DNA of 64,000 nt from Candidatus Magasanikbacteria bacterium GW2011_GWC2_37_14 (GTDB lineage Bacteria; Patescibacteriota; Patescibacteriia; Magasanikbacterales; UBA922): positions 3,392 through 67,391 of the forward strand of contig LBSX01000001.1 in the NCBI GenBank assembly GCA_000990355.1. The letters are read 5' to 3'. Shown one piece after another: positions 1 through 64,000 of the stretch. The translations under genes were made by a program, and so were the position numbers. Each line of letters opens with the position of its first letter. Within the stretch, counting starts at the first letter, position 1. The notes beneath the pieces were generated by a model. The model saw only the letters and a list, made by a program, of their open reading frames with translations, did not search any database and was not told the origin of the DNA.

Positions 1-298
1 CATTTACTGCGTGACGAATTACTTTTGCTGGATCGCTTTCAAAAACCTTCTTCATTGGTGTGCGTTTTATACCACCAGCATGCATGGTATGATGATAATA
101 ATCTTTTTGTACCAATTTGCGACCAGTAAATTTTAATTTACTAGCATTTATTACCGTTACCGAAGCTCCAGCATCTATGTGAGGCACAAAACCTGGTTTG
201 ATTTTGCCACGCAAAGCCATAGCAATGGCAGTAGCCACTCGGCCACAAGCTTTGTCTGTAGCGTCAATTTCAATTTTTTGTCTTTTAATTTGATTCAT
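1..298 (-). CDS. rplM: 50S ribosomal protein L13, partial (3' end runs off the window)
   Basis: Manual minus-strand translation from the ATG at 296-298 gives MNQIKRQKIEIDATDKACGRVATAIAMALRGKIKPGFVPHIDAGASVTVINASKLKFTGRKLVQKDYYHHTMHAGGIKRT. The YYHHTxxxGG segment is the L13 signature. It is absent from the ORF track because it is truncated. Confidence 0.8.
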   Translation of the reverse strand, partial: MNQIKRQKIEIDATDKACGRVATAIAMALRGKIKPGFVPHIDAGASVTVINASKLKFTGRKLVQKDYYHHTMHAGGIKRTPMKKVFESDPAKVIRHAVN

Positions 299-300
299 AT

Positions 301-651
301 TTATACAAATTCAATCCGGGCTACCTCGGCCGCATCATTTGGTCTGCGAGCCATTTTAATAATTCTGGTATAACCACCCCGGCGGTCTTTATAATTAGGT
401 GCAACTTCGTTGAATAAACGGTTTACAGCTTTTTCAGTATATAAAAATTTTAAAACGTTTCTGCGAGCTGCTAAATCATTTTTGATAGCTTTGGTAACCA
501 AAGGTTCTACCACAGTGCGCAAAGCCTTGGCTTTGGCCAAAGTAGTTTTGATTGATCCATGCAAAATAAGACTCTCTGCTAATGAACGCATTAAAGCCTT
601 ACGTACTTGACTAACTCTTCCTAAGGTAATTTTTTTCTTTTTATGCCGCAT
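301..651 (-). CDS. rplQ: 50S ribosomal protein L17
   Basis: 116 aa, MRHKKKKITLGRVSQVRKALMRSLAESLILHGSIKTTLAKAKALR. Typical L17 N-terminus and position after rpoA. Confidence 0.9.
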   Translation of the reverse strand: MRHKKKKITLGRVSQVRKALMRSLAESLILHGSIKTTLAKAKALRTVVEPLVTKAIKNDLAARRNVLKFLYTEKAVNRLFNEVAPNYKDRRGGYTRIIKMARRPNDAAEVARIEFV

Positions 652-669
652 ATTTAATATTTATTTCTC

Positions 670-1524
670 TTACTTAGTGGCTTTTTTACTAACAGCTTTT
701 TTTTCTTTAACTTTCTTTTCTGCTTTTTTTTCTTTAACTTTCTTTTCAACTTTTTTTTCTTCATTGTCTACTTCTGTTTCTGTTTTTTCTTCGGTAACTT
801 CTACTAATTCTTCTTTTTTATTTTCTATACCAGTTTCAGCTACATCTAAGAGTAAAGCAAAATGATCCATTAAAATTCTAGTAGCTTGAGAAACAGCTTC
901 GTGAGGAGTAATTGTACCATTGGTTTCAATATTTAATGTTAATTTTTCGTAATCAGTCACATCTCCCACGCGAGTTAATTCTACGTTGTAACCAATATCG
1001 CGAATAGGGCTATACAAAGAATCAATTAATACTGTGCCCAAATCTAAACTTTTGGAACTTTTTTCTTCTACTGGTTTGTAACCACGGCCACTACCAACAA
1101 TAATTTCCAGGTCAATTTTTGCACTATCGGCAGTAACAGTAAACAATTTTAAATCTGGATTAACAATTTCTACATCGGAATTTTTGCCAAAATCTGCGGC
1201 AGTAACCACACCTTTGCCTTTTTTGTGCAAAGATAAAGTAACTGGTTCGGTAGAAAAAGAACGTACTGCCAATTGCTTTAAATTAAGAATCAAAGCGATC
1301 ATGTCTTCTTGAACACCCTCAATAGCAGAAAATTCATGGACTACGCCACTTACTTTTACAGCTTCCACAGCTGCCCCTGGCAAAGAAGACAACAAAACCC
1401 GACGCAAAGCATTGCCTAAGGTTGTGCCATATCCTTGATGACAAGGGGTAATAACAACTTTTCCAACGTTGACGTTGTCCCCTTCCACAAATTCCACGGT
1501 TGTTGGTAAAAGTATATCCTCCAT
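670..1524 (-). CDS. rpoA: DNA-directed RNA polymerase alpha subunit with N-terminal domain only; C-terminal K/E-rich repeat tail instead of alpha-CTD
   Basis: 284 aa. The alpha-NTD (MEDILLPTTVEFVEGDNV...GNALRRVLLSSLPGAAV) is present. The C-terminus is EEKKVEKKVKEKKAEKKVKEKKAVSKKATK, encoded by direct nucleotide repeats at 690-770. No helix-hairpin-helix alpha-CTD is seen. Confidence 0.85.
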   Translation of the reverse strand: MEDILLPTTVEFVEGDNVNVGKVVITPCHQGYGTTLGNALRRVLLSSLPGAAVEAVKVSGVVHEFSAIEGVQEDMIALILNLKQLAVRSFSTEPVTLSLHKKGKGVVTAADFGKNSDVEIVNPDLKLFTVTADSAKIDLEIIVGSGRGYKPVEEKSSKSLDLGTVLIDSLYSPIRDIGYNVELTRVGDVTDYEKLTLNIETNGTITPHEAVSQATRILMDHFALLLDVAETGIENKKEELVEVTEEKTETEVDNEEKKVEKKVKEKKAEKKVKEKKAVSKKATK

Positions 1525-1572
1525 ATAGAAAAGATAAATATTTAAATTAATTGCCTAAAAAGGCAAAAAAAA

Positions 1573-2196
1573 TTAACGAGTAGAATAATATTCAGTAATT
1601 AATTTAACATCAAAAACTTTTTCAAAATCAGTTTCGGCAGGTAAATTCAAAATTTTTCCTTGTTTTTTGGCAGCATCCAAAACTAACCAACTAGCCAATT
1701 CAACCTTACTCAAACGATCTTCCACGCCCTCAAAGATTTTCTTCTTAGTTTTGGTTTCGGCCAAAGTAACTTCGTCGCCGATTTTTAATAAGTGTGAAGG
1801 AATGTTGATTTTTTTGCCATTTACTTTAAACATGCCGTGATTTACAAATTGACGTGCCTGAGAACGAGTAACAGCAAAACCCAAACGATAAATAACATTG
1901 TCTAAGCGTAATTCTAATAATCGTTGTAAATTTAAACCAGAGTCACCCTTCATGGTTCTAGACAAGTCCACATAACGACGAAATTGTCTTTCACGTAAAC
2001 CATAAATAAGTTTGGCTTTTTGTTTTTCTAATAATTGTTTGCCATAACTAGAATTGGCACCTGGTCTTTTTTTAGGTCCATGTACACCTGGCATTTGGCT
2101 TAAACGACGAGCAACTTTGGTAGAATTGGTTTTTAAACCCAAATTCACCCCAAAACGGCGAGCAATTTTATTTTTTGGTCCAATATATTTAGGCAT
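1573..2196 (-). CDS. rpsD: 30S ribosomal protein S4
   Basis: 207 aa, MPKYIGPKNKIARRFGVNL...; S4 signature and operon position. Confidence 0.9.
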   Translation of the reverse strand: MPKYIGPKNKIARRFGVNLGLKTNSTKVARRLSQMPGVHGPKKRPGANSSYGKQLLEKQKAKLIYGLRERQFRRYVDLSRTMKGDSGLNLQRLLELRLDNVIYRLGFAVTRSQARQFVNHGMFKVNGKKINIPSHLLKIGDEVTLAETKTKKKIFEGVEDRLSKVELASWLVLDAAKKQGKILNLPAETDFEKVFDVKLITEYYSTR

Positions 2197-2199
2197 AGA

Positions 2200-2589
2200 T
2201 TATACACGACGTCTTTTTGGAGGACGGCAACCATTATGAGGAATAGGGGTAACGTCCTTTACGGACAAAACTTGAATTCCATTATTATTTAAAGCGCGAA
2301 TAGCTCCTTCGCGACCACCACCAATACCTTTTACAAAAACATGAACTTCTTTTATACCAGTAGGTGCAGTAGCATCGATAACCTTTTTTACTACCTGAGA
2401 AGCAGCATAAGGAGTAGCTTTTTTTGGTCCTTTAAAACCAACCATACCAGAAGAAGCCCAACCTAGTACATCGCCATTGGAATCAGTAATACTAACAATA
2501 GTATTGTTGAAAGTAGCCTGAATATAGGCTCGACCATGGCTTACTTGTTTTACAATCTTTTTCTTTTTTGAAACGGCAGCTTTTGCCAT
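2200..2589 (-). CDS. rpsK: 30S ribosomal protein S11
   Basis: 129 aa, ...[45 protein letters not shown]... Confidence 0.9.
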
Positions 2590-2616
2590 AAATCTACCAA
2601 CTTATAAAAAAATTAA

Positions 2617-3003
2617 TTAAGTTTTTTGAGCTGATGGTTTTTTACCAGAAGTGGCAAGATTACGTTTGTTGCCACGCACAGTACGACTGTTTGTTTTACT
2701 TCTTTGGCCACGCACTGGCAAATGTTTGGTGTGGCGTGAACCACGATAACTCTTGATATCTTTTAAACGTTTGATACTACTGGCAACTTCACGACGCAAG
2801 TCACCTTCGGTTTTGTATTGTTTTTCGACAATAGTTCGAATTTTGTCTTGTTCGGCATCGGTAAGATCTTTTACTCGAACAGTGTCTTTAATCTGGGCAG
2901 CAGACAAAATTTTCTTGGCAGAATTATCACCAATGCCATAAATATAAGTAAGAGCGATTAAAACTCTTTTTTCTTTTGGAATAGATACACCGGCTAAACG
3001 CAT
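2617..3003 (-). CDS. rpsM: 30S ribosomal protein S13
   Basis: 128 aa, [25 protein letters not shown]... Confidence 0.9.
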
Positions 3004-3014
3004 AAATATTATTA

Positions 3015-3152
3015 TTAAGCTGATTTTTTTCTCATTTTAGAACCCTGACGTTGTTTGTGACGAGGATTTTCGCAAATAACATAAATAGTGCCACTTCTAC
3101 GCACGGTTTTACACTTTGCACATCTTGGTTTTACAGAACCACTAACTTTCAT
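3015..3152 (-). CDS. rpmJ: 50S ribosomal protein L36
   Basis: The internal Met of the 82-aa track ORF gives [37 protein letters not shown] plus a short tail, which matches L36. The ATG maps to 3150-3152. Confidence 0.8.
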
Positions 3153-3289
3153 ATTTCGTATTATTTTAATTATAGAACTAAAAAATACCAACCACTGCCG
3201 CAATTTAAGCGCTCGCCTCAATGACATAACAGCCTTTTCAAGAGGACTTGAGCTACACTGCACTGGTTGATACTCCTTTATTTATAATT

Positions 3290-3505
3290 TTAGAAACGAT
3301 AATTGATTCGACCCTTGGTAAGGTCATAAGGTGTTAATTCCACCCGGACCTCATCTCCTACTCCCAAGCGAATGTGATTCATTCGCATTTTTCCCGAGAG
3401 ATGAGCAATTAGCTCATGGCCGTTTTCCAATTTAACGCGGAAAGTGCCGGCAGGTAATAATTCTTCAATTCTACCCCGCATTTCCACTACATCAATTTTT
3501 GACAT
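3290..3505 (-). CDS. infA: translation initiation factor IF-1
   Basis: 71 aa, [68 protein letters not shown]1-like IF-1. Confidence 0.9.
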
Positions 3506-3570
3506 GAAATTTTTATATCTGGCACTATTTTACACTAATAAATTAGGCTTGTCAAGAAGCCAATAGCACC

Positions 3571-5475
3571 TTAACTGTGAATAAGTATTGCTTTAATTCT
3601 ACGCACCCCAGCGCTGCATGCTTCTTCTTTGGTAATTTTAAAATGCCCCATCACACCAGTATTTTGTACATGGGGCCCACCACAAAATTCAATACTAAAA
3701 TCAGCAATTTTGTAAACTTTAACTACTTCACCATACTTACTTAAATCAAACGAACGCACAGTAACCAAATCTTTGGCTTGATCTTTTGGCAGTTCTTGCA
3801 TTTGCACGGTAATATTTTCCGCAATTTTTTGATTAACCAAATCTTCTACTACTTTAATTTGTTCAGCAGTTAATTTATCTGGCCAATTAAAATCAAAACG
3901 TAAACGCTCAGCAGTAATATTACTGCCCTTTTGTACAATATCAGCCCCCAACACTTGTCGTAAAGAAGCAAGCAAAAGATGTGTAGCGGTATGATATTTA
4001 GTAGATTGTTCCGAAGTGTCAGCTAGTCCCCCTTTGAATTTTTGTTCAGCACCAGCGCGTGAAAGTTGTTGGTGCTTAGTCATTTCTTCATTAAAAGAAT
4101 TTATATCAACCGTTAATTTATTTTCTGTTGCCAATTCAATGGTCATTTCCAAAGGGAAACCATATGATTGAAATAAATCAAAAGCTTCTTTACCAGAAAT
4201 AGTTTTACCAGCTTCACTACCTAACAAAATATATTGACTAAACATTTTAATCCCCTTTTCCAAAGTCTCTCTAAATTTTGTTTCTTCTTTTTCTAATTCA
4301 TTTAAAATAAAATCTTTTTTCTGTAACAATTCTGGATAAGCCTGGCTGTATTCATCAATATAAATTTTGGCAACCTCTACACAAAAATTATTATTAATTC
4401 CCAAATCTCGAGCATAACGCACCGAACGACGAATCAACCGCCGAGTAAAATAACCCTGGTCTCTGTTTGAGGGTACGGCTTGGTCACTAATCAAAAATGT
4501 TGCCGCCCGTAAATGATCCAAAATTACCCGAAAAGCATAAATAATTTTTTCGTTTTCATTATAACTATGTCCGGATAATTTTTCTAATAATTTAATTACA
4601 CTTGCAAACAAATCAATTTTAAACATGTCGGGATTATTATTCAAAGCTGCGGCCATTCTTTCTAATCCTCCACCAAAGTCAATATTTTTTTGTTTTAATT
4701 CTTCAAAACCCATGCGAGTTTTTTTGTATTGCATAAAAACATTGTTGCCAATTTCCATAAAACGGCCACAATCGCAATTTACATGACAAGGTTCACTACT
4801 CCATTTGGAATTTTCATGTAATTTTAATTCTGACCCAAAATCCCAAAACATTTCACTATCTGGTCCACCCGGTTCTCCGAGTGGCATATTTTCTGGCACC
4901 CCAGCCCTGCTCCACCAATTTTTCTTAGCATCATAATAAAAAATTCTACCATCCTGCATACCATCTCGTTCGGAATTTTCTACAATCTTGGCCTCAAGGC
5001 CAACAGTTTTAAATTTTGCTTTCCACAATTCTGCTGCTTTTTCGTCTCGTGAAATAGCAAAACTGTCTGCCCCACTAAAACAAGTAACATATAATTTATT
5101 TGGGTCTAGACCAATTTCTTTAATTAAAAATTCAAACATCCACTCAATCTGTTCTTTTTTAAAATAATCTCCCAAAGACCAATTACCAAGCATTTCAAAA
5201 AAAGTTGTATGACGATTATCACCCACATCATCAATGTCCTGACTACGAAATGATTTTTGTGAATCACAAATTCTTGTTCCCAAAGGATGACGCTCACCAA
5301 GTAAATATGGCACCATTGGTTGCATACCCGAACCAGTAAACAAGGTTGTAGGATCATTTTCGGGAATTAATGATGCCGAAGGAATAATTGTATGACCTTT
5401 GCCACCAAAAAAAGATCCACCTTTTGCGGAAAAAAATTCCAAATATTTTGTACGTAGTTCATGTGAAGTGATCAT
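3571..5475 (-). CDS. alaS: alanine--tRNA ligase, short form (634 aa)
   Basis: N-terminal class II core FFGGKGHTIIPSASLIPENDPTTLFTGSGM...TTFFEMLGNWSLGDYFK. Editing-domain H/C motifs are near the C-terminus. It lacks the long C-terminal extension of the canonical ~870-aa enzyme. Confidence 0.85.
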   Translation of the reverse strand: MITSHELRTKYLEFFSAKGGSFFGGKGHTIIPSASLIPENDPTTLFTGSGMQPMVPYLLGERHPLGTRICDSQKSFRSQDIDDVGDNRHTTFFEMLGNWSLGDYFKKEQIEWMFEFLIKEIGLDPNKLYVTCFSGADSFAISRDEKAAELWKAKFKTVGLEAKIVENSERDGMQDGRIFYYDAKKNWWSRAGVPENMPLGEPGGPDSEMFWDFGSELKLHENSKWSSEPCHVNCDCGRFMEIGNNVFMQYKKTRMGFEELKQKNIDFGGGLERMAAALNNNPDMFKIDLFASVIKLLEKLSGHSYNENEKIIYAFRVILDHLRAATFLISDQAVPSNRDQGYFTRRLIRRSVRYARDLGINNNFCVEVAKIYIDEYSQAYPELLQKKDFILNELEKEETKFRETLEKGIKMFSQYILLGSEAGKTISGKEAFDLFQSYGFPLEMTIELATENKLTVDINSFNEEMTKHQQLSRAGAEQKFKGGLADTSEQSTKYHTATHLLLASLRQVLGADIVQKGSNITAERLRFDFNWPDKLTAEQIKVVEDLVNQKIAENITVQMQELPKDQAKDLVTVRSFDLSKYGEVVKVYKIADFSIEFCGGPHVQNTGVMGHFKITKEEACSAGVRRIKAILIHS

Positions 5476-7016
5476 AGACCAATACTATTTATACTATTTA
5501 AAGCACGTTGTGCGCCTAAATTAAAATGAGACAAAGAAATCATTTGTGAATATAGACGATTGCGCTTGTGATTTAATTCAGCACTATACCAAGGGGCTAG
5601 AGTATGGATATTACTTTTGTCAATTATCCCAGGGTCAACTACCTCTTTCCGATTAACTTCTAACGGTTCTACTTTTTTTAAACCAATATATTGATTAAGT
5701 CTTACTATTTCAGGAATAGAATCGGCTGATAAACTAAACATTAGATAGCGCAAATCCATTTTTTTATTTTCTGTTAAAAAACGATCAATATTTTTCTTGG
5801 CAATTATTGCATCAACATTTAACGAAGCCACCAATGTAAAGACTACTAGACTGAGAATTAAACCACCATAAAAAAACTTTCTAAATGAATAATTAGTAAT
5901 AATCGCTAGTCCTAAAGTAAAATATACTACTCCAGCAAAATAAATAAACCATTCCACGTATAATCTTAAAGTGGTATAGCCATATTCCGCTTGATACAAA
6001 TTCATGCGTTTTAAGGCCGAAAGGGCAATGACAAAAATTTGTAAAATTAACAATAGTTTTAAGGCACTAACAAAATTGTTTTTTCCGTGATGAGCTGAGG
6101 AATGATAAAAAACCAAGAGCAAAATGGCCGAAAAAATCATTACCCAAACCAATTGAAAAAATCCACTGCGAGCATATTCGGCAAAAGTTAGACCATTACT
6201 GATTACAAAATCATGTGCGCCAAACAAATATTTAATTTGAATAAATACAAATATTGCAAACAAGATATTTACTGATAACAAAACTACCGAGGCAATCGTA
6301 AAAGAAATTTTTTGTCTAATTTTTATACCATCTTTGAGTGCATTTTCGTGACTGATCAAAGTATAGAAAAAAGCACTAGCTAAAAAAGTTAAAATTATGG
6401 TTCTAATTATTTGCGCTACAAGGTGAAAATCCAGATCAATATTTATCCGAAAGATTCTTTCTAAACCACTGCTAAATACTTTGTCCGCACCAGCAAACAA
6501 CAAAGTGAACAGTAAAAGTACTGGGGCCGCTACAATTAAACCCACAGCCACTTGTTTATAAATTTCACTATGTTTATCTTCTTTTTTCCAACTAAATAAA
6601 TCACCAAACACTAATCCCAAATTTTTTATTCCCACAAAAACATTTTTTACAACTGGAATATTTTTAAAATAAAAAACAAATTTACTTTCGTTGCGCACGG
6701 TTAAAACAATTGCAAAAAATATTACCAAAACAAAAATAACCAAGGGTAAAAAATATACTACCAAAGCATTATTATAAAGCATTAAATCAAATGCCAAAAT
6801 ATAAATAGGTACCAAAAGCCATAAAGCCCAACGATTATTTAAATGATTAGTATATTTGGTTAAAGACGCAAAACCTAAACCTAAAAAAACAATCATTAAA
6901 AACACTCCCATTCCCCAACTTTCTGACTGCACGACTAATTGTTCGAATAAAATCGCCGCTAGTAATGCCAAAGCAACGTAGGCAAGACGAATAAAACGTG
7001 GGTTTTTAATAGCCAT
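5472..7016 (-). CDS. hypothetical polytopic integral membrane protein
   Basis: 514 aa dominated by hydrophobic helices. The start overlaps alaS by 4 nt. No recognisable catalytic motif. Confidence 0.5.
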   Translation of the reverse strand: MAIKNPRFIRLAYVALALLAAILFEQLVVQSESWGMGVFLMIVFLGLGFASLTKYTNHLNNRWALWLLVPIYILAFDLMLYNNALVVYFLPLVIFVLVIFFAIVLTVRNESKFVFYFKNIPVVKNVFVGIKNLGLVFGDLFSWKKEDKHSEIYKQVAVGLIVAAPVLLLFTLLFAGADKVFSSGLERIFRINIDLDFHLVAQIIRTIILTFLASAFFYTLISHENALKDGIKIRQKISFTIASVVLLSVNILFAIFVFIQIKYLFGAHDFVISNGLTFAEYARSGFFQLVWVMIFSAILLLVFYHSSAHHGKNNFVSALKLLLILQIFVIALSALKRMNLYQAEYGYTTLRLYVEWFIYFAGVVYFTLGLAIITNYSFRKFFYGGLILSLVVFTLVASLNVDAIIAKKNIDRFLTENKKMDLRYLMFSLSADSIPEIVRLNQYIGLKKVEPLEVNRKEVVDPGIIDKSNIHTLAPWYSAELNHKRNRLYSQMISLSHFNLGAQRALNSINSIGL

Positions 7017-7095
7017 AACATTAAAATAAAATATTTATTATTTAATTACTCCCCCGCCCCAGCCTTCGCTAAAGCTACGGCCGGCAAGCACACAT

Positions 7096-8424
7096 TTACT
7101 TTATCACCCCACCTCCCAAACACTCGTTGTTCTTATAAAAAACTGCGAATTGACCAGGAGTGACGGCGCGTTGGGGGTGGGTGAAATGAACCAATAACCC
7201 CCCTCGCCCCCCTTTATTAAGTGGGGAAACGACACAGTCTTGCAACTGTTGGCGATGACGGAGACGTACTTTACATTTTAATGGCCCGCCTTCGCTAATG
7301 CTTCGTCGGGTAAATTCATTAATCCAATTAACATTATAAATAATAATCTCTTTTTTGTACAATAAAGGGTCATTTTCAAAACCAACAATTAATATATTTT
7401 TCTTGATATTTTTATCAATTACAAAATATGGCTGGGTGTCTGTCCTTCTCTTTCCAAGAGAAGGTGGTCGAAGGCCGGAAGAGTTTGCCGGAGTCTTGGC
7501 GGGCCTCGGCAACTCCCCCTGAACCCCCTCCCTGCCTGCCGGCAAGGCAGGTTGGTAAGAGAGGGACACCCCGATGCGTTCACCAATAGTATAAAAAGGT
7601 AAGCCAGTATGTTCACCAACTGCTCCCACTCCCCCTACCCCCTCTCGGGCAGAGGGGGACAATAAAATTTTCCCTTGTTTAGCTTTTACTTTATTTTTTA
7701 AAAAATCACGCATTGGTACTTCGCCAATAAAACAAATTCCCATACTTTCTTCTTTTTCGGCCGTTGGCAATTTAAATTTCTTGGCTAATTTTCTTACTTC
7801 GGGTTTGGTATATCCACCTATTGGAAATAAAACTTGGCATAATTGTTCTTGATTAAGTTGATGAAGAAAATATGTTTGATCTTTGTTGTCGTCTTTGGCT
7901 TGTAATAAAGAAATATTAGCCTGCCCTGGCGCAGCAAAGCGAAGCCGGGCATAATGACCAGTCGCGATTTTCTCAAATCCCATTTTCTTAGCTTTCTCCA
8001 ACCAAAAACCAAACTTTACAAATTTATTACATAAAATATCGGGGTTCGGAGTGCGACCAGTAGAATATTCTTTATACATGTAATCCAAAACAAATTTTTT
8101 GTACTCTTTAACAAAATCCCAGCGTATCAAAGGAATCCCCAAATGTGCGGCTACTCGCAAGGCGTCTTGATAATCTGGCACCCAACAGGGCTCCGCTACG
8201 CTGCGCCCTGTAAACTCTCCACTGCGCCCTGTAAACTCAGAACTCGAACCTGCCAGGCGCAATTCGGAAAATGGAGCCTGGTAATTTACCGCAAACATAC
8301 CAGTAACATCATAACCTTGTTCAACCAAAAGAGCAGCAGCAACTGATGAATCAACACCGCCACTCATTGCTACAAGTATCCTTCGACTTTGCTCAGGATG
8401 AATTTTTTCTTTTTTTACAGTCAT
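7096..8424 (-). CDS. mnmA: tRNA-specific 2-thiouridylase MnmA carrying two in-frame insertions
   Basis: PP-loop SGGVDSSVAA at the N-terminus. The C-terminus (...RLRHRQ...) is typical of MnmA. There is a ~75-aa GC-rich insertion at 7440-7660 and a tandem SEFTGRS-GEFTGRS insert at 8196-8240. Confidence 0.85.
   Translation of the reverse strand: MTVKKEKIHPEQSRRILVAMSGGVDSSVAAALLVEQGYDVTGMFAVNYQAPFSELRLAGSSSEFTGRSGEFTGRSVAEPCWVPDYQDALRVAAHLGIPLIRWDFVKEYKKFVLDYMYKEYSTGRTPNPDILCNKFVKFGFWLEKAKKMGFEKIATGHYARLRFAAPGQANISLLQAKDDNKDQTYFLHQLNQEQLCQVLFPIGGYTKPEVRKLAKKFKLPTAEKEESMGICFIGEVPMRDFLKNKVKAKQGKILLSPSAREGVGGVGAVGEHTGLPFYTIGERIGVSLSYQPALPAGREGVQGELPRPAKTPANSSGLRPPSLGKRRTDTQPYFVIDKNIKKNILIVGFENDPLLYKKEIIIYNVNWINEFTRRSISEGGPLKCKVRLRHRQQLQDCVVSPLNKGGRGGLLVHFTHPQRAVTPGQFAVFYKNNECLGGGVIK
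7440..7660. repeat. GC-rich palindrome-containing insertion inside mnmA (in-frame)
   Basis: Contains the hairpin cctgcctgccggcaaggcagg (compare cctgcctgccggtaggcagg at 49300-49320) and ccctctcgggcagagggg. Local GC is far above the surrounding gene. Confidence 0.6.
8196..8240. repeat. Tandem duplication of a ~21-bp unit (ctgcgccctgtaaactc) inside mnmA, in-frame
   Basis: The unit is seen twice, at 8201-8217 and 8222-8238, encoding SEFTGRS/GEFTGRS. Confidence 0.7.
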
Positions 8425-8426
8425 AA

Positions 8427-9698
8427 TTAATCCACGCGTTCAATATTGGCACCTAATAATTTTAAACGACTAACTAAATCTTCGTATCCACGTTCAATAA
8501 AATGAATATTGTTAATCTCAGTAGTATTGTCGGCAATCAAAGCGGCTAACACTAAAGATACACCCGCTCGAATATCGGTCGCTGTTACTTTGGCGCCACT
8601 AAATTTTATTTCACCTTTAATATTAGCTACTCGCTCGTCAACCACAATTTCGGCCCCCATACGATCTAATTCTGGTACTAACATAAAACGATTAGAAAAA
8701 ATTGTTTCATTTACTTCACTTGCTCCGGCAATTAAACTAAGAAGCACCATCATTTGCGGTTGCAAATCTGTGGGAAAACCAGGATGAACAGCTGTCTCTA
8801 TTTTTGTATTTTTTAATTCATTAATATTGCCTCTAACAGACAACAAATTTTCTTCTTGTGTAAATTTTACACCCATCTCTTCCAATTTAGCAATAAATCC
8901 AGGTAAATCTGACAAATTAACATTTTTTATTTTTACCTTCCCGCCAGTAATAAGAGACATAATAATATAAGTGCCAGCTTCTATTCTATCGGGCATAATT
9001 TCATATTCACAAGCCTGTAATTCTTTTACACCAATAATAATTATTTTATCACTACCTAAACCTTCAATTTTGGCCCCCATTTTAATTAAAAAATTTCCCA
9101 AGTCAACTATTTCTGGTTCTTTGGCTGCATTATTTATAATCGTCTGTCCACTAGCAAGGACTGCTGCCATCATAACATTTTCGGTAGCACCTACACTTGG
9201 AATTTTTAACTTAGTAACTTCTACATCTACTTCCGCACCAGTTAAGTTGTTACCATCCAAATTTACAAAACCATGCTCAGTGTTAACTTGCACGCCCATT
9301 TTTTCAAACGCTCGCAAATGTTGGTCTACAGCTCTAGCACCAAGCGCACAACCACCAGGCATAGCGACTTTGGCTCTTTTCTCTTTACCAATAAGAGGTC
9401 CGGTAATAGTAAAAGAAGCGCGCATTTCACTCACTAATTCATATGGCGCTTCTACCGAAGTAAGGCCATTATTAATTATTTTATAAGTATCATTATTTAA
9501 TTTTTCAACTTTTAAACCTAAATATTCCAAAAGTTTTACCATTGTAGAAACATCACTCAAATTTGGGACATTGTTTAAAATAAATTCACCCTTGGCTAAA
9601 ATTGTGGCACACATAATCGGCAATACCGCGTTTTTCGCTCCTTTTACACTAATTTCTCCAGCTAATTCTGCCCCGCCTTTAATTATAAATTTTGCCAT
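8427..9698 (-). CDS. murA: UDP-N-acetylglucosamine 1-carboxyvinyltransferase
   Basis: 423 aa, MAKFIIKGGAELAGEISVKGAKNAVLPIMCATILA...; MurA fold motifs. Confidence 0.9.
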   Translation of the reverse strand: MAKFIIKGGAELAGEISVKGAKNAVLPIMCATILAKGEFILNNVPNLSDVSTMVKLLEYLGLKVEKLNNDTYKIINNGLTSVEAPYELVSEMRASFTITGPLIGKEKRAKVAMPGGCALGARAVDQHLRAFEKMGVQVNTEHGFVNLDGNNLTGAEVDVEVTKLKIPSVGATENVMMAAVLASGQTIINNAAKEPEIVDLGNFLIKMGAKIEGLGSDKIIIIGVKELQACEYEIMPDRIEAGTYIIMSLITGGKVKIKNVNLSDLPGFIAKLEEMGVKFTQEENLLSVRGNINELKNTKIETAVHPGFPTDLQPQMMVLLSLIAGASEVNETIFSNRFMLVPELDRMGAEIVVDERVANIKGEIKFSGAKVTATDIRAGVSLVLAALIADNTTEINNIHFIERGYEDLVSRLKLLGANIERVD

Positions 9699-9763
9699 AA
9701 AAACTTGCTTTTATTAATAAAATACGCTATTATTCTATCGTAAAACTAGAGAAATAGCAAATT

Positions 9764-11083
9764 ATGACCTATTTACACACTTGGCTTACTAGACAAGTAC
9801 GAATTAGCATTATGCTTAGCTTATTTGCTATTTTTTTTATTGTTTCCCCTACTGTTTTAATGTATACCGCAGGCTACCGTTTTGACTGGGCCACCAAACA
9901 ATTAAAACAAACTGGGGTGATTAGTATAGATATTTTACCAAAAGACGCTCAGATTTATTTAAATAATGTATTACTTGAAGAAAGTTTACCGATTCGTTTA
10001 CCAAATTTGGCTCCTGGCACTTATACGGTAAGATTTTCCGCCAGTGGTTATCAAGACTGGCAAAAAGAAATCACTGTAGAAAGTAAAAAAACCAGTTACT
10101 TAAAAGATATTACTTTATTTAAACAAACTACTCCTACAAAAATTAGCGAAAATGATTTTTCTAATATTTATTTTTCTCATAATGCCGAATATGCTGTTAC
10201 CACACTTAATCCCAAAAATAAAAATGAATATAATTATCAACTTAATTTACTTAATTTAAAAAATAACAATAATCAAGAATTATTAAATATAGAAAGCAAT
10301 ACCCAACCAACAATTTCTTGGTCTACGGAATCCAATTTGGTTTTAATTTATACTTTTTTGAAAAATAAATATAATTTAAAAATTGTTAACCCCGACTATG
10401 CCAACGAAACTCAAAACTATGAATTTAATGAGCCTATAGAAAACTGGCAATGGTCTAATAATTCTGCGCTTTATATATACAGCAATGATGGCATTATAAT
10501 TTTGAACAACAATACTAGCCAAGAAATATACAATAACACCTCTAGTTTATGGTTTATAGATAGCGAAGAAAAACTTTGGACGATTAATAATAATGTTTTA
10601 AGAAAAAATAATTTGGCAGAAATAAATTTGGGTAATAATTTAGAAATTAAAAAAATCATCAACATTAATAAAGACCAAGTATTACTGCAATTGAATAATG
10701 AATTTTTAGCGATTGAATTAAATAATAAAGAATTGAAACACAATGTGCCCGCACAAAATATATATTTTAACACTGGGACCAATGAATGGTTGGTCTATTC
10801 ACCATGGGAATTGTGGTCTGTATATCAAAATGGAACAACAGCACTTTTAACCCGCACTAGCGAAAGCATGGGAGAGATTTTACCCTTAGATAATTTTGGT
10901 TTACTTCTTATTCATTCCAACAACAAATTACTGGGCTTTAATCCCGGCTATTATCTTACTCACGAATTATTAAAAGATGCTGAAATAAAAGAACTAGGAG
11001 TAAATTTAAATTTGGATTTAAGAAAAATTTTCTTCTCTGGCAAATTTGCCGATCAATCTGGCCTTTTTTCTTTGGAATACTAA
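9764..11083 (+). CDS. membrane-anchored PEGA-domain protein, Asn-rich
   Basis: N-terminal TM helix, then a PEGA-like beta domain (DILPKDAQIYLNNVLL...GTYTVRFSASGYQDWQKEITV), then long N-rich low-complexity beta-rich repeats. Confidence 0.5.
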   Translation: MTYLHTWLTRQVRISIMLSLFAIFFIVSPTVLMYTAGYRFDWATKQLKQTGVISIDILPKDAQIYLNNVLLEESLPIRLPNLAPGTYTVRFSASGYQDWQKEITVESKKTSYLKDITLFKQTTPTKISENDFSNIYFSHNAEYAVTTLNPKNKNEYNYQLNLLNLKNNNNQELLNIESNTQPTISWSTESNLVLIYTFLKNKYNLKIVNPDYANETQNYEFNEPIENWQWSNNSALYIYSNDGIIILNNNTSQEIYNNTSSLWFIDSEEKLWTINNNVLRKNNLAEINLGNNLEIKKIININKDQVLLQLNNEFLAIELNNKELKHNVPAQNIYFNTGTNEWLVYSPWELWSVYQNGTTALLTRTSESMGEILPLDNFGLLLIHSNNKLLGFNPGYYLTHELLKDAEIKELGVNLNLDLRKIFFSGKFADQSGLFSLEY

Positions 11084-11415
11084 GTTTTATTTTTTCTGGC
11101 GAAAATAGCAAATGCTAAAAAATAATTTTCTAGCCAGCTACTAGAAGCTAAATAATGACCACTTTGAAGAAAATTATCACAAATAACTTCACGTAAACGT
11201 AGAAGTTCATTTCTTTTATTATTTTGCCAACGCGAATCAGTAATACTTAAATCCAACAATTCCAAAGTTCTCTCCAAGGCCAACAAAGCTTCGGAGTTTT
11301 TATTCTTTGTTTGCCAAGCAGTCACTCTACCAAACTCACTACCCACATTTCCTAATTGCTCGGCCAAACTTAAATTTTGCCAACGTTCGGCAGTGTTTTG
11401 ATGCCACATAATCAA
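11080..11415 (-). CDS. hypothetical small protein (possible all-alpha NTP-pyrophosphohydrolase-like; uncertain)
   Basis: 111 aa. The 4-nt overlap with the upstream 115-aa gene suggests a two-gene operon. Confidence 0.4.
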   Translation of the reverse strand: MIMWHQNTAERWQNLSLAEQLGNVGSEFGRVTAWQTKNKNSEALLALERTLELLDLSITDSRWQNNKRNELLRLREVICDNFLQSGHYLASSSWLENYFLAFAIFARKNKT

Positions 11416-11759
11416 ACGATTAAACTTTGGATGATTTCTTTAATACTATTTTGTATTTCTTTGCTTTCTATATTCATAGAGCGATTATTTTGTGCCGGAC
11501 GAATATTTATTAAAGAATGAAATTCAATAAAATTTTCTGGACTTTGCTCTGGATAAATATTAAAACCCCACAAATTTGCTTGTACCGAACCATTGGCCAA
11601 AAGAATTTCTTCGGCATCGGCGTGCATTTCTCCACCCAAGGCAATTATTTTCCGCTCAATATCTGCCACACCTTTAACCATATCTCCAAAAGTTTCGCTG
11701 GCTAATTTTTTTATTTCGGCTAAATTTATTTTTTTATTTACAATAATAATATTTTGCAT
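11412..11759 (-). CDS. hypothetical small protein
   Basis: 115 aa, translationally coupled to the downstream 111-aa ORF. Confidence 0.4.
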   Translation of the reverse strand: MQNIIIVNKKINLAEIKKLASETFGDMVKGVADIERKIIALGGEMHADAEEILLANGSVQANLWGFNIYPEQSPENFIEFHSLINIRPAQNNRSMNIESKEIQNSIKEIIQSLIV

Positions 11760-11783
11760 ATATTACAATAATACACTATCCAC

Positions 11784-11812
11784 TTGACAAAAGCAAGAAA
11801 ATGTGCTATAAT
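11784..11812 (+). promoter_or_regulatory. Consensus sigma70 promoter: TTGACA-17 bp-TGcTATAAT
   Basis: TTGACA at 11784-11789, exactly 17 bp spacer, extended -10 TGCTATAAT ending at 11812. It points into GC-rich island 1. Confidence 0.6.
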
Positions 11813-11918
11813 ATTACGTTATTGCTAGAGTGGCGAATTTGGCTTAGTTAAGCTATTTTCATCCCAAGCAATATAGAGTGAACCTTACAATTTAGTTGAG
11901 TTTACAGTGTCATCAAGC

Positions 11919-11981
11919 GTCATTCCCGCGAAGGCGGGAATCTATATTTCATTGTAAGATCTCCGCCTGCGCGGAGATGAC
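11919..11981. repeat. Bipartite palindromic element (GTCATTCCCGCGAAGGCGGGAATC ... GATCTCCGCCTGCGCGGAGATGAC)
   Basis: Same architecture and near-identical arms to the copy at 58217-58278. It lies in the 5' leader of the GC-rich gene. Confidence 0.7.
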
Positions 11982-12123
11982 GCCAAACAAACGCACCAAA
12001 GGGTGTCTAAATTCTTATCTTTGTACAGGTAAGAACCTAGATGCCCTTTGGTCGAGGGGGCTTCATTCGCTCGGAAATCCCGAGCACGAAAATTTCGACC
12101 ACGAACCACCATGGGAGAGACAG

Positions 12124-12867
12124 ATGACGAAGGGATACCAGTACCCCTACCGCACGAAATTGTGGGACCCGATGAGCGTGCGCCTGATCGAAGTGCCAAC
12201 CGACGCGGTCGGCTGCGTCATTCGCGGCCGCCACGCCGAGCCGGTGCGCGTGGGCCCGGACCACGCGCGCTCCCTGACGCCCGATGGCATCGCCATGGCC
12301 ATGACGGTTCAGATCCAGTACAGGGCGCTCATCGGCTTCCTGGGGAAGCACTTCGCCGAGCCGGCCTACTGGGCGTCGAACGCGGTGCGCTCAATCGTGA
12401 GCACGGCCCTGGCCACCGGGGCCGAGGTGGTGGAGCAGGACTCCCTGCTCAACTTGACGATCTCTATCGCCAAGGCGCCTGACCCCGAGGGCTGCCACGC
12501 CAACTTCCACGAGCACTGCGTGGCCAAGGGCATCAAGCTGGGCGAGATGTTCCGCTGGGTCACGGAAGATCCGGCGCGCTTCGGCGACCAGCCCGTGGAA
12601 GAGGCGCTCGCCAAGTGCAACGCCTTCAACACCAAGCTGATCGCGACCAGCGGCAACGAGGGACGATTCAAGGTCACTTTCGACCACGAACCGGCCAACT
12701 CGCTGTGGGCGAGGAGGAACGGCGTCTCGTTGGACGATCTAGGCCTGGACGTGCTCCAGGCCTACATCATCTTCCTGGGTGGACCGCACGGACACGTCCT
12801 CAGTGTCCAGAAGTTCTACCCGGACACCACCGCGACCCTGCCGGTCGTCTCCGCCACCTCGCGCTGA
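12124..12867 (+). CDS. hypothetical protein encoded by a ~64% GC island (possible horizontally acquired cargo)
   Basis: 247 aa from the ATG at 12124, with GGGAGAG RBS-like sequence 5 nt upstream; MTKGYQYPYRTKLWDPMSVRLIEVPTD.... An upstream 28-codon ORF (12041-12127) ends in a TGA that overlaps this ATG. The track ORF begins further upstream at a TTG, and an ATG at 11977 is an alternative start. Confidence 0.5.
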   Translation: MTKGYQYPYRTKLWDPMSVRLIEVPTDAVGCVIRGRHAEPVRVGPDHARSLTPDGIAMAMTVQIQYRALIGFLGKHFAEPAYWASNAVRSIVSTALATGAEVVEQDSLLNLTISIAKAPDPEGCHANFHEHCVAKGIKLGEMFRWVTEDPARFGDQPVEEALAKCNAFNTKLIATSGNEGRFKVTFDHEPANSLWARRNGVSLDDLGLDVLQAYIIFLGGPHGHVLSVQKFYPDTTATLPVVSATSR

Positions 12868-13030
12868 TTCCCACCGCCACCTCTCACCTCTCTCGCCCCC
12901 TGCCACGTCGTCGTCAGACTTTACGTGGTCTCACGGGCACAACTCAACATCAAGGTTCGCTCTCAACCCCCGTGGTTCACACCCGGGGGAAGAGACTAAT
13001 TCAATCATTTATAAATGATTGAATTACTTC

Positions 13031-13069
13031 ACACAAAATCCACCAAAAAGGTGGATTTTGTGTTTTTGT
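13031..13069 (+). terminator. Rho-independent terminator (14-bp perfect stem plus T-tract)
   Basis: acacaaaatccacc-aaaaa-ggtggattttgtgt followed by tttt. Confidence 0.7.
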
Positions 13070-13074
13070 CTGAC

Positions 13075-13560
13075 CCCTCCTTACGAAGGAGGGGTGACTT
13101 CGACCTTCGCAGGTCGGAGACGGGGTGGTTAGAGTTTGTTAAGATATTTACAGGTGTTATAAATATCCTCAATAGTTTCATGTAGATATCTAAATACCTG
13201 TTCTGAAGTATATCTGTTTATGGTGAGTCCAAGTGATTTTAAATAATTTTCTTTTTTAATATCTTTTTCTTGCACTAGTTCATCTTCATGAGTACTACCA
13301 TCCACTTCTATAGCTAGTTTTAGTTGTTGACAATAGAAATCTACGACTACATTGCCAACCCCACATTGACGACGAAATTTATAACCTAATTGTCTATTTG
13401 ATAAGTGTTTCCACAAAACTGTTTCACTCTTGGTTGGCTGATTCCTTAAAATCTTTCTTAGTTTGGTTTTTGTTTTTTGATTGAAAATTTTTGTCATACT
13501 TAACCACCTCCCCCCGACTGCGACGTCGGGGTACTCCTCCTTCGTAAGGAGGAGTCAATG
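13075..13560. mobile_element. Candidate miniature mobile element: ~60-bp imperfect terminal inverted repeats flanking a DUF559 endonuclease gene
   Basis: Left arm, 13075-13135: cccctccttacgaaggaggggtgacttcgaccttcgcaggtcggagacggggtggtta. The reverse complement of the right arm, 13500-13560, is tgactcctccttacgaaggaggagtaccccgacgtcgcagtcggggggaggtggtta. Confidence 0.45.
13129..13497 (-). CDS. DUF559-family endonuclease-domain protein (Vsr/restriction-endonuclease-like fold)
   Basis: 122 aa with ETVLWKHLSNRQLGYKFRRQCGVGNVVVDFYCQQLKLAIEVDGSTHE, the characteristic DUF559 motif set. Confidence 0.7.
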   Translation of the reverse strand: MTKIFNQKTKTKLRKILRNQPTKSETVLWKHLSNRQLGYKFRRQCGVGNVVVDFYCQQLKLAIEVDGSTHEDELVQEKDIKKENYLKSLGLTINRYTSEQVFRYLHETIEDIYNTCKYLNKL

Positions 13561-13575
13561 AACAAATACGTAATT

Positions 13576-14165
13576 TTATTTAAATAAAATTTCTCTTTTC
13601 AACTCCCCCAACTCCTTGTACAACACTGTTTTCACACCCAACTTTTTTGCCTCGGCCATATTTATTAATTGATCATCAACCATCATTACTTCATTTGCTT
13701 TTACTTTATAACGATTAAAAAGATAAAGCATGGTAACCTTGCTCGCTTTAGGTAATTTTAATTCCCAAGTATTAATAATATTTTTGCCAAAAATTTTTTT
13801 TAATTCCGGAAAAATATTATTAATGTCTTTAAATTGTGGTCGGGTATTTTTGGATAATAGCAAAGTCTTAATCCCCCGCCTGCCATGCCGGCTTAAGGCA
13901 AAATTTGTTTATTCAAACCAAAAGTTGAATAATGAATTTGTTTTAATTCTTTGCCAGTAATTGATATGTTTAAAGCTTTGACCGCTTTTTCCCAAGCAGA
14001 CTTTTGACTTATCTTTCTTTCAGCAGCTTCATTAAAAAATCCATATATAATTTTATAAGCATGTTTCTCATTAATTTTAAATCTCTTGGCTACTTTTTTT
14101 GCAGTAAACGGATAACCACCAGTAATTACTACTCCGTAAGCATCAAAAATAATTAATTTGATCAT
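13576..14165 (-). pseudogene. HAD-superfamily hydrolase split into two ORFs (13893-14165 N-half, 13576-13863 C-half)
   Basis: The N-half has motif I (IIFDAYGV). The C-half has motif III/IV (MMVDDQLINMAEAKKLG). The halves are separated by a stop plus frameshift within a 29-nt GC-rich segment (cccccgcctgccatgccggc). The C-half starts at a TTG in the track. Confidence 0.4.
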
Positions 14166-14170
14166 AATTT

Positions 14171-14283
14171 GTCATCCTGAATTTACCTGCCTATCGGCAG
14201 ACAGGTTTCAGGATCTTTCATAAAATAATATTTATTTAGTAAGTTAGATTAAGGGATAGATGCTGAAACAAGTTCAGCATGAC
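14171..14283. repeat. Bipartite palindromic element, GTCATCCTGAA..TTCAGGATC / GATGCTGAA..TTCAGCATGAC type
   Basis: Near-identical copy at 17367-17479, diverged copies at 23457-23548 and 25056-25147. The 3' hairpin overlaps the stop and last codons (..KLSC*) of the adjacent paralog. Confidence 0.8.
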
Positions 14284-15842
14284 AGCTTTCTCACTATCCC
14301 ATGGCTTGCATCTACTTCTACCAAATCACCATCTTTTAAGACTTGAGTGGCCATTTTGGTGCCGACCACGCAAGGAATATAAAGCTCACGAGAAACAATA
14401 GCCGCATGGCAAATAATACCGCCTAAATCAGTAACAATGGCCACAGCTTTTTTTATAGCTGGCATAATATCTGGACTAGTGGCATAAGAAACCAAAACAT
14501 TCCCCTTCTCCATTTTGTTAATTTCTTTTGGTGAATTAATAATTTTTACAATACCACGCACTTTGCCCACGCTAGCACAATCACCCACAAGTTGATTTAC
14601 TTTTTCGGTCTTTTGCTTAATAAATTTTATTTGTTTAACAAAATCTTTGGCTTTTTTGCCTTCGTAAGTCACCCTAGTTTTAGTAGTGCTAAATTGAACT
14701 GCAAAAATTCTTTCATTTAAAATATGCTCATTTGGGCCTTTATTTTTTAACAAATTTTTTAATTCCCAAGAATATAATCTATTTATTTGGCTCATAGACA
14801 ACTGTTGTCGTCTAGCCACTTCTCGTAATAATTTTTGCAACACATAACAACTGTAATATTGAACATCTTTGCGATAAGATTTTGAATAAACAAAACGCTG
14901 GGCCAATTTAAACAATTCTTGAAATTCACTGCGAATTTCCAGATCTTTAATATAATTCTTTTGCGCTCGAATAATTTCTTGTTTTTTATTGGCAATTTTC
15001 TTTAATTCTTCTTCGGGATTTGTTTTTTGTTGCAATAAGCGAATAAGGGAATCTACAAAATAATCAATCCCCCACTCTGGCCCCATATACATAAAAGGCA
15101 ACCAACAATATTTTTCATAATGATTTTTTAAAGCTAACCAAGATTTTTTATCTACCAATTGCCAAGTACTTATTACTTTTTGTAAATCATTGCGAAGCAA
15201 AAAATTTACCAATTTTTTATTTTGTTTGATCTTTTGTAAAAGTTTTAACAAATCAATAGTTTCTTTTTGCGCAAAAGTTTCGGTTGTAGGAGTAGTGAGA
15301 ATACTAAAAACATCACCCACTGAGATTTTTAATTTATTTGCTTGAATTTTTTGCTTAAGATAATTATTTAAATGATTGGAAAATAAGTTTTTTTCAAAAT
15401 CTACTAATACTATTGGCCAACCAGCACACCAAGTATTGTGCAATCCCTTAAACCATTCTGCCCCGAGTTTGGCCAAATCCTTATCAGAAGTATTTTTTAA
15501 ATTTATTTTTTCCAATTTTTGTGAAAAAACAAAAAACTTGTGAGCATTGTTTAATGTTAATTCATCCGTCTTTATTCCCCATTCAGGATTACTAATAATT
15601 TTATTAAAAATCTCATTTGTACAAACACGTAAATCTTCCAAACGATAATAATACAAAAAATCGTCATTTTCAAAAATATCCAGAGTGTCACCCGGATTAG
15701 TTTTTAAATGATGAATACTCTTAAAATATTTATTCACCAAAATAGAATCAGCCAAACAAAAATGAAAAAATGGCGCCCGTGGTATGCGCTCTAAAAGAAA
15801 AAAACTAGGTGATTTTTTTGACATAAAATTAATTAGCTTCAC
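14274..15842 (-). CDS. PEP-utilising-enzyme mobile (phosphohistidine) domain protein, array paralog 1
   Basis: 522 aa. C-terminus GDCASVGKVRGIVKII...GNVLVSYATSPDIMPAIKKAVAIVTDLGGIICHAAIVSRELYIPCVVGT is the PEP-utiliser swivel His domain. N-terminal shared motifs: FSILTTP, KYCWLPFMYMGPEW, SKSYRKD. Confidence 0.75.
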   Translation of the reverse strand: MKLINFMSKKSPSFFLLERIPRAPFFHFCLADSILVNKYFKSIHHLKTNPGDTLDIFENDDFLYYYRLEDLRVCTNEIFNKIISNPEWGIKTDELTLNNAHKFFVFSQKLEKINLKNTSDKDLAKLGAEWFKGLHNTWCAGWPIVLVDFEKNLFSNHLNNYLKQKIQANKLKISVGDVFSILTTPTTETFAQKETIDLLKLLQKIKQNKKLVNFLLRNDLQKVISTWQLVDKKSWLALKNHYEKYCWLPFMYMGPEWGIDYFVDSLIRLLQQKTNPEEELKKIANKKQEIIRAQKNYIKDLEIRSEFQELFKLAQRFVYSKSYRKDVQYYSCYVLQKLLREVARRQQLSMSQINRLYSWELKNLLKNKGPNEHILNERIFAVQFSTTKTRVTYEGKKAKDFVKQIKFIKQKTEKVNQLVGDCASVGKVRGIVKIINSPKEINKMEKGNVLVSYATSPDIMPAIKKAVAIVTDLGGIICHAAIVSRELYIPCVVGTKMATQVLKDGDLVEVDASHGIVRKLSC

Positions 15843-17358
15843 TAATAATATTAACTAGACCCTTGTTTGCATCTACTTCTACTTCGTCTCCATCCTTTAA
15901 TATTTGCGTACCTATTTTGGTACCTATAACGCACGGGATATTTAACTCACGCGAAACAATAGCAGCGTGGCAAGTAATACCACCAACATCTGTAATAATT
16001 GCTTTGGAAATTTTCATTAGTGGCATCATGTTAGGATTGGTGGCATAGCTTACCAAAATATCATGAGCATAAAATTTTCCATAATCCTTTTGGTCTAACA
16101 CAACTTTTACCACACCTCTAACCTTGCCAGGACAAGCACATTCACCAATTAGTACTTTTAAATTTTTATCTATAACCAACTTTTCTAAATTATCCCTATA
16201 CTTTTGTGCTTCATCACCAGCAAATAATTTTACTTTTAAATTTTCACAAGCATAAACGGATAACTTTATTCTCTTATTAACCAAATTATAATCAACTTCT
16301 TTTTTGTTTAATAAGATTTCACTTAATTCTTCTATTGATAAGTAATGAGCTTGGTGAGCACTAAGATAATTTCTTTTACCTATTTCTGTAAGTAACAAAT
16401 GATAAGAATAGTTTCCGCAATATTCAACATCTTTTCTGATCGCTTTTGAAAATCCCAATTCCCTTATTAACCAAACAAGATGCATCTCATATTTATTTAA
16501 AAGCAATTCCTTTTCCCAAAATTTCTGAATTTTGCTAAAATCTTTTTGATTTTTTCTAATATCTACTTCTAAATCAAAAGGATCCTTACGAACTAGTTCT
16601 ATTGTTGATTGTATTATATCTTCTAAAGATAATAATGGCCCTTCAAAACCAAAACTTAACCATTTATATTTATCCCAATGCTTAAACAAGATTTCTTTTA
16701 ATCCAATGTAATTGTCTAAATCACGACTAATTTGGGAAAAATCATTTTTAAAAAATTCATCCCATTTTTTGTTCTTAACAATTTTTTTAGCAATTAATAA
16801 TAATTCATCACGTTCTTTTACTAAATAAGTTTTTTTATTATTAGTGGATAAAATTTGAAACAACTCCTCTGTACCTATTCCTAATTTTAGCTCATTTACT
16901 TTAGATTTTAACAACAGTTTTACTTTTTTGGATAAAAGTTGATGTTCATATTCAACAAACGAAATTAATACGCCCCAAGAAGCTAATTTTAAAAATAAAT
17001 CTCTAAAATCAATAATTAAATTATTTAAATTACCATCTGTTTGTTTATTTAAATCCAAATTAATTACTTTTTTAGAAAAATCATAAAATCTATCAAGAAA
17101 AATAGTTGTATTTTGTAAAACTTTCTGTGAATATACTTTATCTTCCAAATGACTCAAAATATACTTACCCGCTTTATGGTAATCTTGCCAATGTATACCT
17201 TGTGTCAATTCACCATTATTCCTTAGCTCTACGAAATGATCAACTGCCGCTGTGCGACCGCAGGTTTTAGCAAAAAATGCGCCTGTAGCTTGAATATGGT
17301 AGGCATATGGAAACAAATTGGCGTTATATTGTTGATTAAGTATTTTCCATTTACGCAT
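15829..17358 (-). CDS. PEP-utilising-enzyme His-domain protein, array paralog 2
   Basis: 509 aa; ...GECACPGKVRGVVKVV...GGITCHAAIVSRELNIPCVIGT. Overlaps paralog 1 by 14 nt. Confidence 0.75.
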   Translation of the reverse strand: MRKWKILNQQYNANLFPYAYHIQATGAFFAKTCGRTAAVDHFVELRNNGELTQGIHWQDYHKAGKYILSHLEDKVYSQKVLQNTTIFLDRFYDFSKKVINLDLNKQTDGNLNNLIIDFRDLFLKLASWGVLISFVEYEHQLLSKKVKLLLKSKVNELKLGIGTEELFQILSTNNKKTYLVKERDELLLIAKKIVKNKKWDEFFKNDFSQISRDLDNYIGLKEILFKHWDKYKWLSFGFEGPLLSLEDIIQSTIELVRKDPFDLEVDIRKNQKDFSKIQKFWEKELLLNKYEMHLVWLIRELGFSKAIRKDVEYCGNYSYHLLLTEIGKRNYLSAHQAHYLSIEELSEILLNKKEVDYNLVNKRIKLSVYACENLKVKLFAGDEAQKYRDNLEKLVIDKNLKVLIGECACPGKVRGVVKVVLDQKDYGKFYAHDILVSYATNPNMMPLMKISKAIITDVGGITCHAAIVSRELNIPCVIGTKIGTQILKDGDEVEVDANKGLVNIISEAN

Positions 17359-17366
17359 ATTATTTT

Positions 17367-17479
17367 GTCATCCTGAATTTACCTGCCTATCGGCAGACAG
17401 GTTTCAGGATCTTTCTTAAAATAATATTTATTTAGTAAGTTAGATTAAGGGATAGATGCTGAAACAAGTTCAGCATGAC
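17367..17479. repeat. Bipartite palindromic element (copy of 14171-14283)
   Basis: ~120 bp near-identical to 14165-14290, including the AT-rich spacer. Confidence 0.8.
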
Positions 17480-18960
17480 AGCTTTATTACATCTCCATTA
17501 TTACCATCAACTTTTACTAAATCATTATCTTTAAAAATCTTAGTCGCAACTTTTGAACCGACCACACAGGGTTTTTTCATCTCGCGTGCCACAATCGCTG
17601 CATGACAAGTAATGCCACCAATATCAGTGACAAAAGCACTGGCTTTTTTCATGGCTGGTAAAAAATCAGGTGAAGTTTGAACAGCTATTAAAATATCTCC
17701 CTCTGCTACTTTATCAATATCCTTGGCTGTTAAAACCACCTTGGCCTTGCCAGTTGCTTCACCAATATAGGCAACCATACCATGAACCGAAGTAGTATTA
17801 ATATTAAATTCCTCTTGGGCTACGTTTTCTGCCAAATATTTTTCAGCGGCTTTTCCCGTTAAATAAAAAAACTTTTTACCTGGTTCCTCTATACAAACAC
17901 AATGTTGTTTTCTTCCGGCAACTGGTAAATCCTGTATATCCAACTTACCAGCCAAAATATCCAAAAGTTCATACAAACTACAGCGATGTAAATTTACTTT
18001 GGAAATTTCTAATAGTTCTGCCGCCCTATCTAGTAATAAATCTAGGGCAAAAAACATCTTAAACTCGGTTTCAGTGCGGTATTGTTTGTTATACATCATA
18101 TCTCGCGCACCTTTAAACAAATTTTGCTCTACCTCACTCAACTGCAATTTTTCAACTAATTCCTCTTGTTTGACAGCAAATAACTCAAGTTCTTTTTCCG
18201 CCTCTGCCAAACGACTTTCAATATTGCCCATAGTCAAAATCTCTTTTACCTCTTCTACATAAAATTTTTCATCATGTGAGGGGCCAACATAGCCAAAATC
18301 AAACCAAATATATTTTTCTTTTAATTTTTTTATCCGAGGATCATTTACTGCCAAATCACTCTTACCTTGACGTGAGACAATTAAAGCCAATTCAAATAAA
18401 TCTAATTTTAAATCTCGGGCAAAAATATTTTTTATGGGAGTAATTAAAATACTAAAAGCCTCGTTGATATTTATATTTAACTTTAAATCCTCTACTTTTT
18501 TCTTAATAATATCTTTTAGTAAAGTGGAAAGTTTGTAATGACGCAAATCCGAAACTACGGCCACAAAACCCACTCCACACAAATCTTTGCCAGCCTGATA
18601 AAGTTTGCCAATATATTTGGCTAATTTAGCTTTGTTAAATTTTGTCAGATCTTCTTTCATTATTTTATCCGACAATTTAATCACTTTTTTACCTAAGCTT
18701 ATTTCCTCTTTTAAAACTTGAGTACTGTAATTTTTGTCATTTTTTAATTTTTCAATAATAATTTCTCCCATGGCCGTAAAATTTTCCAAATCTCCATACC
18801 AATTAGTACTAGTGTCTTCATGGTGTTCCAAAAAAGAATAGTCAAATTTTAAGGGGGCAGTATGAGGGAAACTGTATTTTTCATGAAAACCCCATTGATT
18901 AAGGCTTAGGGTCAATGGCGTAACTCCTTGTTCTTGATGTAAAATTTTAGATTTTTTCAT
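17470..18960 (-). CDS. PEP-utilising-enzyme His-domain protein, array paralog 3
   Basis: 496 aa; ...GEATGKAKVVLTAKDIDKVAEGDILIAVQTSPDFLPAMKKASAFVTDIGGITCHAAIVAREMKKPCVVGS. Confidence 0.75.
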   Translation of the reverse strand: MKKSKILHQEQGVTPLTLSLNQWGFHEKYSFPHTAPLKFDYSFLEHHEDTSTNWYGDLENFTAMGEIIIEKLKNDKNYSTQVLKEEISLGKKVIKLSDKIMKEDLTKFNKAKLAKYIGKLYQAGKDLCGVGFVAVVSDLRHYKLSTLLKDIIKKKVEDLKLNININEAFSILITPIKNIFARDLKLDLFELALIVSRQGKSDLAVNDPRIKKLKEKYIWFDFGYVGPSHDEKFYVEEVKEILTMGNIESRLAEAEKELELFAVKQEELVEKLQLSEVEQNLFKGARDMMYNKQYRTETEFKMFFALDLLLDRAAELLEISKVNLHRCSLYELLDILAGKLDIQDLPVAGRKQHCVCIEEPGKKFFYLTGKAAEKYLAENVAQEEFNINTTSVHGMVAYIGEATGKAKVVLTAKDIDKVAEGDILIAVQTSPDFLPAMKKASAFVTDIGGITCHAAIVAREMKKPCVVGSKVATKIFKDNDLVKVDGNNGDVIKLSC

Positions 18961-20432
18961 ATTTTTCTCACCACTCCCTTGTCGGCATCCACCTCTACCT
19001 CATCACCATCATGCAAAACATCGGTAGCAACTTTGGTGCCAATTATACAAGGAACTTTTAGTTCACGAGCCACTATTGCCGCATGACAAGTAATGCCACC
19101 CAAATCAGTAATAATCGCCGCAGCCTTTTTCATGGCTGGCACAATACTCGGGTTAGTCATATGCGAAACCAAAATATTACCTTCATGCATTTTTGCCATT
19201 TCCTGAATTTTATTAATAATTTTTACTCTGCCAGTTACTTTACCTTTAAAAGCAGGCTGACCGGTAAGTTCTTGACTATTTTTTTGAATATTTTTTTCTT
19301 CAAAAAATTTCATTTTTGCTCGTATTTTTTTGGCTTCTTCTCCAGAATAATAAACCGTTTGTCCACGATCGGCAATATGCAAACTATATTTCATTCGCTG
19401 GCTGGCCAATTGTGACAAATCTTCACCCTTGATTAACACTCTTTCAAAATCTGTATGTGCCAAAAATCTAACCTGCTCCATGGTTAAATAAGTACGTTTG
19501 GCAACTTCTTTAAATATTTTATCCATTGAATAATATCCAAAAAACTGGGCGTCTTTACTTAAAAGACGGGTATAAAAAGAATCTTGGACAATTTTAAAAA
19601 TCTTTTGGTGTGTGGGATGAATATTATAAGTAGCAAAAATTTCTTTTTGCTGTCTTAAGGTTTCTTGCATCTCTTTTTTTAGATTTTCCAAAAACTTTTT
19701 AGCGCCTTTGTCTTTCAACTTATTCAACTCTTCATTAAAATATGCTTTATCCAAAAATTTTCCTTGTAAACCATATTCCAACCATTCGTATTTTTTTGTA
19801 TGCTTACTCAAAGCAGTTTCTTGTTTACTATTTTCAAGCAAAACAATTTTGGCTAATTCTTCTTTTTCTTTGGTCCAGATACTTTTTTCTTTTGGCACAC
19901 AAAGAATTTGAAAAGCATCATTGGGTTCAAGCTTCACTTCATTTTTAACATCTTGATATTTTTCTTGTAAATAATCTTGTAAATATTTGCTAAGCAAATT
20001 ATAGGGTGTTTCCAAAAACCACATTGGTCCGCGCGGGTCATGCACCAAAATTTGCTTTTGTTCAAACTTATTTATCCAGGTTAACAAATCTTTATTAGTA
20101 GCTTTTTTAAGATTAAGTGTTTGTAGATGCTTACCAAAAACAAACATTTCTTTGGCATACTTTTCGGTTACTTTATGTAGCCCATCCCAACGTTTGGGAT
20201 TGGTAAACATCCAAGAAAAAACCTCTTTATTGGTAGCATCAAAATGTTCTTTGGTAACAAAAAGATTACAACTAGAATTAATATATTCTGCGCCTAAATA
20301 ACGGCCGGGAATAAAACCCCAACGTTTTGGTAAATTGGTGGTAAAACCTTCCCAAGTAGCAGTTACAAAAAGATAATTTGCATAATCTTCTTTTTCTATT
20401 AATTGCCATTCTTTGTTGTATGGTATTTGCAT
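18957..20432 (-). CDS. PEP-utilising-enzyme His-domain protein, array paralog 4
   Basis: 491 aa; ...GQPAFKGKVTGRVKII...GGITCHAAIVARELKVPCIIGT. Confidence 0.75.
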   Translation of the reverse strand: MQIPYNKEWQLIEKEDYANYLFVTATWEGFTTNLPKRWGFIPGRYLGAEYINSSCNLFVTKEHFDATNKEVFSWMFTNPKRWDGLHKVTEKYAKEMFVFGKHLQTLNLKKATNKDLLTWINKFEQKQILVHDPRGPMWFLETPYNLLSKYLQDYLQEKYQDVKNEVKLEPNDAFQILCVPKEKSIWTKEKEELAKIVLLENSKQETALSKHTKKYEWLEYGLQGKFLDKAYFNEELNKLKDKGAKKFLENLKKEMQETLRQQKEIFATYNIHPTHQKIFKIVQDSFYTRLLSKDAQFFGYYSMDKIFKEVAKRTYLTMEQVRFLAHTDFERVLIKGEDLSQLASQRMKYSLHIADRGQTVYYSGEEAKKIRAKMKFFEEKNIQKNSQELTGQPAFKGKVTGRVKIINKIQEMAKMHEGNILVSHMTNPSIVPAMKKAAAIITDLGGITCHAAIVARELKVPCIIGTKVATDVLHDGDEVEVDADKGVVRKI

Positions 20433-20437
20433 AATAA

Positions 20438-20558
20438 TCTCGAGCCACAGCGAGAGATCCCTTTTCTATGAGATTAACTCGCTATATTAAATTAGTTGTT
20501 TAGTTAAATCGAAAGGGATTCCTCACCCCGCATTTGCGGGGTTCGGAATTATGGTGAC
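20438..20558. repeat. ~115-bp palindromic element; an inverted copy is at 58596-58703
   Basis: The reverse complement of 58596-58703 aligns almost base for base (atctcgagccacagcgagagatccc...gggattcctcacc...ttcggaat). Its end supplies the last codons (PNPANAG*) of paralog 5. Confidence 0.8.
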
Positions 20559-22013
20559 AACCCCCTTACTCGCATCCACCTCTACTATATCACCATCCTT
20601 CAACACTTTAGTAGCAATTTTAGTGCCGATCACACAAGGAATGTTTAGTTCTCTTGCTATTATCGCAGCATGACAAGTGAGCCCACCTTCATCTGTAATT
20701 ACAGCTTTGGCTTTTTTCATAGCTGGCAAAAATTCTGGTTGTGTCATACAAGCCACTAAAATGTCTCCTTCCTGCATTTTTACCAATTCACTTTCTCCTC
20801 TACATACTTTCACAGTACCAGTGACTTTACCCACAGAAGCACAATTACCTTTAATTTCAGTAACATCTTCAATTTCTTTATTTTTATTTAATTTAGACCA
20901 GAATAATTCTGCGTCCTTGCCTACAAACACCTTTGGCTCTTCCTGCGGAAGAAAAACATATAGACTACTCTTTCGACGTTTTTCCAACTCTGGCACAATC
21001 TCAGGTAACTGTTCCAATTCTGCTGGAAGAATATAGTGTAAGTAACTTAAAGGAATTTTAAATTTACTAGCTATTTCTTTTAAAATTAATTCTAAATAAA
21101 TGATTGACTGGGTCATGTATTCCTTACGGCGATCGTGAATAATAAATAAGGTGTCCGCGATCTCCAGAAGGTCTAATAATTCCTGATTTTCAATTTTTTT
21201 CATCAATTTTTTCTTCTCTGCCAATTTTTTTGGTAAACTCTCAAAATCATTGATAAATTTTTCAAAATCTACACCTTTATTGAACGTCTCCTTTAGCTCG
21301 GATACAAAATCTTTACTATCCAAAAATTTAGATGAAGTATAACTATTTAATTTCCAATAATACTTTTTTTGATGATGAAGAATCTTTTTAGCAATTTTTC
21401 TATTCGACAAAATTCCATCCATATCCACATCTTGCAAACCTTTCTTTTTTATCTCACGTGCAATCAAACATAAATTGTAATGTTCCCTCGATACGAACGA
21501 ATGAATAACGGGGGTAGTTAATAATAGTAGATCATTTTGACCACTAAACAATTCCTTAACCAACGTTCTTATTTTTTCCTCTGTAGTTAAAGTAAAACCC
21601 TCCACAATATGTGAAACACTAAGAAGATATGCATATAATTCATTTGCTTTTCCCCAAGCAGTATAAAGTTCTTCTAGTGACGCTGTGGACCATTCCTTTT
21701 TACCTAAAATCTTAAACTGCTTTAATGTTTTTTTACAAATTTTTTCATCAGATTTTAGTAAATAAAATAAAAAATTCTTACTACTTTTAAAACGTTCTTG
21801 TAACTCATTATTAATCCTATGTAAATCATCCCAACCATACAAAAAATAACACACATCATTTGAAAAATACTCTATACAAACAGAATAGCCAAAATTTAAA
21901 AATTTTGGCATATCTCTAACCATTGACCAAGCCGGGCCATGAAGTAGAGCAGGCACACCATTGAATCCCTGAAAATACCAACTTTTTTCAGTTAAATAAT
22001 TAATTTCTTTCAT
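20523..22013 (-). CDS. PEP-utilising-enzyme His-domain protein, array paralog 5
   Basis: 496 aa; ...GNCASVGKVTGTVKV...GGLTCHAAIIARELNIPCVIGT. The C-terminal tail is encoded by the repeat element. Confidence 0.75.
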   Translation of the reverse strand: MKEINYLTEKSWYFQGFNGVPALLHGPAWSMVRDMPKFLNFGYSVCIEYFSNDVCYFLYGWDDLHRINNELQERFKSSKNFLFYLLKSDEKICKKTLKQFKILGKKEWSTASLEELYTAWGKANELYAYLLSVSHIVEGFTLTTEEKIRTLVKELFSGQNDLLLLTTPVIHSFVSREHYNLCLIAREIKKKGLQDVDMDGILSNRKIAKKILHHQKKYYWKLNSYTSSKFLDSKDFVSELKETFNKGVDFEKFINDFESLPKKLAEKKKLMKKIENQELLDLLEIADTLFIIHDRRKEYMTQSIIYLELILKEIASKFKIPLSYLHYILPAELEQLPEIVPELEKRRKSSLYVFLPQEEPKVFVGKDAELFWSKLNKNKEIEDVTEIKGNCASVGKVTGTVKVCRGESELVKMQEGDILVACMTQPEFLPAMKKAKAVITDEGGLTCHAAIIARELNIPCVIGTKIATKVLKDGDIVEVDASKGVVTIIPNPANAG

Positions 22014-22024
22014 AAATAAATTTG

Positions 22025-23461
22025 TTAAATAACCCTTTTTATTATACCATTAAATGCATCCACCTCAACCACATCGCCATCATGTAAAAACTTAGTAGCA
22101 AATTCTGTACCAACCACACAAGGTATTTGTAACTCTCGCGCTACAATGGCTGCATGGCATAACATTCCCCCTTGATTAGTTACGATTGCTTTAGCTTTGC
22201 GAATCGCTGGTAAATAATCTGGATCAGTCATAGGACAAACTAAAATTTCTCCTTCTTCCATTTTATCAACTTCATCCATAGAATGTAAAATATTTACCAC
22301 TCCAGTTTCTTTTCCCTGCCAAATTGGTGTGCCTTGTAAAAATTCTATGGCCGGGACTTCCTTCTCAACAACTTGTAACAAGCTCTCGGCTTCCGAGCCA
22401 GAACAATGTAATACCTCTCGTTTGGAGCCCAAGACACAATAACTTTTGATTCTTCGATTCAATTCATCTACATCGGGTGATTGTCCATTCATTAACAACT
22501 TTTTTAACTCGCCAATGGTTAACATAAAGAGCTGATTATAAGACAAACCGTGTTCAGCGGCAATTTTTTTAAAAAAATTACGCTGGTGGGCACCGGCTAT
22601 AGAAATTACATCCCAATTTTCCTCTTTCAAGTCAGCTAAATCGCGCACAATATCCAAAAATTTCCAAGCTTCGGGGTATTTAATTTTTAAATCTTCTAAG
22701 ATTGTTTCTGCTTCTTGATGCTGTAACTCTTTTTTCTGAATTAATAATTTCAATTTTTCTTCTGGCTTTTCTTTACTCAACTTTTCTATTTCCTGGCGGT
22801 AATATTCTGCATTAAATGGCTCCGTCCACCAACATAGAGAATTAGTCCAGCCATAATCCGTCGCATGTTTTTTAAAATCTTCTGCAACATCCCCACCAGC
22901 TTTTAATTTTATGGCAATGTTTAATAAATTAATTTCTCCTAAAATTATTGGGAAGTCTTTTTTAGGCAAGGCCGCCTTGGCTACTAGCTCCGCTTGGCTT
23001 ATTTCTCTTCCAGCTAAATTAAATTTTTGTGGCAAATCCAAAAAAATTTCTTGCAAAGCTCCATCAGCTAACATAATACCAAGCCAATAACGGGTATGAT
23101 TAAAACTGGTAAGTAAATAATCTTCAATCTTCTCCCAAACCAAACTCGTTAATTGTATTCCTAAAAGTTTATCTCTGGAAGCATAAATTAATTTTTGATA
23201 ATCTTTTCTAAACTGCACAGAATCATTTTTTAAAATTTCTTTTACCTCCTGCACTCCCTCTCGATAATCTTCTTCCAAAATAAATTGACCATGACCTAAA
23301 ACTAAATAATATTTTGGTACATATGGCACAGTAATTTTAAAATCTCCATCAACAGCGTTGCGCGACATTCCATCTTCAAACATGCCAGTATGTTTCCATC
23401 GGCCAAACAAATGCCATTTATTATTTTTGATTATTTCTGTTTGATTCATATTATCTGTCAT
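22025..23461 (-). CDS. PEP-utilising-enzyme His-domain protein, array paralog 6
   Basis: 478 aa; ...GTPIWQGKETGVVNIL...GGMLCHAAIVARELQIPCVVGT. Confidence 0.75.
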   Translation of the reverse strand: MTDNMNQTEIIKNNKWHLFGRWKHTGMFEDGMSRNAVDGDFKITVPYVPKYYLVLGHGQFILEEDYREGVQEVKEILKNDSVQFRKDYQKLIYASRDKLLGIQLTSLVWEKIEDYLLTSFNHTRYWLGIMLADGALQEIFLDLPQKFNLAGREISQAELVAKAALPKKDFPIILGEINLLNIAIKLKAGGDVAEDFKKHATDYGWTNSLCWWTEPFNAEYYRQEIEKLSKEKPEEKLKLLIQKKELQHQEAETILEDLKIKYPEAWKFLDIVRDLADLKEENWDVISIAGAHQRNFFKKIAAEHGLSYNQLFMLTIGELKKLLMNGQSPDVDELNRRIKSYCVLGSKREVLHCSGSEAESLLQVVEKEVPAIEFLQGTPIWQGKETGVVNILHSMDEVDKMEEGEILVCPMTDPDYLPAIRKAKAIVTNQGGMLCHAAIVARELQIPCVVGTEFATKFLHDGDVVEVDAFNGIIKRVI

Positions 23462-23548
23462 CCTGAATTTATTTCAGGATCTTTTTTAAGTATTTTTTAT
23501 TTAATAAATCTAGATAACGAAAAGATGCTGAAACGAGTTCAGCATGAC
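23457..23548. repeat. Bipartite palindromic element (GTCATCCTGAA..TTCAGGATC / GATGCTGAAACGAGTTCAGCATGAC)
   Basis: Same two-hairpin architecture as 14171-14283. Confidence 0.7.
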
Positions 23549-25047
23549 AGCTTTCTGACAATCCCCGCCTCTAGATCCACCTCCACCCGATCACCATCCT
23601 TAAAAACTTGTAATAAATGTTTAACACCAATTAAACAAGGTTTATTGAGTTCACGAGAAACAATAGCTGCGTGACAAGTAAGCCCACCAGTTTGCGTAAC
23701 AATTGCCGCCGAACGACGCATGGCTGGCACATGGTCCGGTGTAGTATTACTAGAAAGTAGTATATCACCAGCCTCTACTTTGTTTATATCTTGATTAGAC
23801 ATGACGATTTTAACAATTCCTTGCACTTGTTTCACTCCTCCACCACAAGCAACTGTACCAGCAAATTCAGTTAGTTCCAAATCTACTTCTTCTACTTCTA
23901 CATTATCCTTCATCCATTGTTTGGCTTCTTCTCCTACCAAAATTTTATCACTGTCTTTTTCGGAAATAAGTAAAGCATAATTTAAACGCTGATTTAAAAT
24001 ATCGGCCTTGGGCAAAGGCAATTCATTTTTTAAATAAGCTTGTAATTCCGAAACTGCACACATTCCAAATTGACGAATAGAATAACTTTCTTTTTTGGCA
24101 AAAACAGCCAATAACTTATTTATAGTAAAACAAGCTAGTGCCATAAGATTCGCTCGATAAGCTTTGGTATAACCAAAATCCTGAGCAATAGTGACAAAAT
24201 ATTTTTCATCTTCGCTAAAACCCAATTGCTCCATTATTTTTGTTTGTTTTTGTAATAATTCTTGAAAATTATTTTTAATAATTTTTAACTGTTCACTAGG
24301 TTTAAGATTTTGTGACAAAATATGACTTATTTCTTCTTTAGCATTATTAATGTTATATTCTGGCCCTTTGTAGCCATAAAACACCCAACCATATTTTTCT
24401 ATTGCTTGTAAAATTATTTTTTTGCCATCGTCTGATAAATTATCTAACTTTTCTCCTTGTTCAAATAGCCAATCAGCTATTAAATATAATTCAACTTTTA
24501 AATCTTCGGTCCAAGTTGTGTTTCTCGGAGTAGTAAGAATAGACAAACATTCATTTGCCGACATTTCTACAACAGACAAATTTTTGTTTCTAATTATTTC
24601 GGCAATTTTATTACTCATTCCCCCACCACCTAATTCCACAAACGGCCCTACCATGCCACTGGTACAAATAGTACTAAATAATTCTAAAATTTTTAAAATA
24701 CTCTCTTTAATTTTTTCCTCGGTCATTTGTCCACTTTTAAATTCACCAAGTGTTTCATTACAAAGCAAATACAAACTTTGGCCATTTTTTAACAAATGAT
24801 CTTTTACTTGCTCGGCAAACTGGTGATCATTATTAATTTTTTGCCATAAATAATCACCAAAATCAAACCAACTTTCTTTTTCGGCAATGGCATTCATTAC
24901 TTCACCTTCTACTTGATAAACGAAAGTTTTTAAAATACGACCAGTTAACCTTTCTAAATCCTTATGAAAAAAACCACGAATAATTGGGTGTAAACCTAAA
25001 ATATTACAATTTGGTTCGGTGTTTACTATACAATATTGTTTGATCAT
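23539..25047 (-). CDS. PEP-utilising-enzyme His-domain protein, array paralog 7
   Basis: 502 aa; ...GTVACGGGVKQVQGIVKIV...GGLTCHAAIVSRELNKPCLIGV. Confidence 0.75.
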   Translation of the reverse strand: MIKQYCIVNTEPNCNILGLHPIIRGFFHKDLERLTGRILKTFVYQVEGEVMNAIAEKESWFDFGDYLWQKINNDHQFAEQVKDHLLKNGQSLYLLCNETLGEFKSGQMTEEKIKESILKILELFSTICTSGMVGPFVELGGGGMSNKIAEIIRNKNLSVVEMSANECLSILTTPRNTTWTEDLKVELYLIADWLFEQGEKLDNLSDDGKKIILQAIEKYGWVFYGYKGPEYNINNAKEEISHILSQNLKPSEQLKIIKNNFQELLQKQTKIMEQLGFSEDEKYFVTIAQDFGYTKAYRANLMALACFTINKLLAVFAKKESYSIRQFGMCAVSELQAYLKNELPLPKADILNQRLNYALLISEKDSDKILVGEEAKQWMKDNVEVEEVDLELTEFAGTVACGGGVKQVQGIVKIVMSNQDINKVEAGDILLSSNTTPDHVPAMRRSAAIVTQTGGLTCHAAIVSRELNKPCLIGVKHLLQVFKDGDRVEVDLEAGIVRKLSC

Positions 25048-25055
25048 AAACGTTT

Positions 25056-25147
25056 GTCATCCTGAACTTGTTTCAGGATCTTTAATAAAATAATATTTAT
25101 CTAGAAAATAATCTAACGAAAAGATGCTGAAATAAATTCAGCATGAC
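25056..25147. repeat. Bipartite palindromic element (GTCATCCTGAACTTGTTTCAGGATC / GATGCTGAAATAAATTCAGCATGAC)
   Basis: Same family as 14171-14283. Confidence 0.7.
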
Positions 25148-26586
25148 AGCTTAATCACTGTCCCACTCGTCGCATCCACTTCCACTGTATCTCCATCTTT
25201 TAAAACATAAGTAGCACTCTTGGTGCCAATTATGCAAGGAATGTGCAATTCCCGCGCCACAATGGCCGCATGACAAGTAAGACCACCTTGGTTGGTAACA
25301 AAGGCACTGGCTTTTTTCATAATTGGTAAAAGAGATGGATCAGTAACAATCGATACTAAAATGTCACCTTCACTAAATTTATTCATTTCTTCGGCTCGAT
25401 TTACAATTGATACTTTTCCAATTACCTTGCCTGGATAACCACACTCCCCTTTTAATTCATTAACTTGTTCAAGTTTTGGTAAAACTTTTTTTGCTGGCTC
25501 CACACACTTAACAGCCGCTTCGCCAGTTAACAAATAAATTTTTTCACCATCAAAATATCTTACTGAGTAATTTCCTAGTTCATTGATAAAATCATGTTCA
25601 AAACATCCTTTTTCCAACATTTCAATTAATAATGGCATTGTTATATTGTATATTTGTGCCAAAGAAAAATAATTATCTTTGGCTATTCTTTTTAAAATTG
25701 GTTGTATAGCTTCGTAACTAGAAAAAAGTGCATCCATGCGATAGGTTTTCATGAATAATAATTCTTCCATTTGTCTAAACAAAATAATTTCTGGTTCAGA
25801 AAAATTTAATTTATTAATCCAAAATTCTTTATCAACTAATAATTGCTGATCTTTTTCTAAAACTTCGGCTAATTTTTCCGCTCTACCTTCTTTTAACAAA
25901 CCTTTAGCCACCTCGGTAAAATATTCCAAACTTAAATTTGGACCAGTCCAACCAAAAGTAATCCAGCTAAACTTTTGCCAATGTTTGGTAATTTCTGTTT
26001 GATTATTATTTTCACTTACAATTTTTAGCATTTCTCGCTCTTCTTTTTGGGCTGCCGATAATTCCCGTGGTGTAGACAAAACTTGAAAGACTTTAATTAA
26101 TTCTTCACCTATTAAACCTTTTTCTTTTAAGATGTTTTTTAAATAATCCGATAATAAAGAATTTTCTAATTCCAAAACATTAGTAATTTGTCCCAAGGTC
26201 CAAACTGTAAAATGTTTTTCTTGGTATTTTTTAAACCAACCAACAATTTCTTCTTCACTTAGTGTCCCTACTTCTAACTTTTTTAATTCACTAGACAATA
26301 GATTTAATTCATCTGCAGCTTTTCTTAAATCTGCAGAAACACTAGCCAATTTATTTGGTTCTTGTATAACTTCGGCTAACCAACGTTTACCAATTTCTGT
26401 CCATTCAGAACGAGAAAACATTATTCTTTGAACATTTTTTTCCTGTTCCACAATCATTTGGCTTATCCCATAACCCAGTCTTTCTTTAATAGTAAAAGCC
26501 AAACCATCTACATATGCAGAATGAAACCAAAAAATATCATACCACTCACCAAACAAAAACCAATCTTTTACAGTTATTTTTTTCAT
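25138..26586 (-). CDS. PEP-utilising-enzyme His-domain protein, array paralog 8
   Basis: 482 aa; ...GECGYPGKVIGKVSIV...GGLTCHAAIVARELHIPCIIGT. Confidence 0.75.
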   Translation of the reverse strand: MKKITVKDWFLFGEWYDIFWFHSAYVDGLAFTIKERLGYGISQMIVEQEKNVQRIMFSRSEWTEIGKRWLAEVIQEPNKLASVSADLRKAADELNLLSSELKKLEVGTLSEEEIVGWFKKYQEKHFTVWTLGQITNVLELENSLLSDYLKNILKEKGLIGEELIKVFQVLSTPRELSAAQKEEREMLKIVSENNNQTEITKHWQKFSWITFGWTGPNLSLEYFTEVAKGLLKEGRAEKLAEVLEKDQQLLVDKEFWINKLNFSEPEIILFRQMEELLFMKTYRMDALFSSYEAIQPILKRIAKDNYFSLAQIYNITMPLLIEMLEKGCFEHDFINELGNYSVRYFDGEKIYLLTGEAAVKCVEPAKKVLPKLEQVNELKGECGYPGKVIGKVSIVNRAEEMNKFSEGDILVSIVTDPSLLPIMKKASAFVTNQGGLTCHAAIVARELHIPCIIGTKSATYVLKDGDTVEVDATSGTVIKLSC

Positions 26587-28028
26587 AATTTCTTAATTAT
26601 ACCATTAGTTGCGTCTACCTCAATTTGATCACCGTCTTTTAAAATCTTATCTGCTTGGGGTACGCCGACCACACAAGGAATTTTTAACTCACGGGCAACA
26701 ATGGCCGTGTGACAAGTAAGGCCGCCTGACTCAGAAACCATAGCAGCCGCCTTTTTCATTGCCGGCACCAAATTAGGGTTGGTATTGTGCGCCACTAAAA
26801 TATCACCTTCATTCATTTTAGACACCTGTTCTGGCAAGTTGATTATCTTAACTGTACCACGAACTTTTCCCGGACAAGCACAAGTGCCAAAAAGTTCGTT
26901 GCTTTCTTTTACTTTAATTTTTTCAAATTTAATTTTGCTCATGAATTCTTTATAAGCTTGACCTGTATACATTACATATTTTTTACCATCACAATACGCT
27001 GCACACTCTTTTAAGCGTTGGTTTAATTCATTTTCATCATATTGATGTTTTAATAATGCTGGGGCAATTTCCCAATGATTCATTGCCCTCACTTGATCGA
27101 GCGACAAACCTAACCTCTTGCCGATTTCTTTAAAAATAAAACTATAACAATACATACCATGATACAACGCCATTTTACGATATTCTTTAATATGTACCAT
27201 TTGCTGTGCAAGCTTAATAAGATCTAGTTGATACTGGTTAAATTTTAATAATTTTAAAAGGTTATTTTGCTCCTGCAACATCTGACGACGATCGGTGATA
27301 ATTTTTTTAAGTAATACTTCTCGTTTTTCACCCAACTCCTCTAACGATTGCCAACGCTCCAAATAGTCTTTTTTAGTATATGCTGGACCTTTAAATTGAT
27401 AAGGTAACCAACAATATTTTTTACAATGTTTATCAAGTTCTTCGATATTTTTTAAACGTAAAAAAGCCATTTCTTCTTTGGTTACAATACTCTGCTGCCG
27501 CGGCGTGGAAAGTGTGCTAAACACAATTGCTGGTATCAAATTTAACTTTTTTTGCTTAATTTGTTCACTAATCATTTTTAAAATTCCTTTACTTACCCGC
27601 TCTTTTTCACAATCTGCATGCCAAGAAACAGATGGACCAATACCATGAGAATAATAATGAAATTTATATGACAAAAGAAAAACTTTAATTAAATCTTTGG
27701 CTGATAATTTTTTTAAATTATATTTTAATTGTCTGTCTGAAGCTTTAAAAAATTCAGTAGACCATTTTTCTACTTTAAGAATAATTTTTAATGCCCAATC
27801 AGGGTTGGCCAACATTTTTTTAGCCAAAAAATCTGCTTCAGCATCAAATTCTTTCCGCAGATAGCACATTCTAGAAAAATCACCCTGGTACCAAGTAAAA
27901 TAATGTTTAACTTTGCCGCCCAAACCAAATTTGGGCCACAGCTTAAAGGAGCCTGTCATTGTTACACCCATTACAAATGGGGTATTCTGGGTAATTTCAG
28001 CAATTACACACCAAGAATTTTTTTTCAT
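26583..28028 (-). CDS. PEP-utilising-enzyme His-domain protein, array paralog 9
   Basis: 481 aa; ...GTCACPGKVRGTVKII...GGLTCHTAIVARELKIPCVVGV. Confidence 0.75.
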   Translation of the reverse strand: MKKNSWCVIAEITQNTPFVMGVTMTGSFKLWPKFGLGGKVKHYFTWYQGDFSRMCYLRKEFDAEADFLAKKMLANPDWALKIILKVEKWSTEFFKASDRQLKYNLKKLSAKDLIKVFLLSYKFHYYSHGIGPSVSWHADCEKERVSKGILKMISEQIKQKKLNLIPAIVFSTLSTPRQQSIVTKEEMAFLRLKNIEELDKHCKKYCWLPYQFKGPAYTKKDYLERWQSLEELGEKREVLLKKIITDRRQMLQEQNNLLKLLKFNQYQLDLIKLAQQMVHIKEYRKMALYHGMYCYSFIFKEIGKRLGLSLDQVRAMNHWEIAPALLKHQYDENELNQRLKECAAYCDGKKYVMYTGQAYKEFMSKIKFEKIKVKESNELFGTCACPGKVRGTVKIINLPEQVSKMNEGDILVAHNTNPNLVPAMKKAAAMVSESGGLTCHTAIVARELKIPCVVGVPQADKILKDGDQIEVDATNGIIKKL

Positions 28029-29107
28029 ATTTTTTTTATTATACCATTAATGGCATCCACTTCTACCATATCGCCATCTTTTAAAACTTTAGTGGAAATT
28101 TTGGTTCCAGTGATACAAGGGATATTTAATTCACGCGCCACAATTGCTGCATGACAAGTAATACCACCTTCGTCAGTAATAATTGCCTTAGCTTTTTTCA
28201 TAATCGGGATAAAAAAAGGATTTGTCATAACCGTCACAAGGACATTTCCTTCCTTAAAATTAATAATTTCATCATTTTTTAAAATAATATTGACAATTCC
28301 TTTTATTGAGGTTGATCCGGTACAAGAAACCACCCCTCTAATTTCTTGATTGATAAATTGATTAACAGGTGCGGAAAAATAAAAATCTTGTTTTTCAAAA
28401 AAAACTTCTTTTGAAATATTAGTATATACTTTATCACCTAAAAAAATATAACCTGTAGAACGATTCTCTAATTCCTCTTTATTGGGTACATAATTATTAT
28501 CATCAAGCATTTTTTGAATTTCTGTAAAAGTTACAAAAGAAGCATATTTATTTTCCAGTTTTCTTTGCGATAATAAAATTCTAGCCACTGCTCGCCAATA
28601 CTGTACCAATTCTTGAATGGCACCTTCTGATTTTACTCTAGCATTTATCAGGCGTTCTAAAATATCATTTGCTTCTTTAGGATATTTTTCTTTAAGCTGT
28701 GGGGCCCACTGTGCCTGTGGCAATAAATAACTTACTGTATACCAAGGGTACATTTCTCTAGAGAGTTGTTTTATTTTTTCAAATACTGCTCTGTTTGCAA
28801 AATCTTTATTTTTATTAATCTTCCCCATTAATTCACGTATTTGTTTGACCAGTAGAATATAATGATTAATTTTATTTTCACTGAAAAAACCATTTTTAGG
28901 ATCGGTATTTACTACCGCTTTAAAAAAGGCTTTGGCTTCATCAACTACTCTATAAGTTTCCAACAATCGTCCATTAAAATAATATAACTGACTAGGAATG
29001 CCTATTCCAAAAACCTCCATGAGCCTTGGATTCATTTGTCCTGACCACCACTCTGCCCAAGCCAATGTATAATCGCGAGTCCAAGCTAAAAAAATTTCTT
29101 TTTTCAT
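28025..29107 (-). CDS. PEP-utilising-enzyme His-domain protein, array paralog 10 (short N-domain, 360 aa)
   Basis: ...GSTSIKGIVNIIL...GGITCHAAIVARELNIPCITGT. The N-terminal region is ~120 aa shorter than its siblings. Confidence 0.7.
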   Translation of the reverse strand: MKKEIFLAWTRDYTLAWAEWWSGQMNPRLMEVFGIGIPSQLYYFNGRLLETYRVVDEAKAFFKAVVNTDPKNGFFSENKINHYILLVKQIRELMGKINKNKDFANRAVFEKIKQLSREMYPWYTVSYLLPQAQWAPQLKEKYPKEANDILERLINARVKSEGAIQELVQYWRAVARILLSQRKLENKYASFVTFTEIQKMLDDNNYVPNKEELENRSTGYIFLGDKVYTNISKEVFFEKQDFYFSAPVNQFINQEIRGVVSCTGSTSIKGIVNIILKNDEIINFKEGNVLVTVMTNPFFIPIMKKAKAIITDEGGITCHAAIVARELNIPCITGTKISTKVLKDGDMVEVDAINGIIKKI

Positions 29108-30561
29108 AATTTTCTAATTATACCATTAATTATATCTACTTCCACTATGTCACCGTCTTTAAATACTTTGGTGCCAATTTTTGTACCTACCAAACAAGGA
29201 ATGCCAAGCTCACGAGAAACAATGGCTGCATGAGACAATAATCCCCCTTCGTCCGTAACAATGGCTCCTGCGCGCTCCATAGCGGGCACTAACGTGGGAT
29301 TGGTAGCTGGTGCAATCAAAATATCGCCTTTGTTTACTTTTTTAGCGTCGGCATCGCAAAGCACCAACTTTACTATTCCTGTGATCACTCCAGGCGAAGC
29401 ACCTTGACCACTTAACTCGATAATATTTTCATACTTTTCTATTTTCAATTCTTGTTTTTTATATTCTTCAAGTTTTTTACCAGAAAGCACAATAACTTTA
29501 TTACCTTCTAAAATAATTGCACTTTCAATTACTCGTTCATTTAATTTTTCTAAAGATAAAATTAATTCTCCACGATTTAAACTGTCTAAAATTTCTACAC
29601 CCCGCATTTCAATCAATTGTTTGTATGACATTCCTAAACGTCTGGCAATTTCATTAAACAATGGTTTTAAATTTACAACTGTAAAAGTAAAAACCTCGTC
29701 TACCAAACTATAAGCTGAAGCTTGAGCGCGAGCCGATTCAATATACTTAAGAATATTTTCTGGTAAATCTAATTCATTAATAAGCAATTCTCGCTTACTT
29801 AAATCATTTTCTAATTGTTTTATTTTTTGTAGTTCATTTTCAACACCATTATTCAATACTTCTTTAATTCTTTCTAAAATAATATCTTTATTATACAATT
29901 CACCGCGAAAATAATACTGCCCTAAATAAGCAAATTTACATAAATGTGTACTCACTAAATTTTCTAATTCTTGATTATAACCATTATCTTCTACAAACTT
30001 CGCTAAATTTAATAAAAAAAATTTTTCTTGCCTTGTTTCTGAAGAATCTTCTAATTGTAGTAAGATATTAAAATCTTCGTTTTGTTTATTAATATTTGGT
30101 TCTTTTTTAGCAATCTCGGCAAAAATTAAATCCGGTAAAAATTTATTAGTAATAATGGCGTTGTAAGCAAAAGCCCACATTTTACGAGTACAAGCTAAAT
30201 ATTCGGAAAAATTTATAAACAACACTTCTGTTTCTTGTTCAGACCAATTAAGATCTTTTATTTGTAAAACAAAATCTTTTAATTGCTTAATGCGTCTTTT
30301 ATATTCATTGGCGTATTCTAGCAAAGCACCAGGATTAGCAAGTTCTTTTTTACGAAAAAAATCACAAAAATCTGCTAAATTCTCTGAACCAAACCAACGA
30401 GCCCCAGCTAATTGCCGAAAGTTTTGAGGCTTAAATTCGGGCTTATTAAAGTCTAAACCTAAAAATGCCATAAATCCCTCCATAGCAGTGTCAATCAAAA
30501 GCAAGGCATGATTTTCGCCTCTACGAGTAATTTCCTCCCAAATTAGCTTACTTTCGGCCAT
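29104..30561 (-). CDS. PEP-utilising-enzyme His-domain protein, array paralog 11 (variant GGLLSHAAIVSREL)
   Basis: 485 aa; ...GQGASPGVITGIVKLV...GGLLSHAAIVSRELGIPCLVGT. Confidence 0.7.
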   Translation of the reverse strand: MAESKLIWEEITRRGENHALLLIDTAMEGFMAFLGLDFNKPEFKPQNFRQLAGARWFGSENLADFCDFFRKKELANPGALLEYANEYKRRIKQLKDFVLQIKDLNWSEQETEVLFINFSEYLACTRKMWAFAYNAIITNKFLPDLIFAEIAKKEPNINKQNEDFNILLQLEDSSETRQEKFFLLNLAKFVEDNGYNQELENLVSTHLCKFAYLGQYYFRGELYNKDIILERIKEVLNNGVENELQKIKQLENDLSKRELLINELDLPENILKYIESARAQASAYSLVDEVFTFTVVNLKPLFNEIARRLGMSYKQLIEMRGVEILDSLNRGELILSLEKLNERVIESAIILEGNKVIVLSGKKLEEYKKQELKIEKYENIIELSGQGASPGVITGIVKLVLCDADAKKVNKGDILIAPATNPTLVPAMERAGAIVTDEGGLLSHAAIVSRELGIPCLVGTKIGTKVFKDGDIVEVDIINGIIRKL

Positions 30562-30637
30562 ATATAGCTATTTTAGCCAAATAATCTATAAAAATCAAGA
30601 GAAAAACAAAAACAGTCTATTTCTTCAACAGACTGTT

Positions 30638-32356
30638 TTATTTCTCCAAATCACTCCACATACTCTCATCATCTTCTTTTGGTTTGTCGCTAGCAAAAAA
30701 TGGTTGATTCGTATTCGGCACAGAAACTGCTCCACCAGAAGCTTTCTTTTTATGACGCTTACGTTTTTTCTTTTTAAAAGGTTCACTAGTTAAATTAGTC
30801 TGAGTATTTGTTACAACAACATTATTTATGATTGGCTTATTAAAAACTGGAGATTCTGCTATTTTTATTGGTTCTTCCTTGGGTAATAACTTTGATAAAG
30901 ACAATGTTTCTTCTGGTTCACTAACAGGCACTGCTAATTTTTTAATTAATTCACTAGGAGAAATTTTTGATTCATCTACCACTACCACTGGCTCTTTATG
31001 CTCCAATTCTAATTCTTCACCATCTTCATTTTCCTCTACTTCCATACCACTCCAACGTAAAATCTTTTCTTCAATAACTTCGCGCGGTTTACCATAACGT
31101 TCACGAGAAACTCTAACTATTTTTTCGGCACTATCAGTTGGCTGGCCGATTGGTGGCATGGTAATGGCAGAAAAGGGTTGCGAAGCCACACCATCAATCA
31201 TTAATTTCATAATGATGTGAAATTTAGGCAAATTTAAAATTTCTTCTGGCAAATAGGTTGGCATGTATTCTTTTTCAAAATATTCTGCATCTGGTCCACC
31301 AATTCTAAAAGTAATCATGGTACCGACGTTACCAAAAACAGCATCCGACACCAGTTCGTCTAATTGGGCTACATATTGATGTGCCATAATTAAACTTAAA
31401 CGATATTTACGAGCTTCGGACAAAATATTGGCAAAACTTGGTGTAGCAAAATTTTGAAATTCGTCTACATACAAAAAGAAATCCTGACGTTCTGCTTCTG
31501 GAGTGTCTACTCGTTCCATAGCCGAAAGCTGGATTTTGGTAATAAGCATTCCACCCAAAAGACGTGAATTATCTTCGCCAATTCTACCTTTTGAAAGATT
31601 GATAATAAAAATTTTCTTTTCATCCATTATTTTACGAACATCTATGGTAGATTTGACCTGAGCTACCATATTGCGAATAACACTGGCCGATAAAAACTGG
31701 CCGATTTTATTTTGTACAGCGGCCACAGCTTCGGTAGCATATTTTTCACTATAACTGGCAAATTCCTGTTCCCAAAAAGATTTAATTACTGGGTCTTTAA
31801 CTGATTTAACTACTCTTGCTCGATACTTTTTATCGGACAACATGCGATTGATACCCAGCAATGTAGAACCCGGATGTTCTAAAAGCGCCAAAATAGTATT
31901 GTTTAAAATGTACTCCATGCGAGGACTCCAAACATCGGGCCAAATCTTTTTAAAAGCTGCCATAAGACCAGCAGCTACCAAGTGCTTTTGTTCTTCAAAT
32001 TGGACTTCTAGAATATTGAAACCAATTGGATAGTTAGTATCAGCAGGATTAAAATAAATTACATCATTAATCCGATTGGCAGGAATATAATTAATAATTT
32101 TTTCGGCAAAATCTCCGTGAGGATCCACTACGCCCACACCATGACCAGCATAAATATCATGAAGCACCATATTTTCCATCATCGTAGTTTTGCCCATGCC
32201 TGTTTTACCAATTACATACATGTGACGCCGGCGGTCATCTAGTTTAATACCAAAACGACGCAATTGGTTGCGATAGGCAGTTTGAGCAAAAAAACAAATA
32301 TCTTCTTTTTCCTTTGGGACAACTACACCCTTGGTTGTAAGATGTTGAAGAGGCAC
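30638..32356 (-). CDS. VirD4/TraG/TrwB-like (FtsK-HerA superfamily) P-loop ATPase with K-rich disordered C-terminal tail
   Basis: Walker A at VIGKTGMGKTTMM, Walker-B-like FFLYVDEFQNF. C-terminal ~120 aa are acidic then lysine-rich (KKKKRKRHKKK). The track start is a GTG. It sits 76 bp upstream, in transcription order, of the 11-gene array. Confidence 0.5.
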   Translation of the reverse strand: MPLQHLTTKGVVVPKEKEDICFFAQTAYRNQLRRFGIKLDDRRRHMYVIGKTGMGKTTMMENMVLHDIYAGHGVGVVDPHGDFAEKIINYIPANRINDVIYFNPADTNYPIGFNILEVQFEEQKHLVAAGLMAAFKKIWPDVWSPRMEYILNNTILALLEHPGSTLLGINRMLSDKKYRARVVKSVKDPVIKSFWEQEFASYSEKYATEAVAAVQNKIGQFLSASVIRNMVAQVKSTIDVRKIMDEKKIFIINLSKGRIGEDNSRLLGGMLITKIQLSAMERVDTPEAERQDFFLYVDEFQNFATPSFANILSEARKYRLSLIMAHQYVAQLDELVSDAVFGNVGTMITFRIGGPDAEYFEKEYMPTYLPEEILNLPKFHIIMKLMIDGVASQPFSAITMPPIGQPTDSAEKIVRVSRERYGKPREVIEEKILRWSGMEVEENEDGEELELEHKEPVVVVDESKISPSELIKKLAVPVSEPEETLSLSKLLPKEEPIKIAESPVFNKPIINNVVVTNTQTNLTSEPFKKKKRKRHKKKASGGAVSVPNTNQPFFASDKPKEDDESMWSDLEK

Positions 32357-32362
32357 AGTGAA

Positions 32363-32404
32363 GTTAAAAGTTTATAAAGTTAAAAGTTTATAAAGTTAAA
32401 AAGA
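32363..32404. repeat. Tandem direct repeat (gttaaaagtttataaa x2 plus partial) in the upstream region of the ATPase/array locus
   Basis: aagttaaaagtttataaagttaaaagtttataaagttaaaaag, immediately 5' (minus-strand sense) of the ATPase start. Confidence 0.5.
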
Positions 32405-32471
32405 TCTTTGAAACTTTAAGAACTTCGGACTAGTTTAATTATAACACAAAAATATACAAATCACTAGATTT

Positions 32472-33656
32472 TTAGCCAAACATTAGCCAACTGGGTTTAA
32501 AGATAAGTAACAAACCCAAAAGCAACATTAATATTCCCCCAATTAAAGCTGAGTACTTGCCATATTTACCACCAACAACTTTGGACTTTAGGGTTACCAT
32601 GGCAATCACAAAAACAATCATGTCATCTAGCATATAAAAAACAATGTAGCCAACCATATAAAGATACTTTTGCCACATTGGTAAACCACTTAAAGCCAAT
32701 ACTTGGGTATAAACTGCAGGGAAACCAGCAGAACAAGCTAATTCTACAAGATTTACCGAAAAACCAAGAAGTAAAATACCAACAATTGACCATAACAAAC
32801 TTTTACGATAAACAATCGCCTTAATTTTTTCAAAAGTTTTTTTGGTATCTTTTAAATCCGAGACTTTACAAGCCAAAGCTTCGGCTTTTCTGTTTAACCA
32901 CCATTCACGCAAATTAATTCCACCAGCACCAATTGCCACCAAACCAATGACAATTCTAATGGTAGCAATCATGCCTAAAAACAACAAAAGCTGAAGCCAA
33001 GCGGCCATAAAAACAAAATAAACTGCACCAGAAGCCACAATAAATAGCGATCCCAAAAGCCACATTCTTTTTCTATTTTCCATGCCCAAGAGTAATGTTA
33101 TTAAAAATAACAATGCCCACATAGCGCAAGGATTAAAGCCATCTAACAAACCAATAATCACTGTTAAAAGTGGCAAAGAAAAAGTTTTAGGATTGATTTC
33201 TCCTAAAATAGGGATATTGATTTTATTAGTATTAATTGTTTCTGTAGTTTTAGTCTGTATTAACCCTTTAGTTTGTAATTTTTGTTCAATAATCTGGATT
33301 ATTTCTTTCCCAGTAGTTTTGTCTGTACCATATCCAGAAACTGGTGTGCCATCGATAAAAGCAACGGGAACCGAACCTACAGCGGTAAAATATTTATTAC
33401 CATACTCTTCAAATAATTTAGCATTCTTTTCACCACTTACTTCATATAAATGAAAATCTAAATATTGTCCATAAAGCGGAAAAACCTTTTCATTCAAAAA
33501 TTTTATTTCTGCTTGACAATGAGTACAAGTTTCCAAATGAAATAAAGTATATTCAACTTTATTGACAGAATTTGTGGTTTGGGCCAATACAAAATTTGGT
33601 AAAACCATTAAGCCCAACAAAAATGTTATTATAAAAATATAAAATAGTTTTCTCAT
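32472..33656 (-). CDS. Thioredoxin-like (CxxC) periplasmic domain fused to a CcdA/DsbD-family transmembrane thiol-disulfide transporter
   Basis: Signal/TM segment, then CTHC in a Trx-like segment, then a polytopic domain with conserved Cys pairs in TM (NPCAMWAL, VELACSAGFP), typical of CcdA/DsbD. Confidence 0.5.
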   Translation of the reverse strand: MRKLFYIFIITFLLGLMVLPNFVLAQTTNSVNKVEYTLFHLETCTHCQAEIKFLNEKVFPLYGQYLDFHLYEVSGEKNAKLFEEYGNKYFTAVGSVPVAFIDGTPVSGYGTDKTTGKEIIQIIEQKLQTKGLIQTKTTETINTNKINIPILGEINPKTFSLPLLTVIIGLLDGFNPCAMWALLFLITLLLGMENRKRMWLLGSLFIVASGAVYFVFMAAWLQLLLFLGMIATIRIVIGLVAIGAGGINLREWWLNRKAEALACKVSDLKDTKKTFEKIKAIVYRKSLLWSIVGILLLGFSVNLVELACSAGFPAVYTQVLALSGLPMWQKYLYMVGYIVFYMLDDMIVFVIAMVTLKSKVVGGKYGKYSALIGGILMLLLGLLLIFKPSWLMFG

Positions 33657-33744
33657 ACTAATATAGTATATATTAATTATTTATGCATGTCAAACAATAA
33701 TATGTTATAATAGTATAGTTAAATTTTAAACATTTGTCCACTAT

Positions 33745-34326
33745 ATGAAATTTGAACTACCTAAACTTTCCTACGCTTTTGAAGCGCTGGAACCACACTT
33801 AGACGCCCAAACTGTAGAAATTCACTACACCAAGCATCATCAAACATATTTAAACAATTTTCAAGCTATAGTAGATAAATATACAGAATTGGCAGAAATG
33901 ACTGCCGAAGAAATTTTGACTAATTTAGAAAAATTAAAAGTTGACGACGCTGATTGGACCAAATTGAAAAATATGGGTGGTGGCTTTGTAAACCATAATC
34001 TTTACTGGTCCAACTTGGGACCAAGAAAAGAAGTAGACGAAAACCTAGTCAATAAAATTACGACTGAATTTGGTTCAATAGAAAAATTTAAAGAAGATTT
34101 TACTAATTTGGCTACTTCTCTCTTTGGTTCCGGCTGGGTATGGTTGGTAGAAGAACCAAATGGAAAACTGAATATTTATCAGCTTCCTAATCAAGACTCC
34201 CCTCTTACTCTTGGCCACAAACCAATTTTGGCCTTAGATATTTGGGAACACGCCTATTACCTTAAATACCAAAACAAACGCGCTGATTATATAAATGCTT
34301 GGTGGCAAGCAGTGAAGATCATATAG
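33745..34326 (+). CDS. sodA: Fe/Mn superoxide dismutase
   Basis: 193 aa, MKFELPKLSYAFEALEPHLDAQTVEIHYTKHHQTYLNN...DIWEHAYYLKYQN; canonical SOD metal ligands. Confidence 0.9.
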   Translation: MKFELPKLSYAFEALEPHLDAQTVEIHYTKHHQTYLNNFQAIVDKYTELAEMTAEEILTNLEKLKVDDADWTKLKNMGGGFVNHNLYWSNLGPRKEVDENLVNKITTEFGSIEKFKEDFTNLATSLFGSGWVWLVEEPNGKLNIYQLPNQDSPLTLGHKPILALDIWEHAYYLKYQNKRADYINAWWQAVKII

Positions 34327-34353
34327 CAAATAACAAATAGCATATATCATATT

Positions 34354-34384
34354 AAAAAGTTCGACCATTGGCCGAACTTTTTTG
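34354..34384. terminator. Bidirectional hairpin terminator between sodA and rpoD
   Basis: aaaaagttcgacc-attg-gccgaactttttt. Confidence 0.6.
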
Positions 34385-34416
34385 TTTCATGTTATCTGAG
34401 TTAATGCTTCATGAAA

Positions 34417-35745
34417 CTAGTAATCTCTTAATTTTCCAGCAATTCCAAAAGTTTGAATTTTTTCTAGAGCTTTGGCCTCTATTTGGCGAATACGTTCACG
34501 AGTAACATCAAATTCTTTGCCCACTTCTTCCAAAGTATGAGTAACACCATCGGTAAGACCAAAACGCATTTCTAGAATTTTTTGTTCACGAGGCGACAAA
34601 TCTTTTAAAGCTTCACGAATATAATCTTTTAATAACTCCCGACCAGCCGCTTGCGAAGGACTTACTGATTTAATGTCTTCTATAAAATCAGATAAGGAAG
34701 AATCATCGTCATCATCGTCATCGCCTACTGAAGTTTCGAGTGATACAGTATCCTGGGAAATTTTGATAATGTGCTTAATTTTTTCTACTTCTTCACCCAT
34801 TTCGGCAGCTAACTCTTCTGGAGTTGGATCACGACCTAAATCTTGAAGTAAACGACGTTCTACTTGTTGAAAACGGTTGATAGTTTCTACCATGTGCACT
34901 GGAATGCGAATAGTACGCGATTGATCTGCCAAAGCTCGAGTAATGGCCTGACGAATCCACCAAGTAGCATAGGTAGAAAATTTATAACCTTTACGATGAT
35001 CAAACTTTTTTACAGCGCGAAATAAACCAATATTACCTTCTTGGATTAAATCTAACAAAGATAATTGTTTGCCAACAAATTTTTTGGCAATAGATACAAC
35101 CAAGCGCAAGTTCGCTTCAATTAATTTTTTATCGGCTTCTTTGTCGCCTCTTTCTTTACGTTTGGCCAAAGACACTTCTTCTTCGGCAGTAAGTAAAGGA
35201 ATTTTACCAATTTCACGCAAATACATTTGTATAGAATCCTGAGAAATTGCACCAAAATCAAATTCTGCGCCTTCTTTTACATCAGGTTGTTCGCCCTGAA
35301 ATTCTTGTAATATTTCTCGGCGTTCGTGACGCTGTCCCAAAAGACCCTCTTTCATTTCTACTATTCCTACACCATTTTTATCCAAAATAATTTGGAAAGA
35401 TTCATAAATATCTAAATAATGCTCTAATCGCGGAAAAAGAGACAAAACTTCTATTTCTGTAACAAAACCACGACTTCGTCCTTTATCTAGCAAATGCCAA
35501 ATTTCTTCTTCATTTGGTGGCAAAACAATTTCTTGTACAACAGAAATAATTACCTTTTTTTTGATAGGTAACTTTCTTTTTTTATTAATTAATTTTTTGA
35601 CCAACTTCTTTTTACCAACCCTTTTTAATGACTTAAGGGCAACTTTTTTATGGGCTTTCGCCTTTTTAGCAATCTTGCGGACTGCTTTAATTTTTTTGAC
35701 AGATTTTTTGACTGTCTTTTGAATTTTTTTAACTTTCTTTTTCAT
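34417..35745 (-). CDS. rpoD: RNA polymerase sigma-70 factor with lysine-rich N-terminal extension
   Basis: Regions 2-4 are conserved (...[34 protein letters not shown]...). The N-terminal ~70 aa are almost pure K/V/A ([24 protein letters not shown]...) instead of an acidic region 1.1. Confidence 0.9.
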
Positions 35746-35777
35746 GACTGAAAGTTAATAAATAATTATTTAACAAA

Positions 35778-37595
35778 TTAATTGCCCAGTTCAACAAACT
35801 CTGCTGAAAGGGTTTTCATTTTCTCTTGCTCATTATTTTTTTGGGCTAATTCAATTTCTTTTTGCAATTCCCGACGACGTTTTTTAATCCATTCTTCGTG
35901 CACCATTTCACTAATATTTTCTAATTCTTTTTTAGCAGTATTTTCTGTAACTTCGGCAAACTCCCATTCTCCTTGTAATAACAAAATATCCAACAAATTA
36001 TCCTTTGAATCTGTTGTAACAACTTCATTTACATTATAACTGTTTTTTACGATTTCGTAAAGAGCACTATAGGCTGTAGCTAATAAAATTTTCTGAATCC
36101 CAGAATTAACTTCATTTTTTAAAATTGGAAAACGTAATAACAAACTAAGTAAACGCTCTACTAATAATTCAAATTTACCCTTATTTTGAGGAGCTAAAAC
36201 CTGTGGAATAGAGGCTAGGGATTGTCCGCTAGTAACACCTGGTTTTTTATTAGTATTAGTTTTAATTTGTGCCAAATCCTCTCTTAAAACCGAAACATCA
36301 ACTCCCAATTTATCACCAAGGATTTTTAACCAATGATCACGTTCTACTGCATAAGGAATTAAAGCAATCTCTCCTAAATATTCGTTAACCACTAATTGTT
36401 TTTGGCGAGGTTCAAAAATATCACGACCACGTAAAACTTTTTCCAAATACCAATCCATTACATTTTGTGCCTGTTCTACAGCTTTAAACCAAACTTCTGG
36501 ACTCTTTTTTAAACATTCATCTGGATCTTTTCCAGCACCATCGGGAATACGGATAACCTTTACACTAAGTCCTTCGGCCAAAGCAATACTAATTCCTCTT
36601 TTGGCAGCATTTTGCCCAGCTTCATCTGCATCAAAAGCCATATTTATTACACTAGCATAGCGTTTTAATAATTTAACTTGTTCTTCGGTTAAAGCTGTGC
36701 CCGATGAGGCCACAACATTTTTCATACCTGCTTGATGACAAGCAATCACATCCATTTGCCCTTCAACCATGACAATTAAATTTTTTGCTTTTATTGTCTG
36801 TTTGGCTTTGTTTAAGCCAAAGATTACTCGTGATTTGTCATAAACACCGGTTTGTGGAGTATTTACATATTTACCTGGCGTAAAATTTTCCTTGCCCGGC
36901 GTAGCCTTAGCGGAGTCGGGTTTTTCTACCAAAATTCTACCAGTAAAACCCACGACTTCATCATGTACATTCCAAATTGGAAACATTATTCGTCCTCGAA
37001 AACGATCATAAAATCCCCTGCCTGTTTGTTCATCAGCACCTTCACGTTTAATGGTAATACCAGCAGCAACCAAATCATCAATCGCAAAACCCTTTTTTAA
37101 TAAATATTGGGTAAGCAAATCCCATTGTTCGGGAATAAACCCAATTTGCCATTCTTCTATGGTTTCTATTTTTAAACCTCTATTTAATAAATAATCCATA
37201 GCCAATTTGGCTGTGGGCATTTTGAGCAAAAAATTATGAAAAAATCTAGCAGTTTCACTGTTAATATTTTTTATACGATTTTTTTGACTAGAATCTGCTT
37301 CATTTTTATAAGAAGAAGTAAGTGTCACACCAGCTTTATCGGCCAAATATTTTAAAGATTCTTTAAATTCCATGCCCTCTATTTCTTGAATAAAACTAAA
37401 AATATCTCCACCCTTGGCACAACCAAAACAATGCCAACTACCACGTTCGGAACTGACCATAAAAGAAGGGCTTTTTTCATGATGAAAAGGACAAAGCCCT
37501 TTTTTGTTGGTTCCTGCTGGTTTTAGCTGTACATATTCCCCCACTAGCTCTGCAACATCAATCTTATTTTTGATTAATTGTACCTCGTCCGACAT
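35778..37595 (-). CDS. dnaG: DNA primase
   Basis: Zinc-ribbon CPFHHEKSPSFMVSSERGSWHCFGCAKGGD; TOPRIM region (MVEGQMDVIACHQAG). Confidence 0.9.
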   Translation of the reverse strand: MSDEVQLIKNKIDVAELVGEYVQLKPAGTNKKGLCPFHHEKSPSFMVSSERGSWHCFGCAKGGDIFSFIQEIEGMEFKESLKYLADKAGVTLTSSYKNEADSSQKNRIKNINSETARFFHNFLLKMPTAKLAMDYLLNRGLKIETIEEWQIGFIPEQWDLLTQYLLKKGFAIDDLVAAGITIKREGADEQTGRGFYDRFRGRIMFPIWNVHDEVVGFTGRILVEKPDSAKATPGKENFTPGKYVNTPQTGVYDKSRVIFGLNKAKQTIKAKNLIVMVEGQMDVIACHQAGMKNVVASSGTALTEEQVKLLKRYASVINMAFDADEAGQNAAKRGISIALAEGLSVKVIRIPDGAGKDPDECLKKSPEVWFKAVEQAQNVMDWYLEKVLRGRDIFEPRQKQLVVNEYLGEIALIPYAVERDHWLKILGDKLGVDVSVLREDLAQIKTNTNKKPGVTSGQSLASIPQVLAPQNKGKFELLVERLLSLLLRFPILKNEVNSGIQKILLATAYSALYEIVKNSYNVNEVVTTDSKDNLLDILLLQGEWEFAEVTENTAKKELENISEMVHEEWIKKRRRELQKEIELAQKNNEQEKMKTLSAEFVELGN

Positions 37596-37753
37596 AATAT
37601 CAATTTTACTTGCCCGGTCGTAGCTTTAGCGAAGACGGGTCTTTTATTTGTTGTACTTCATCCGACATATCTCTTATAGACTATACTATTTGCCATAATT
37701 TGGCAAGCATTGTAAAATACTCACATCTCTATTTATAGTGAGTTTACCGAACT

Positions 37754-38464
37754 ATGAAAATTTCCTTTATTATACCCGCTTACAACGAAGAAAAATATAT
37801 TGGTAAATGTTTGGAAAGTATTATAAAACATGGTCCACCTGACGCAGAAATTATTGTTATTAATAATAATTCCACTGATCAGACAACTGGAATTGTAAAT
37901 TCTTTTCCCAGAGTAAAATTATTATTTGAACCAACTAGGGGTACTACTCATACTCGCCAAAAAGGCCTAGAAAATGCTAGTGGAGAATTAGTTGCCTTTA
38001 TTGATGCTGACTGTCGTCTTACACCAGAATGGATGAACATTGTGGCAAAAAAATTTACAGAAAATAAAAAATTAGTTTGTCTTAGTGGACCTTATTTTTT
38101 TTATGATAATACTAAAATAAAAAATTTTCTAATTGCTCGTCCTTATAATTATTTAGCCAGTTTATCAAACAAACTTACAAATTCAGTTATTTATGGTGGT
38201 AATACGATTATTAAAAAAGAAATAATTAATAAAATTGGTGGCTGGGATAAAAGCATTAACTTTTATGGTGATGATGTAATACTCGCAAAAAAAATATCTA
38301 CCTTGGGAAAAATAGATTTTGATTTAAAATTTTTTGTGCATTCTTCTTCTCGCCGATTTAATCACGAAGGTATTCCCACTATGATTCTTAAATACTTTAT
38401 AAATTTTATTTGGGTAAGACTTTTTAATAAACCTTATCATCAGACTTATTTGAATCATCGTTAA
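37754..38464 (+). CDS. glycosyltransferase family 2
   Basis: ISFIIPAYNEEKYIGKCLESI... and DAD motif (FIDADC). Confidence 0.7.
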   Translation: MKISFIIPAYNEEKYIGKCLESIIKHGPPDAEIIVINNNSTDQTTGIVNSFPRVKLLFEPTRGTTHTRQKGLENASGELVAFIDADCRLTPEWMNIVAKKFTENKKLVCLSGPYFFYDNTKIKNFLIARPYNYLASLSNKLTNSVIYGGNTIIKKEIINKIGGWDKSINFYGDDVILAKKISTLGKIDFDLKFFVHSSSRRFNHEGIPTMILKYFINFIWVRLFNKPYHQTYLNHR

Positions 38465-38496
38465 AAAATAACTTCATAAAATATGAGGTTATTTTT

Positions 38497-39939
38497 TTAA
38501 GCAAAAGGTAAATTGTCGTCGTAATTTATATGTCCAGCATCGGTGGTATAACCAATTTTTGGAGATTTTCCTTCTTCGATTTTTTTTGTTCTATTTTCTC
38601 CACTAGCCCAAACTGGATTTAAAAGCGATTCGACTGGTAAGCCTGTTGGAGGTTCTGATTGTTTGGCAGCCGCTTTTTGCAATAACGGAGTTTTTACATG
38701 CGACATTGGAAAATGCCAAAGTGTGGCTAATTCCATTATATTTAAAACATAAGGATTGGAACCAGCTTTGATTTTTCTTTTTTTGTAAGCTTTCATTAAT
38801 AAATTTTTACGATAATTAATAATACTTTTGGCAAAAAATGAGGTAGCGGCTGTTTTGTAAACTGCAGCCAAAGAATTAGCGTTGGGAATGTTGAATTGGG
38901 AAACCGCACCCATAAGAGCATGAACCCCACGTTCTTTTCTAAATACTTCTTTACGAGCTACATAGAGCCCACGCATTTTGGTTTTAAAACCAGTTTTTTG
39001 AATTTTATTTTCCATGCCCTCAATTAATTTGCCCTGCCCTGGGGATAATTCCTTTTTCTCTTCTTTTTCGTGTTCTTCTGCTTCTCCACCTTCGCGACCA
39101 AAAACTTGATCGCCAATAAATTCCAATGTTTTTAAAGTTGCGTCTGGTAATTTATCCAAAGCGCCAGACAAACCTCCGCCATGAGCATGCCCAACACCAG
39201 CAATTTCTTCAATTTTTTCTATAACTTCTTCTTTCCAATGATTGGAAATGGGCTCGACAATTATTTGAAACCACATTTGTTCACCAGAATTTAAACGAGC
39301 AAAACTTTCCAAAAAAGTACCCATGGGATCTTTTAAAACAGTATCCTTGGAAATTTTATGTTCAAATTCCTCGTAAGTACGTATAGGATATGCCCAATTT
39401 TCTGTGGGTCCAAAATCCGCAGCCCACATTTCGTATTCTTCGTTGGGAAATACATCCGGCAAATTTTTTACATAATCCTCTACTTCAACAATTTCGGCAT
39501 CAGGGTATTGGGCGTAAACTGCAGTTTCTACCAAATCACGGAATGTTTTTTCGGTACGTACCAAAAATTGAATATAACCTTCAATACTAATAACCTCAAA
39601 ACTAAACCACTGTTGTTTAAAACCATGCCAATACTTTTCGGTAATATCCACATGATTAAAAGCTCCGGAAATTTGACTGAACATTTGCTCTACTGCCATT
39701 GGCGTTTGGATATTTAAGGCTGGGATATCTATGGCCAAGACTTGCCATTCCCAATTATGGGTAAATTTTTCTTGACGATAATTTACCCATAGAAGTATTC
39801 CCGCATTGATAACGAAATAACCAAGAATAACCCAGCCACCAATTATAAATAAATCAAAAATTACTTTTGCTGGTGCTTGAGCAAAAAAGATAGACAAAAA
39901 ATTAAAATCCCAATTAACTGAATAAAAACCAAGATCCAT
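38497..39939 (-). CDS. hypothetical membrane-anchored protein
   Basis: 480 aa with N-terminal TM segments; no recognisable motif. Confidence 0.4.
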   Translation of the reverse strand: MDLGFYSVNWDFNFLSIFFAQAPAKVIFDLFIIGGWVILGYFVINAGILLWVNYRQEKFTHNWEWQVLAIDIPALNIQTPMAVEQMFSQISGAFNHVDITEKYWHGFKQQWFSFEVISIEGYIQFLVRTEKTFRDLVETAVYAQYPDAEIVEVEDYVKNLPDVFPNEEYEMWAADFGPTENWAYPIRTYEEFEHKISKDTVLKDPMGTFLESFARLNSGEQMWFQIIVEPISNHWKEEVIEKIEEIAGVGHAHGGGLSGALDKLPDATLKTLEFIGDQVFGREGGEAEEHEKEEKKELSPGQGKLIEGMENKIQKTGFKTKMRGLYVARKEVFRKERGVHALMGAVSQFNIPNANSLAAVYKTAATSFFAKSIINYRKNLLMKAYKKRKIKAGSNPYVLNIMELATLWHFPMSHVKTPLLQKAAAKQSEPPTGLPVESLLNPVWASGENRTKKIEEGKSPKIGYTTDAGHINYDDNLPFA

Positions 39940-39966
39940 AGTTTAGTAAGTTCACTACAAGTTAAT

Positions 39967-40140
39967 TTAATGATGCCCGCCAGCATCTACAAACTTAAAC
40001 ATGGCTACATAAATAATTATCAAGCCAAGAGCTGTCCACCACCAACCAACTTTTCCAGAAAAATACCCAGAAATATATGCCAAAAATGTAACCAAAGTAG
40101 CAGCCGAAGCTATTAAATGTCTTAAAATAGAATCTGTCAT
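39967..40140 (-). CDS. small hypothetical membrane protein (57 aa), below the ORF-track cutoff
   Basis: Manual translation: MTDSILRHLIASAATLVTFLAYISGYFSGKVGWWWTALGLIIIYVAMFKFVDAGGHH. Two predicted TM helices. Confidence 0.3.
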   Translation of the reverse strand: MTDSILRHLIASAATLVTFLAYISGYFSGKVGWWWTALGLIIIYVAMFKFVDAGGHH

Positions 40141-40148
40141 AATGTTTT

Positions 40149-40235
40149 GTCATTCCTGCACCCGTCTACACGAGTGTAAACTCCAGCAGAAAATTAGTTA
40201 TTTATTATATGGATCCCCGCCTTCGCGAGGATGAC
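40149..40235. repeat. Bipartite palindromic element (GTCATTCCTGCACCC... / GGATCCCCGCCTTCGCGAGGATGAC)
   Basis: GTCAT...ATGAC termini. The right arm closely matches the arms at 58217-58278 and 11919-11981. Confidence 0.65.
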
Positions 40236-40295
40236 AATGAGTAGTATACCACAAAAAATAAGCCCTGGAAACCAGGGCTTATTAATTTTTATTTT

Positions 40296-41219
40296 TTAGC
40301 GACTGCGACGATCAAATCTAAACCATTCTACCAAGAGTGGCGAAGCCACAAAAATTGAAGAATAAGCACCTAAGAAAATACCTACAAGCAAAGCTAGAGT
40401 AAAGTTTTTAATAGTTTCACCACCAATAAAATATAATACTGCCAATGTAAGTAAAGTGGTTAAAGTAGTATTAATTGAACGAGCAAAAGTTTGATTTATA
40501 GCTACATTTACAGTATCAGGAAAATTTTCCGCACTATGACGAATTAAATTTTCACGAATACGGTCAAAAACTACAATCGTATCATTTACTGAATAACCCA
40601 AAATTGTTAACAAGGCCACTACAAATGGTATGTCCACTTCTATACCGGCAAAATGACCCAAAAAAGCAAAAACACCAGCGGTAATTGTAACGTCATGAAA
40701 TAAAGCTACAACAGCTACTAATCCATACTTCCATGAAGCTACTGGACGAGAAACTTTTCTAAATGAATAAGCAATATACAAAATAATACCCACAACTACT
40801 ACAAACAATGCATAAAGTGAACGAGACTTTAATTCTTTACTTACTGCAGGACCAATAGTTTCAAAACGTACTTCTAAGACTTTGTTATTATCTTTTTCAA
40901 AATCAGTGCGTATTTTATTTAATACTTTGGTATGATCAGCATCACTTAAAAATGGCATTTTTACAATTAACCCTTTTTCATTGGTTTCTTGTACAGAAAT
41001 ACTACCCAAAGACAAACTTTCAATACTAGCTTTAACTTCGGTAACTACTGGTACATTTTCTGTAAAACGTGTTTCTAACAATGAGCCACCTTTGAAATCA
41101 TTACCAGTTTTTAAGCCAAAAACCAAAAGAGCAACCACACTTACCACAAACAAGGCTCCGGACAAAGCCAAATTAATATAACGATGTTTAATAATATTTA
41201 CCATATAATTATTGATCAA
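40296..41219 (-). CDS. secF: protein translocase subunit SecF
   Basis: 307 aa; 6-TM SecF topology and motifs. Overlaps secD by 11 nt. Confidence 0.85.
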   Translation of the reverse strand: MINNYMVNIIKHRYINLALSGALFVVSVVALLVFGLKTGNDFKGGSLLETRFTENVPVVTEVKASIESLSLGSISVQETNEKGLIVKMPFLSDADHTKVLNKIRTDFEKDNNKVLEVRFETIGPAVSKELKSRSLYALFVVVVGIILYIAYSFRKVSRPVASWKYGLVAVVALFHDVTITAGVFAFLGHFAGIEVDIPFVVALLTILGYSVNDTIVVFDRIRENLIRHSAENFPDTVNVAINQTFARSINTTLTTLLTLAVLYFIGGETIKNFTLALLVGIFLGAYSSIFVASPLLVEWFRFDRRSR

Positions 41220-43254
41220 TTTTCTTAGAGCCTAAAAATAAACGATTACCAAATTCACCAAACCAAGGAATAATAAAACGCACCAAAGTTCGAGAAACAG
41301 TAATAGCTGTAAACATGCTTGTTAACACGCCAATAGTCAAGGTAACCGCGAAACCTTGGACAAAACTAGATCCAAACCAAATTAAAATTACACAGGTAAT
41401 AAGTGTAGAAATGTTACTATCACGTATAGAAGGCCAGGCGCGTAAAAATCCTTCTTCGGCTGCTGCTTTTAGACTCTTACCGCTACGCAATTCTTCTTTC
41501 ATGCGTTCAAAAATTAAAACATTTGCATCTACCGCCATACCAATAGACATAATAAAACCAGCAATACCAGACAATGTAAGTGTGGCCCCAATTAATTTGG
41601 TTACTGCCAAAACAAGCATGGCATATAATGATAAAGCAAAAACTGACAAAAGCCCTGGCAAACGATAATAAATAATCATGAAAATTGCTACCAAAATTAT
41701 ACCAACTAAACCAGCTTTTAAACTTTTGTCTAAGGATTCACTGCCTAAACTAGCACCAATAGTTTGTTGGGAAATTAATTCTACTGGTACAGGCAAAGCC
41801 CCAGCATTAAGTCGTTGGGATAACAATTTAGCTTCTTGTAAATCAAAAGCACCAGTAATCACTGCTTGACCATCGCGAATTGGAGTGTTTACAGTAGGCA
41901 CAGAAATTGCCACACCATCCAAAAATATTGCTACTGGTTTACCAACATTACGTTCGGTAACATCTTTAAACAATTCTTTGCCTTCGTCATTAAATTGTAA
42001 GGACACTTGAACCTCTCCAGTATTTTGATCAGTAACAACTTCGGAACGTTTTAATTGTTTACCCGAAAGACCGGTGCTTTTCCATTGATCTTGTGGAGGA
42101 ATAATATCGACCTCGGTCTTAGTTTTAATTAACACACGATAAAGTTCATATTCCTTACTTTGACGTTCATTAACTTTGTAAATTACATGATAACCAAATT
42201 CTGTTTCTACTGGTCCAATAATTTCACCTACTTTGGCTTTAAAAACAGCTTCACCAAATGCCGGAACCATTACCTCTTTGGTAAAATAACCCAAATCACC
42301 ACCAATAACTTTGGAACCAGGATCACTAGAATTTTGTTTAGCTAAATCAGCAAAATTTTGAGCATTAGCTTGGTTATACAATTCTTGTGCTTTTTTAAAA
42401 GCCTCTTCTTTACTATATATTGGATTTTCACAATTTTTGGCTCCTAAATAACAAATTAAAATATGGCTAGCTTGTACTTCGGTTACCCCATTTTGTTCTT
42501 TACCTCTTTTTAAAACATTATAGCCAACCAAAGATTCAATTGGCTCTTTGCTAATGGTATTTTCTAAATTTTTACTAGCCCATTCATATAAAGCACTATC
42601 AGGATTATTTTTTGCTACAAAACCCAAATAGCCACCATTATTTTTACTAGTTGTATCTTCGGAATAATCAGTAACCACTTTTGCAAAATCTGTGCCAGCT
42701 TTAATCTTGTTCAAAGCTTCGGTAGCTTTAACTTTAGCATTTTTGTTATAAGTTTCTAACTCCTTTTTTTCTTCGGCAGTTAAAGTACGAGCTGGTTCAT
42801 TATTTTGTTCTTTAAACTCCAAAATTGGTGTACCACCAATCATTTGAATAGCTTTTTTAACATCATTAATACCTGGTAATTCCACCATTACTCGATAATT
42901 TTCACCCACTTTGGTAGTTTGCACAACTGGTTCTGATACTCCCAAGCCATTTACCCGACGTTCAATTACATCACGTACACCTTCTACAGCTGTAGATCTT
43001 TCGGCCTGAGCAATATTTGCCACATCGGCTTGGTACAACAAATGAGCACCACCTTGTAAATCCAAGCCTAAATTAAAACCTTTTTCCGGAACTTTTGGCA
43101 AACCCAGGGCAGTTTTGGTATTTACCCAATTTACACCTTTATTAAAATAGGCGGGAAAGTCAAAAACACCACTTATAAAAAAGAGAGCAATAATTCCCAC
43201 TATACCCCAACGAATTTTAGCTCGTAGGTTTGTTTTGTTTTGTTTAATAACCAT
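41209..43254 (-). CDS. secD: protein translocase subunit SecD with an embedded parvulin (PpiC-type) PPIase domain
   Basis: 681 aa. SecD N-terminal TM plus periplasmic domain and a C-terminal 6-TM bundle. Inside the periplasmic region (aa ~253-358, nt ~42180-42500) is GVTEVQASHILICYLGAKN...GGDLGYFTKEVMVPAFGEAVF...GPVETEFGYHVIYKV, the PpiC/parvulin rotamase signature. Confidence 0.8.
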   Translation of the reverse strand: MVIKQNKTNLRAKIRWGIVGIIALFFISGVFDFPAYFNKGVNWVNTKTALGLPKVPEKGFNLGLDLQGGAHLLYQADVANIAQAERSTAVEGVRDVIERRVNGLGVSEPVVQTTKVGENYRVMVELPGINDVKKAIQMIGGTPILEFKEQNNEPARTLTAEEKKELETYNKNAKVKATEALNKIKAGTDFAKVVTDYSEDTTSKNNGGYLGFVAKNNPDSALYEWASKNLENTISKEPIESLVGYNVLKRGKEQNGVTEVQASHILICYLGAKNCENPIYSKEEAFKKAQELYNQANAQNFADLAKQNSSDPGSKVIGGDLGYFTKEVMVPAFGEAVFKAKVGEIIGPVETEFGYHVIYKVNERQSKEYELYRVLIKTKTEVDIIPPQDQWKSTGLSGKQLKRSEVVTDQNTGEVQVSLQFNDEGKELFKDVTERNVGKPVAIFLDGVAISVPTVNTPIRDGQAVITGAFDLQEAKLLSQRLNAGALPVPVELISQQTIGASLGSESLDKSLKAGLVGIILVAIFMIIYYRLPGLLSVFALSLYAMLVLAVTKLIGATLTLSGIAGFIMSIGMAVDANVLIFERMKEELRSGKSLKAAAEEGFLRAWPSIRDSNISTLITCVILIWFGSSFVQGFAVTLTIGVLTSMFTAITVSRTLVRFIIPWFGEFGNRLFLGSKKIDQ

Positions 43255-43364
43255 AAATAAAAATAGCTAATAAGTAATGGGCCTATTTTATATTAACTTG
43301 GCTTTTCCGTCAAGTGATTTAGTCACAAGAAAAAACCGGCATTTAGCCGGTCTTTTCATTTATT

Positions 43365-44324
43365 CTATCTAACGGGGATTGCTTTGAGATCATTTGTTAC
43401 TGGCTTATACAATTCCGGATCAATGGTGCGACTAAAACAAACTCGGCCAGATACGTGAATCCAGTTTTGTGAATAAGCACTATCGTAAGGCTGGGTATAA
43501 AAATTAGGCGCCGCGGCAATACCATAATCTTTATCGGCTGTGGCAAAGTTAGCACAAAGTTCAAAAGCTAAAGCACTAATAATATTGTATTCATAATCAA
43601 CTTTTGTGTTTGGATCAGTAGGAATAAGCAACCCAGAAATACTATCATTTAAATCAACTAGTTTGACTGGTAATTTTTGTTTTTTGGTCCAATAATCTAC
43701 AATTTGATTTTGTAAAATTTGTAAATCATTGATTCTTTTTTCATCAAAACGACGATTACGTTGTGCACCTGGAGTACCCACAATAAAAAAACCAATAATA
43801 ATACTAGCTAAAACAACTACCGAAACAACTACAGTTAAAATTAAAGGAATTTTTGATAGTGATTCTTTGCGTTTTAAATCCCAGAGGTAATAGGCAAAAA
43901 CCGCAACGGCTACCAAGAGTACAACCAAAACTTTTAGGAAAAAACGCAGGCTTAATTCACCATTCAAAAAATTATAAACAAAAATCATTAAGTCAACAAT
44001 AATAGTAATTGCTGAAATAAACAAAGTAAAATACGTAAGCCACTTGCGTAATTTTAAATCTCGTTTTTCGGGAGTAATTTTTAAATCCTTTTCTAAAAAC
44101 CAGGTAGTTAACAAATAAGCAGGCACAGCTACAAAAAGAATTGAACTGGACCAGCGCACGCCATCGGAAATACCGCTAAAATAATAATTTAGGGCATCTG
44201 GGAACTTGGCATTGATGTAATTTACGTAAAGGGTAATAAAACCAATGACACTTAAATAAAACGTAACAATATTAAACAAATGCAAAAACACATCTTTGGG
44301 TGTGCTTTTTAAATGATTTTCCAT
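43365..44324 (-). CDS. hypothetical integral membrane protein
   Basis: 319 aa, 5-6 N-terminal TM helices then a soluble C-domain. Confidence 0.4.
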   Translation of the reverse strand: MENHLKSTPKDVFLHLFNIVTFYLSVIGFITLYVNYINAKFPDALNYYFSGISDGVRWSSSILFVAVPAYLLTTWFLEKDLKITPEKRDLKLRKWLTYFTLFISAITIIVDLMIFVYNFLNGELSLRFFLKVLVVLLVAVAVFAYYLWDLKRKESLSKIPLILTVVVSVVVLASIIIGFFIVGTPGAQRNRRFDEKRINDLQILQNQIVDYWTKKQKLPVKLVDLNDSISGLLIPTDPNTKVDYEYNIISALAFELCANFATADKDYGIAAAPNFYTQPYDSAYSQNWIHVSGRVCFSRTIDPELYKPVTNDLKAIPVR

Positions 44325-44385
44325 ATTCCTTAAGTTTAATAATTAAGATATTTATTATAGCATCTAACTGTGTAGATTACAAAAA

Positions 44386-44560
44386 ACAAAAAACCGCCTT
44401 TTCTCCTTGCTCAAATTATTATTTTTAATAAGCTGAATAGGGTGGCGGTTTTTGTCACCCATTTTTGCTTGGGTGCGCCCGGAAGTGGGCGAAGGTGCGA
44501 GAGGTGGGCGCTGCTAAACAGCGAAAGGCGACGACGAATCCAGGAAGGTGCGGAAGGTAG
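44386..44560. repeat. GC-rich ~170-bp repeat, copy A (inverted relative to copy B at 49095-49268)
   Basis: The reverse complement of 49150-49266 matches 44386-44500 almost exactly (ggtggcggtttttgtcacccatttttgcttgggtgcgcccggaagtgggcg, plus the hairpin aaaaaccgcc...ggcggttttt). Similarity then decays over the next ~70 bp. Confidence 0.75.
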
Positions 44561-44878
44561 CACAATGAACTTCTCGTTCACGTCTGGTGATCCGAGAACG
44601 CTTCAGAAAATCGGCCAGCTCCACAGCAACCTGTGTAAGTGGCACTTCCGCCGCAAAGGCCCGAACGTTGACACGAAGGGGGAAAGCATCGATCAGGACA
44701 CCAGGGGCACTCTTGCCATCTGGTTCGGCGTGCTTGAAGTTCACTCGGTACTTCATCACTCACTCCATGTCCTAGTTGTTGAGCACAAGTCCCACAACAT
44801 AATGCCAGAAAAAAACAAAAAAGTCAAGGATAAAAAAATGACCCTACCATATAATAGGGCCATTTTAAATTATTAAAA

Positions 44879-45331
44879 TTATTTTTTGAGTAAATCAGCC
44901 GGTAAAACCCATTTACTAATTGTCATAGCATTACAGGCCTGAGCTTGGTAACCTGCTTCTTCGGCAGAAATTGGCTGTCCGCCATAATTATATGACCAGG
45001 CAATACTTTCAGAAACAGTACCTGGAGTAGCTTGGCAACCACCCAAGTCTGAGTAAGGACAGCCATCTAGAGAAAATTTTCCTTCTTCGCAAGACAATCT
45101 CATACGATCTTCTGTAAATATTTCACCAATAAAATCAAAACAAGTACTTTTACTTTCAATCATATTACAACTACCACGTACTTTACTTTCGGTTTTGGTT
45201 TCTAATAGTGGCAAAACATCATTTTCATAATTAATTTCTTGGTCTTTTGGCACTTCGCTACAACCTCCACCAACCAACAATACTGCCATGACACTTGTTA
45301 ATAGAATTTTATAATTATTCAAAATTTTCAT
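44879..45331 (-). CDS. Cys-rich putative lipoprotein
   Basis: Signal peptide plus lipobox-like LVGGGC; 8 further Cys. Confidence 0.5.
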   Translation of the reverse strand: MKILNNYKILLTSVMAVLLVGGGCSEVPKDQEINYENDVLPLLETKTESKVRGSCNMIESKSTCFDFIGEIFTEDRMRLSCEEGKFSLDGCPYSDLGGCQATPGTVSESIAWSYNYGGQPISAEEAGYQAQACNAMTISKWVLPADLLKK

Positions 45332-45354
45332 AATATTATAATAATATTTAATTA

Positions 45355-45888
45355 TTACTCCTCAATAATTTCTACTTCGTTTATTATTACCGGTTCTACA
45401 GGTGTAGAAGCTTCACCCATTAAACTATAAGTAACCGGAGAAGTAGCAATTACATCAACTATTTCTAGGCCATTTACGACTTTGCCAAAGATTGTATAAT
45501 TTGGTGGCAAAGGTACATCGGCATGCATAATAAAAAATTGACTGCCATTGGTATGAGCGCCGGCATTGGCCATTGCCAAAACTCCTCGTTCGTAGGTGCC
45601 AGAAAATTTTTCATCTTTAAATTTGTAACCCGGGCCACCAGCACCAGTGCCACTAGGATCACCACCTTGAATCATAAAACCATCAATTACACGGTGAAAA
45701 ATTACTTGATTATAGAAATCAGTACTAGCTAAATATACAAAATTATTTACCGTAACAGGCACAGCTTCGTGATTTAGTTCTGCTAAAATTTCGCCTTTGC
45801 TAGTTTTTATTTTGGCTTTATATTTTTTACCACTACTTAAAACCGAATGTTTTTCTGGATGAAAATCTGCTATTTTTTCTTTTTTCAT
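45355..45888 (-). CDS. ppiB: peptidyl-prolyl cis-trans isomerase, cyclophilin type
   Basis: 177 aa; FHRVIDGFMIQGGDPSGTGAGGPGYKFKDE and HTNGSQFFI motifs. Confidence 0.85.
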   Translation of the reverse strand: MKKEKIADFHPEKHSVLSSGKKYKAKIKTSKGEILAELNHEAVPVTVNNFVYLASTDFYNQVIFHRVIDGFMIQGGDPSGTGAGGPGYKFKDEKFSGTYERGVLAMANAGAHTNGSQFFIMHADVPLPPNYTIFGKVVNGLEIVDVIATSPVTYSLMGEASTPVEPVIINEVEIIEE

Positions 45889-45900
45889 AAAAATTAATTA

Positions 45901-48804
45901 TTAAGCGCCATGACACTTTTTGTATTTTTTTCCACTCCCACAAGGACAAGGATCATTTCTGCCAATTTTTTCTCCGGTTTCTTCGTTCCGAGGTTTACTC
46001 TCTGTTTGTCCACTAGCCAATTCTACCGAATCACTACCTTTTAAAACCATTTTTTCCGAAGCCATAATTGACGGTGCCAACTGAATACCCAAACCAATTT
46101 TGAAAAATGAATATACTACTTCTTTTTGAATTCCACTAAGCAATTCATTAAACATTTGATAGGTTTCTTTTTTGTATTCTACCAGTGGATCACGTTGGCC
46201 ATAACCACGGAGTCCTATACCAGTACGCAAATAATCAATCGCTACCAAGTGATCTACCCAAAAACTATCTATGGAACGAAGCAAAATATTTTTTTCTAAT
46301 TCATGCATCGCACGCTCTCCTTCTTCTGACGTTCCAAAATTAGACATTACCTTTTCTTTAAAAACCTCATATTCTTTTTCGGCCTTATTCATTAAAAACT
46401 TTACAATTTCATCACGCACCACCACGTCTTCTAATTTGGAATTGCCATTTTTGGTTAAGTGTAACAAGGTCTCACGTTCTTCGTTGGTAAAAGAAAAAAT
46501 AGTATGCATGGTTTCGTAAATTTCTTTGAGATCCCATTCATTTTTGTCGGGTAAATTGGTATGAAAAGAAACGACAAAATTTATTTCTTCGGCAATTAAA
46601 TCCATGATTGTTTCTTGTAAACTAAGATATTTCTTATCAAAGTCATGAGAATTTTCGTCTTTAATAACTTCTTCTTGATTTACTTTAAAATTTGCAGCTA
46701 AATTTAAAATCTGACGTCGTTTTTTGTAAATTACATCGCGATGTTTGTTTAAGACATCATCATATTCCAACAAATGTTTACGAGAATCAAAATGAAAACC
46801 TTCAACTTTCTTTTGTGCGCCTTCCAACATGCGAGTAATCATGCGTTGTTCAATTGGCATGTCTTCGGGCACTTTTAATGTGGTCATGACACTCTTAATT
46901 CGGTCGCCAGCAAAAATTCGCATTAAGTCATCTTCGGTAGACACAAAAAATTGGGTTTCACCAGGATCACCTTGACGAGCACTACGACCACGAAGTTGAT
47001 TATCAATACGACGTGCTTCGTGGCGTTCGGTACCAAGCACAAACAAACCACCAGCTTGGCAAACAATCTCTGCCTCTTCTTTATTTATTGGGTTGCCACC
47101 AAGCTTAATGTCTACACCACGACCAGCCATATTAGTGGCCAAGGTAATTGCGCCTGGTCTACCTGCTTGGGCAATAATTTCCGCTTCACGTTCGTGATTT
47201 TTGGCATTTAAAATTTCATGTTTAATGCCTTCTACTGTTAAGTAAGCACTTAATTCTTCATTTTTTTCTACCGAAATAGTACCAATCAACATTGGCTGAT
47301 TTTTGGCTCGACATTCTTTGATTTTTTCAATGATTGCTTTGTTTTTGGCGCGTTCATGACGATAAATACGATCGGGATGATCAACTCGTTGATCACCCTT
47401 GTTGGTAGGAATAGTAATAACATCCAAATTATATATTTTACCAAATTCTTCTTTTTCGGTTTCGGCCGTACCAGTCATACCCGATAACTTGCGGTACATG
47501 CGAAATAAATTTTGGAAAGTAATTGTGGCCAAAGTTTGACTTTCGCGTTGGATTTTAACATTTTCTTTGGCTTCAATAGCTTGATGAAGTCCTTCGGAAT
47601 AACGACGGCCTGGCATTTTGCGTCCCGTAAATTCGTCGATAATAATAATTTCACCGTTATCGACAATATAATCACGATCACGTTTGAATAATACTTCGGC
47701 TTTTAAAGCTTGTTCGATATGATGGACTAATTTTATACCACCTTCTTCGTAAATATTGGCCACATTTAACCATTTTTCAAATTTGGCAATGCCTTGTTCG
47801 GTAAGAGTGGCCGAACGCATTTTTTCGTCCAAATTATAATCTCCCAAATCGTCGGGATTAACTGGAGTATTGTCGTTTTTACTAAGCATGCCAAAACCAG
47901 TGGTATCTTTTACAGTTTTATCTTCTTTTAATTGACGAACTAATTTGGCAAATTGATAATACTGATCTGTGGCTTCTTCGGCTGGGGCAGAAATAATTAG
48001 CGGAGTACGAGCTTCATCAATTAGAATAGAATCTACTTCGTCGACAATTGCATAATGCATTTCATCACCAGGGCGCATTACCATTTCTTCCAAACTCTGT
48101 ACCATGTTGTCGCGCAAATAATCAAAACCAAATTCATTGTTGGTACCATAAGTAATATCACAACGATAAGTTTCTTGGCGTGAACAAGGAACAAGAAATT
48201 CATCTTCAATTTTAAAACTTTCTATTTCACTTTCTTTTTCTAATTCTTCAACTTTGCGGATTTCCTCCCCTTGGAAAGGGGAGGTTGGGAGGGGTTGATT
48301 TTTATTAGCATTATATTTATACGACACGCGCATGTTTTGAATAATACCCACACTCATGCCCAAAAAATCATAAATTTTACTCATCCATACAGCATCGCGT
48401 TTGGCCAAATAATCATTGACAGTTACTACATGCACACCTTTGCCTTCCAAAGCATTTAAATAAACCGGCAAAGTGGCTACCAAAGTTTTACCTTCACCAG
48501 TACGCATTTCGGCAATACTACCTTTGTGCAACATGGTGCCACCAATAAGTTGTACATCGTAGTGACGCATACCTAAAACACGGTGTGCAGTTTCGCGCAC
48601 CGTAGCAAAAGCTTCTGGTAAAATATCATCCAATGTTTCGCCTTTAACCAGACGTTCTTTAAATTCAATAGTTTTGTGTTTTAGTTCATCATCAGTTAAT
48701 TTTTGCCAAGCAGGTTCTAAACTATTAACTTTTTCAACAATCGGCTGAACTGCACGAACAAATTTTTTACTAGGATCGCCAAATATTTTTTCAAGAAATT
48801 GCAT
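45901..48804 (-). CDS. secA: preprotein translocase ATPase SecA (with an in-frame hairpin insert near the N-terminus)
   Basis: 967 aa; DEAD-like motor motifs. C-terminal zinc finger CPCGSGKKYKKCHG. The insert at 48258-48300 (cccctcccaacctcccctttccaaggggagg) encodes ..SPFQGEEIRK.. Confidence 0.9.
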   Translation of the reverse strand: MQFLEKIFGDPSKKFVRAVQPIVEKVNSLEPAWQKLTDDELKHKTIEFKERLVKGETLDDILPEAFATVRETAHRVLGMRHYDVQLIGGTMLHKGSIAEMRTGEGKTLVATLPVYLNALEGKGVHVVTVNDYLAKRDAVWMSKIYDFLGMSVGIIQNMRVSYKYNANKNQPLPTSPFQGEEIRKVEELEKESEIESFKIEDEFLVPCSRQETYRCDITYGTNNEFGFDYLRDNMVQSLEEMVMRPGDEMHYAIVDEVDSILIDEARTPLIISAPAEEATDQYYQFAKLVRQLKEDKTVKDTTGFGMLSKNDNTPVNPDDLGDYNLDEKMRSATLTEQGIAKFEKWLNVANIYEEGGIKLVHHIEQALKAEVLFKRDRDYIVDNGEIIIIDEFTGRKMPGRRYSEGLHQAIEAKENVKIQRESQTLATITFQNLFRMYRKLSGMTGTAETEKEEFGKIYNLDVITIPTNKGDQRVDHPDRIYRHERAKNKAIIEKIKECRAKNQPMLIGTISVEKNEELSAYLTVEGIKHEILNAKNHEREAEIIAQAGRPGAITLATNMAGRGVDIKLGGNPINKEEAEIVCQAGGLFVLGTERHEARRIDNQLRGRSARQGDPGETQFFVSTEDDLMRIFAGDRIKSVMTTLKVPEDMPIEQRMITRMLEGAQKKVEGFHFDSRKHLLEYDDVLNKHRDVIYKKRRQILNLAANFKVNQEEVIKDENSHDFDKKYLSLQETIMDLIAEEINFVVSFHTNLPDKNEWDLKEIYETMHTIFSFTNEERETLLHLTKNGNSKLEDVVVRDEIVKFLMNKAEKEYEVFKEKVMSNFGTSEEGERAMHELEKNILLRSIDSFWVDHLVAIDYLRTGIGLRGYGQRDPLVEYKKETYQMFNELLSGIQKEVVYSFFKIGLGIQLAPSIMASEKMVLKGSDSVELASGQTESKPRNEETGEKIGRNDPCPCGSGKKYKKCHGA

Positions 48805-48817
48805 AAAATAATAATAT

Positions 48818-48845
48818 TCCCCTCCCCCTTGTAGGGGGAGGAAAA
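48818..48845. repeat. GC hairpin ttcccctccccc-ttgta-gggggaggaaa in the secA 5' UTR
   Basis: Perfect 10-bp G/C stem 14 nt upstream of the secA ATG. It sequesters a GGAGG that could serve as the SD. Related hairpins are at 48258-48300, 49264-49300 and 49350-49380. Confidence 0.6.
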
Positions 48846-48939
48846 TTTAAAAGTCCATCAAATTATATCAAAGAGCAGGACTTTTGTCTACCCCTTGACC
48901 CTTCAAATCAGGGTCAAGCCTGAGTACACAGCCGAAGGC

Positions 48940-48968
48940 TTGACAAAAGGGCTAAAATATGCTATAAT
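48940..48968 (+). promoter_or_regulatory. Consensus sigma70 promoter TTGACA-17-TGcTATAAT, near-identical to the one at 11784
   Basis: cTTGACAaaagggctaaaatatgcTATAATtg versus cTTGACAaaagcaagaaaatgtgcTATAATat; 25 of 31 positions identical. It points into GC-rich repeat copy B. Confidence 0.55.
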
Positions 48969-48998
48969 TGTGGCATAAAACTGCCCTAGAGGCATTTG

Positions 48999-49136
48999 AT
49001 GATCTATTGCGCCGTGTTCCTAACCGAAAACAACGAACTAACCCTCAACCCTACTGGAACCAACTGGGAGGCGGTAGGCATCGCCACCATAGGATACGAG
49101 GGCCTCACGCGCTTCATCGCCTTCGGCCAGGGCTAA
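48999..49136 (+). CDS. candidate small ORF (45 aa) in the GC-rich transcript downstream of the 48940 promoter
   Basis: AGAGG 6 nt upstream of the ATG; MIYCAVFLTENNELTLNPTGTNWEAVGIATIGYEGLTRFIAFGQG. Speculative; it could equally be non-coding. Confidence 0.25.
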   Translation: MIYCAVFLTENNELTLNPTGTNWEAVGIATIGYEGLTRFIAFGQG

Positions 49137-49268
49137 TCAGCCCAGCCTCGCTCCTTCCCCCGCCCACTTCCGGGCACACCCAAGCAAAAATGGGTGACAA
49201 AAAACCGCCACCCTGCTCAGTTTATTAAATCTAATAATTTGAACAAGGAGAAGAGGCGGTTTTTTGTT
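49095..49268. repeat. GC-rich ~170-bp repeat, copy B; ends in the hairpin aaaaaaccgcc..(45 nt)..ggcggtttttt
   Basis: See copy A. The terminal inverted repeat plus T-tract looks like a terminator for the 48940-promoted transcript. Confidence 0.75.
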
Positions 49269-49380
49269 TGTTTCCCTCCCCTACAAGGGGAGGGTTAGCC
49301 TGCCTGCCGGTAGGCAGGGGTGGGGTCTGGCAAACAGCGAAACCTCCTCCTCGCCTCCCCCTTATAGGGGGAGGAAAATT
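49264..49380. repeat. Cluster of three GC hairpins (ccctcccctacaaggggaggg; cctgcctgccggtaggcagg; cctcccccttatagggggagg) downstream of hpf
   Basis: Perfect palindromes directly readable. Likely terminator(s) for hpf on the minus strand. Confidence 0.65.
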
Positions 49381-49381
49381 G

Positions 49382-49726
49382 TTATCCCTGATATTCTTTT
49401 TCACCACGCAAAACTTTTTTATCTTTGGCGCGCATTTTTTCTTTCATTTTTTCTAGTTCTACTTTTAAATGATCTTTTACTTTGTCAATCGCTTTGTACA
49501 AATCTGGTTCTTCTTTTACCACACGCAATAATTTTCCAGGTACTGCCAAATTTACTTCGGCATAAAAAATATCGCCTTTTTGATGATGATGCGAAGTCAT
49601 GCCCACATCAATATCCGCACTTTGAATATTGTCAAAAAATTTTTCTAAAGTACTAATTTTTTCTTCGGCATAATTTTTTATAGCTTCAGTTAATTCAATG
49701 TTTGTACCTTTAATATTTATATTCAT
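49382..49726 (-). CDS. hpf: ribosome hibernation promoting factor (RaiA/YfiA family)
   Basis: 114 aa; MNINIKGTNIELTEAIKNYAEEKISTLEKFF...IFYAEVNLAVPG. Confidence 0.8.
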   Translation of the reverse strand: MNINIKGTNIELTEAIKNYAEEKISTLEKFFDNIQSADIDVGMTSHHHQKGDIFYAEVNLAVPGKLLRVVKEEPDLYKAIDKVKDHLKVELEKMKEKMRAKDKKVLRGEKEYQG

Positions 49727-49736
49727 AAATTTTATT

Positions 49737-50675
49737 TTAATTAATTATTTCCACTTCGGGAATTAATTCAACCCCAAATTTATTATATACTTTTTCCTTT
49801 AGAGTTTCAATTAAAGTCAAGATGTCTGTTTGGGTGGCATTCTTATAATTAATAATAAAATTACCATGCTCATCGGAGATCTTGGCGCCACCTACAGCAA
49901 AGCCTTTCATGTCTAATTGTTCTACTAGCCAACCAATTGGTACTTTTTTACGCTCCACAAATATTTCGGGCAATGCTTTTAAATCTCCTGGCCACTTGGC
50001 AATGTCTATATTTTGAAAAAAACTTCCGGCCGATGGATATGCTGGGTAGCGCCCACTGCGCTGTTTTAAATATCCAGTCATGGCAGTCATAATAGTTTGT
50101 TTTTCTGCCGGTACCAATTTAAAATAAGCTTTTAAAATTACTCCCCCTTTATTTTTTATACAACTGTCGCGATAAGAAAATTTCAATTCTTCTTTGGTCA
50201 TTTCAATTACTTCTCCATCTTGCCACATTTCTATCTTTTCCAAACAATTGGCAGCTTCTCGGCCCATAGCACCAGCATTACCGCGCACGGCTCCACCAAC
50301 TGTTCCCGGAATCCCTACGCCCCATTCCAAACCCGATAAACTATTTTTTGAGGCTTCAACAACAATTTTTGATAATAAAACCCCAGCCTCGGCCATAATA
50401 ATATTATTTTCCGTAATTAATTTTCTAGTTCTTACTTTAATTACCACTCCTTTAAAACCCTGATCATTAAAAAGCATGTTACTACCACCACCCAAAATAA
50501 AATAATCAATTCCAGCGCCATTTACAAAATTCAAAAGCTCAATTAATTTTTGATTATCGATAATTTCTATAAAAAAATCCGCCGGCCCGCCAATTTTAAA
50601 AGTGGTGTGCTTGGCCAGCGACTCATTTATTTTTACATGACCAAATTCCTTTAATTGTTTGTATAATTCCTGCAT
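49737..50675 (-). CDS. murB: UDP-N-acetylenolpyruvoylglucosamine reductase
   Basis: 312 aa; FAD-binding KHTTFKIGGPADFFIEI..ILGGGSNMLF and the C-terminal MurB domain. Confidence 0.85.
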   Translation of the reverse strand: MQELYKQLKEFGHVKINESLAKHTTFKIGGPADFFIEIIDNQKLIELLNFVNGAGIDYFILGGGSNMLFNDQGFKGVVIKVRTRKLITENNIIMAEAGVLLSKIVVEASKNSLSGLEWGVGIPGTVGGAVRGNAGAMGREAANCLEKIEMWQDGEVIEMTKEELKFSYRDSCIKNKGGVILKAYFKLVPAEKQTIMTAMTGYLKQRSGRYPAYPSAGSFFQNIDIAKWPGDLKALPEIFVERKKVPIGWLVEQLDMKGFAVGGAKISDEHGNFIINYKNATQTDILTLIETLKEKVYNKFGVELIPEVEIIN

Positions 50676-50716
50676 AATTGATTTTTTTCTGGATTTTTAA
50701 TATAATTACCCTCGTT

Positions 50717-52663
50717 ATGTTGAACTTAACAGACAACCCAACTATCTACGTAACCCGCGATATTGAACGCGCACTCGGAATTCCGGTTAACACCAAGGGT
50801 TATTTTATTATCTCAAATTATTCCGACTTTGCCAAGAGTTATAAAAAAAATAGAAATATACTTTTGATTAAAGCAAAGCCCCGTACCGACCGAGGGTCTG
50901 GTACTGGGGAAAAAGAACAATTAGATACATGGGAGTTGTTGCAAAATAAAAAAGTAAAAAAGTTTATTGGCACACTGTCATCCCGAGCACACCCCGCAAA
51001 TGCGGGGGAAGCCGAGGGATCCCTTAAACAAAGTAAAAGGGATTCCTCCACGGGAGCCTGCCCCGAGCGGACTAGCCGAGGGGGTCGGAATGACACACAC
51101 GCCAAAATCCTAGTTTTTAAAAACACTCTACAAATAGAAAAAACCTGTGCCGAAAACGGTTGGGAATTATTAAATCCACCAGCAAAAATTTCCAATGCAG
51201 TAGAAGAAAAAATTTCGCAAATTACTTGGCTTGGACCATTAAAAAAATATTTACCCAAATACCAAGTTTTAAAATGCAAAGATATTGATCTAGAAAAAGA
51301 ATCGCAGAGGAATTATTTTTCCGAAGTGAGGACCAAGCAGAGCGAACCCGCAACGAGGGAAAATAATTCCTCGAAATTCTTTAAACCATTTATCTTACAA
51401 TTTAATCGTTCACATACTGGTAACGGAACATTTTTAATTACTAATGAACAACAATTAGTGGAATTGCAACAAAAATTTCCTGAACGAGAAGTACGAATTG
51501 CCGAATATATTCCCGGTCCGCTTTTTACCAACAATAATGTGGTAACCAAAAATGCTATTTTGCTTGGCAACCTAAATTATCAAATCACTGGTCTTAAACC
51601 TTTTACAGATTTATCTCTTTCTACCATTGGTAATGATTGGGCTCTGCCACACAAAATTTTGAACAAAAAACAAATTGCCGAGTACAATAAAATTGCCAAT
51701 GAGGTTGGTTTACGCTTGCAAAAAGCAGGATGGTGCGGACTTTTTGGGATTGATGTAGTACAAAACGAACATACTAAAAAATTATACTTACTAGAAATTA
51801 ATTGTCGACAGCCCGCAAGTACGACTTATGAATCACAGTTGCAACTCTCTGTCATCCCGAGCGAAGTAAAACGAAGTCGAGGGATCCCTTACACAACAAC
51901 CAAGGGATTCCTCCACTCGTCGCGAGACTCGGTCGGAATGACAGATGAGGTTACTACTTTTGAAGCACATTTACTTTCGTTAACAAATTTTGATTTAAAA
52001 AACAAAAAATTAATAAAAATAAATAATGGTGCACAAATAATTCAACGCGTTACGCAACACACGCCGGTAATTAATATTCCGAAAATTACCAAAAAACAAT
52101 TCTTTAATTACTTTGTTTACAACAACAGCAAAGACAATGCCGACTTGCTTCGTTTACAAACCACTGTTGGCATAATGAAAGAACACAACATATTAAATGA
52201 TTATGGAAGAATTCTGCAATACTTTGTAATTGGCGCGAAAGATGGCAAACCCTGGTGTGCTGACCGAGCGGCGGGAATAATTATTAAGGACAATAAAATC
52301 TTAGTAATAAAAAGGAATAAATATGGTGAAGAATTTTATATTTTTCCCGGAGGAACTGTGGAAAAAGGAGAAAAACTAAAAGAAACAGCAATTAGAGAAA
52401 TAAAAGAAGAAACCAATTTAACCTGTACTCTACAAAAAACAAAGCCACTATTTTACGAAGATAAAATTGATGGCAAAAAAATCTATCACTATTTTATCGA
52501 TAAATGTACTGGAACTGCTAAAATCAAAAGCAATTCCGAAGAATTTATCCGTAACAAAGAAGGCAATACTTATGAATTGGTCTGGATTGATTTGTTAGAA
52601 TTAAAAAATATTGAATTACACCCAATTGAAATTAAAAAAGAATTATTAAAAAAATATGTCTAG
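50717..52663 (+). CDS. ATP-grasp-domain protein fused to a C-terminal NUDIX hydrolase domain; carries two in-frame palindromic-element insertions
   Basis: Central ATP-grasp motifs (..EVRIAEYIPG.., GWCGLFGIDVVQNEHTKKLYLLEINCRQ). C-terminal Nudix box GGTVEKGEKLKETAIREIKEETNL. The start is chosen at the internal Met (MLNLTDNP); the track start at 50678 abuts murB. Confidence 0.6.
   Translation: MLNLTDNPTIYVTRDIERALGIPVNTKGYFIISNYSDFAKSYKKNRNILLIKAKPRTDRGSGTGEKEQLDTWELLQNKKVKKFIGTLSSRAHPANAGEAEGSLKQSKRDSSTGACPERTSRGGRNDTHAKILVFKNTLQIEKTCAENGWELLNPPAKISNAVEEKISQITWLGPLKKYLPKYQVLKCKDIDLEKESQRNYFSEVRTKQSEPATRENNSSKFFKPFILQFNRSHTGNGTFLITNEQQLVELQQKFPEREVRIAEYIPGPLFTNNNVVTKNAILLGNLNYQITGLKPFTDLSLSTIGNDWALPHKILNKKQIAEYNKIANEVGLRLQKAGWCGLFGIDVVQNEHTKKLYLLEINCRQPASTTYESQLQLSVIPSEVKRSRGIPYTTTKGFLHSSRDSVGMTDEVTTFEAHLLSLTNFDLKNKKLIKINNGAQIIQRVTQHTPVINIPKITKKQFFNYFVYNNSKDNADLLRLQTTVGIMKEHNILNDYGRILQYFVIGAKDGKPWCADRAAGIIIKDNKILVIKRNKYGEEFYIFPGGTVEKGEKLKETAIREIKEETNLTCTLQKTKPLFYEDKIDGKKIYHYFIDKCTGTAKIKSNSEEFIRNKEGNTYELVWIDLLELKNIELHPIEIKKELLKKYV
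50987..51094. repeat. Bipartite palindromic element (GTCATCCCGAGC..GAGGGATCCC / GGGATTCCTCC..GGTCGGAATGAC) in-frame in the ATP-grasp/NUDIX gene
   Basis: Encodes ..SSRAHPANAGEAEGSLKQSKRDSSTGACPERTSRGGRNDTH.. . The core ccccgcaaatgcgggg recurs at 20527-20541. Confidence 0.8.
51851..51942. repeat. Bipartite palindromic element, second in-frame copy in the same gene
   Basis: GTCATCCCGAGCGAAG..CGAGGGATCCC / GGGATTCCTCCACTCGTCGCGAGACTCGGTCGGAATGAC, encoding ..SVIPSEVKRSRGIPYTTTKGFLHSSRDSVGMTDE.. Confidence 0.8.
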
Positions 52664-53390
52664 TTTGTCTACTCAAGCTCTGGAAGTTATTCAAAATTAT
52701 CTTCACCTCCCCTTTCCTGGGCATAATATTTCTTGCCCTTATTTTAACAACCGCCGGGCCCGACTTCGTGGAGGTTTGCGGGCATTAATTGGCAAAGGTA
52801 GTCCCGCAGATATTGTGGAAGAAGCAACCATAATTTCCTTGCGTGAAAAAATTAATTTAAACAAAATAACTGACGAAGAATTAAAAAAGTTTTTAATTGA
52901 TAAAAAAATTGGCATTGATTGTTCGGGCTTGGTTTACCACATTCTTGATGCCGAAATGAAAGCACAAGGCAAAGGATCTTTACAAAAAATTCTTAAACGT
53001 CCGTGGTTTAAAAATCCCATTAGAAAATTATTAGTAAAATTACGACCAATTGAAAATACTGGTGTGGGAACTTTTAATCATGAAATAAACAGCATGGAAA
53101 TAAATTTAAAAGACCTTGCTCCAGGTGATTTGATTATTATTATGGGTGCTGGGGTAAAACAGGATTATAACCACATATTACTCATAAATCAGATAGCAGA
53201 TAACAAAATTCAATATACTCACTCGTTTCAGTATCCAAATGATGGCCTTTATAATCATGGTGTACGACAAGAAACAATCACTATTACCGATCCTAACAAA
53301 TCTTTGTTAGACCAAACCTGGTCCGAACCGCAAATGCAGGATTACGCGAAAAAAGCCAAGGAATGTAAAATTGCAAGACTTAGGACATAA
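52656..53390 (+). CDS. hypothetical protein with NlpC/P60-like Cys motif (IGIDCSGLVYHIL)
   Basis: 244 aa. A DCSGLV active-site-like motif and later His residues; weak call. Confidence 0.35.
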   Translation: MSSLSTQALEVIQNYLHLPFPGHNISCPYFNNRRARLRGGLRALIGKGSPADIVEEATIISLREKINLNKITDEELKKFLIDKKIGIDCSGLVYHILDAEMKAQGKGSLQKILKRPWFKNPIRKLLVKLRPIENTGVGTFNHEINSMEINLKDLAPGDLIIIMGAGVKQDYNHILLINQIADNKIQYTHSFQYPNDGLYNHGVRQETITITDPNKSLLDQTWSEPQMQDYAKKAKECKIARLRT

Positions 53391-53402
53391 GATTTATGAC
53401 AT

Positions 53403-53433
53403 AAAACCCTGTACCGTTCTGGTACAGGGTTTT
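53403..53433 (+). terminator. Rho-independent terminator
   Basis: aaaaccctgtacc-gttct-ggtacagggtttt: perfect 13-bp stem plus T-run. Confidence 0.7.
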
Positions 53434-53563
53434 AATATTTTCAAGACCCAATCTTAATTAACAAATAATTACTAATTAAGATTGCTGGGGCCTTGAACGA
53501 CCACCAGCCAGAGGCGGGTTGGTCGAGGGATAAGAAAGAACGGAGGGAAGGAACAGACGCTAT

Positions 53564-54157
53564 CTAGCCGCTGGTGGGCCAGAGGCGCTTGTTGGTGGCG
53601 ATGGCCATGTCGTAATTGGCGGTGATCTGGAAGACCTTGTGGGCCATGAGCTTCTGGAAATGCAATCTCATGGTGGCATGACCACCCACTTCCAAGAACA
53701 GGGTGTAGTCGGTCGGGTCGCAGAGGACAGTGACCGACTTGTGGTTCTTGGCCCCAGCGCGCAACATGGCGGGGCCACCGATGTCGATGTTCTCGACCAG
53801 TTCGTCGCGCGTGACGTCGGGGTTGGCCGCCACCAGCTCGAAAGGGTAGAGGTTCACGACAACCAGATCGATACCCTGGATGCCGTGCTTCTCCAGGAAG
53901 TTCAGGTGTACCCGGTTGTCGCGCTTGTAGAGGATGCCCGCATGGATCTGCGGGCAGAGGGTTTTTACCCTACCATCCAGACCCTCGGGGAAGCCCGTGA
54001 CCTCGGCCACGTCGGTGACCGCGATGTCCTGCTCACGCAGGAACTTGGCGGTACCGCCCGTACTGAGGATCTCCCAGCCGAAGTCCACCAAGGCCTTGGC
54101 CAGTTCCACTACACCGGTCTTGTCGAACACACTGATCAACGCTCGGGGCATGGGCAC
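53564..54157 (-). CDS. Stand-alone PurH N-terminal (MGS-like / IMP cyclohydrolase) domain protein, encoded on a ~62% GC island
   Basis: 197 aa; ALISVFDKTGVVELAKALVDFGWEILSTGGTAKFL...GRVKTLCPQIHAGIL...VVNLYPF...DIGGPAMLRAGAKNHKSVTV. This aligns motif by motif with the IMPCH domain of PurH, but the ~390-aa AICAR transformylase domain is absent. There is a perfect AGGAGGTG SD 5 nt upstream. Confidence 0.7.
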   Translation of the reverse strand: MPMPRALISVFDKTGVVELAKALVDFGWEILSTGGTAKFLREQDIAVTDVAEVTGFPEGLDGRVKTLCPQIHAGILYKRDNRVHLNFLEKHGIQGIDLVVVNLYPFELVAANPDVTRDELVENIDIGGPAMLRAGAKNHKSVTVLCDPTDYTLFLEVGGHATMRLHFQKLMAHKVFQITANYDMAIATNKRLWPTSG

Positions 54158-54288
54158 CTCCTGATTACTGGCTAAACCGGAAAGACGTTAATTTCAATTT
54201 AACACAAATAATGCAAATTAGCAAGAGTGTGATGTTTCGATACAAAAACTTGATTTTTTATTGATTTTTTGCTAAGCTATACGGGCTT

Positions 54289-55410
54289 ATGAATGTACCG
54301 CTAGAGACAATCAACGAGCTTAAAACTGCCATTAGCTTTGGTATTTTTTCGTGTATTATTGCTTTTCTTTGGGCACCTGCCTTAACCAAAATTTTATACA
54401 AATTTAAACTTACTCGCCAAGCCGAATACGACGCTACCATGGGCGTGACTAGTAAGGCTGGCACCCCAATTATGGGCGGGCTCTTGGTAATTATTACCGT
54501 AGCTTTAATTACCATTTTATTTAACTGGGAAAGAAAATTTACTTGGGTGCCAATTGGCGTAATGTTGCTTTCTGCGCTCTTGGGTGGCATTGATGATGTA
54601 ATGCACATTTACGGCCACGAAAGACGCAACCGCAAGTTAAAACAAATTTTTACGCTTATTCGTGTTCATTCTGATCGGAAATACCGTGTTTGGCTAGTTA
54701 TTACTTTACCTTGGTCAATTTTTAAACGCTTGGCTTTGATTTTGGGTTCTCATCCTGGCAAAGGCGTACATGTTCACGAAAAATTATTATTACAATTTGC
54801 CGCCGGCGGGATTACTGCTTGGTGGGTTTATTTCAAATTAGGCGAACACTGGCAATTAATTAGTGTGCCTTTTGATGGACTTGTAAATATTGGTTTTTGG
54901 ATAATTCCTTTAATTATTTTTTTTGTAATGTTTACTGCCAATGCCGTAAATGTAGCCGATGGTATGGATGGCTTGGCCGGCGGATCACTTATTCTTACTT
55001 TTTCCACGCTTACAATTTTAAGCTGGCTTACCGGGTATCAAGAAATTACTCTTTTAAATGCTACTGCGTCGGGCGCTTTAATTACTTATACTTATTTCAA
55101 TGTTAAACCCGCACGCTTTCAAATGGGCGATGTTGGTTCACTAGGTTTGGGTGCGCTCTTGGCAATTAATACGATTGTCATGAACAAAATGCTCTTACTC
55201 CCCTTTTTGGCTTTTATTTTTTACGTAGAATTATTTAGCGTAATTATTCAAATTATTGGTCGCTATACTTTGGGCCGAAGAATTTTTAAAATGGCGCCAC
55301 TACACCATCATTTTGAATTAAAAGGTTGGAGTGAAGAAAAAACTGTAATGCGTTTTTGGATTGCTCATGGCGCCATGGTGCTTTTGGGATTGTGGATTGC
55401 TTTGTACTAA
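54289..55410 (+). CDS. mraY: phospho-N-acetylmuramoyl-pentapeptide transferase, with a ~60-aa insertion
   Basis: NAVNVADGMDGLAGG, PLHHHFELKGW. An extra segment (HERRNRKLKQIFTLIRVHSDRKYRVW...GKGVHVHEKLLLQ) lies between conserved blocks. Confidence 0.85.
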   Translation: MNVPLETINELKTAISFGIFSCIIAFLWAPALTKILYKFKLTRQAEYDATMGVTSKAGTPIMGGLLVIITVALITILFNWERKFTWVPIGVMLLSALLGGIDDVMHIYGHERRNRKLKQIFTLIRVHSDRKYRVWLVITLPWSIFKRLALILGSHPGKGVHVHEKLLLQFAAGGITAWWVYFKLGEHWQLISVPFDGLVNIGFWIIPLIIFFVMFTANAVNVADGMDGLAGGSLILTFSTLTILSWLTGYQEITLLNATASGALITYTYFNVKPARFQMGDVGSLGLGALLAINTIVMNKMLLLPFLAFIFYVELFSVIIQIIGRYTLGRRIFKMAPLHHHFELKGWSEEKTVMRFWIAHGAMVLLGLWIALY

Positions 55411-55529
55411 TGATCAATAATCAATTTTCAATTTACAATAAATAACCAATTTCCAATTACCAAACACACTTGAAAATTGGTTTATTGAAAATTTACTGAA
55501 AATTGTAAATTGATAATTGAAAATTATTT
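55411..55529. promoter_or_regulatory. AT-rich intergenic region with long inverted repeats (caattttcaatttacaat / attgtaaattgataattgaaaatt; ccaatttccaatt / gaaaattggt)
   Basis: Two nested inverted repeat pairs are directly readable. Candidate operator/attenuator between mraY and the next gene. Confidence 0.4.
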
Positions 55530-56321
55530 ATGTATCTAAACTGGAACGCACTTACAATTGATGTATTTTCAGATAATAAAATCAACTCTCTTTACAACGA
55601 GGGTTATCTTTTTACCCGCACAGGCAAAGGTGATATGTACCAGACGCGAAGTATTCGCATTGATTTAAGTAAGTTTGAATTGAGTAGTGAAAATAAACGA
55701 GTGTTGAAAAAGACTGAGGACATAGGATTTAAAGTATATGATATTCCATACGAAAAATATGATTGGTCAATTGGCAAAATGGCCAAGGATTTTTATGAAA
55801 CAAGGTTTGGTAGAGGAACGCCTGCACTGAACCGAGCCAAAGGCTCTGGTTTAGTGTTTTCGGCAAATAAAATAAAAGAATTATTAACAACTAAACATAA
55901 TTTTAATAAGTTATTTGTTTACAGTCTGTCATTGCGAGAAGCCCCCGAGGGCGACGAAGCAATCCCCAGTAAGAATGGGATTGCCACGCCCTCCACTTCG
56001 TTACGGGCTCGCAATGACAGTGTCGGCTACGTAATCTGTCACGAAACAAACGAACTACTTCACTACTCTTACCCATTTTATAACTTAGATCTTAAATCCT
56101 ATGTCTTAAGTCCTAACACGGGCATGGGTATGATGCTCCAAGCAATTATCTACGCTCAAAAACAAGGCAAAAAATATGTTTATCTAGGTTCTGCCAAAGA
56201 CGCCAAAGCGAAATACAAATTACAATTTGCAGGACTAGAATGGTTTGATGGAAAAACTTGGCAAACAGATTTGGAAGAATTGAAACAGCAAATTATGCAA
56301 AATAAGCAACAAGCAGATTAA
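55530..56321 (+). CDS. aminoacyl-tRNA-dependent transferase-like protein (ATE/Bpt C-terminal motif; FemXAB-like peptidoglycan branch transferase also possible)
   Basis: C-terminal YVYLGSAKDAKAKYKLQFAGLEWFDG resembles the ATE_C/Bpt YLGY..KM.YK..F.P.E motif. It lies between mraY and murC. Contains an in-frame palindromic element. Confidence 0.35.
   Translation: MYLNWNALTIDVFSDNKINSLYNEGYLFTRTGKGDMYQTRSIRIDLSKFELSSENKRVLKKTEDIGFKVYDIPYEKYDWSIGKMAKDFYETRFGRGTPALNRAKGSGLVFSANKIKELLTTKHNFNKLFVYSLSLREAPEGDEAIPSKNGIATPSTSLRARNDSVGYVICHETNELLHYSYPFYNLDLKSYVLSPNTGMGMMLQAIIYAQKQGKKYVYLGSAKDAKAKYKLQFAGLEWFDGKTWQTDLEELKQQIMQNKQQAD
55928..56018. repeat. Bipartite palindromic element (GTCATTGCGAG..GCAATCCCC / GGGATTGCC..CTCGCAATGAC), in-frame
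   Basis: Encodes ..SLREAPEGDEAIPSKNGIATPSTSLRARNDS.. Confidence 0.8.
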
Positions 56322-56328
56322 GTATTTT

Positions 56329-56706
56329 ATGACAGTAATAAAAACTTTTAAAGAATTACTAGTCTGGCAAAAATCACATCAGCTAACTTTAATAATTTAT
56401 AAAATAACCAATGATTATCCAAAATACGAAATATTTGCTTTAACAAGTCAAACAAGACGAGCTTCCTCCTCAATACCTGCAAACATAGTTGAAGGTTTTA
56501 GAAGACAAAGTCTAAAAGATAGCATAAACTTTTACAATACTGCTGATGCTTCTCTAGAAGAATTAAAATATCATTTACTACTAGCAAAAGACTTAAATTA
56601 TATTAGTATTGAACGATATAACTACGTTCTTGAAAAAGCAGAAGAAGTTGGCAAATTACTTACTGGATGGTTACAAAGTCAAAGAAAATTTTTAAATACT
56701 AAATAA
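56329..56706 (+). CDS. four-helix-bundle protein (23S rRNA intervening-sequence protein family)
   Basis: 125 aa; ELLVWQKSHQLTLIIYKIT..FPKYEIFALTSQTRRASSSIPANIVEGFRRQS matches the family signature. Confidence 0.7.
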   Translation: MTVIKTFKELLVWQKSHQLTLIIYKITNDYPKYEIFALTSQTRRASSSIPANIVEGFRRQSLKDSINFYNTADASLEELKYHLLLAKDLNYISIERYNYVLEKAEEVGKLLTGWLQSQRKFLNTK

Positions 56707-56712
56707 TCTGAT

Positions 56713-57075
56713 ATGGAGTCATTTGAAGAATTTTTAAAAAGAAAAGGAAACAAATTAATAAAAATGAAAGATATTAGCCGAAAAGGATATTATTATTTTC
56801 AAAGAGAAGCTTTAACATACATGCAACAGTTTAATCTCAAAGAAAAATATTATATTCTTGAGAGATTAAAAATTGTTAAAATGGAAGGTGAAATTACTAA
56901 CAAAAATAATAAAATTGGTAATGTCGAATATCGTATAGGTTATTATATTATAGGAAAAATAAGAAAAGCAAAAGACCGCTGGATTTGGGGACAATTTTGT
57001 CCAATGATTCCATCTAGTGATTTCACAAAATTAATTAAAAAAGCAAAAAAAGAAAAGACTATAATCAATACTTAA
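56713..57075 (+). CDS. hypothetical protein
   Basis: 120 aa, K-rich, no motif recognised. Confidence 0.35.
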   Translation: MESFEEFLKRKGNKLIKMKDISRKGYYYFQREALTYMQQFNLKEKYYILERLKIVKMEGEITNKNNKIGNVEYRIGYYIIGKIRKAKDRWIWGQFCPMIPSSDFTKLIKKAKKEKTIINT

Positions 57076-57108
57076 TCTGCTTATTCTGCTTACAAACTTA
57101 TTCTACTT

Positions 57109-58617
57109 ATGAGAATCCATTTCATCGGTATCTGTGGTGTGGCTATGTCGGCCTTGGCAATAGCTTTTAAAAAAGCTGGACACGAAAAACTGCCTGATGG
57201 CAGTCTCGTGCCATGCTTTGAGGTATCGGGGAGTGATGTGGGATTTTTTCCACCGGTTTCTACAAATTTGGAAAAACATAATATAAAATTTTATCCTGGC
57301 TGGCATCCAGAAAAAATGGGAACGCCTGATTTAGTGGTAGTTGGCAATGTCGCTAGTTCCACCAATCCCGAATGGCAATACGTGCAAGAAAAAAAATTAA
57401 ATTACAAATCTTACCCAGAAGCAATTGAAGAATTTTTTATTAAAGAAAATTCCATTGTTTGTGCTGGTACTTATGGTAAAACCACTACTTCGGCGTTGTT
57501 GGCTTTTGTTTTAAGTGAATGCGGATACAACCCAAGTTATATGTTTGGCGGGATTGCTGTGGATGAGGGGTTTGACAGTGCCAGCTTAGGAAATGAGCCA
57601 CGTAAAGTTCAGACTTCGTCTGAACCACGTGGCGGTTACTCCGTAACCGAAGGGGATGAGTACAAGAGCGCACGCTGGGACAATGGAGCAAAATTTTTTC
57701 ATTATCACCCCACTCACCTACTCTTAACTGCCATACAGTGGGATCATGCTGATGTTTATCCAACAGAAGAAAGTTATTTTGAGGCATTTGAAAAATTAGT
57801 TAAGTCTGTTCCAGAAAATGGATTGCTTGTAATGAGTGAACAGATATCAGATAGCAAATATCAGATAGCAAATAGCATACGATATGGTCAATCCGAAAAA
57901 AATGATTACGTATATTTTGACATCCACCAAACAAAAGACGGAATTAAATTTCAAATTAAACATAATGCTATTTGTTATTTGTTATCTGCCAATATGTTCG
58001 GTTCTTACAACGCCGAAAACATAACTGGAGTATTCGCATTGGCAAATGAGATCGGTTTAGAACCAGAAAAAATTATTTCTGCAATAAATAAATTTAAAGG
58101 CTTAAAAAGAAGATTGGAAAAACGTTATGAAAATAAAATAACAATTTTTGATGATATTGCTCATTCACCTGCCAAAGCAAATAGTGTTTTACAAACTTTA
58201 GCCAAAATATATAAGCGTCATCCCCGCGAAGGCGGGGATCTTACGGAGATTCAAGATTCCCGCCTTCGCGGGAATGACGAACCAAAACTATTTTGTGTTT
58301 TTGAACCAAACACTGGAAACCGTCAAGCACAATCTGCGCCAAGCTATAGCAATGCTTTCAAAGATGCCGATGAAGTTATTATTCCCAAACTTACTAAATT
58401 AAAAACTTCCGAAGAATTAAAACATTGGGAAGGAAAAGAATTAGCCGAGATTATCTCCCAAATCCATAACAACGTAAAATATCTTGAAAATGATAATGAA
58501 TTAATAAATTATTTAATTAATAATACAAGCGAAGGCGATGTGATTGTTTTTTGTGGCAGTCACGGCTTTCGTGGCATGATTGATGAATTAATTTTGTCAT
58601 TCCGAACCCACAGGTGA
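57109..58617 (+). CDS. murC: Mur ligase family protein (UDP-N-acetylmuramate--L-alanine ligase MurC / Mpl-like) with in-frame palindromic inserts
   Basis: IHFIGICGVAMSALA..GSD Rossmann start and P-loop CAGTYGKTTTSALLAFVL. In-frame inserts at 57590-57640 (palindrome gccacgtaaagttcagac/gtctgaaccacgtggc) and 58217-58278. The C-terminus (..ILSFRTHR*) is supplied by the element at 58596. Confidence 0.75.
   Translation: MRIHFIGICGVAMSALAIAFKKAGHEKLPDGSLVPCFEVSGSDVGFFPPVSTNLEKHNIKFYPGWHPEKMGTPDLVVVGNVASSTNPEWQYVQEKKLNYKSYPEAIEEFFIKENSIVCAGTYGKTTTSALLAFVLSECGYNPSYMFGGIAVDEGFDSASLGNEPRKVQTSSEPRGGYSVTEGDEYKSARWDNGAKFFHYHPTHLLLTAIQWDHADVYPTEESYFEAFEKLVKSVPENGLLVMSEQISDSKYQIANSIRYGQSEKNDYVYFDIHQTKDGIKFQIKHNAICYLLSANMFGSYNAENITGVFALANEIGLEPEKIISAINKFKGLKRRLEKRYENKITIFDDIAHSPAKANSVLQTLAKIYKRHPREGGDLTEIQDSRLRGNDEPKLFCVFEPNTGNRQAQSAPSYSNAFKDADEVIIPKLTKLKTSEELKHWEGKELAEIISQIHNNVKYLENDNELINYLINNTSEGDVIVFCGSHGFRGMIDELILSFRTHR
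58217..58278. repeat. Bipartite palindromic element (CATCCCCGCGAAGGCGGGGATC / GATTCCCGCCTTCGCGGGAATGAC) in-frame in murC-like
   Basis: Encodes ..HPREGGDLTEIQDSRLRGNDE..; sibling of 11919-11981. Confidence 0.8.
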
Positions 58618-58703
58618 GGAATCCCTTTCAATTTAACTAAACAACTAATTTAATATAGCGAGTTTATTCCACAGAAAAGGGATCTCTCGCTGTGGCTCGA
58701 GAT
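58596..58703. repeat. ~110-bp palindromic element, inverted copy of 20438-20558
   Basis: Reverse-complement alignment to 20438-20558 is near-perfect. Its first 24 nt provide the stop and last codons of murC-like. Confidence 0.8.
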
Positions 58704-58707
58704 TTTT

Positions 58708-59259
58708 ATGAAAATACCTAAACAAGCAAAAAAAGTTTTTGATGGTGTTGTTTTTGATGTTTATCAATGGCCTCAAGAATTATTTGATAAATCAATCGCC
58801 ACTTATGAAATGCTTAAGCGAAAAAACACAGTGGAAATTATTCCTATAATGGATGATAAAATTTGTCTTATTTATGAAGAACAACCAACTTTACCAGTTG
58901 CTTATAGTGTAGTTGGTGGACAGCAAGATTTTGATGAAACACCATTAGATTGTGCTAAACGAGAATTATTAGAAGAAACTGGTTTAGCTTCTAATGATTG
59001 GGAATTAATTAAGGAATTTGACCCTTACAATAAAATTGAATGGACAATTTCACGCTTTATTGCTCGAAATTGCCAAAAAGTTGCTGAACAAAATTTGGAT
59101 CCAGGCGAAAAAATAGAGTTAAGACCAGTTGCTTTTGATGAATTTATGAAAATCATGGTTAGTGATAGATTTCGTTCCCAAGATGTAACTGCTGATATTT
59201 TGAAAATGATTCATTTTGGAAAATTTGAAGAATTTAAAAATAAATTATTTAAAAAGTAG
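58708..59259 (+). CDS. NUDIX hydrolase (ADP-ribose pyrophosphatase-like)
   Basis: Nudix box GGQQDFDETPLDCAKRELLEETGL. Confidence 0.7.
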   Translation: MKIPKQAKKVFDGVVFDVYQWPQELFDKSIATYEMLKRKNTVEIIPIMDDKICLIYEEQPTLPVAYSVVGGQQDFDETPLDCAKRELLEETGLASNDWELIKEFDPYNKIEWTISRFIARNCQKVAEQNLDPGEKIELRPVAFDEFMKIMVSDRFRSQDVTADILKMIHFGKFEEFKNKLFKK

Positions 59260-59283
59260 AGACGCAAAATTTTGCGTCTCTAC
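59256..59283. terminator. Bidirectional hairpin terminator gtagagacgcaaa-at-tttgcgtctctac
   Basis: Perfect 13-bp stem overlapping the NUDIX stop codon. Confidence 0.7.
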
Positions 59284-59328
59284 TCTACAACTTTATTAAC
59301 TTTAAAAACTTTATAACTTTACAAACTA

Positions 59329-59493
59329 TCACTTCCCTTCATCCACCACCTCGGCTACAACATTTTCACCCTCAATTGCCGAAATCAACAAAGAAATTCC
59401 ACAAACATTACATTCAATTACCTGACCAACTGCCAAATCAGTATAAGAAGACAAATCTACTTCATTTTTACATTCTGGACAAATTAACTTCAT
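59329..59493 (-). CDS. small zinc-ribbon protein, LysW/amino-group-carrier-like (tentative)
   Basis: From the internal Met: MKLICPECKNEVDLSSYTDLAVGQVIECNVCGISLLISAIEGENVVAEVVDEGK, i.e. CPEC..CNVCG ribbon plus an acidic C-tail. The track ORF starts further upstream. Confidence 0.4.
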   Translation of the reverse strand: MKLICPECKNEVDLSSYTDLAVGQVIECNVCGISLLISAIEGENVVAEVVDEGK

Positions 59494-59539
59494 ATTGCTA
59501 AGATTAATAATATTAAACTTCAATAATTGTAACACAGTT

Positions 59540-60523
59540 ATGAAAACTATTCAACAGTCCTACCCCGAACTAGCACAAGCACTTGACACAACTGAGGTAT
59601 ATTTAAAACGCGAAGACCAACACAAATATGGCTCACACAAAGGACGTTCAATTCCCTTAATGATCAAAAAATATTCTAAAGAAGGACCACACACTGCCAC
59701 GATTGGTGGGCCATTTTCTGATTTTGTAATTTCTTCTTCGGGAAATGCCGCTTTGGCAGCCATTCATGCTATTCAAGCTCATAATCGCAATAACGATAAT
59801 AAACTCACTTTAAAAATTTTTATCGGAGAAAATATTAATGCGGAAAAATTAAAATTATTAATTAATTTAATTGAAGATCCTAACATCACTTTAACTCAGG
59901 TAGAAAATCCCAAACAAACTGCTTTTTTGGTAGATAAGGAAGGACAAGCAAAAAATCTTCGCCAATCAACCGATGAATTGGCTTTGGAAGGTTACACAGA
60001 ACTTGCTGAAGAATTAAATAAAATTCCCAATTTACAAGCAGTATTTATTCCTACTTCAAGTGGCACTACAGCCGAAGGTTTGGGTTTGGCTTTTGCTAAA
60101 CTTAATTACCAAGCACAAATCCACATTGTACAAACCACTGCTTGTCATCCGATAGTGGATGTCATTGCGAGGACTCCGCACACTACGGAGGACGAAGCAA
60201 TCCCAGTGGATATTGATGAAACAAAGGGATTGCCACGCCCCGCTCGAGCGGGGCTCGCAATGACAGCCACTTCACTCGCCGATGCAATTGTCGACCAAGT
60301 TGGTCACAGAAAAGAAAAAGTTACAGATATAATTAAAAATTCCAAAGGCGCTGGCTGGATTGGCACGGACGATGAAATTTTGAATGCAATTGAACTACTA
60401 AAAAATACTTGTAAAATAAAAATTTCTCCAAATTCAGCATTAGCAATTGTCGGATTAAAAAAAGCCATTGCTAATGGCTTTAAATTCTCTGGACCAGTGG
60501 TTTGTTTAATTACGGGGCAATAA
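59540..60523 (+). CDS. PLP-dependent enzyme of the tryptophan-synthase-beta fold (TrpB-like LKREDQHKYGSHK motif) with an in-frame palindromic insert
   Basis: VYLKREDQHKYGSHKGRS resembles the TrpB PLP-lysine motif LKREDLNHTGSHK. Glycine-rich loop later. Start taken at MKTIQQSYPELAQ. Confidence 0.55.
   Translation: MKTIQQSYPELAQALDTTEVYLKREDQHKYGSHKGRSIPLMIKKYSKEGPHTATIGGPFSDFVISSSGNAALAAIHAIQAHNRNNDNKLTLKIFIGENINAEKLKLLINLIEDPNITLTQVENPKQTAFLVDKEGQAKNLRQSTDELALEGYTELAEELNKIPNLQAVFIPTSSGTTAEGLGLAFAKLNYQAQIHIVQTTACHPIVDVIARTPHTTEDEAIPVDIDETKGLPRPARAGLAMTATSLADAIVDQVGHRKEKVTDIIKNSKGAGWIGTDDEILNAIELLKNTCKIKISPNSALAIVGLKKAIANGFKFSGPVVCLITGQ
60161..60264. repeat. Bipartite palindromic element (GTCATTGCGAGGACTCCGC..GCAATCCC / GGGATTGCCACGCCCCGCTCGAGCGGGGCTCGCAATGAC), in-frame
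   Basis: Encodes ..VIARTPHTTEDEAIPVDIDETKGLPRPARAGLAMTAT.. . A partial GTCATCC half-site lies just upstream at 60144. Confidence 0.8.
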
Positions 60524-61202
60524 TAATACTAACAATATTTCCTGGATCGTCCTTGGTTCCATTACCACCTTTGGTTGTATAATACTGGTCTACTAATTGT
60601 AAGCCAGTTTTTTTAAATAAATTTGCCAATTCTTCCAAACTAAATCCATGATAATACCTTTCACCTAAAATTTCTCTTTGTGAATTTCTCCAAGTAACCA
60701 AATAGTCGCCAGCTGAAATCTCTTTAAACTTTCCTTTTTCAATTAATTTCTGAGCACTTTTAGAATACATATTCCAATTTGTCATTAAAATATAACTACC
60801 TGACTTTACCACTCGCCTCATTTCTTGCAATGATTTTATTCTTGATTTCTCATCTGGCAAATGATGAAAAGTAGCAATACAATAAACAACATCAAACTCA
60901 TTATCTTTAAAAGGTAAAGTTGTCATTTCGCCAATTCTGAAATCTATATTAGGAAATTTTTCTTTGGCAATTTTTATTTGTTCTTCGCTCTGATCCAGCC
61001 CAATATACTCTAAGCCTTGAAAATCTTGAAAAAGATGATATAATCTGCCTGATCCACAACCAAGGTCAAGAACTTTAAAACCATCTTTAGTATACTTTTT
61101 TAAAGGTTTTAAATCATCCCAAATAAACTTACGTGTTTCGGCAAATAGCCGGGCAATTTTATTATAAGTGTCTTTGTTTAATTGAACCAAATCTTTGGAC
61201 AT
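60510..61202 (-). CDS. class I SAM-dependent methyltransferase
   Basis: Motif I VLDLGCGSGRL and a post-I acidic residue; 230 aa. Confidence 0.75.
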   Translation of the reverse strand: MSKDLVQLNKDTYNKIARLFAETRKFIWDDLKPLKKYTKDGFKVLDLGCGSGRLYHLFQDFQGLEYIGLDQSEEQIKIAKEKFPNIDFRIGEMTTLPFKDNEFDVVYCIATFHHLPDEKSRIKSLQEMRRVVKSGSYILMTNWNMYSKSAQKLIEKGKFKEISAGDYLVTWRNSQREILGERYYHGFSLEELANLFKKTGLQLVDQYYTTKGGNGTKDDPGNIVSIIIAP

Positions 61203-61214
61203 AAATACTTTTTT

Positions 61215-62987
61215 ATGGAAGGACTAGAAGAAATTTTACTAAAAATTATCCTGCAAAACCCCGCAAATGGCGAGGTGTTTTATAATTTACTCCGTAAAGA
61301 AACCAATAAATTAAAAACTTCTATTCCTCCCAAACGCGAGTTGATTATAGCTTATCAAAAATTAATAAAAAATAAAAGGGCTGTACCCAACAAGCATTTT
61401 GAATTTTTGCTACGCAAAGCGCAAATTCGCACTCTTTCGGGGGTAGCAGTTATTACTTCCCTAGTTAAACCCTATAATTGCCCGGGAAACTGCGTATATT
61501 GCCCTAGCGAGGCCAGAATGCCCAAAAGTTATCTTGCAAGCGAACCAGCCGCTGCCCGCGCTCTAGGGCTTAAATTTAACCCCTATGAGCAAATGCGCCA
61601 GAGGATCTTGATGCTGGAACAAAATGGCCATCCAACCGACAAAATTGAGTATATTATCAAAGGTGGTTCTTGGAATGCCTATCCATTAAAATATCAGTAT
61701 TGGTTTATTTTGGAATCGTTTAGAGCGTGTAACGAATTGTCATCGCGAACCCTACGAAGTAAAGGGTGTGGCGATCCCAAGGATTCACAAAAAAAGACTG
61801 GGATTGCTTCATCTCGCTCGAGCGAGACTCGCAATGACAGCTTGGAACAATTACGCCAGCAATTAAAAATCGAACAACGAAAAAACGAAACTTCCAAACA
61901 CCGAATTATTGGCTTAACTTTGGAAACACGACCTGACTGTGTAACACCAACCACCATTGTCCACATGCGAGAACAAGGTTGCACCAGAATTGAGCTTGGA
62001 CTACAAGCACCAGATGATAAAATTTTAAAATTAGTTGATCGCGGACACACAGTACAACAATTTAAAGATGCAATGCTGCTGCTCCGTCAAGCTGGTTTTA
62101 AAGTTGATCTACATTTTATGCCCGACTTACCCGGCACCACTGCCAAGCATGATGTAGAAATGTATAAATTATTATTTTCTGACCCGGGCCTTAAACCAGA
62201 CATGGTAAAAATTTATCCCTGTACAGTAATTAAATCTGCTCCACTTTATAAATGGTACAAAGCTGGTAAATACAAACCCTATTCTGAGCATAAACTTTTT
62301 GAAGCTTTAATTGCCATGAAATTAGCTACTCCACGCTATTGTCGTATTTCACGACTAATTCGTGATATTCCAGAAAATGAAATAAGTGGTGGAAATATTA
62401 TTACCAATTTGCGACAACATTTGGCAACAGAAATGAAAAATCGAGGATTAAAATGCCAGTGTCTTCGTTGTCGAGAAATAGGACATCAACAAGACTTAAG
62501 ACTTAAGACTGAAGACTTAAGACTATTTACAGACAAATATGAAACCACTGGTGGTACAGAATATTTCCTTTCTTATGAAGATAAAAATAGACAAGTGGTG
62601 TTTGCTTTTTTACGTCTTAGACTTCCCACTGTCATTGCGAGCCCTGCCCGAGCAGGGCGTGGCAATCCCAATGTTTTAAATACTTCCATGGGGATTGCTT
62701 CGTCGCCCTCGGGGGCTTCTCGCAATGACACCGCCTTTATCCGCGAACTCCATACTTATGGACAACTAATGACATTAAAACATGAACACATCAAAGCATT
62801 AAAACAAAAAAATGATGTACAACATACAGGTTTTGGGAAAAAGTTAGTATTAGAAGCCGAAAAAATTGCCAAGAAAAATCATTATCAAAAACTCTCAATT
62901 ATTTCTGGAGTTGGAGTACGGGGATATTACCGCAAACTTGGTTATAAATTAGAAAAAACTTATATGACTAAAAAAATCTCCACATAG
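61215..62987 (+). CDS. elp3: Elp3-family radical-SAM/GNAT tRNA uridine(34) acetyltransferase homolog, with two in-frame palindromic inserts and a short tandem repeat
   Basis: Radical-SAM cysteine cluster ..YNCPGNCVYCP... The central ELP3 block ETRPD..GCTRIELG.Q is present. C-terminal GNAT (..QHTGFGKKLVLEAEKIAKK..). Start taken at MEGLEEIL. Confidence 0.7.
   Translation: MEGLEEILLKIILQNPANGEVFYNLLRKETNKLKTSIPPKRELIIAYQKLIKNKRAVPNKHFEFLLRKAQIRTLSGVAVITSLVKPYNCPGNCVYCPSEARMPKSYLASEPAAARALGLKFNPYEQMRQRILMLEQNGHPTDKIEYIIKGGSWNAYPLKYQYWFILESFRACNELSSRTLRSKGCGDPKDSQKKTGIASSRSSETRNDSLEQLRQQLKIEQRKNETSKHRIIGLTLETRPDCVTPTTIVHMREQGCTRIELGLQAPDDKILKLVDRGHTVQQFKDAMLLLRQAGFKVDLHFMPDLPGTTAKHDVEMYKLLFSDPGLKPDMVKIYPCTVIKSAPLYKWYKAGKYKPYSEHKLFEALIAMKLATPRYCRISRLIRDIPENEISGGNIITNLRQHLATEMKNRGLKCQCLRCREIGHQQDLRLKTEDLRLFTDKYETTGGTEYFLSYEDKNRQVVFAFLRLRLPTVIASPARAGRGNPNVLNTSMGIASSPSGASRNDTAFIRELHTYGQLMTLKHEHIKALKQKNDVQHTGFGKKLVLEAEKIAKKNHYQKLSIISGVGVRGYYRKLGYKLEKTYMTKKIST
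61800..61838. repeat. Half-copy of palindromic element (GGGATTGCTTCATCTCGCTCGAGCGAGACTCGCAATGAC), in-frame in elp3
   Basis: Encodes ..TGIASSRSSETRNDS.. Confidence 0.75.
62631..62739. repeat. Bipartite palindromic element (GTCATTGCGAGCCCTGCCCGAGCAGGGCGTGGCAATCCC / GGGATTGCTTCGTCGCCCTCGGGGGCTTCTCGCAATGAC), in-frame in elp3
   Basis: Encodes ..TVIASPARAGRGNPNVLNTSMGIASSPSGASRNDTAF.. . The tandem repeat gacttaagacttaagactgaagacttaagact at 62494-62526 is also in-frame (DLRLKTEDLRL). Confidence 0.8.
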
Positions 62988-63001
62988 TGTGGAGATTTTT
63001 T
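62971..63001 (+). terminator. Rho-independent terminator overlapping the elp3 stop
   Basis: aaaaaatctccaca-tag-tgtggagatttttt. Confidence 0.7.
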
Positions 63002-63037
63002 ATCTGTGTGATCTTTTGTAAATCTGTGTAATCAATG

Positions 63038-63388
63038 CTAAGTCTTTTTAAACTTTACCGAGAATATTGGTTCGTAAACATTATCATATTCATCTTTTAC
63101 TTCTACAGTCTCCCCTTTCATCAATTTAGTCATGGCAATGTCGGAAAGAATTTCCATATCTGATTCCAAATCAATTTTCAAATCATCCAGCTTGGTAAAA
63201 TCACTGGCAAAATCCCCTTTTACGGTCGCCTCAATTTGTTTTTTGCGGGCCCTCATGGTGTTTAATTTTTCTCCTAACTCCAAATATTCTTGTGAAGCTC
63301 GTAGGGCATCCTTGTAAGCACCTCGCAAATCTTTTTGTTGTTTTTTAATTACTTGAATTCGTCCCCAAATTTCTTGAATGTCTTGCAT
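63038..63388 (-). CDS. hypothetical coiled-coil protein
   Basis: 116 aa, charged heptad-like sequence. Confidence 0.4.
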   Translation of the reverse strand: MQDIQEIWGRIQVIKKQQKDLRGAYKDALRASQEYLELGEKLNTMRARKKQIEATVKGDFASDFTKLDDLKIDLESDMEILSDIAMTKLMKGETVEVKDEYDNVYEPIFSVKFKKT

Positions 63389-63421
63389 AATTATTTTCTT
63401 TAAAATTTAAGTGGCAGTATT

Positions 63422-64000
63422 TTACCATTTTACATTTAAAACCACAATACCCACTACCATTAAAATCAAGGCCATTAATTTTAAAAGCAAATTTTTCTTA
63501 TCCCATTCTTCTTTAATATATTTTGGTGCCAAGAGAGTAAGTAAAATTGCTAGTACAAAAACCATAATTGACTGTGCACCTTCTAATACATTAATAAGAG
63601 AAATATGCCCCTGGCTAATTGCCTTAATATTCAAAAATACTCCAGTGCGACTAAGCAAAGCAATAATTACTAAAAGCAACAATACTTGCCAAGTATAACT
63701 TTTCTTTTCCAGAGCAAATTGCCTGCGAAACTTTTTGAAAAAGAAAAATAGTCCGGCTAGAACTGGCAAAATAAATAATTGATAACCAGCCATTTGCAAG
63801 GCAACTACACCATGCTTTGTTACATAACGTGTTACTACATCACAACCAACAAAAAAGAGCGTACTAATTAACATCAACCAAAAACCACTGGTTAATTTAA
63901 TTTTTTCTTTCTGTATATTTAAATGTAACCCAGCCAAAATACTACCAACTAACAAAATAAACAAAGCCACTAACTGTTTTGGCTCCAAAACTTCACCCAA
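63422..64000 (-). CDS. EamA/DMT-like membrane transporter, partial (N-terminus beyond window end)
   Basis: Open frame to the window edge with multiple TM helices. Confidence 0.4.
   Translation of the reverse strand: MGEVLEPKQLVALFILLVGSILAGLHLNIQKEKIKLTSGFWLMLISTLFFVGCDVVTRYVTKHGVVALQMAGYQLFILPVLAGLFFFFKKFRRQFALEKKSYTWQVLLLLVIIALLSRTGVFLNIKAISQGHISLINVLEGAQSIMVFVLAILLTLLAPKYIKEEWDKKNLLLKLMALILMVVGIVVLNVKW

Follow-up and report, generated by a model that had tools for sequence, protein, structure and literature searches.

GC-rich palindromic units resembling REP and RPE elements probably occupy permissive loops of MnmA in a Magasanikbacteria genome

The mnmA gene of an AT-rich Magasanikbacteria (CPR) genome carries several short, in-frame GC-rich segments, and we consider it likely, with a probability of about 0.75, that these inserts are palindromic repeats of the REP or RPE (Rickettsia palindromic element) kind that are tolerated in permissive loops of the protein. 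This reading rests on the anatomy of the inserts, on their membership in repeat families, on their presence or absence between near-identical orthologs and on the intact fold of the protein, all of which we document here. We infer that the inserts are translated and that their presence is neutral or close to it.

Within the 64,000-nucleotide stretch of DNA that was analysed (the window), mnmA is one intact ORF (7096..8424, minus strand) encoding 442 aa, as the original prediction held. Its product is a full-length MnmA (PDB 2hma, E=1.7e-77) that is 100% identical to KKQ28166.1 from a Candidatus Magasanikbacteria MAG and that contains the Pfam domains PF03054, PF20259 and PF20258. The SGGVDS PP-loop, NPDxxCN and GICF(I/V)GE are invariant in the MnmA alignment, and every conserved motif is retained. 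The AlphaFold model (pTM 0.81, core pLDDT >90) superposes on 2hma and 2der with target-normalised TM scores of 0.87-0.88 and displays a complete three-domain fold, so that motifs and fold both identify the protein as MnmA. Judged by its sequence and predicted structure, mnmA is a working gene. The protein is nevertheless ~87 aa longer than the insertion-free orthologs of 355 aa.

The mnmA inserts sum to 387 nt and have a GC content of 61%, compared to 35% for the remainder of the gene, which is the value of the window. Each consists of hairpins, built from short units of at least two families, and the inserted segments coincide with short loops in MnmA structures and in insertion-free orthologs; examples of peptides that would span the insert junctions are SEFTGRSGEFTGR and EGVQGELPRPAK. 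The original prediction had pointed to a GC-rich region at 7440-7660, which indeed reaches 60% GC against 35% for the window and has exactly the translation it gave. The single 75-aa insertion that it proposed there turned out to be two (~+8 aa and ~+37 aa), which lie on either side of GEHTGLPFYTIGERIG (7570..7617, minus strand; residues 270-285, 40% GC), a block of the GEHxGLxFYTIGxR type that aligns with solved MnmA structures and with all orthologs and is host sequence rather than insert. Its view that the insertion is a tolerated, in-frame addition to a surface loop agrees with the short-loop positions and with the low-confidence coil on a complete fold, and needs correcting in number, as at least five inserts were found and not one. 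Three GC-rich segments, each an insertion or a replacement (7915-7947, 7282-7317 and 7189-7230), and a related hairpin at 7056-7085 were not listed in it.

All the following features are given as read on the minus strand. Insert A, PFSELRLAGSSSEFTGRSGEFTGRSVAEP (8188..8274; aa 51-79, ~+22 aa, 59% GC), is missing in the 355-aa orthologs and comprises two hairpins: hairpin 1, CCAGGC-N17-GCCTGG (8253..8281), represents a decayed, reverse-oriented family-1 unit, and hairpin 2, ACAGGGC-GCAGCGTAGCGGA-GCCCTGT (8185..8211), is a family-1 unit whose final three bases are the codon of the invariant Cys80. The site-2 segment RLRFAAPGQAN (7915..7947; 64% GC, ~+3 aa) carries, on the other strand, a family-1 core (7931-7944, plus). 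Insert B (7618..7662; ~+8 aa, 67% GC) encodes SPSAREGVGGVGA and is a family-2 unit laid out as TCCCCCTC-TGCCCGA-GAGGGGG, followed by the G-rich tail TAGGGGGAGTGGG. Insert C (7429..7572; ~+37 aa, 63% GC) is a row of three hairpins: CCTGCC..GGCAGG with a G-rich tail (7513-7551), GAGTTGCCG..CGGCAAACTC (7481-7515) and CCTTCTCTT-GGAA-AGAGAAGG (7444-7464). Insert D, TRRSISEGG (7282..7317; ~+5 aa), is the family-1 unit CCCGAC-GAAGC-ATT-AGCGAAG-GCGGG, and insert E, SPLNKGGRGG (7189..7230; ~+4 aa), is a family-2-like unit, CCCCAC-TTAATAAA-GGGGGG, with the tail CGAGGGGGG. The fold energies of single inserts are modestly below those of composition-matched shuffles (z = -1.4 to -2.7, the latter for insert C), except for insert E, which folds no better than its shuffles (z = +0.8) and is thus the weakest family assignment. 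In the AlphaFold model, inserts A and C are coil with pLDDT values of ~45-55 (<50 at residues 58-77 of insert A, ~47-53 in insert C), and the encoded surface loops, which are rich in Ser, Gly, Pro, Arg and Ala, are probably disordered.

A 21-bp in-frame tandem duplication that encodes SEFTGRS-GEFTGRS lies inside insert A (8197..8238, minus strand; units 8238..8218 and 8217..8197), in line with what had been claimed. By direct comparison, its two units are identical at 19/21 positions and share the exact 17-nt core GAGTTTACAGGGCGCAG, for which the chance expectation is 0.02; Tandem Repeats Finder reported nothing on 7000-8500, because two copies this short score too low. The duplicated piece corresponds to the 5' arm of hairpin 2 plus part of its loop, and it probably arose when one hairpin arm was copied by slippage. 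This arm has also been duplicated independently in the orthologs L088 (27 nt x3) and L081 (27 nt x2), and ortholog L083 carries a 33 nt x2 duplication of hairpin 1. Since orthologs have both the hairpin and duplications of their own, the duplication-bearing segment is not unique to this genome and cannot be put down to an accident of assembly.

The same hairpin families are found elsewhere in the window. Family 1 is defined by a conserved apical sequence, G(T/C/A)AGC-N2-3-AGCG(A/G)AG, on a variable stem, while in family 2 a C/T-rich arm pairs with a G/A-rich one across a short loop (for example TGCCCGA or TTGGAAA), and a G-rich tail follows. A motif scan located three family-1 cores within mnmA and others at 7064-7078 (intergenic), 36901-36915 (in dnaG) and 37620-37634 (intergenic). 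The first of these outside cores belongs to the intergenic hairpin GCCGGCC-GTAGC-TTT-AGCGAAG-GCTGGGGC (7056..7085, minus strand), directly 3' of the mnmA stop codon, which has a z of -4.0 and was equalled by none of its shuffles (0/200). Family-2 and related hairpins lie, among others, at 13074-13094, 13534-13554, 48264-48284 (in secA), 48821-48841 and 49274-49374, the last being an intergenic cluster of four related hairpins (plus strand). The proposed kinship between the hairpin CCTGCCTGCCGGCAAGGCAGG of insert C (7531-7551) and a relative in this cluster was borne out: the first 12 nt of CCTGCCTGCCGGCAAGGCAGG reappear at 49299-49310 within CCTGCCTGCCGGTAGGCAGG (49299-49318), where 0.02 such matches are expected by chance.

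Perfect GC-rich hairpins occupy 45 loci of the window, compared to 2-11 in block shuffles, and 27/45 are outside the listed ORFs although the window is 88% coding; 9/27 lie in two large GC-rich blocks. These two blocks look foreign. In-frame palindromic inserts were also detected in the window genes for a radical-SAM protein (two), a PLP enzyme, a Mur ligase, SecA and DnaG. In size (20-40 bp), palindromy and intergenic bias the loci resemble REPs, with copies counted in one 64-kb window. When complete inserts were compared with the window by BLAST, only matches of 9-15 nt were returned, which is why the families were defined through motif and hairpin scans; copies within the window fall short of near-identity, and nothing indicates that a master copy has recently multiplied. 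A Pfam scan of 40 window ORFs detected no transposase domain.

We then compared 120 listed CPR MnmA orthologs of 342-464 aa, with ortholog DNA obtained from 12 exact-protein look-ups; among the matches listed by a contig search for MnmA, most were remote MnmA from other phyla that lack insertions. The reading frame is maintained in 120/120 listed orthologs, and inserts of at least 5 aa cluster at five loops, four of which are filled in 52, 53, ~54 and 18 of the 120 proteins. These five loops hold different elements in related bacteria: in P0002, the nearest relative with conserved synteny (64% identity), the elements at these positions are unrelated. Six orthologs carry the SPSAREG peptide at site 1 and five carry it at site 3, and the CHSE...RNDD element type is found at site 2 and site 4, showing that one element type can sit at different loops in different orthologs. 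The original prediction had regarded a segment shared with orthologs as counting against an insertion; such sharing is seen for the duplication-bearing segment, since the [FL][TA]G[RQ]S hairpin is at the insert A loop in at least 17/120 orthologs (several with a tandem duplication of their own), but not for the +37-aa insert C, at whose loop the closest relatives have other elements.

Turnover is visible between very close relatives, as ortholog pairs whose cores are 92-96% identical are set apart by whole elements at 2-3 sites. A 33-bp family-2 unit with the loop sequence of insert B is present at the same MnmA loop in L089 and absent from the 92%-identical L090 and L091, and a 117-bp element, TGTCATTCCGAG...GGATGACA, is in L090 only (DNA 92% identical). 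Comparisons of filled and empty sites uncovered no target-site duplications, and filled sites also substitute a few host codons, so that clean cut-and-paste insertion is not demonstrated. The family-2 filled/empty comparison gave no support to the idea that the stems derive from adjacent host DNA by inverted copying.

From these observations, we propose that short GC-rich palindromic units colonised five or six loop positions of mnmA, that copies would survive only if they add, on balance, a multiple of three nucleotides to a loop that tolerates extra residues, and that surviving copies would then be translated as surface loops. Such a filter on frame and loop would explain why different elements accumulate at the same five MnmA loops in related bacteria. 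The units turn over fast, cluster and slip easily, and candidates for their spread are a transposase acting on single-strand hairpins (RAYT/IS200 type) or templated repair.

Several other explanations have to be weighed. One is that the hairpins are retained for a function at the nucleic-acid level (slowing translation, mRNA half-life, binding of a factor or a DNA site), with the peptide loops as a by-product. The four-fold degenerate sites of hairpin 2 do not vary among orthologs that are only ~55-60% identical (ACA in 7/7, GGG in 8/8), right beside the conserved DYQDALRVA codons, which are saturated, and at the position of hairpin 1 orthologs carry GGGGC..GCCCC, in which two stem pairs are altered on both sides (compensatory changes); in both families, moreover, the apical sequences are conserved and the stems vary. 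Such invariant synonymous sites and compensatory changes could reflect selection on nucleic-acid structure rather than neutrality, with the covariation taken from only 7-9 sequences, but synonymous sites would likewise look conserved if one family had inserted repeatedly. In five AT-rich metagenome contigs, hairpin 2 adjoins a perfect DnaA box; an exact DnaA box is found nowhere in the window. Hairpin 2 with its exact stem is present in at least 120 metagenome stretches, and 0/82 of the matches read lie in mnmA; the hairpin is found in either orientation and in many unrelated contexts, and its copies in AT-rich contigs are mostly intergenic, which argues against a dedicated function, as do near-identical orthologs that fare well with or without a given element and an Rfam search of the mnmA region (6900-8600) that returned no relevant family (sole match sok, E=0.74). 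Taken together, we find a nucleic-acid function rather unlikely as the reason for the inserts. Considering the metagenome copies at many other loci, a regulatory hairpin specific to mnmA was dropped as the main reading of hairpin 2.

We judge it very improbable that the inserts are lineage-specific functional extensions of MnmA, for example loops touching tRNA or a sulfur-relay partner: their Arg/Gly/Ser-rich composition is that of many RNA-binding loops and the [FL][TA]G[RQ]S...E.CW segment is confined to one loop, beside an invariant Cys-Trp, in 17/120 orthologs, but P0002 has unrelated elements at the same loops, the 355-aa orthologs do without any insert, and the same sequences recur in unrelated genes and between genes while the inserts are modelled as low-confidence coil. 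Slightly less credible still is an artefact (an assembly chimera or a collapsed or expanded 21-bp repeat) or a decaying pseudogene. The source is a metagenome-assembled genome, the window includes the two foreign-looking blocks, and the six contigs with the exact protein may all copy one deposit; yet independent metagenomes yield homologous hairpins at the same loop with arm duplications of their own, the two copies of the 21-bp unit have 2 mismatches, and no insert breaks the frame of a gene with intact motifs and a complete fold. Compositionally foreign and highly structured DNA within a conserved gene could also be an intervening sequence (intron, intein or translational bypass) that is absent from the mature enzyme, which we regard as the most far-fetched of these explanations. 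The inserts qualify neither as inteins, as they span 4-37 aa, far under intein size, and have no intein motifs, nor as self-splicing introns, with no family in Rfam even at E<=1. Moreover, the net lengths of all five inserts are multiples of three, and the frame is kept in 120/120 orthologs: this is needed if inserts are translated and unnecessary if they are removed from the RNA. Repeats tolerated in permissive loops thus remain our preferred reading.

Among known systems, the RPEs, which Ogata and colleagues reportedly presented in 2000 as selfish DNA in protein-coding genes, behave like the mnmA units: in both cases the host is a bacterium with a small genome, palindromes lie in frame within conserved genes where the fold can accommodate them, the peptide is tolerated on the surface, and the same families are also intergenic. 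The mnmA units differ in being ~25-45 bp long and strung together, compared to 100-150 bp for RPE-1, in belonging to other sequence families, in being GC-rich in an AT-rich host and in occurring as several independent units per gene; for the mnmA units, moreover, comparing many orthologs directly reveals turnover at the same loops. Given the other host phylum and the element lengths, we claim the RPE likeness as an analogy only. GC clusters of mitochondria are GC-rich palindromic mini-elements scattered over a genome that is itself very AT-rich; some lie in frame within coding sequence, and they vary between closely related strains. They share the palindromic GC-rich type with the mnmA units but have an organelle host and unrelated sequences, and we know of no bacterial link. 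The GC clusters of yeast mitochondria and the double-hairpin elements of fungal mitochondria are reviewed in PMC8811140.

The mnmA units also resemble the GTAG- and CGTC-tagged REPs found inside genes (Di Nocera et al. 2013, PMC3733652, a paper that also mentions the RPEs), which are imperfect palindromes of 20-40 bp, mostly intergenic and sometimes in frame within genes, where dimers or clusters encode 20-30 aa; head-to-head dimers are known there and were seen here in ortholog P0027. Neither mnmA family has the GTAG/CGTC tag of the REP superfamilies: the family-1 G(T/C/A)AGC lies inside the hairpin, after the 5' arm, instead of forming an unpaired terminal tag, and family 2 is untagged; in addition, copy identity is low and Pfam detects no RAYT among the 40 window ORFs. 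Longer elements of the window and of orthologs (TGTCATTGCGAG...CTCGCAATGACA, ~95-117 bp), with terminal inverted repeats and located at the same MnmA loop in relatives, are similar to MITEs (review PMC10969869), whereas the mnmA inserts are simple hairpins without terminal inverted repeats or target-site duplication and do not belong to that class. Finally, CAGGGCGYAGC..AGCGRAGCCCTG is the first hairpin of repeated two-hairpin units in soil contigs of 60-66% GC, and these relatives of hairpin 2 reach the gathering score of the Acido-Lenti-1 RNA (RF01687); mnmA has this hairpin singly and not as a two-hairpin unit, and its region (6900-8600) gave no RF01687 match at E<=1 and falls outside this family. 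Our literature search found nothing on CPR/Patescibacteria together with REP, MITE, RPE or in-frame palindromes, which is not proof of novelty.

A broader reading, which we find doubtful though possible, is that CPR/Patescibacteria hold a large, active and undescribed population of GC-rich hairpins, with conserved apices and variable stems, for which loops of housekeeping proteins would be a routine home. A mechanism or enzyme not yet recognised would spread them, and some copies, among them the synonymously conserved hairpin by Cys80, would have been co-opted as RNA or DNA signals. If true, hairpin elements would underlie much of the length variation of housekeeping proteins. Already at the level of mnmA, an ultra-small bacterium offers a clean multi-copy case of repeat DNA within a gene of the essential type; the kind is known from Rickettsia, and here copies are gained and lost quickly at the same few loops in related bacteria. 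Repeat inserts explain the spread of 342-464 aa among CPR MnmA orthologs, and they are a warning for annotation and structure prediction, as CPR loops that are rich in Gly, Arg, Pro and Ser and encoded by GC-rich DNA are often repeat DNA and not functional extensions. The five recurrent sites also provide a natural map of insertion tolerance in MnmA. If the pattern holds genome-wide, it would raise the question of how size-reduced genomes retain such elements and of what moves them.

The minus-strand mnmA gene, encoding the tRNA 2-thiouridine synthase, consists of a single intact ORF (7096..8424) whose 442-aa product is a full-length MnmA that retains all conserved motifs, as the original prediction of an intact gene had implied. 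Searching the PDB with phmmer matched this protein to 2hma (E = 1.7e-77) and to E. coli MnmA (2der; E = 8e-72), and it is 100% identical to KKQ28166.1, from a CPR metagenome-assembled genome of Candidatus Magasanikbacteria. Its neighbors are core genes (murA upstream; a DUF4153 protein gene, alaS and ribosomal-protein genes downstream), in an order that is conserved in P0002, the closest relative.

Using insertion-free 355-aa orthologs as the reference for extents and net gains, we delimited insert A (residues 51-79; net about +22 aa), a site-2 segment (160-170; about +3), insert B (256-268; about +8), insert C (286-331; about +37), insert D (372-379; about +5) and insert E (400-410; about +4). 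Summed, the inserts amount to 387 nt at 61% GC, while the remainder of the gene, like the window, has 35% GC. Short hairpins make up every insert, and the net lengths of the five lettered inserts are each divisible by three. Compared with composition-matched shuffles, the individual inserts gained modestly in fold energy (z = -1.4 to -2.7; insert E, +0.8).

The segment at 7440-7660 had been described as one GC-rich insertion of 75 aa. It is indeed 60% GC, with the translation that was given for it, and it does contain the hairpin CCTGCCTGCCGGCAAGGCAGG (7531-7551), the first 12 nt of which are found again at 49299-49310 inside CCTGCCTGCCGGTAGGCAGG (chance expectation 0.02 matches), confirming the relative proposed there. 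Residues 270-285 in its middle (GEHTGLPFYTIGERIG; 7570-7617; 40% GC), however, align to solved structures and to the insertion-free 355-aa orthologs as a conserved MnmA block. The notion of a tolerated in-frame insertion thus holds for the reading frame and the intact gene, but there are several inserts and not one; overall, the observation was partly confirmed and its interpretation partly supported. The predicted 21-bp tandem duplication was also recovered (units 8238..8218 and 8217..8197; identity 19/21 with an exact 17-nt core), although TRF did not report it. Within insert A, it copies the 5' arm of hairpin 2, whose 3' arm ends with the codon for the invariant Cys80.

Among the best 120 CPR orthologs (342-464 aa; median 381), inserts of at least 5 aa cluster at the same five loops, and their peptides are translations of recognizable repeat types that can occupy different loops in different orthologs: SPSAREG at site 1, the loop of insert A, in six orthologs and at site 3 in five, and both the CHSE...RNDD type and VIPAKAGIQ at sites 2 and 4. 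The [FL][TA]G[RQ]S hairpin is found solely at site 1, in 17/120 orthologs that are dispersed over a neighbor-joining tree that is itself not robust. The syntenic P0002 (64% identity) carries hairpins at sites 1 and 4 that are unrelated to those of the window. Turnover is seen at short distances, with 2-3 sites distinguishing the members of ortholog pairs whose cores are 92-96% identical. Two filled/empty contrasts were provided by the DNA trio L089/L090/L091, about 90% identical (89-92%): a 33-bp family-2 unit, TCCCTTCCTGCCCGAGGAGGGGTTAGGGGTGGT, which shares its hairpin loop with insert B, is in L089 only, and a 117-bp element, TGTCATTCCGAG...GGATGACA, is in L090 only. Target-site duplications are absent from both, and each element substitutes for a few host codons. 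In L089 and L090, and not in the near-identical L091, the annotated N-terminus is also longer by 54 bases, which contain two small hairpins (TCGGCC-CAA-GGCCGA and TCCGCC-TTG-CGCGGA) and reflect either a further insert or a mis-called start codon.

At least two hairpin families were recognized in the window, where copies share little identity with one another. Family 1 has a G(T/C/A)AGC-N2-3-AGCG(A/G)AG core and a variable stem, and six clear copies were counted. Three are in mnmA: insert D, the site-2 segment (opposite strand) and hairpin 2 of insert A (8185-8211). The others are a copy directly past the mnmA stop codon (7056-7085; z = -4.0), one within dnaG (36901-36915) and one that is intergenic (37620-37634). 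A decayed copy in reversed orientation forms hairpin 1 of insert A (8253-8281); its ortholog counterpart is GGGGC-GTAGC...AGCGAAG-CCCC on the other strand. In family 2, a C/T-rich arm is followed by a short loop, the complement of that arm and a tail rich in G. Within mnmA this family is represented by insert B, by the first hairpin of insert C and probably by insert E, and it recurs at 13074-13094, 13534-13554, 48264-48284 (in secA), 48821-48841 and 49274-49374. Altogether, perfect GC-rich hairpins occur at 45 loci, compared with 2-11 in block shuffles; 27 of the 45 lie outside the listed ORFs of a window that is 88% coding, and two large GC-rich blocks hold nine of these 27.

Other features of the window were recorded alongside. 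Blocks 12132-12999 and 53477-54181, each above 60% GC within the 35% GC window, have the appearance of foreign DNA or of an assembly chimera: the minus strand of the latter encodes an N-terminal fragment of purH (MGS and the start of AICARFT; 197 aa), and ORF 11896..12867 of the former had no Pfam match. Family-2 hairpin clusters (13039-13116 and 13512-13554) lie on either side of a DUF559/restriction-endonuclease-like ORF (13129-13497). Elements some 95 nt long, bounded by the terminal inverted repeats CTGTCATTGCGAG...CTCGCAATGACAG and with hairpins in their interior, lie at 55926-56020, 60160-60266, 61763-61840, 62629-62730, 50966-51107 and 51896-51950; of the genes that host them in frame, a radical-SAM gene holds two copies and the others are an ATE_C-like ORF, a PLP enzyme gene and a NUDIX-containing ORF, and the 117-bp relative in L090 fills the site-4 loop of MnmA. 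Inverted repeats of about 110 nt (44381-44491 and 49161-49272; 89-98% complementary) enclose a 4.7-kb segment carrying secA and a cyclophilin gene, and immediately inside both arms the DNA is GC-rich; a second pair (20422-20527 and 58613-58718; 106 nt, 93% complementary) is separated by 38 kb. Eleven paralogous minus-strand genes of about 1.1-1.6 kb each stand head-to-tail at 14274-30561; the four that were scanned against Pfam all have a PEP-utilising-enzyme mobile domain (PF00391) at their C-terminal end, with no match in their N-terminal parts.

A metagenome scan found hairpin 2 with its exact stem in at least 120 stretches, and none of the 82 matches that were read was located in mnmA. About 70 matches are in soil contigs of 60-66% GC, where it makes up one half of a two-hairpin unit that occurs repeatedly; in all three soil contigs scanned (L099, L100 and L172), such units attain the gathering score of the Rfam family Acido-Lenti-1, and the mnmA region itself had no Rfam match. 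About 10 more come from CPR-like contigs of AT-rich composition; these are mostly intergenic, with one in frame in a 487-aa ORF. Given this spread outside mnmA, hairpin 2 therefore belongs to a widespread repeat family. The soil unit is about 57 nt long (AGCCCCGAAGGGGCGAGATTCGATAGCC + CAGGGCGCAGCGAAGCGGAGCCCTGGG) and has a period of 80-100 nt in these three and about 70 other contigs. In five AT-rich metagenome contigs (L098, L136, L138, L142 and L156), the hairpin CAGGGCGTAGC..AGCGAAGCCCTG continues straight into TGGATAA, forming a perfect DnaA box, TGTGGATAA, that overlaps the 3' arm; L138 shares its contig with the mnmA of the ortholog P0046, and the window contains no exact DnaA box.

The main rival explanation is that some hairpins serve at the nucleic-acid level. 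It draws on the invariance of four-fold degenerate sites of hairpin 2 across orthologs (ACA 7/7 and GGG 8/8), next to conserved DYQDALRVA codons that are saturated, and on compensatory changes in hairpin 1, where two stem pairs are altered on both sides; yet few sequences stand behind this signal, and repeated insertion of a single family would yield an identical one. That the inserts are an artefact, or the gene a pseudogene, is poorly supported: hairpin arms were independently duplicated in tandem in L088 (27 nt x3), L081 (27 nt x2) and L083 (33 nt x2), which makes the window duplication a typical feature of this family rather than an assembly oddity. Poorly supported too are a functional extension of the enzyme and a removable intervening sequence. 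An AlphaFold2 model from 92 input sequences (pTM 0.81; core pLDDT > 90) matched 2hma, 2der and 2det in Foldseek (target-normalised TM 0.87-0.88), and predicted no secondary structure for residues 58-77 (pLDDT < 50) or 290-330 (mean pLDDT about 50; runs below 50 at 300-302 and 314-324).

The best-supported reading, to which we give a probability of about three in four, is that REP/RPE-like palindromic repeats have come to occupy permissive loops in an MnmA that still works, where they are translated into disordered loops; selection would then merely filter inserts on reading frame and position. Rickettsia palindromic elements behave similarly, as do REPs that lie within genes (PMC3733652), and the GC clusters of yeast mitochondria are also reminiscent of the mnmA inserts (PMC8811140). 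The mnmA units differ from the GTAG/CGTC REP superfamilies in tag position and are not members, nor are they MITEs, judging from terminal repeats and target-site duplication; no transposase was detected in the 40 window ORFs scanned against Pfam. Our literature search, which does not prove absence, found no published description of such an in-gene palindrome pattern in CPR. Other genes of the window also have in-frame palindromic inserts, including those for SecA, DnaG, a Mur ligase, a radical-SAM protein (with two inserts) and a PLP-dependent enzyme, and mnmA is therefore probably one instance of a genome-wide habit.

Follow-up and report, generated by a model that had tools for sequence, protein, structure and literature searches.

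A putative SixA-like histidine phosphatase gene in Candidatus Magasanikbacteria GW2011_GWC2_37_14, a syntenic gene whose high G+C content appears to be maintained

The stretch of DNA analysed here (the window; 64 kb in all), from an AT-rich bacterium of groundwater, has a G+C content of 35.2%, and within it the 500-nt bins that cover positions 12001-13000 are 63% GC. As the original prediction, made from the sequence alone, had stated, this island contains an ORF of 247 codons plus a stop (12124-12867, + strand; GC 0.66), which encodes a putative SixA-like member of the histidine phosphatase superfamily. Upstream lies a divergent DUF5674 gene (11412-11759, - strand) and downstream an array of 11 tandem paralogs of 360-522 amino acids (14274-30561, - strand), whose domain matches include a C-terminal PEP-utilizers phosphohistidine swivel domain; these are rifampin-phosphotransferase (RPH)-like proteins that lack the ATP-grasp domain, and the first of them converges on the GC-rich gene. 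We note that a mobile-type DUF559 endonuclease gene lies nearby. In the public gene calls two out-of-frame ORFs stand in place of the true 12124-12867 ORF, and because of these mis-called ORFs exact look-ups of the 247-aa product and of three alternative starts gave no match in public records.

The unit begins with a sigma-70-type promoter with an extended -10 region (TTGACA-17-TATAAT, with TGcTATAAT; 11784-11812, + strand) that matches the consensus at 12 of 12 positions and carries TG at -15/-14, and transcription is predicted to start near 11819. This extended pattern is present at two sites in the window, with none expected (100 shuffles), and the twin that had been noticed at 48940 is real and is the only other such site. 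The promoter motif (CTTGACAAAA...TGTGCTATA) is also found upstream of orthologs in five other lineages (L001, L009, L007, L014 and L012); since it is conserved in this way, it is plausible that the gene would be highly expressed, as had been proposed.

The 5' leader of about 305 nt (~11819-12123, + strand) is strongly structured (fold z = -7.5) and does contain the palindromic element ascribed to it. Its likeness to the ortholog leaders is confined to the first ~15 nt (TTATTGCTAGAG), the remainder being lineage-specific, and in the leader alignment TATTGCTA is common to the window, L001 and L014. The element is a REP-like composite palindrome (11917-11983, + strand; inverted repeat of 27 nt with 81% complementarity) that has been inserted into the leader and is not present in the ortholog leaders; its halves recur at 58217-58276 and 40212-40233. 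As the ortholog leaders range from ~60 to 310 nt and the structure here is mostly the inserted palindrome, the view of the long leader as a designed regulatory element is not supported. Inverted-repeat and folding analysis also found a 26-bp imperfect hairpin (11995-12052, + strand) that encloses the ATG of a 28-codon uORF (12041-12127, + strand), whose TGA overlaps the main ATG as ATGA. The uORF exists mechanically, with the predicted overlap, but nothing supports it as a gene: its GC3 is 0.67 (0.90 in the main ORF), it has no clear Shine-Dalgarno sequence and no coding periodicity, and in the ortholog leaders, which differ in length and sequence, no uORF shares its position or sequence. Translational coupling, the other part of that claim, was therefore not borne out. 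A Shine-Dalgarno-like GGGAGAG, read from the sequence at 12113-12119 (+ strand), lies 4-6 nt 5' of the main ATG. Repeat comparison further identified, at 12093-12107 (+ strand), a 15-nt stretch (TTTCGACCACGAACC) that exactly repeats, in direct orientation, the FDHEP-coding positions 12678-12692 of the ORF and may be the scar of a partial duplication.

Downstream of the stop codon the proximal 3' UTR (12868-12995, + strand) is 61% GC and folds into two GC hairpins (12903-12928 and 12967-12989), and the orthologs likewise have a GC-rich hairpin directly 3' of the stop codon. It is followed by a perfect 30-bp AT-rich palindrome (TAATTCAATCATTTA/TAAATGATTGAATTA; 12997-13026, + strand) that is unique in the window, and by the predicted intrinsic terminator (13031-13069, + strand), for which inverted-repeat and sequence analysis gave a perfect 14-bp stem (13031-13063), a 5-nt loop and a T-run. 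The GC-richness covers the coding sequence and continues for 50-100 nt into the 3' UTR; the 5' leaders do not share it. With its own consensus promoter and its own terminator the unit is self-contained and monocistronic, in agreement with the original prediction. A GC-rich gene at 53.5 kb has a different AT-rich palindrome at the same relative position, conserved in L016. The idea of an integron cassette with an attC-like border site was dropped, since the AT-rich palindromes that follow the first and fourth GC-rich islands of the window differ from one another and from those of the orthologs.

The ORF has GC1/2/3 values of 0.61/0.46/0.90 and a strong three-base periodicity. The 55 long ORFs of the window have a median GC3 of 0.26, and the ordinary ones among them reach 0.35 at most, the only outliers being the 12124-12867 ORF, a region at 44.4 kb and a gene at 53.6-54.2 kb; 35% of the codons of the ORF are codons used less than 10% elsewhere (CTG, for example, 55% versus 2%), so the codon-usage comparison proposed as a check marks it as a clear outlier. 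The ribosomal-protein and rpoA genes of the window have GC3 values of only 0.18-0.30, which, with the rarity of the ORF's codons elsewhere, indicates that its usage is not the translationally preferred usage of this genome.

Such an island could have arisen as an assembly chimera, in which a fragment of a high-GC organism was joined into a CPR contig, and two further public assemblies are interrupted at ~12238, inside the island, by a run of 10 Ns or by the end of a contig. However, two independent assemblies from other sequencing runs (L020 and L022) are 100% identical to the window over 11300-13600 and cross both junctions, and the same architecture recurs at orthologous loci in six or more further lineages, whose samples are unrelated; we regard a chimera as excluded for practical purposes.

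The AF2 model of the protein is confident, and a fold search with it led to histidine phosphatases with their known active-site arrangement. Like dPGM and SixA, the protein has an alpha/beta fold built on a central sheet. R36-H37 align with R7-H8 of SixA and with the RH of 3f2i, 4hbz and PGAM5; across 39 sequences R36 is invariant and most have H37, and the third residue of this motif is A or S (RHA/RHS), not the G of RHG. R89 aligns with SixA R55, and H188-E189, within a (G/D)HEP motif, match GHEP in 3f2i through a second, weak segment of the HMM alignment, E189 being nearly invariant and H188 invariant among close family members, so that by alignment the second Arg and second His of the phosphate pocket are both in place. 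The window protein gave no Pfam match at E ≤ 1 and none with NCBIfam or PADLOC; one of the 39 family members touched PF00300 (E = 0.14), and the family profile gave E values of 0.05-0.2 against the PDB. In the absence of a significant sequence-model match, superfamily membership rests on the fold and the motifs. A resemblance to SPFH/band-7 domains that had been suggested was not upheld: there was no Pfam match, and the fold-search hits included no SPFH structure and pointed instead to the histidine phosphatases. On this modelling the product is a divergent histidine phosphatase that had not been annotated before, with SixA as its nearest structural relative in the superfamily.

Word-indexed homolog searches gave one and then four matches, and an exhaustive representative search was needed to find the family, which has ~67 cluster representatives with protein identities of 25-43%; across it amino-acid composition is a poor proxy for GC content. 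E. coli SixA (PDB 1ujc), of branch 1, aligns with the window protein at the N-terminal Arg-His dyad, at R..LT..G, at S..R..T and at the later His (GHEP/DHEP). The two differ in length: SixA has 161 residues and the window protein ~247, about 90 more, with a helical insertion at residues ~100-180, and so it is not a minimal ~160-aa SixA-type core. They also differ in motif (RHG in SixA, RHA/RHS in the window family) and in the company they keep (ArcB or PTS-Ntr for SixA, RPH-like proteins for the window family), the extreme composition of the window gene sets it further apart, and the likeness between them lies below the level that Pfam and NCBIfam detect. Other branch-1 phosphatases (dPGM/BPGM, PhoE, RosC, PGAM5 and CobC) have the same fold and phosphate-pocket residues, and several are similar in length (200-250 aa), with identities to the window protein of 11-17%.

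These protein-level results bear on another reading, in which the GC-rich block would give a structured non-coding RNA, and its reading frame would be a by-product of the paucity of stop codons in GC-rich sequence. The strong promoter and terminator are of the kind expected for a stable RNA, the leader and 3' region are highly structured, and antisense and out-of-frame ORFs are abundant. Nevertheless, the three-base periodicity is clear (GC3 0.90 versus GC2 0.46), members of the protein family are still 25-43% identical with their synonymous sites randomised, the fold is confidently modelled with a known active-site arrangement, and Rfam searches (the whole window at the gathering threshold, and 11700-13200 and 44300-49500 at a permissive E-value) found nothing credible. 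Protein-level conservation refutes the RNA reading, to which we attach scarcely any probability, and the ORF is almost certainly a real protein-coding gene with a histidine-phosphatase fold.

Orthologs of the gene, 35-43% identical, are found in the corresponding place in six or more other CPR lineages, where they keep the orientation opposite to their neighbours, a TTGACA/TGnTATAAT-type promoter and the convergence on RPH-like swivel-domain proteins. Orthologs or family members lie between a divergent DUF5674 or PPDK_N gene and a convergent PEP-utilizers gene in L001-L006, L007/L018, L012/L013, L014 and L015, and convergence on genes for the phosphohistidine swivel domain was found in seven of eight lineages. 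In the window, as at every ortholog locus, the gene stands by itself on the + strand amid a run of - strand genes. The DUF5674 neighbour is the same in L001-L006, and where this flanking protein is 48% identical the product of the GC-rich gene is 41-43% identical. A profile search of a genome collection with a three-sequence alignment found one locus, L007 (labelled Gammaproteobacteria, yet clearly CPR-like by content), a metagenome scan with that alignment returned the L007 and L001 lineages and no others, and a search of viral contigs with it found no related locus.

These comparisons weigh against the recent acquisition of the gene from a high-GC donor, as foreign DNA that has not yet drifted to host composition, although the 30-point GC excess with its sharp borders, the alien codon usage, the GC-type amino-acid composition and the DUF559 gene and REP-like repeats nearby would all suit such an origin. 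Against it stand the syntenic orthologs with the same promoter and orientation, a divergence comparable to that of the flanking gene, saturated synonymous sites with high GC4 in every GC-rich lineage (see below), the lack of a close homolog in named high-GC organisms, phages or viral contigs, and the lack of any tRNA in the window, of an adjacent integrase-like ORF and of direct repeats at the borders. Acquired genomic islands resemble this unit in being sharp compositional outliers with their own promoter and terminator and atypical codon usage, but this unit is syntenic and equally atypical in relatives, is saturated without drift and has no integration hallmarks. Recent horizontal acquisition is thus largely refuted and we consider it very improbable; the horizontally acquired cargo gene of the original prediction gives way to a gene that is likely resident and syntenic. 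That prediction would have yielded to homologs that are ordinary host genes of similar GC; they are indeed resident and syntenic in related CPR, but they are GC-rich there too.

Composition was compared in eight lineages, the window included, most of them on short contigs. Six of the eight are strongly GC-rich at this gene, with GC3 values of 0.72-0.93 against 0.22-0.56 in the neighbours: 0.90 versus 0.26 in the window, 0.88 versus about 0.5 in L001, 0.85 versus 0.56 in L008, 0.82 versus 0.47 in L009, 0.72 versus 0.22-0.31 in L014, and 0.93 in L015, where the locus GC is 0.47. In L007 the gene has a GC3 of 0.40 versus 0.16-0.28, and L012, a distant family member, shows no GC excess (0.54 versus 0.39-0.60), so that GC-richness belongs to a subclade and not to the whole family. 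At conserved residues 61-63% of four-fold sites differ between the window and L001, L008, L009 or L015, where saturation predicts 0.60-0.62, and these differences include 19-22 C<->G changes, yet GC4 is still 0.84-0.92. Saturation at such a GC4 indicates that the composition has been maintained in place and is no leftover of a recent transfer; there is no sign of amelioration, that is, of decay toward the host composition seen in the neighbours (GC3 0.22-0.56). The extreme GC of the coding sequence and proximal 3' UTR thus appears, from these sequence comparisons, to be a long-maintained, gene-specific property common to the orthologs.

A high GC4 in each genome might also arise by recurrent replacement at the same locus from an unsampled high-GC reservoir (for example a high-GC CPR with the same module), each genome's allele then being fresh. 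The GC-rich state does recur across genomes of very different background GC (31-49%), the promoter and leader start are shared and so could travel with the gene, the 15-nt FDHEP-segment duplicate could be a recombination scar, and T4SS genes adjoin the module in the window and in L012. But in each of the eight sampled lineages the flanking genes lack the GC-richness, and so no reservoir can be seen; with an amino-acid identity of 28-48%, the flanks have diverged too far for homologous replacement between these lineages; and the 53.6 kb gene of the window and its flanks have the same ~80% nucleotide identity to L016, which indicates co-divergence rather than replacement. Recurrent replacement is therefore unlikely, if less so than a single recent transfer.

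That gene at 53.6 kb, a stand-alone IMP cyclohydrolase, is the second candidate in the window for a G+C content held above that of the genome, and small units at 44.5 kb and at 49 kb are perhaps two more; the 53.6 kb gene is on public record from one source only. Faster evolution of the 53.6 kb gene than of its flanks (by hypermutation or cassette swapping) is ruled out by their equal identity to L016, and its four-fold divergence of 39% fits slow decay and maintenance alike.

Two kinds of force might hold the GC content up. One is GC-biased gene conversion, or some other bias of repair at a hot spot of recombination: if stalled forks there provoked frequent recombinational repair, GC would rise with no selection on the product or the RNA. 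A link between recombination and GC3 is documented in bacteria (PMC4450053) and counts in its favour. So does the arrangement of the gene, which at every locus lies against its neighbours; it would be strongly transcribed, and probably head-on to replication, the direction of replication being taken from gene orientation and skew only. Three of the four GC-rich islands of the window are antiparallel to their neighbours, and the untranslated 3' sequence is GC-rich too. The gene-conversion effects reported in bacteria are, however, said to be far below the 60-point GC3 excess found here, and the excess is asymmetric (AT-rich 5' leaders, GC-rich 3' UTRs), where a tract-based process predicts otherwise. 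We hold biased conversion to be rather unlikely, though somewhat less so than recurrent replacement.

Selection on the transcript or the DNA, rather than biased conversion, seems to us the likeliest cause, but it is still doubtful and the least certain step of the explanation. It could favour, for example, a long-lived transcript that is rich in GC, strongly folded and resistant to nucleases, or alternatively DNA that escapes AT-binding proteins. The coding sequences of all five GC-rich genes compared fold more stably than codon-shuffled versions (z from -1.4 to -3.9), but the test lacks specificity, since an ordinary gene used as a control reached z = -4.6 and the GC-rich genes do not differ significantly from the five controls. 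The transcript would start at the consensus promoter, which CPR lineages have retained together with the gene, run against all neighbours and end at the strong terminator after several 3' hairpins. Taken as a whole, the locus of Candidatus Magasanikbacteria GW2011_GWC2_37_14 is probably best explained as a resident, vertically inherited, monocistronic SixA-like gene whose GC content has long been maintained.

Several features of the neighbourhood bear on what the protein might do. The swivel-domain His is invariant in the neighbouring RPH-like proteins. In RPH (PDB 5hv1) and in three-domain enzymes of the PEP synthase/PPDK type the ATP-grasp domain is fused to the rest, whereas here it is not; no PPDK_N gene is present within the 64-kb window, and in relatives a separate PPDK_N (ATP-grasp) gene adjoins the module. 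To our knowledge no described RPH system has a dedicated histidine-phosphatase partner, and we know of no phosphatase of the dPGM/BPGM, PhoE, RosC, PGAM5 and CobC set that is linked to PEP-utilizers arrays. Many branch-1 histidine phosphatases act on small phospho-esters, and by analogy these form an alternative substrate class for the window protein. SixA dephosphorylates the phosphohistidine of NPr, which lies downstream of a PEP-utilizers enzyme, and also the catalytic one of Ndk (PMC6282199, PMC7948535, PMC12934123). Its known substrates are phosphohistidines in PEP-dependent phosphotransfer chains and in a catalytic intermediate, and the neighbours of the window gene carry the PEP-utilizers phosphohistidine domain. 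The RPH-like swivel-domain proteins would be charged by the separately encoded ATP-grasp (PPDK_N) subunit, and the phosphatase would hydrolyse the phosphohistidine, or a phosphorylated product, in this adjoining system. The functional link is drawn from gene neighbourhood only, and action on the neighbouring phosphohistidine system is a candidate role at slightly worse than even chances.

A literature search on GC-rich genes in CPR/Patescibacteria or Magasanikbacteria and on DUF5674 found nothing relevant. The present locus brings into the histidine phosphatase superfamily an unannotated family of ~67 clusters that neither Pfam nor NCBIfam models, and its conserved gene order ties that family to a large uncharacterised CPR expansion of split rifampin-phosphotransferase-like enzymes, which gives a testable hypothesis for both. 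It is also a clean counter-example to the equation of a compositional island with horizontal transfer, as orthologs in genomes of 30-49% GC keep GC3 values near 0.7-0.9. If a gene-specific force holds the GC content, the gene is a natural experiment on selection versus biased conversion favouring G+C in bacteria; this force could act by selection, on the DNA or on its transcript, or through biased conversion in genes that are strongly transcribed and antiparallel to their neighbours. We tentatively suggest, as a proposition not far short of an even bet, that AT-rich CPR genomes include a limited set of vertically inherited genes in which G+C is kept, actively and over long times, 25-30 points higher than in the genome as a whole. 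Gene callers trained on composition may hide similar genes in other AT-rich genomes, and if the suggestion is true, such genes mimic horizontal transfer and gene finders systematically mis-call them.

The GC-rich gene at 11.8–13.1 kb forms a self-contained plus-strand transcription unit with a strong promoter, as the original prediction had it, and each of its parts lies where that prediction placed it. The promoter (TTGACA-17-TATAAT with an extended -10, 11784–11812) matches at 12 of 12 positions, and its predicted twin at 48940 is the only other such site in the 64 kb; shuffled sequence contains none. Downstream are a leader of about 305 nt that folds more stably than its shuffles (z = -7.5), an ORF of 247 codons (12124–12867; 66% GC, with G+C of 0.61, 0.46 and 0.90 at the three codon positions), and a 3' region of four successive hairpins (z = -8.7), the last of which is a terminator with a perfect 14-bp stem (13031–13063). 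Two assemblies made independently from separate sequencing runs (L020 and L022) are 100% identical to 11300–13600 and span both junctions, which disposes of the earlier concern that the island might be an assembly chimera. Two further public assemblies, of the same organism, are interrupted at ~12238, by a contig end (L023) and by a 10-N scaffold gap (L021), and this point adjoins a GC palindrome at 12246–12268; the island is hard to assemble, yet it is contiguous and not an artefact. Public calls at the site (ENA, Logan) consist of two out-of-frame plus-strand ORFs of 122–144 and 135 aa (regions 12048–12482 and 12615–13022), and neither the 247-aa product nor three alternative-start versions of it has an exact match in a 15-billion-protein collection that contains the neighbouring proteins of the same contig; the gene is new and mis-annotated.

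The 247-aa protein has no match in Pfam, NCBIfam or PADLOC. An exhaustive HMMER search with this protein and its one close homolog as queries yielded about 67 cluster representatives, 190–280 aa in length, which form a family with the recurring motifs RH(S/A), R-x-LT-x-x-G, S-x-x-x-R-(A/S)-x-x-T and (G/D)HEP. A confident AlphaFold2 model built from 39 family sequences (pLDDT 90.5, pTM 0.88) retrieved from the PDB by Foldseek, at probability 1.0, only structures of the histidine phosphatase superfamily. In profile alignment R36-H37 corresponds to the Arg-His dyad R7-H8 of SixA, R49 to R21 and R89 to R55, and the GHEP motif aligns with the second catalytic histidine of a SixA-like structure. These matches show the SPFH/band-7 likeness suggested earlier to be wrong: the product is a SixA-like member of the histidine phosphatases, divergent, some 90 residues longer than SixA itself and too distant for present sequence models to recognise.

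Several ENA contigs (L001–L006) carry the homolog nearest to the window protein (41% identity), and its position there matches that of the window gene. There it is the sole plus-strand gene, divergent from DUF5674 genes (48% identity between the window neighbour and these contigs) and a PPDK_N (ATP-grasp) gene, and convergent with PEP-utilizers-domain genes. This arrangement is also kept in L007/L018, L012/L013, L014 and L015; the family member of L012/L013, a Komeilibacteria MAG, is only 22% identical. The L007/L018 genome (28–30% GC) is labelled gammaproteobacterial; L007 (CAZTIC010000004.1) is titled "uncultured Gammaproteobacteria bacterium", while its low GC, its PPDK_N/PEP-utilizers array and its family member look CPR-like, and this MAG contig was probably mis-binned or mislabelled.

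The composition of the gene is far from that of its host. The window, part of a groundwater CPR/Parcubacteria genome, is 35.2% GC, and its 55 long ORFs have a median GC3 of 0.26, with ordinary genes at 0.35 or less and the ribosomal-protein and rpoA genes (301–3003) at 0.18–0.30. The gene has a GC/GC3 of 0.66/0.90 beside neighbours with a GC3 of 0.26; 35% of its codons are ones whose share of the synonymous family is below 10% in the rest of the window, and CTG accounts for 55% of its leucine codons versus 2% elsewhere. Related loci give gene GC/GC3 values of 0.64/0.88 (L001; neighbour GC3 0.43–0.56), 0.64/0.85 (L008; 0.56), 0.62/0.82 (L009; 0.47), 0.58/0.72 (L014; 0.22–0.31), 0.69/0.93 (L015; locus GC 0.47) and 0.44/0.40 (L007; 0.16–0.28), and at L012 (0.51/0.54; 0.39–0.60) there is no excess. 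All these loci have a TTGACA/TG-n-TATAAT-type promoter, and the promoter motif CTTGACAAAA...TGTGCTATA and leader start TATTGCTA are recognisably common to them. At conserved residues, 61–63% of four-fold sites differ between the window gene and those of L001, L008, L009 and L015, equal to the 0.60–0.62 expected of fully randomised sites of that composition; C-G interchanges make up 19–22 of ~50 such sites, yet each copy is still 84–92% G+C there. Saturated neutral sites under the AT-biased equilibrium of the neighbours could not remain GC-rich, so the composition was held in each lineage. The proposal of recently acquired cargo fails on these sites and on the synteny of the orthologs. The alternative is that each lineage was re-supplied independently, at the same locus, from an unseen GC-rich reservoir. 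We favour long maintenance in place; such lasting GC-richness is genuinely odd.

The leader is indeed structured, mainly through a REP-like composite palindrome (11917–11983) and a 26-bp hairpin (11995–12052), but control by the translationally coupled uORF proposed within it is not supported: the uORF has no conservation in ortholog leaders, no SD and no coding periodicity. Ortholog leaders are ~60–310 nt long and have in common only their first ~15 nt. REP-like GC-rich palindromes (CATTCCCGCGAAGGCGGGAATC and relatives) are scattered across the window, and halves of the leader copy recur at 58217–58276 and 40212–40233. An exact 15-nt direct repeat, TTTCGACCACGAACC, is present in the leader (12093–12107) and in the catalytic motif of the ORF (12678–12692); the leader copy is in the main ORF frame, likewise codes for FDHEP, and may be the scar of a partial duplication. 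Directly downstream of the unit is a gene for a 122-aa DUF559/very-short-patch-repair-like endonuclease (13129–13558, minus strand), whose flanks (13066–13120 region) carry GC-rich CCCCTCCTT..AAGGAGGGG hairpin repeats; similar repeats occur at 48820–48845 and 49270–49370.

Three other GC-rich units are present in the window. The island at 53470–54190 encodes a 195-aa stand-alone IMP cyclohydrolase (PurH N-terminal MGS domain; 53564–54151, minus strand; GC3 0.85), antiparallel to both neighbours and followed 3' by an AT-rich palindrome (53450–53485) and a bidirectional terminator. Its ortholog in L016 (L017 is also listed for this island) is 75% identical in amino acids, syntenic and equally GC-rich, and retains the palindrome. 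Gene and flanks alike are ~80% identical in nucleotides, and this pair alone would be compatible with either slow decay or maintenance. Two short units of 53–54% GC, at 44370–44880 (minus) and 48940–49290 (plus, with the twin promoter), have in common a ~105-nt 3' module of ~90% identity that has a long-loop terminator, AAAAACCGCC...GGCGGTTTTTT, at its end. They have no match in Rfam, Pfam or NCBIfam; their candidate ORFs (80 and 45 aa) show weak coding periodicity, and they could be either small proteins or sRNAs. Separately, an ORF at 56329–56703 (plus) matches the 23S rRNA-intervening-sequence protein/bAvd-like family, members of which are often accessory proteins of diversity-generating retroelements.

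Translational optimisation is an unlikely cause of the GC excess, as ribosomal-protein genes prefer the opposite codons and the proximal 3' UTR is GC-rich too. The excess spans the coding sequence and the first 50–100 nt past the stop codon, a stretch with a GC hairpin in every ortholog, and excludes the 5' leaders. A bias in repair or conversion, acting on a gene that is strongly transcribed and probably head-on, is a further candidate: a general link between recombination and GC is documented for bacteria (PMC4450053), and in each locus the gene runs antiparallel to those around it, an orientation seen in three of the window's four GC-rich units. Tract-based conversion accounts less well than transcript selection for the 5'/3' asymmetry. 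In all five GC-rich genes tested the coding sequence forms a more stable fold than its codon shuffles do (z -1.4 to -3.9), a result that is only suggestive because one of five ordinary controls is also much more stable (z = -4.6); that control is an ordinary-GC ORF of 263 aa at 55530–56321 (plus) with no Pfam match. We tentatively favour selection at the nucleic acid level. Gene orientation switches near 50676, from almost all minus (301–50675) to mostly plus (50678–62987), and GC skew changes sign at ~51–53 kb; a replication origin, or else a terminus, may lie here, and in the former case islands 1, 3 and 4 would be head-on genes.

Beyond the phosphatase gene lie eleven tandem paralogs resembling rifampin phosphotransferase (RPH-like; 14274–30561, minus) with a helical substrate domain and a phospho-His swivel and without ATP-grasp, followed by a T4SS coupling protein gene (TraG/TrwB-like; 30638–32356, minus); in L012 this module adjoins genes for PrgI, TraC, TraG and a T4SS pilin. 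The 64-kb window contains no PPDK_N gene. Known targets of SixA, from which it strips the phosphate, are phosphohistidines that act downstream of a PEP-utilizers enzyme and the catalytic phospho-His intermediate of Ndk (PMC6282199, PMC7948535, PMC12934123). The conserved pairing and the fold suggest a role on the neighbouring phospho-His system, in which the phosphatase would reset or regulate the phospho-His state of that system, or dephosphorylate its products. The gene encodes a SixA-like histidine phosphatase linked by gene order to an RPH-like phosphotransfer array specific to CPR.

Follow-up and report, generated by a model that had tools for sequence, protein, structure and literature searches.

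A DUF559 gene enclosed by inverted triplex-type repeats: a putative selfish cassette in a Magasanikbacteria genome

In a 64,000-nucleotide stretch of DNA from Candidatus Magasanikbacteria bacterium GW2011_GWC2_37_14 (the window), a small DUF559 gene stands between inverted repeats, which raises the question of whether gene and repeats form a single mobile unit. DUF559 is a very widespread family of small proteins with a nuclease fold, represented by the crystal structure 3HRL and the Escherichia coli member YcjD; we know of no role for it. BoxC, PIT and triplex repeats, the class to which the flanking repeats are assigned below, have been catalogued since the 1990s and are linked to genome instability. 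In our reading, the locus is probably a selfish cassette of 493 bp, consisting of a putative DUF559 endonuclease gene between two inverted triplex motifs of the BoxC/PIT/TM type.

The limits of the element are given by comparison with a homologous locus, L006, which lies in another gene neighbourhood. Homology between the window and L006 starts 60 and 63 nt upstream of the ATG, respectively (TGACTCC...), and stops 64 and 62 nt past the stop codon (...GGGG(T/A)CAGACAAA); the outer flanks are unrelated. Because homology between copies in unrelated contexts begins and ends at the ends of the modules, we place the element at 13065–13557. The first-pass annotation had recognized a discrete unit here, but its limits, 13075–13560, have to be shifted. 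The cassette contains the following features:

13065–13557, minus strand: whole cassette, 493 bp, with 5′ end, DUF559 gene and 3′ end
13533–13557, minus strand: hairpin 1 of the 5′ end, with pyrimidine arm Y, loop and purine arm R (coding strand TGA-CTCCTCCTT-acg-AAGGAGGAG-T)
13512–13531, minus strand: hairpin 2 of the 5′ end, CCCCGAC-gtcgca-GTCGGGG, in the second loop between R and R′
13502–13510, minus strand: mirror block R′ of the 5′ end, GAGGTGGTT on the coding strand (also listed as AACCACCTC)
13129–13497, minus strand: DUF559 ORF, 122 aa, coordinates including the stop codon
13122–13130, plus strand: mirror block of the 3′ end, GGGGTGGTT on the plus strand and AACCACCCC on the coding strand
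13098–13119, plus strand: hairpin 2′ of the 3′ end, CTTCGACCT-tcgc-AGGTCGGAG
13071–13095, plus strand: hairpin 1′ of the 3′ end, TG-ACCCCTCCTT-acg-AAGGAGGGGT
13065–13072, plus strand: outer extension of the 3′ end (coding strand ...CAGACAAA), common to L006

On either strand, both ends adopt a double-hairpin fold (z = −3.7 to −5.3; 0–1 of 200 shuffles fold equally well). The two outer hairpins, 25 nt each, are 92% complementary, and the loops of hairpins 1 and 1′ are reverse complements of one another; the middle hairpins hold equivalent positions with unlike sequences. The flanks had been described as reverse complements over ~60 bp with few mismatches, a description that fits the outer hairpin and inner block but not the middle hairpins, whose sequences differ. 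An inverted counterpart of the outer extension, (C/T)TTG(G)TCTG, can be recognized at the 5′ end of L006 and L008; the window has a degenerate version. The cassette thus carries terminal inverted repeats of the kind by which transposons are recognized. Its gene is built into these ends: the 5′ mirror block, 4 nt upstream of the ATG, is also the Shine–Dalgarno region and so the ribosome-binding site, and at the other end the TAA stop codon (13129–13131) shares bases with the 3′ mirror block.

The modules share a layout of pyrimidine arm, loop, purine arm, second loop and mirror purine block. A mirror block stands on exactly one side in 75% of 369 perfect hairpins (z = 27), and the linker measures 3 nt in 191 of 311 modules. 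Across these 311 modules the mirror substitutions obey a code, with G answered by G in 96% of cases and A by A or T in 93% (A 41%, T 52%). This is the substitution pattern of the class II purine-motif triplex (PMC4666352), and the cassette ends belong to the known BoxC/PIT/intrastrand triplex motif class (PMC4666352). The ITxF rule for class II demands three consecutive blocks of 6–15 nt with C-G·G and T-A·A/T triads and at most one mismatch, and limits both loops to 1–6 nt (PMC4666352). Both window ends have the blocks: the reversed R arm of the 5′ end (GAGGAGGAA) fits R′ (GAGGTGGTT) at 9 of 9 positions under G to G and A to A or T, and the reversed R arm of the 3′ end (GGGGAGGAA) is likewise compatible with its block (GGGGTGGTT) at 9 of 9. 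The first loop is 3 nt long in the window ends; the second, at 21–27 nt, exceeds the limit because hairpin 2 sits inside. The second loops of L007, L146 and L079, at 3–4 nt, lie within the limit. The TMECO consensus of E. coli (CCCTCNCCC N3-6 GGGNGAGGG N3 GGGNGAGGG) has no match in the window ends, whose arms read CTCCTCCTT/CCCCTCCTT; therefore the class is shared with TMECO, while the sequence family is different.

Holder et al. (2015) demonstrated triplex folding in vitro by CD and NMR, for the E. coli sequence only, and did not detect the triplex in vivo (PMC4666352); we count the latter against a selfish cassette with triplex-forming ends. A G-quadruplex formed by R, linker and R′ (preprint 10.1101/032615) was considered as another structure and judged less likely: the mirror relation persists in AAGAGAGGG/GGGAGAGA and similar subfamilies, which have no G-runs of the kind required. 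Rfam at gathering thresholds gives no match over the whole window, where tRNA and tmRNA genes are lacking as well; no known RNA family thus accounts for the ends.

Several GC-rich hairpin families exist in this genome, and two hairpins of an abundant family might happen to flank an ordinary gene. The first-pass annotation had itself named coincidental orientation of two members of ubiquitous families as the outcome that would undo its proposal. The ends do belong to a ubiquitous family, but their orientation is not coincidental: at loci picked via DUF559, correctly oriented modules bracket 48 of 129 DUF559 ORFs as compared with 1 of 424 neighbouring ORFs. Dozens of unrelated genomes show this arrangement, conservation is higher in the ends than at the synonymous sites of the gene, and homology is confined to the element. 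Within the 64 kb, the CCTCCTT/AAGGAGG hairpin occurs in the two cassette flanks only. We regard chance juxtaposition as refuted by these findings. The search for further copies of the terminal repeat, proposed at the outset, thus yields no third such hairpin in the window, but cognate hairpins do occur elsewhere on the contigs that carry a cassette (37 hits on the own contig versus 3–11 for foreign probes).

Y-first hairpins are found within ~110 nt of 88 of 141 gene starts and 90 of 141 gene ends, where ~10% is expected from background density. The loops at the two ends match as reverse complements at 55 positions and as direct copies at 21, and R′ and Y′ are complementary within loci (z ~7): the module pairs are true inverted repeats. 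The architecture is kept in homologues from CPR bacteria, Ignavibacteria, Planctomycetes, Cyanobacteria, Bacteroidota and others. Modules also lie beside the DUF559 genes of Photobacterium and of Neisseria gonorrhoeae (NGO0050, the protein of PDB 3HRL, which matches the DUF559 profile at E = 2e-25). In E. coli, the C-terminus of ycjD is encoded by a Y arm and TMECO no. 9 lies ~170 nt away; the arrangement there has decayed: the 3′ hairpin is degenerate, a 3′ fragment of the gene is duplicated, and a single module is intact. Two features of this survey are counted against a selfish cassette: bracketing on both sides under strict criteria reaches only 37% of DUF559 ORFs, and in the Synechocystis B12 copy the modules face outward.

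Inverted repeats around a gene could also act as an on/off switch, with recombination between them reversing the orientation of the gene with respect to a promoter outside. The inverted repeats at the ends measure 25–60 nt, and DUF559 is enriched (odds ratio 14) among predicted targets of programmed inversion (PMC9881135). That enrichment would, however, result from the repeats themselves; no recombinase gene is adjacent, and gene-less pairs, arrays and the triplex code are left unexplained, so that we consider an invertible cassette very improbable. An integron gene cassette with an attC site was rejected as well: there is no integrase nearby, and homologues do not retain the core-like GTTAAGT.

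Comparison among copies indicates that the ends are under constraint and travel with the gene. Hairpin 1 is 100% identical in L004, L006 and L008, although the synonymous sites of the gene are near saturation, and hairpin 1 together with R′ stays identical across copies at pS of up to 0.7; hairpin 1′ is identical in L004 and L006. The position of the 5′ hairpin 2 is occupied by CCTCCCGAC/GTCGGGAGG in L006, so pairing is kept while sequence changes, and hairpin 2′ of the 3′ end is wholly replaced by a different hairpin in L004 and L006. Between L095 and L098, as between the window and L006, the cassette alone is common and homology ends at the module ends. In L046, L056 and L110, gene-less units stand in tandem beside the gene, and L121 has gene-carrying units in tandem. 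Paralogues within a genome share 71–73% nucleotide identity, with the L121 tandem duplicate (99.8%) as the sole exception; such paralogues are old, so no recent burst is documented, and recent transposition within a genome was ruled out on this ground apart from L121. A tblastn search of 50,697 phage records returned no hits. The age of the paralogues and the absence of phage hits both weigh against the selfish reading.

Modules without a gene are also present in the window. We find six strict triplex-type modules, against none in ten shuffles, and three module pairs, two of them gene-less:

7196–7226, minus strand: solo module within the mnmA ORF
7441–7568, plus strand: gene-less module pair of a sister subfamily, in frame within mnmA
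7623–7661, minus strand: solo module, CTCCCACTCCCCC-ta-CCCCCTCTC-ggg-CAGAGGGGG-ACA, in frame within mnmA
48264–48295, plus strand: solo module, CCTCCCCTT-gga-AAGGGGAGG-ttg-GGAGGGGT
49274–49374, plus strand: gene-less convergent pair; its loop 2 contains a second hairpin, and the spacer is only 16 nt

The dispersed modules of the window are sister sequence subfamilies, not the cassette's own. The pair in mnmA consists of TGT-CCTTCTCTT-tcc-AAGAGAAGG...GGAAGAGTTTGCCGGAG, an 11-nt spacer and CTCGGCAACTCCCCC-tga-CCCCCTCC[nested hairpin]AGAGAGGG-ACA, and its inner blocks correspond to the ends of four cassettes that carry the gene, L010, L016, L095 and L098. Neither the segment encoded by this pair nor that encoded by the solo module at 7623–7661 (SPSAREGVGGVGA) is present in the baseline MnmA homologues. 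The pair at 49274–49374 has the layout of the DUF559 cassette ends, apart from its 16-nt spacer.

These gene-less copies bear on a purely cis-regulatory explanation, in which the 5′ hairpins and purine block control translation, the 3′ hairpins stabilize or terminate the mRNA, the symmetry is incidental and nothing is mobile. The distance from the R′ core to the ATG has a median of 14 nt, GGAGGTGG lies 4–5 nt before the ATG in the window copy, the module supplies the stop codon in 26 of 71 cases, and the mRNA-sense strand forms stable hairpins, all of which such regulation would accommodate. Yet modules without a gene face either way, form tandem arrays and lie in frame within MnmA. The covariation, moreover, follows the purine-motif triplex code, and this triplex does not form in RNA (PMC4666352); PIT elements are reported to have neither promoter nor terminator activity (PMC4666352). 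Regulation in cis as the whole explanation is therefore improbable.

The abundance of gene-less modules lends more weight to another view, in which the modules spread by replication slippage, recombination or some other enzyme and DUF559, rather than spreading itself, is a passenger or a domesticated host factor: a structure-processing or repair nuclease of the host that became embedded in a module pair and is kept there, in a domestication like the one proposed for RAYTs. Many modules and pairs lack DUF559, including the two gene-less pairs of the window, and E. coli has 23 TMECO and one ycjD. The old paralogues, the Vsr relatives that are repair enzymes, and strong purifying selection on the protein, equally compatible with a host function, point the same way. 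Against it, the start and stop of the gene are built into the modules, gene and ends move together into unrelated contexts with homology stopping at the ends, DUF559 is the sole cargo in the bracketing count given above, and the distribution over phyla is patchy and multi-copy. We consider the passenger view unlikely.

Sites lacking the cassette provide a further line of evidence. In L169, a relative within Magasanikbacteria, the HAD gene is followed by the same terminator module within 3 nt and without the cassette; this absent state is not base-precise, as the HAD gene is only ~61% identical. Empty sites had been suggested as a check, and the HAD–terminator junction supplies an absent state, but no base-precise empty site was found: past the syntenic L004 and L005, the closest HAD relatives are only 61% identical. 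L172 has a different ORF, of 115 aa, at the position of the cassette. E. coli strains without ycjD carry the eefRABCD island (TetR and an RND pump) at the ycjD locus, with no triplex motif at the junction, and therefore give no clean filled and empty pair. Target-site duplications, which had also been proposed, are absent at the homology-defined boundaries of both the window (...gttcat|TGA and AAA|aacaca) and L006 (...tggtc|TGA and AAA|taatta). We count the lack of a target-site duplication and of a base-precise filled and empty pair in close relatives against the selfish cassette.

The first-pass annotation's view of a nuclease-carrying, mobile-like cassette is upheld, the nuclease being predicted, by the unrelated neighbourhoods with homology ending at the repeats, the gene-less derivatives, the in-frame insertions in MnmA and the cassette-free junction of L169. 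Its suggestion that the cassette delivered, or travelled with, the adjacent GC island 1 was rejected: L169 carries the island and its boundary module but no cassette, and in L006, L007 and L008 the cassette occurs with no island. It had seen the inverted repeats but missed their mirror, triplex-type nature and the known motif class.

The assignment of the 122-aa ORF to DUF559 is confirmed by Pfam (PF04480, E = 9e-27, 93.5 bits against a cutoff of 20.6), with residues 11–116 aligned to positions 4–108 of the 109-position profile. Residues D53, E64, D66 and H70 do not vary among 14 homologues. This gene is the only ORF of the cassette and has no other Pfam match, so that the cassette shows no DDE, HUH, serine or tyrosine transposase; the protein scores below the NCBIfam cutoffs for the Vsr mismatch endonuclease (TIGR00632, 21.8 vs 97.85 bits) and for the YcjD equivalog (NF007294, 50.4 vs 218 bits). 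A Foldseek search with the AlphaFold (AF2) model (pLDDT 85.8) returns 3HRL as the best match (E = 9e-8) and the homing endonuclease I-Bth0305I (3R3P) as the second (E = 4e-4), and Vsr (1CW0) at E = 0.2. The modelled fold and the conserved acidic and histidine residues place the protein, as a prediction, in the Vsr-fold PD-(D/E)XK group. The ORF evolves under purifying selection, with dN/dS of 0.03–0.17 relative to L004, L006 and L008. This ratio and the rank of I-Bth0305I are counted in favour of a selfish cassette.

As single-stranded DNA, a module of this type may form a hairpin to whose stem the mirror block binds as the third strand, in the purine motif. If the selfish reading is right, the encoded nuclease would recognize, and nick or cut at or near, the structured ends or gene-less pairs, and repair of the break, or recombination between dispersed near-identical modules, would copy gene and modules elsewhere. 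Such spread would be homing-like or REP/RAYT-like, not cut-and-paste with target duplication. The cassette is one member of a family found across many phyla, whose gene-less derivatives (convergent pairs, tandem arrays and solo modules) insert elsewhere, at times in frame within housekeeping genes.

No function or mobilizing activity is known for triplex repeats, and Holder et al. state that none came to light in their work; they report no associated mobility gene and mention neither DUF559, ycjD nor an endonuclease (PMC4666352). The association of DUF559 with triplex modules thus seems to be undescribed. The same packaging across many phyla suggests that DUF559 is the enzyme partner that these repeats were thought to lack. 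It is conceivable, although we would not call it probable, that DUF559 proteins are the missing partner of BoxC/PIT/triplex repeats, structure-specific endonucleases driving an unrecognized class of minimal selfish elements; on the same tentative footing, the class would be defined by a size of ~0.5 kb, one gene, triplex-forming ends and gene-less derivatives. The origin of triplex repeats and the genomic instability near them would then be explained from CPR bacteria to E. coli and Neisseria, and two old unknowns, triplex repeats and DUF559, would explain one another.

Among known systems, BoxC, PIT and TMECO repeats share with the window modules the three-block layout and the class II purine-motif code, a tendency to form convergent inverted pairs (11–30 nt apart), a wide phylogenetic spread and locally variable DNA nearby. 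They differ in the arms (CTCCTCCTT/AAGGAGGAG here, CCCTCNCCC/GGGNGAGGG in TMECO), in the second loop, which here is a hairpin of 20–26 nt and so beyond the 1–6-nt limit, and in the module pair enclosing a gene. TMECO in E. coli are always intergenic (PMC4666352), which we count against the selfish cassette, whereas modules of the window lineage also lie within coding genes. YcjD and NGO0050 belong to the same Pfam family as the window protein, at ~33–36% identity, and triplex modules adjoin both genes. Vsr-like (EDxHD) homing endonuclease genes, free-standing or intron-borne and including that of I-Bth0305I, are small selfish nuclease genes, as the window gene would be, and I-Bth0305I has a catalytic fold to which that of the window protein appears related; the identity is only ~22%, however, and the window gene lies outside any intron or intein and has structured inverted ends. 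By analogy with homing, gene-less module pairs could be empty sites and the modules homology arms.

Insertion sequences and MITEs also have terminal inverted repeats around one gene and gene-less derivatives with the same ends, but the cassette has no known transposase family and no target-site duplication. We know of no autonomous insertion sequence smaller than 493 bp. Rickettsia palindromic elements insert in frame into conserved genes, as the modules do in MnmA; if the association of DUF559 with the modules is functional, such insertions, which remodel housekeeping proteins of CPR bacteria, would be accounted for. As a selfish nuclease cassette, which it probably is, the element is analogous to the REP/RAYT system. 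REPtrons (REP/REPIN–RAYT) similarly consist of one small nuclease-type gene flanked by inverted short structured repeats, and their repeats are dispersed as singlets, doublets and arrays without target-site duplication. As in REPtrons, the flanking inverted repeat is also dispersed in the same genome; the IS200/IS605-like HUH Y1 transposase that marks them is absent, DUF559 being the only Pfam match. The predicted Vsr-fold PD-(D/E)XK enzyme would take the place of the HUH/Y1 transposase of RAYT, a homopyrimidine/homopurine hairpin with a mirrored third block takes that of the plain REP palindrome, and the translation signals of the gene lie in the repeat itself. A functional association would thus amount to a system of the REP/RAYT kind that relies on another enzyme fold and on a non-B DNA structure.

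The window has a low GC content (~33%), and its MnmA protein is 100% identical to that of the groundwater CPR bacterium Candidatus Magasanikbacteria bacterium GW2011_GWC2_37. Judged by its sequence, the minus-strand ORF at 13129-13497 (122 aa) encodes a genuine DUF559 protein: it matches the Pfam DUF559 family with E=9e-27, and scores under the cutoffs for Vsr proper and the YcjD equivalog. The best structural match of its AlphaFold model (pLDDT 85.8) is PDB 3HRL, which is NGO0050 of N. gonorrhoeae, labelled 'endonuclease-like protein' with no assigned function; the homing endonuclease I-Bth0305I comes second, through its catalytic domain, and Vsr matches more weakly. Residues D53, E64, D66 and H70 are invariant among homologues, and purifying selection on the ORF is strong (dN/dS 0.03-0.17).

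The first-pass annotation placed this gene between inverted repeats, and the repeats are real. Each end is a module, in which a pyrimidine arm, a loop and a purine arm are followed by a link and a mirror purine block (the inner block):

Minus (coding) strand, 5' of the gene, hairpin 1: TGA-CTCCTCCTT-acg-AAGGAGGAG
Minus (coding) strand, 5' of the gene, hairpin 2: CCCCGAC-gtcgca-GTCGGGG
Minus (coding) strand, 5' inner block: GAGGTGGTT, then AAGT, then ATG
Minus (coding) strand, 3' end in inverted order: TAACCACCCC, second hairpin, then CCCCTCCTT-cgt-AAGGAGGGG-TCA

Folding of either strand reproduces the predicted structure at both ends (z-scores -3.7 to -5.3); the middle hairpins keep their position and pairing but not their sequence. 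Between the window copy and a copy in an unrelated gene neighbourhood (L006), the homologous stretch opens precisely with TGACTCC, 60-63 nt upstream of the ATG, and stops at GGGG(T/A)CAGACAAA, 62-64 nt past the stop codon, with no similarity outside this span; the window element is therefore 13065-13557 (493 bp). Another pair of loci, L095 and L098, shows the same confinement of homology to the cassette. A flanking target-site duplication, proposed earlier as a check, is absent at the homology-defined ends. Copies whose synonymous sites are almost saturated (pS up to 0.7) share an identical hairpin 1 and inner block; hairpin 2 diverges through compensatory substitutions or wholesale replacement.

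The same ends accompany close DUF559 homologues (78-92% aa), both at loci syntenic with the window (L004, L005) and in unrelated gene neighbourhoods (L006, L008). A more distant copy (L007, 61% aa) lies upstream of murB with hairpin 1 alone on each side. We collected 160 loci with the DUF559 profile from reference genomes and metagenomes. Pyrimidine-first hairpins occur within ~110 nt of 88/141 gene starts and 90/141 gene ends, whereas background hairpin density predicts ~10%. Paired ends are genuinely inverted repeats of each other: their loops match at 55 positions as reverse complements versus 21 as direct copies, and inner blocks are complementary within loci (z ~7). Under strict criteria, correctly oriented modules bracket 48/129 DUF559 ORFs and 1/424 other ORFs of at least 90 aa on the same contigs, the single exception having no Pfam match. 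The earlier proviso that the ends might be members of a ubiquitous hairpin family in coincidental orientation thus holds for the family and fails for the coincidence, the gene association being highly specific; a chance association of ends and gene fits the data poorly. The gene is also structurally integrated with its ends. The distance from the 5' inner block to the ATG has a median of 14 nt, and in 26/71 cases the stop codon belongs to the module, lying in its link or its loop/purine arm; this accounts for tails such as ...PSFVRRG at the C-termini of homologues in the databases. Purely regulatory ends, or an invertible switch, likewise fit the data poorly.

Modules also occur in the window without the gene:

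7196-7226, solo module
7441-7568, gene-less convergent pair, inner blocks GAGTTTGCCGGAG / CTCGGCAACTC, ends 11 nt apart
7623-7661, solo module
48264-48295, solo module
49274-49374, gene-less convergent pair

Strict modules number 6 in the window versus 0 in ten shuffles. The 7441-7568 pair has the same inner blocks as the gene-carrying cassettes L010, L016, L095 and L098. This pair and the 7623-7661 module lie in frame within mnmA and interrupt the Pfam middle domain of MnmA; baseline homologues (355-366 aa), including those of other Magasanikbacteria, lack exactly these segments, and at these hot spots other CPR lineages have inserts that also derive from modules but differ from those of the window. 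The window MnmA (mnmA 7096-8424) has 442 aa against a baseline of ~355, and contains further lineage-specific inserts, namely a tandem EFTGRS-type repeat near 8195-8260 and short ones near the C-terminal domain; in the alignment, the insert positions are hot spots common to CPR lineages. The 48264-48295 module, together with a plain hairpin CCTCCCCCT-tgt-AGGGGGAGG (48821-48841), flanks a minus-strand gene start region. Module loops or arms repeatedly contain a nested palindrome of a second, smaller family, CCTGCC(T)GCCGG(C/T)A(A)GGCAGG (window 7531-7551 and 49299-49318; also L011, L014, L099, L110 and L124), which suggests an independent tiny element targeting the modules.

In the contigs of DUF559 genes, hairpins cognate to the resident gene's own ends match elsewhere 37 times, versus 3-11 for foreign probes. 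A Gemmatales contig (L046, JASGHE01, 2524-3440) carries five to six tandem gene-less units immediately upstream of a gene-carrying unit, and loci L056 and L110 hold mixed arrays. Gene-less array units measure ~92 bp (5'-type module, 17-nt spacer, 3'-type module); the two hairpins of a unit differ, and each mirror block fits its own hairpin. Locus L121 has two tandem DUF559 cassettes with 99.8% identity. DUF559 paralogues within genomes are old, and no homologue was found in phage genomes. The comparative evidence largely upholds the earlier idea of a mobile cassette.

The second purine block occurs on one side of each hairpin only and mirrors the purine arm at the base of the stem. It is present in 75% of 369 perfect hairpins (z=27 versus permutation); the same test gives z=3.7 for direct repeats and no signal for complements. 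Modules are oriented 149 one way and 135 the other, 6 having a block on both sides, and the linker is 3 nt in 191/311 modules. An arm G corresponds to G in the mirror block in 96% of cases, and an arm A to A (41%) or T (52%), almost never to G or C. By sequence, these substitutions follow the G.GC, A.AT, T.AT code for an antiparallel purine-motif triplex. Both window cassette ends fit the code at 9/9 positions; in these ends, hairpin 2 sits within the linker. A literature search identified the motif class as BoxC, later PIT elements, later TM/TMECO (Holder et al. 2015, PMC4666352). That study found the E. coli motif as single-stranded DNA to form a stable triplex by CD and NMR, looked for the triplex in vivo without detecting it, and reported the motif from >260 genomes, with frequent convergent inverted pairs and unusually variable loci between strains; it does not mention DUF559, ycjD or an endonuclease.

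In E. coli K-12, the DUF559 gene examined is ycjD (1351407-1351760, minus strand). It ends in ...TCA CCC TCT CCC TGA, so that a degenerate pyrimidine arm encodes the C-terminus and stop. Downstream, within MG1655 1351160-1351420, part of the ycjD 3' end is duplicated, and TMECO no. 9 (1351204-1351239) comes next; by our own arithmetic (18 loci in 4.64 Mb), the chance of a TMECO within ~250 nt of a given 354-nt gene is roughly 0.003. The ycjD-plus-motif stretch is present in 3377/5426 complete E. coli genomes and eefRABCD in the rest. The segment and this efflux operon exclude each other as alternative alleles of the sapF-fabI interval, with a homology break ~40 nt from the motif; the polymorphism has been described independently, with at least two eef losses inferred (PMC12817139). 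In four of five E. coli TMECO pairs the first motif is type B (link CCG) and the second an antisense type A, whose link TTA reverse-complements TAA; we read this as a possible gene-less cassette with a vestigial stop codon. NGO0050 is preceded by CCCTCTCCC-tgt-GGGAAAGAG-tta-GAGAGAGGG and followed by a matching module, and in Photobacterium sp. GJ3 three modules with 148 bp spacing follow the DUF559 gene. A Synechocystis plasmid copy is an exception, its modules facing outward.

The cassette adjoins a HAD hydrolase gene. At loci L169-L171, a terminator hairpin, AT-rich palindrome, hairpin and TTTGAGAG(C/T)GAAC module begin within 3 nt of the HAD stop, with no cassette in between, and in the window and L004 the same module sits just past the cassette; the relative with the absent state is distant (HAD 61% aa). 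In a syntenic Magasanikbacteria contig (L172, 4221-4568), a 115-aa coiled-coil-like ORF with no Pfam match fills the place between HAD and the GC island that the DUF559 cassette takes in the window. The window HAD gene (13576-14165) is split into two ORFs at ~13868-13895, where a GC-rich stretch, TAAGCCGGCATGGCAGGCGGGGG (gene strand), 4 nt shorter than the L004 sequence it replaces, brings in a stop codon; L004 and L005 have an intact 196-aa gene, and public contigs L001 and L002 end close to the split point. Beyond the cassette lies GC island 1, with 63% GC in a 33% GC genome. Its boundary module comprises a terminator hairpin, an AT-rich perfect palindrome (12997-13026), a GC hairpin (12968-12990) and TTGAGAGCGAAC. 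The islands and boundaries are located as follows:

Window: 11900-12990 (and 53500-54300)
L004: 4440-5300
L169: 4115-4960
L172: 4640-5400

Related Magasanikbacteria keep the boundary and differ in GC-rich content, with ORFs of 148-239 aa, without Pfam match, on the strand opposite HAD. The island appears to be a slot for variable GC-rich cassettes that does not depend on DUF559. The idea that the DUF559 cassette brought it in is refuted, since each is found without the other. Paired hairpins ATTCCCGCGAAGGCGGGAAT / ATCTCCGCCTGCGCGGAGAT at the island edge (11922-11978) and ATCCCCGCGAAGGCGGGGAT / ATTCCCGCCTTCGCGGGAAT 46 kb off (58220-58275) share an ATTCCC-N8-GGGAAT pattern, which we take to resemble the Neisseria dRS3 consensus.

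The best-supported reading is a selfish cassette family with triplex-type module ends and the DUF559 nuclease as its only cargo. Its main rival makes DUF559 a passenger or domesticated host factor within repeats that spread by other means. For the selfish cassette, the predicted nuclease would most likely act on structured ends or on gene-less pairs, and copies would spread by recombination or repair between modules, homing-like; cut-and-paste transposition fits less well, as target duplications are lacking and the modules would provide homology arms already in place. The triplex motif class and the DUF559 family were each already known. Their specific association and the architecture of the cassette appear undescribed, and so do the derivatives of gene-carrying units that lack the gene and the insertions lying in frame within CPR genes; we found no later paper linking the two in the searchable literature, beyond which publications may exist. 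The cassette offers a concrete, testable answer to the nature of BoxC/PIT/triplex repeats and the role of DUF559. Its architecture is analogous to that of the REP/REPIN-RAYT system, but the enzyme fold and the DNA structure differ.
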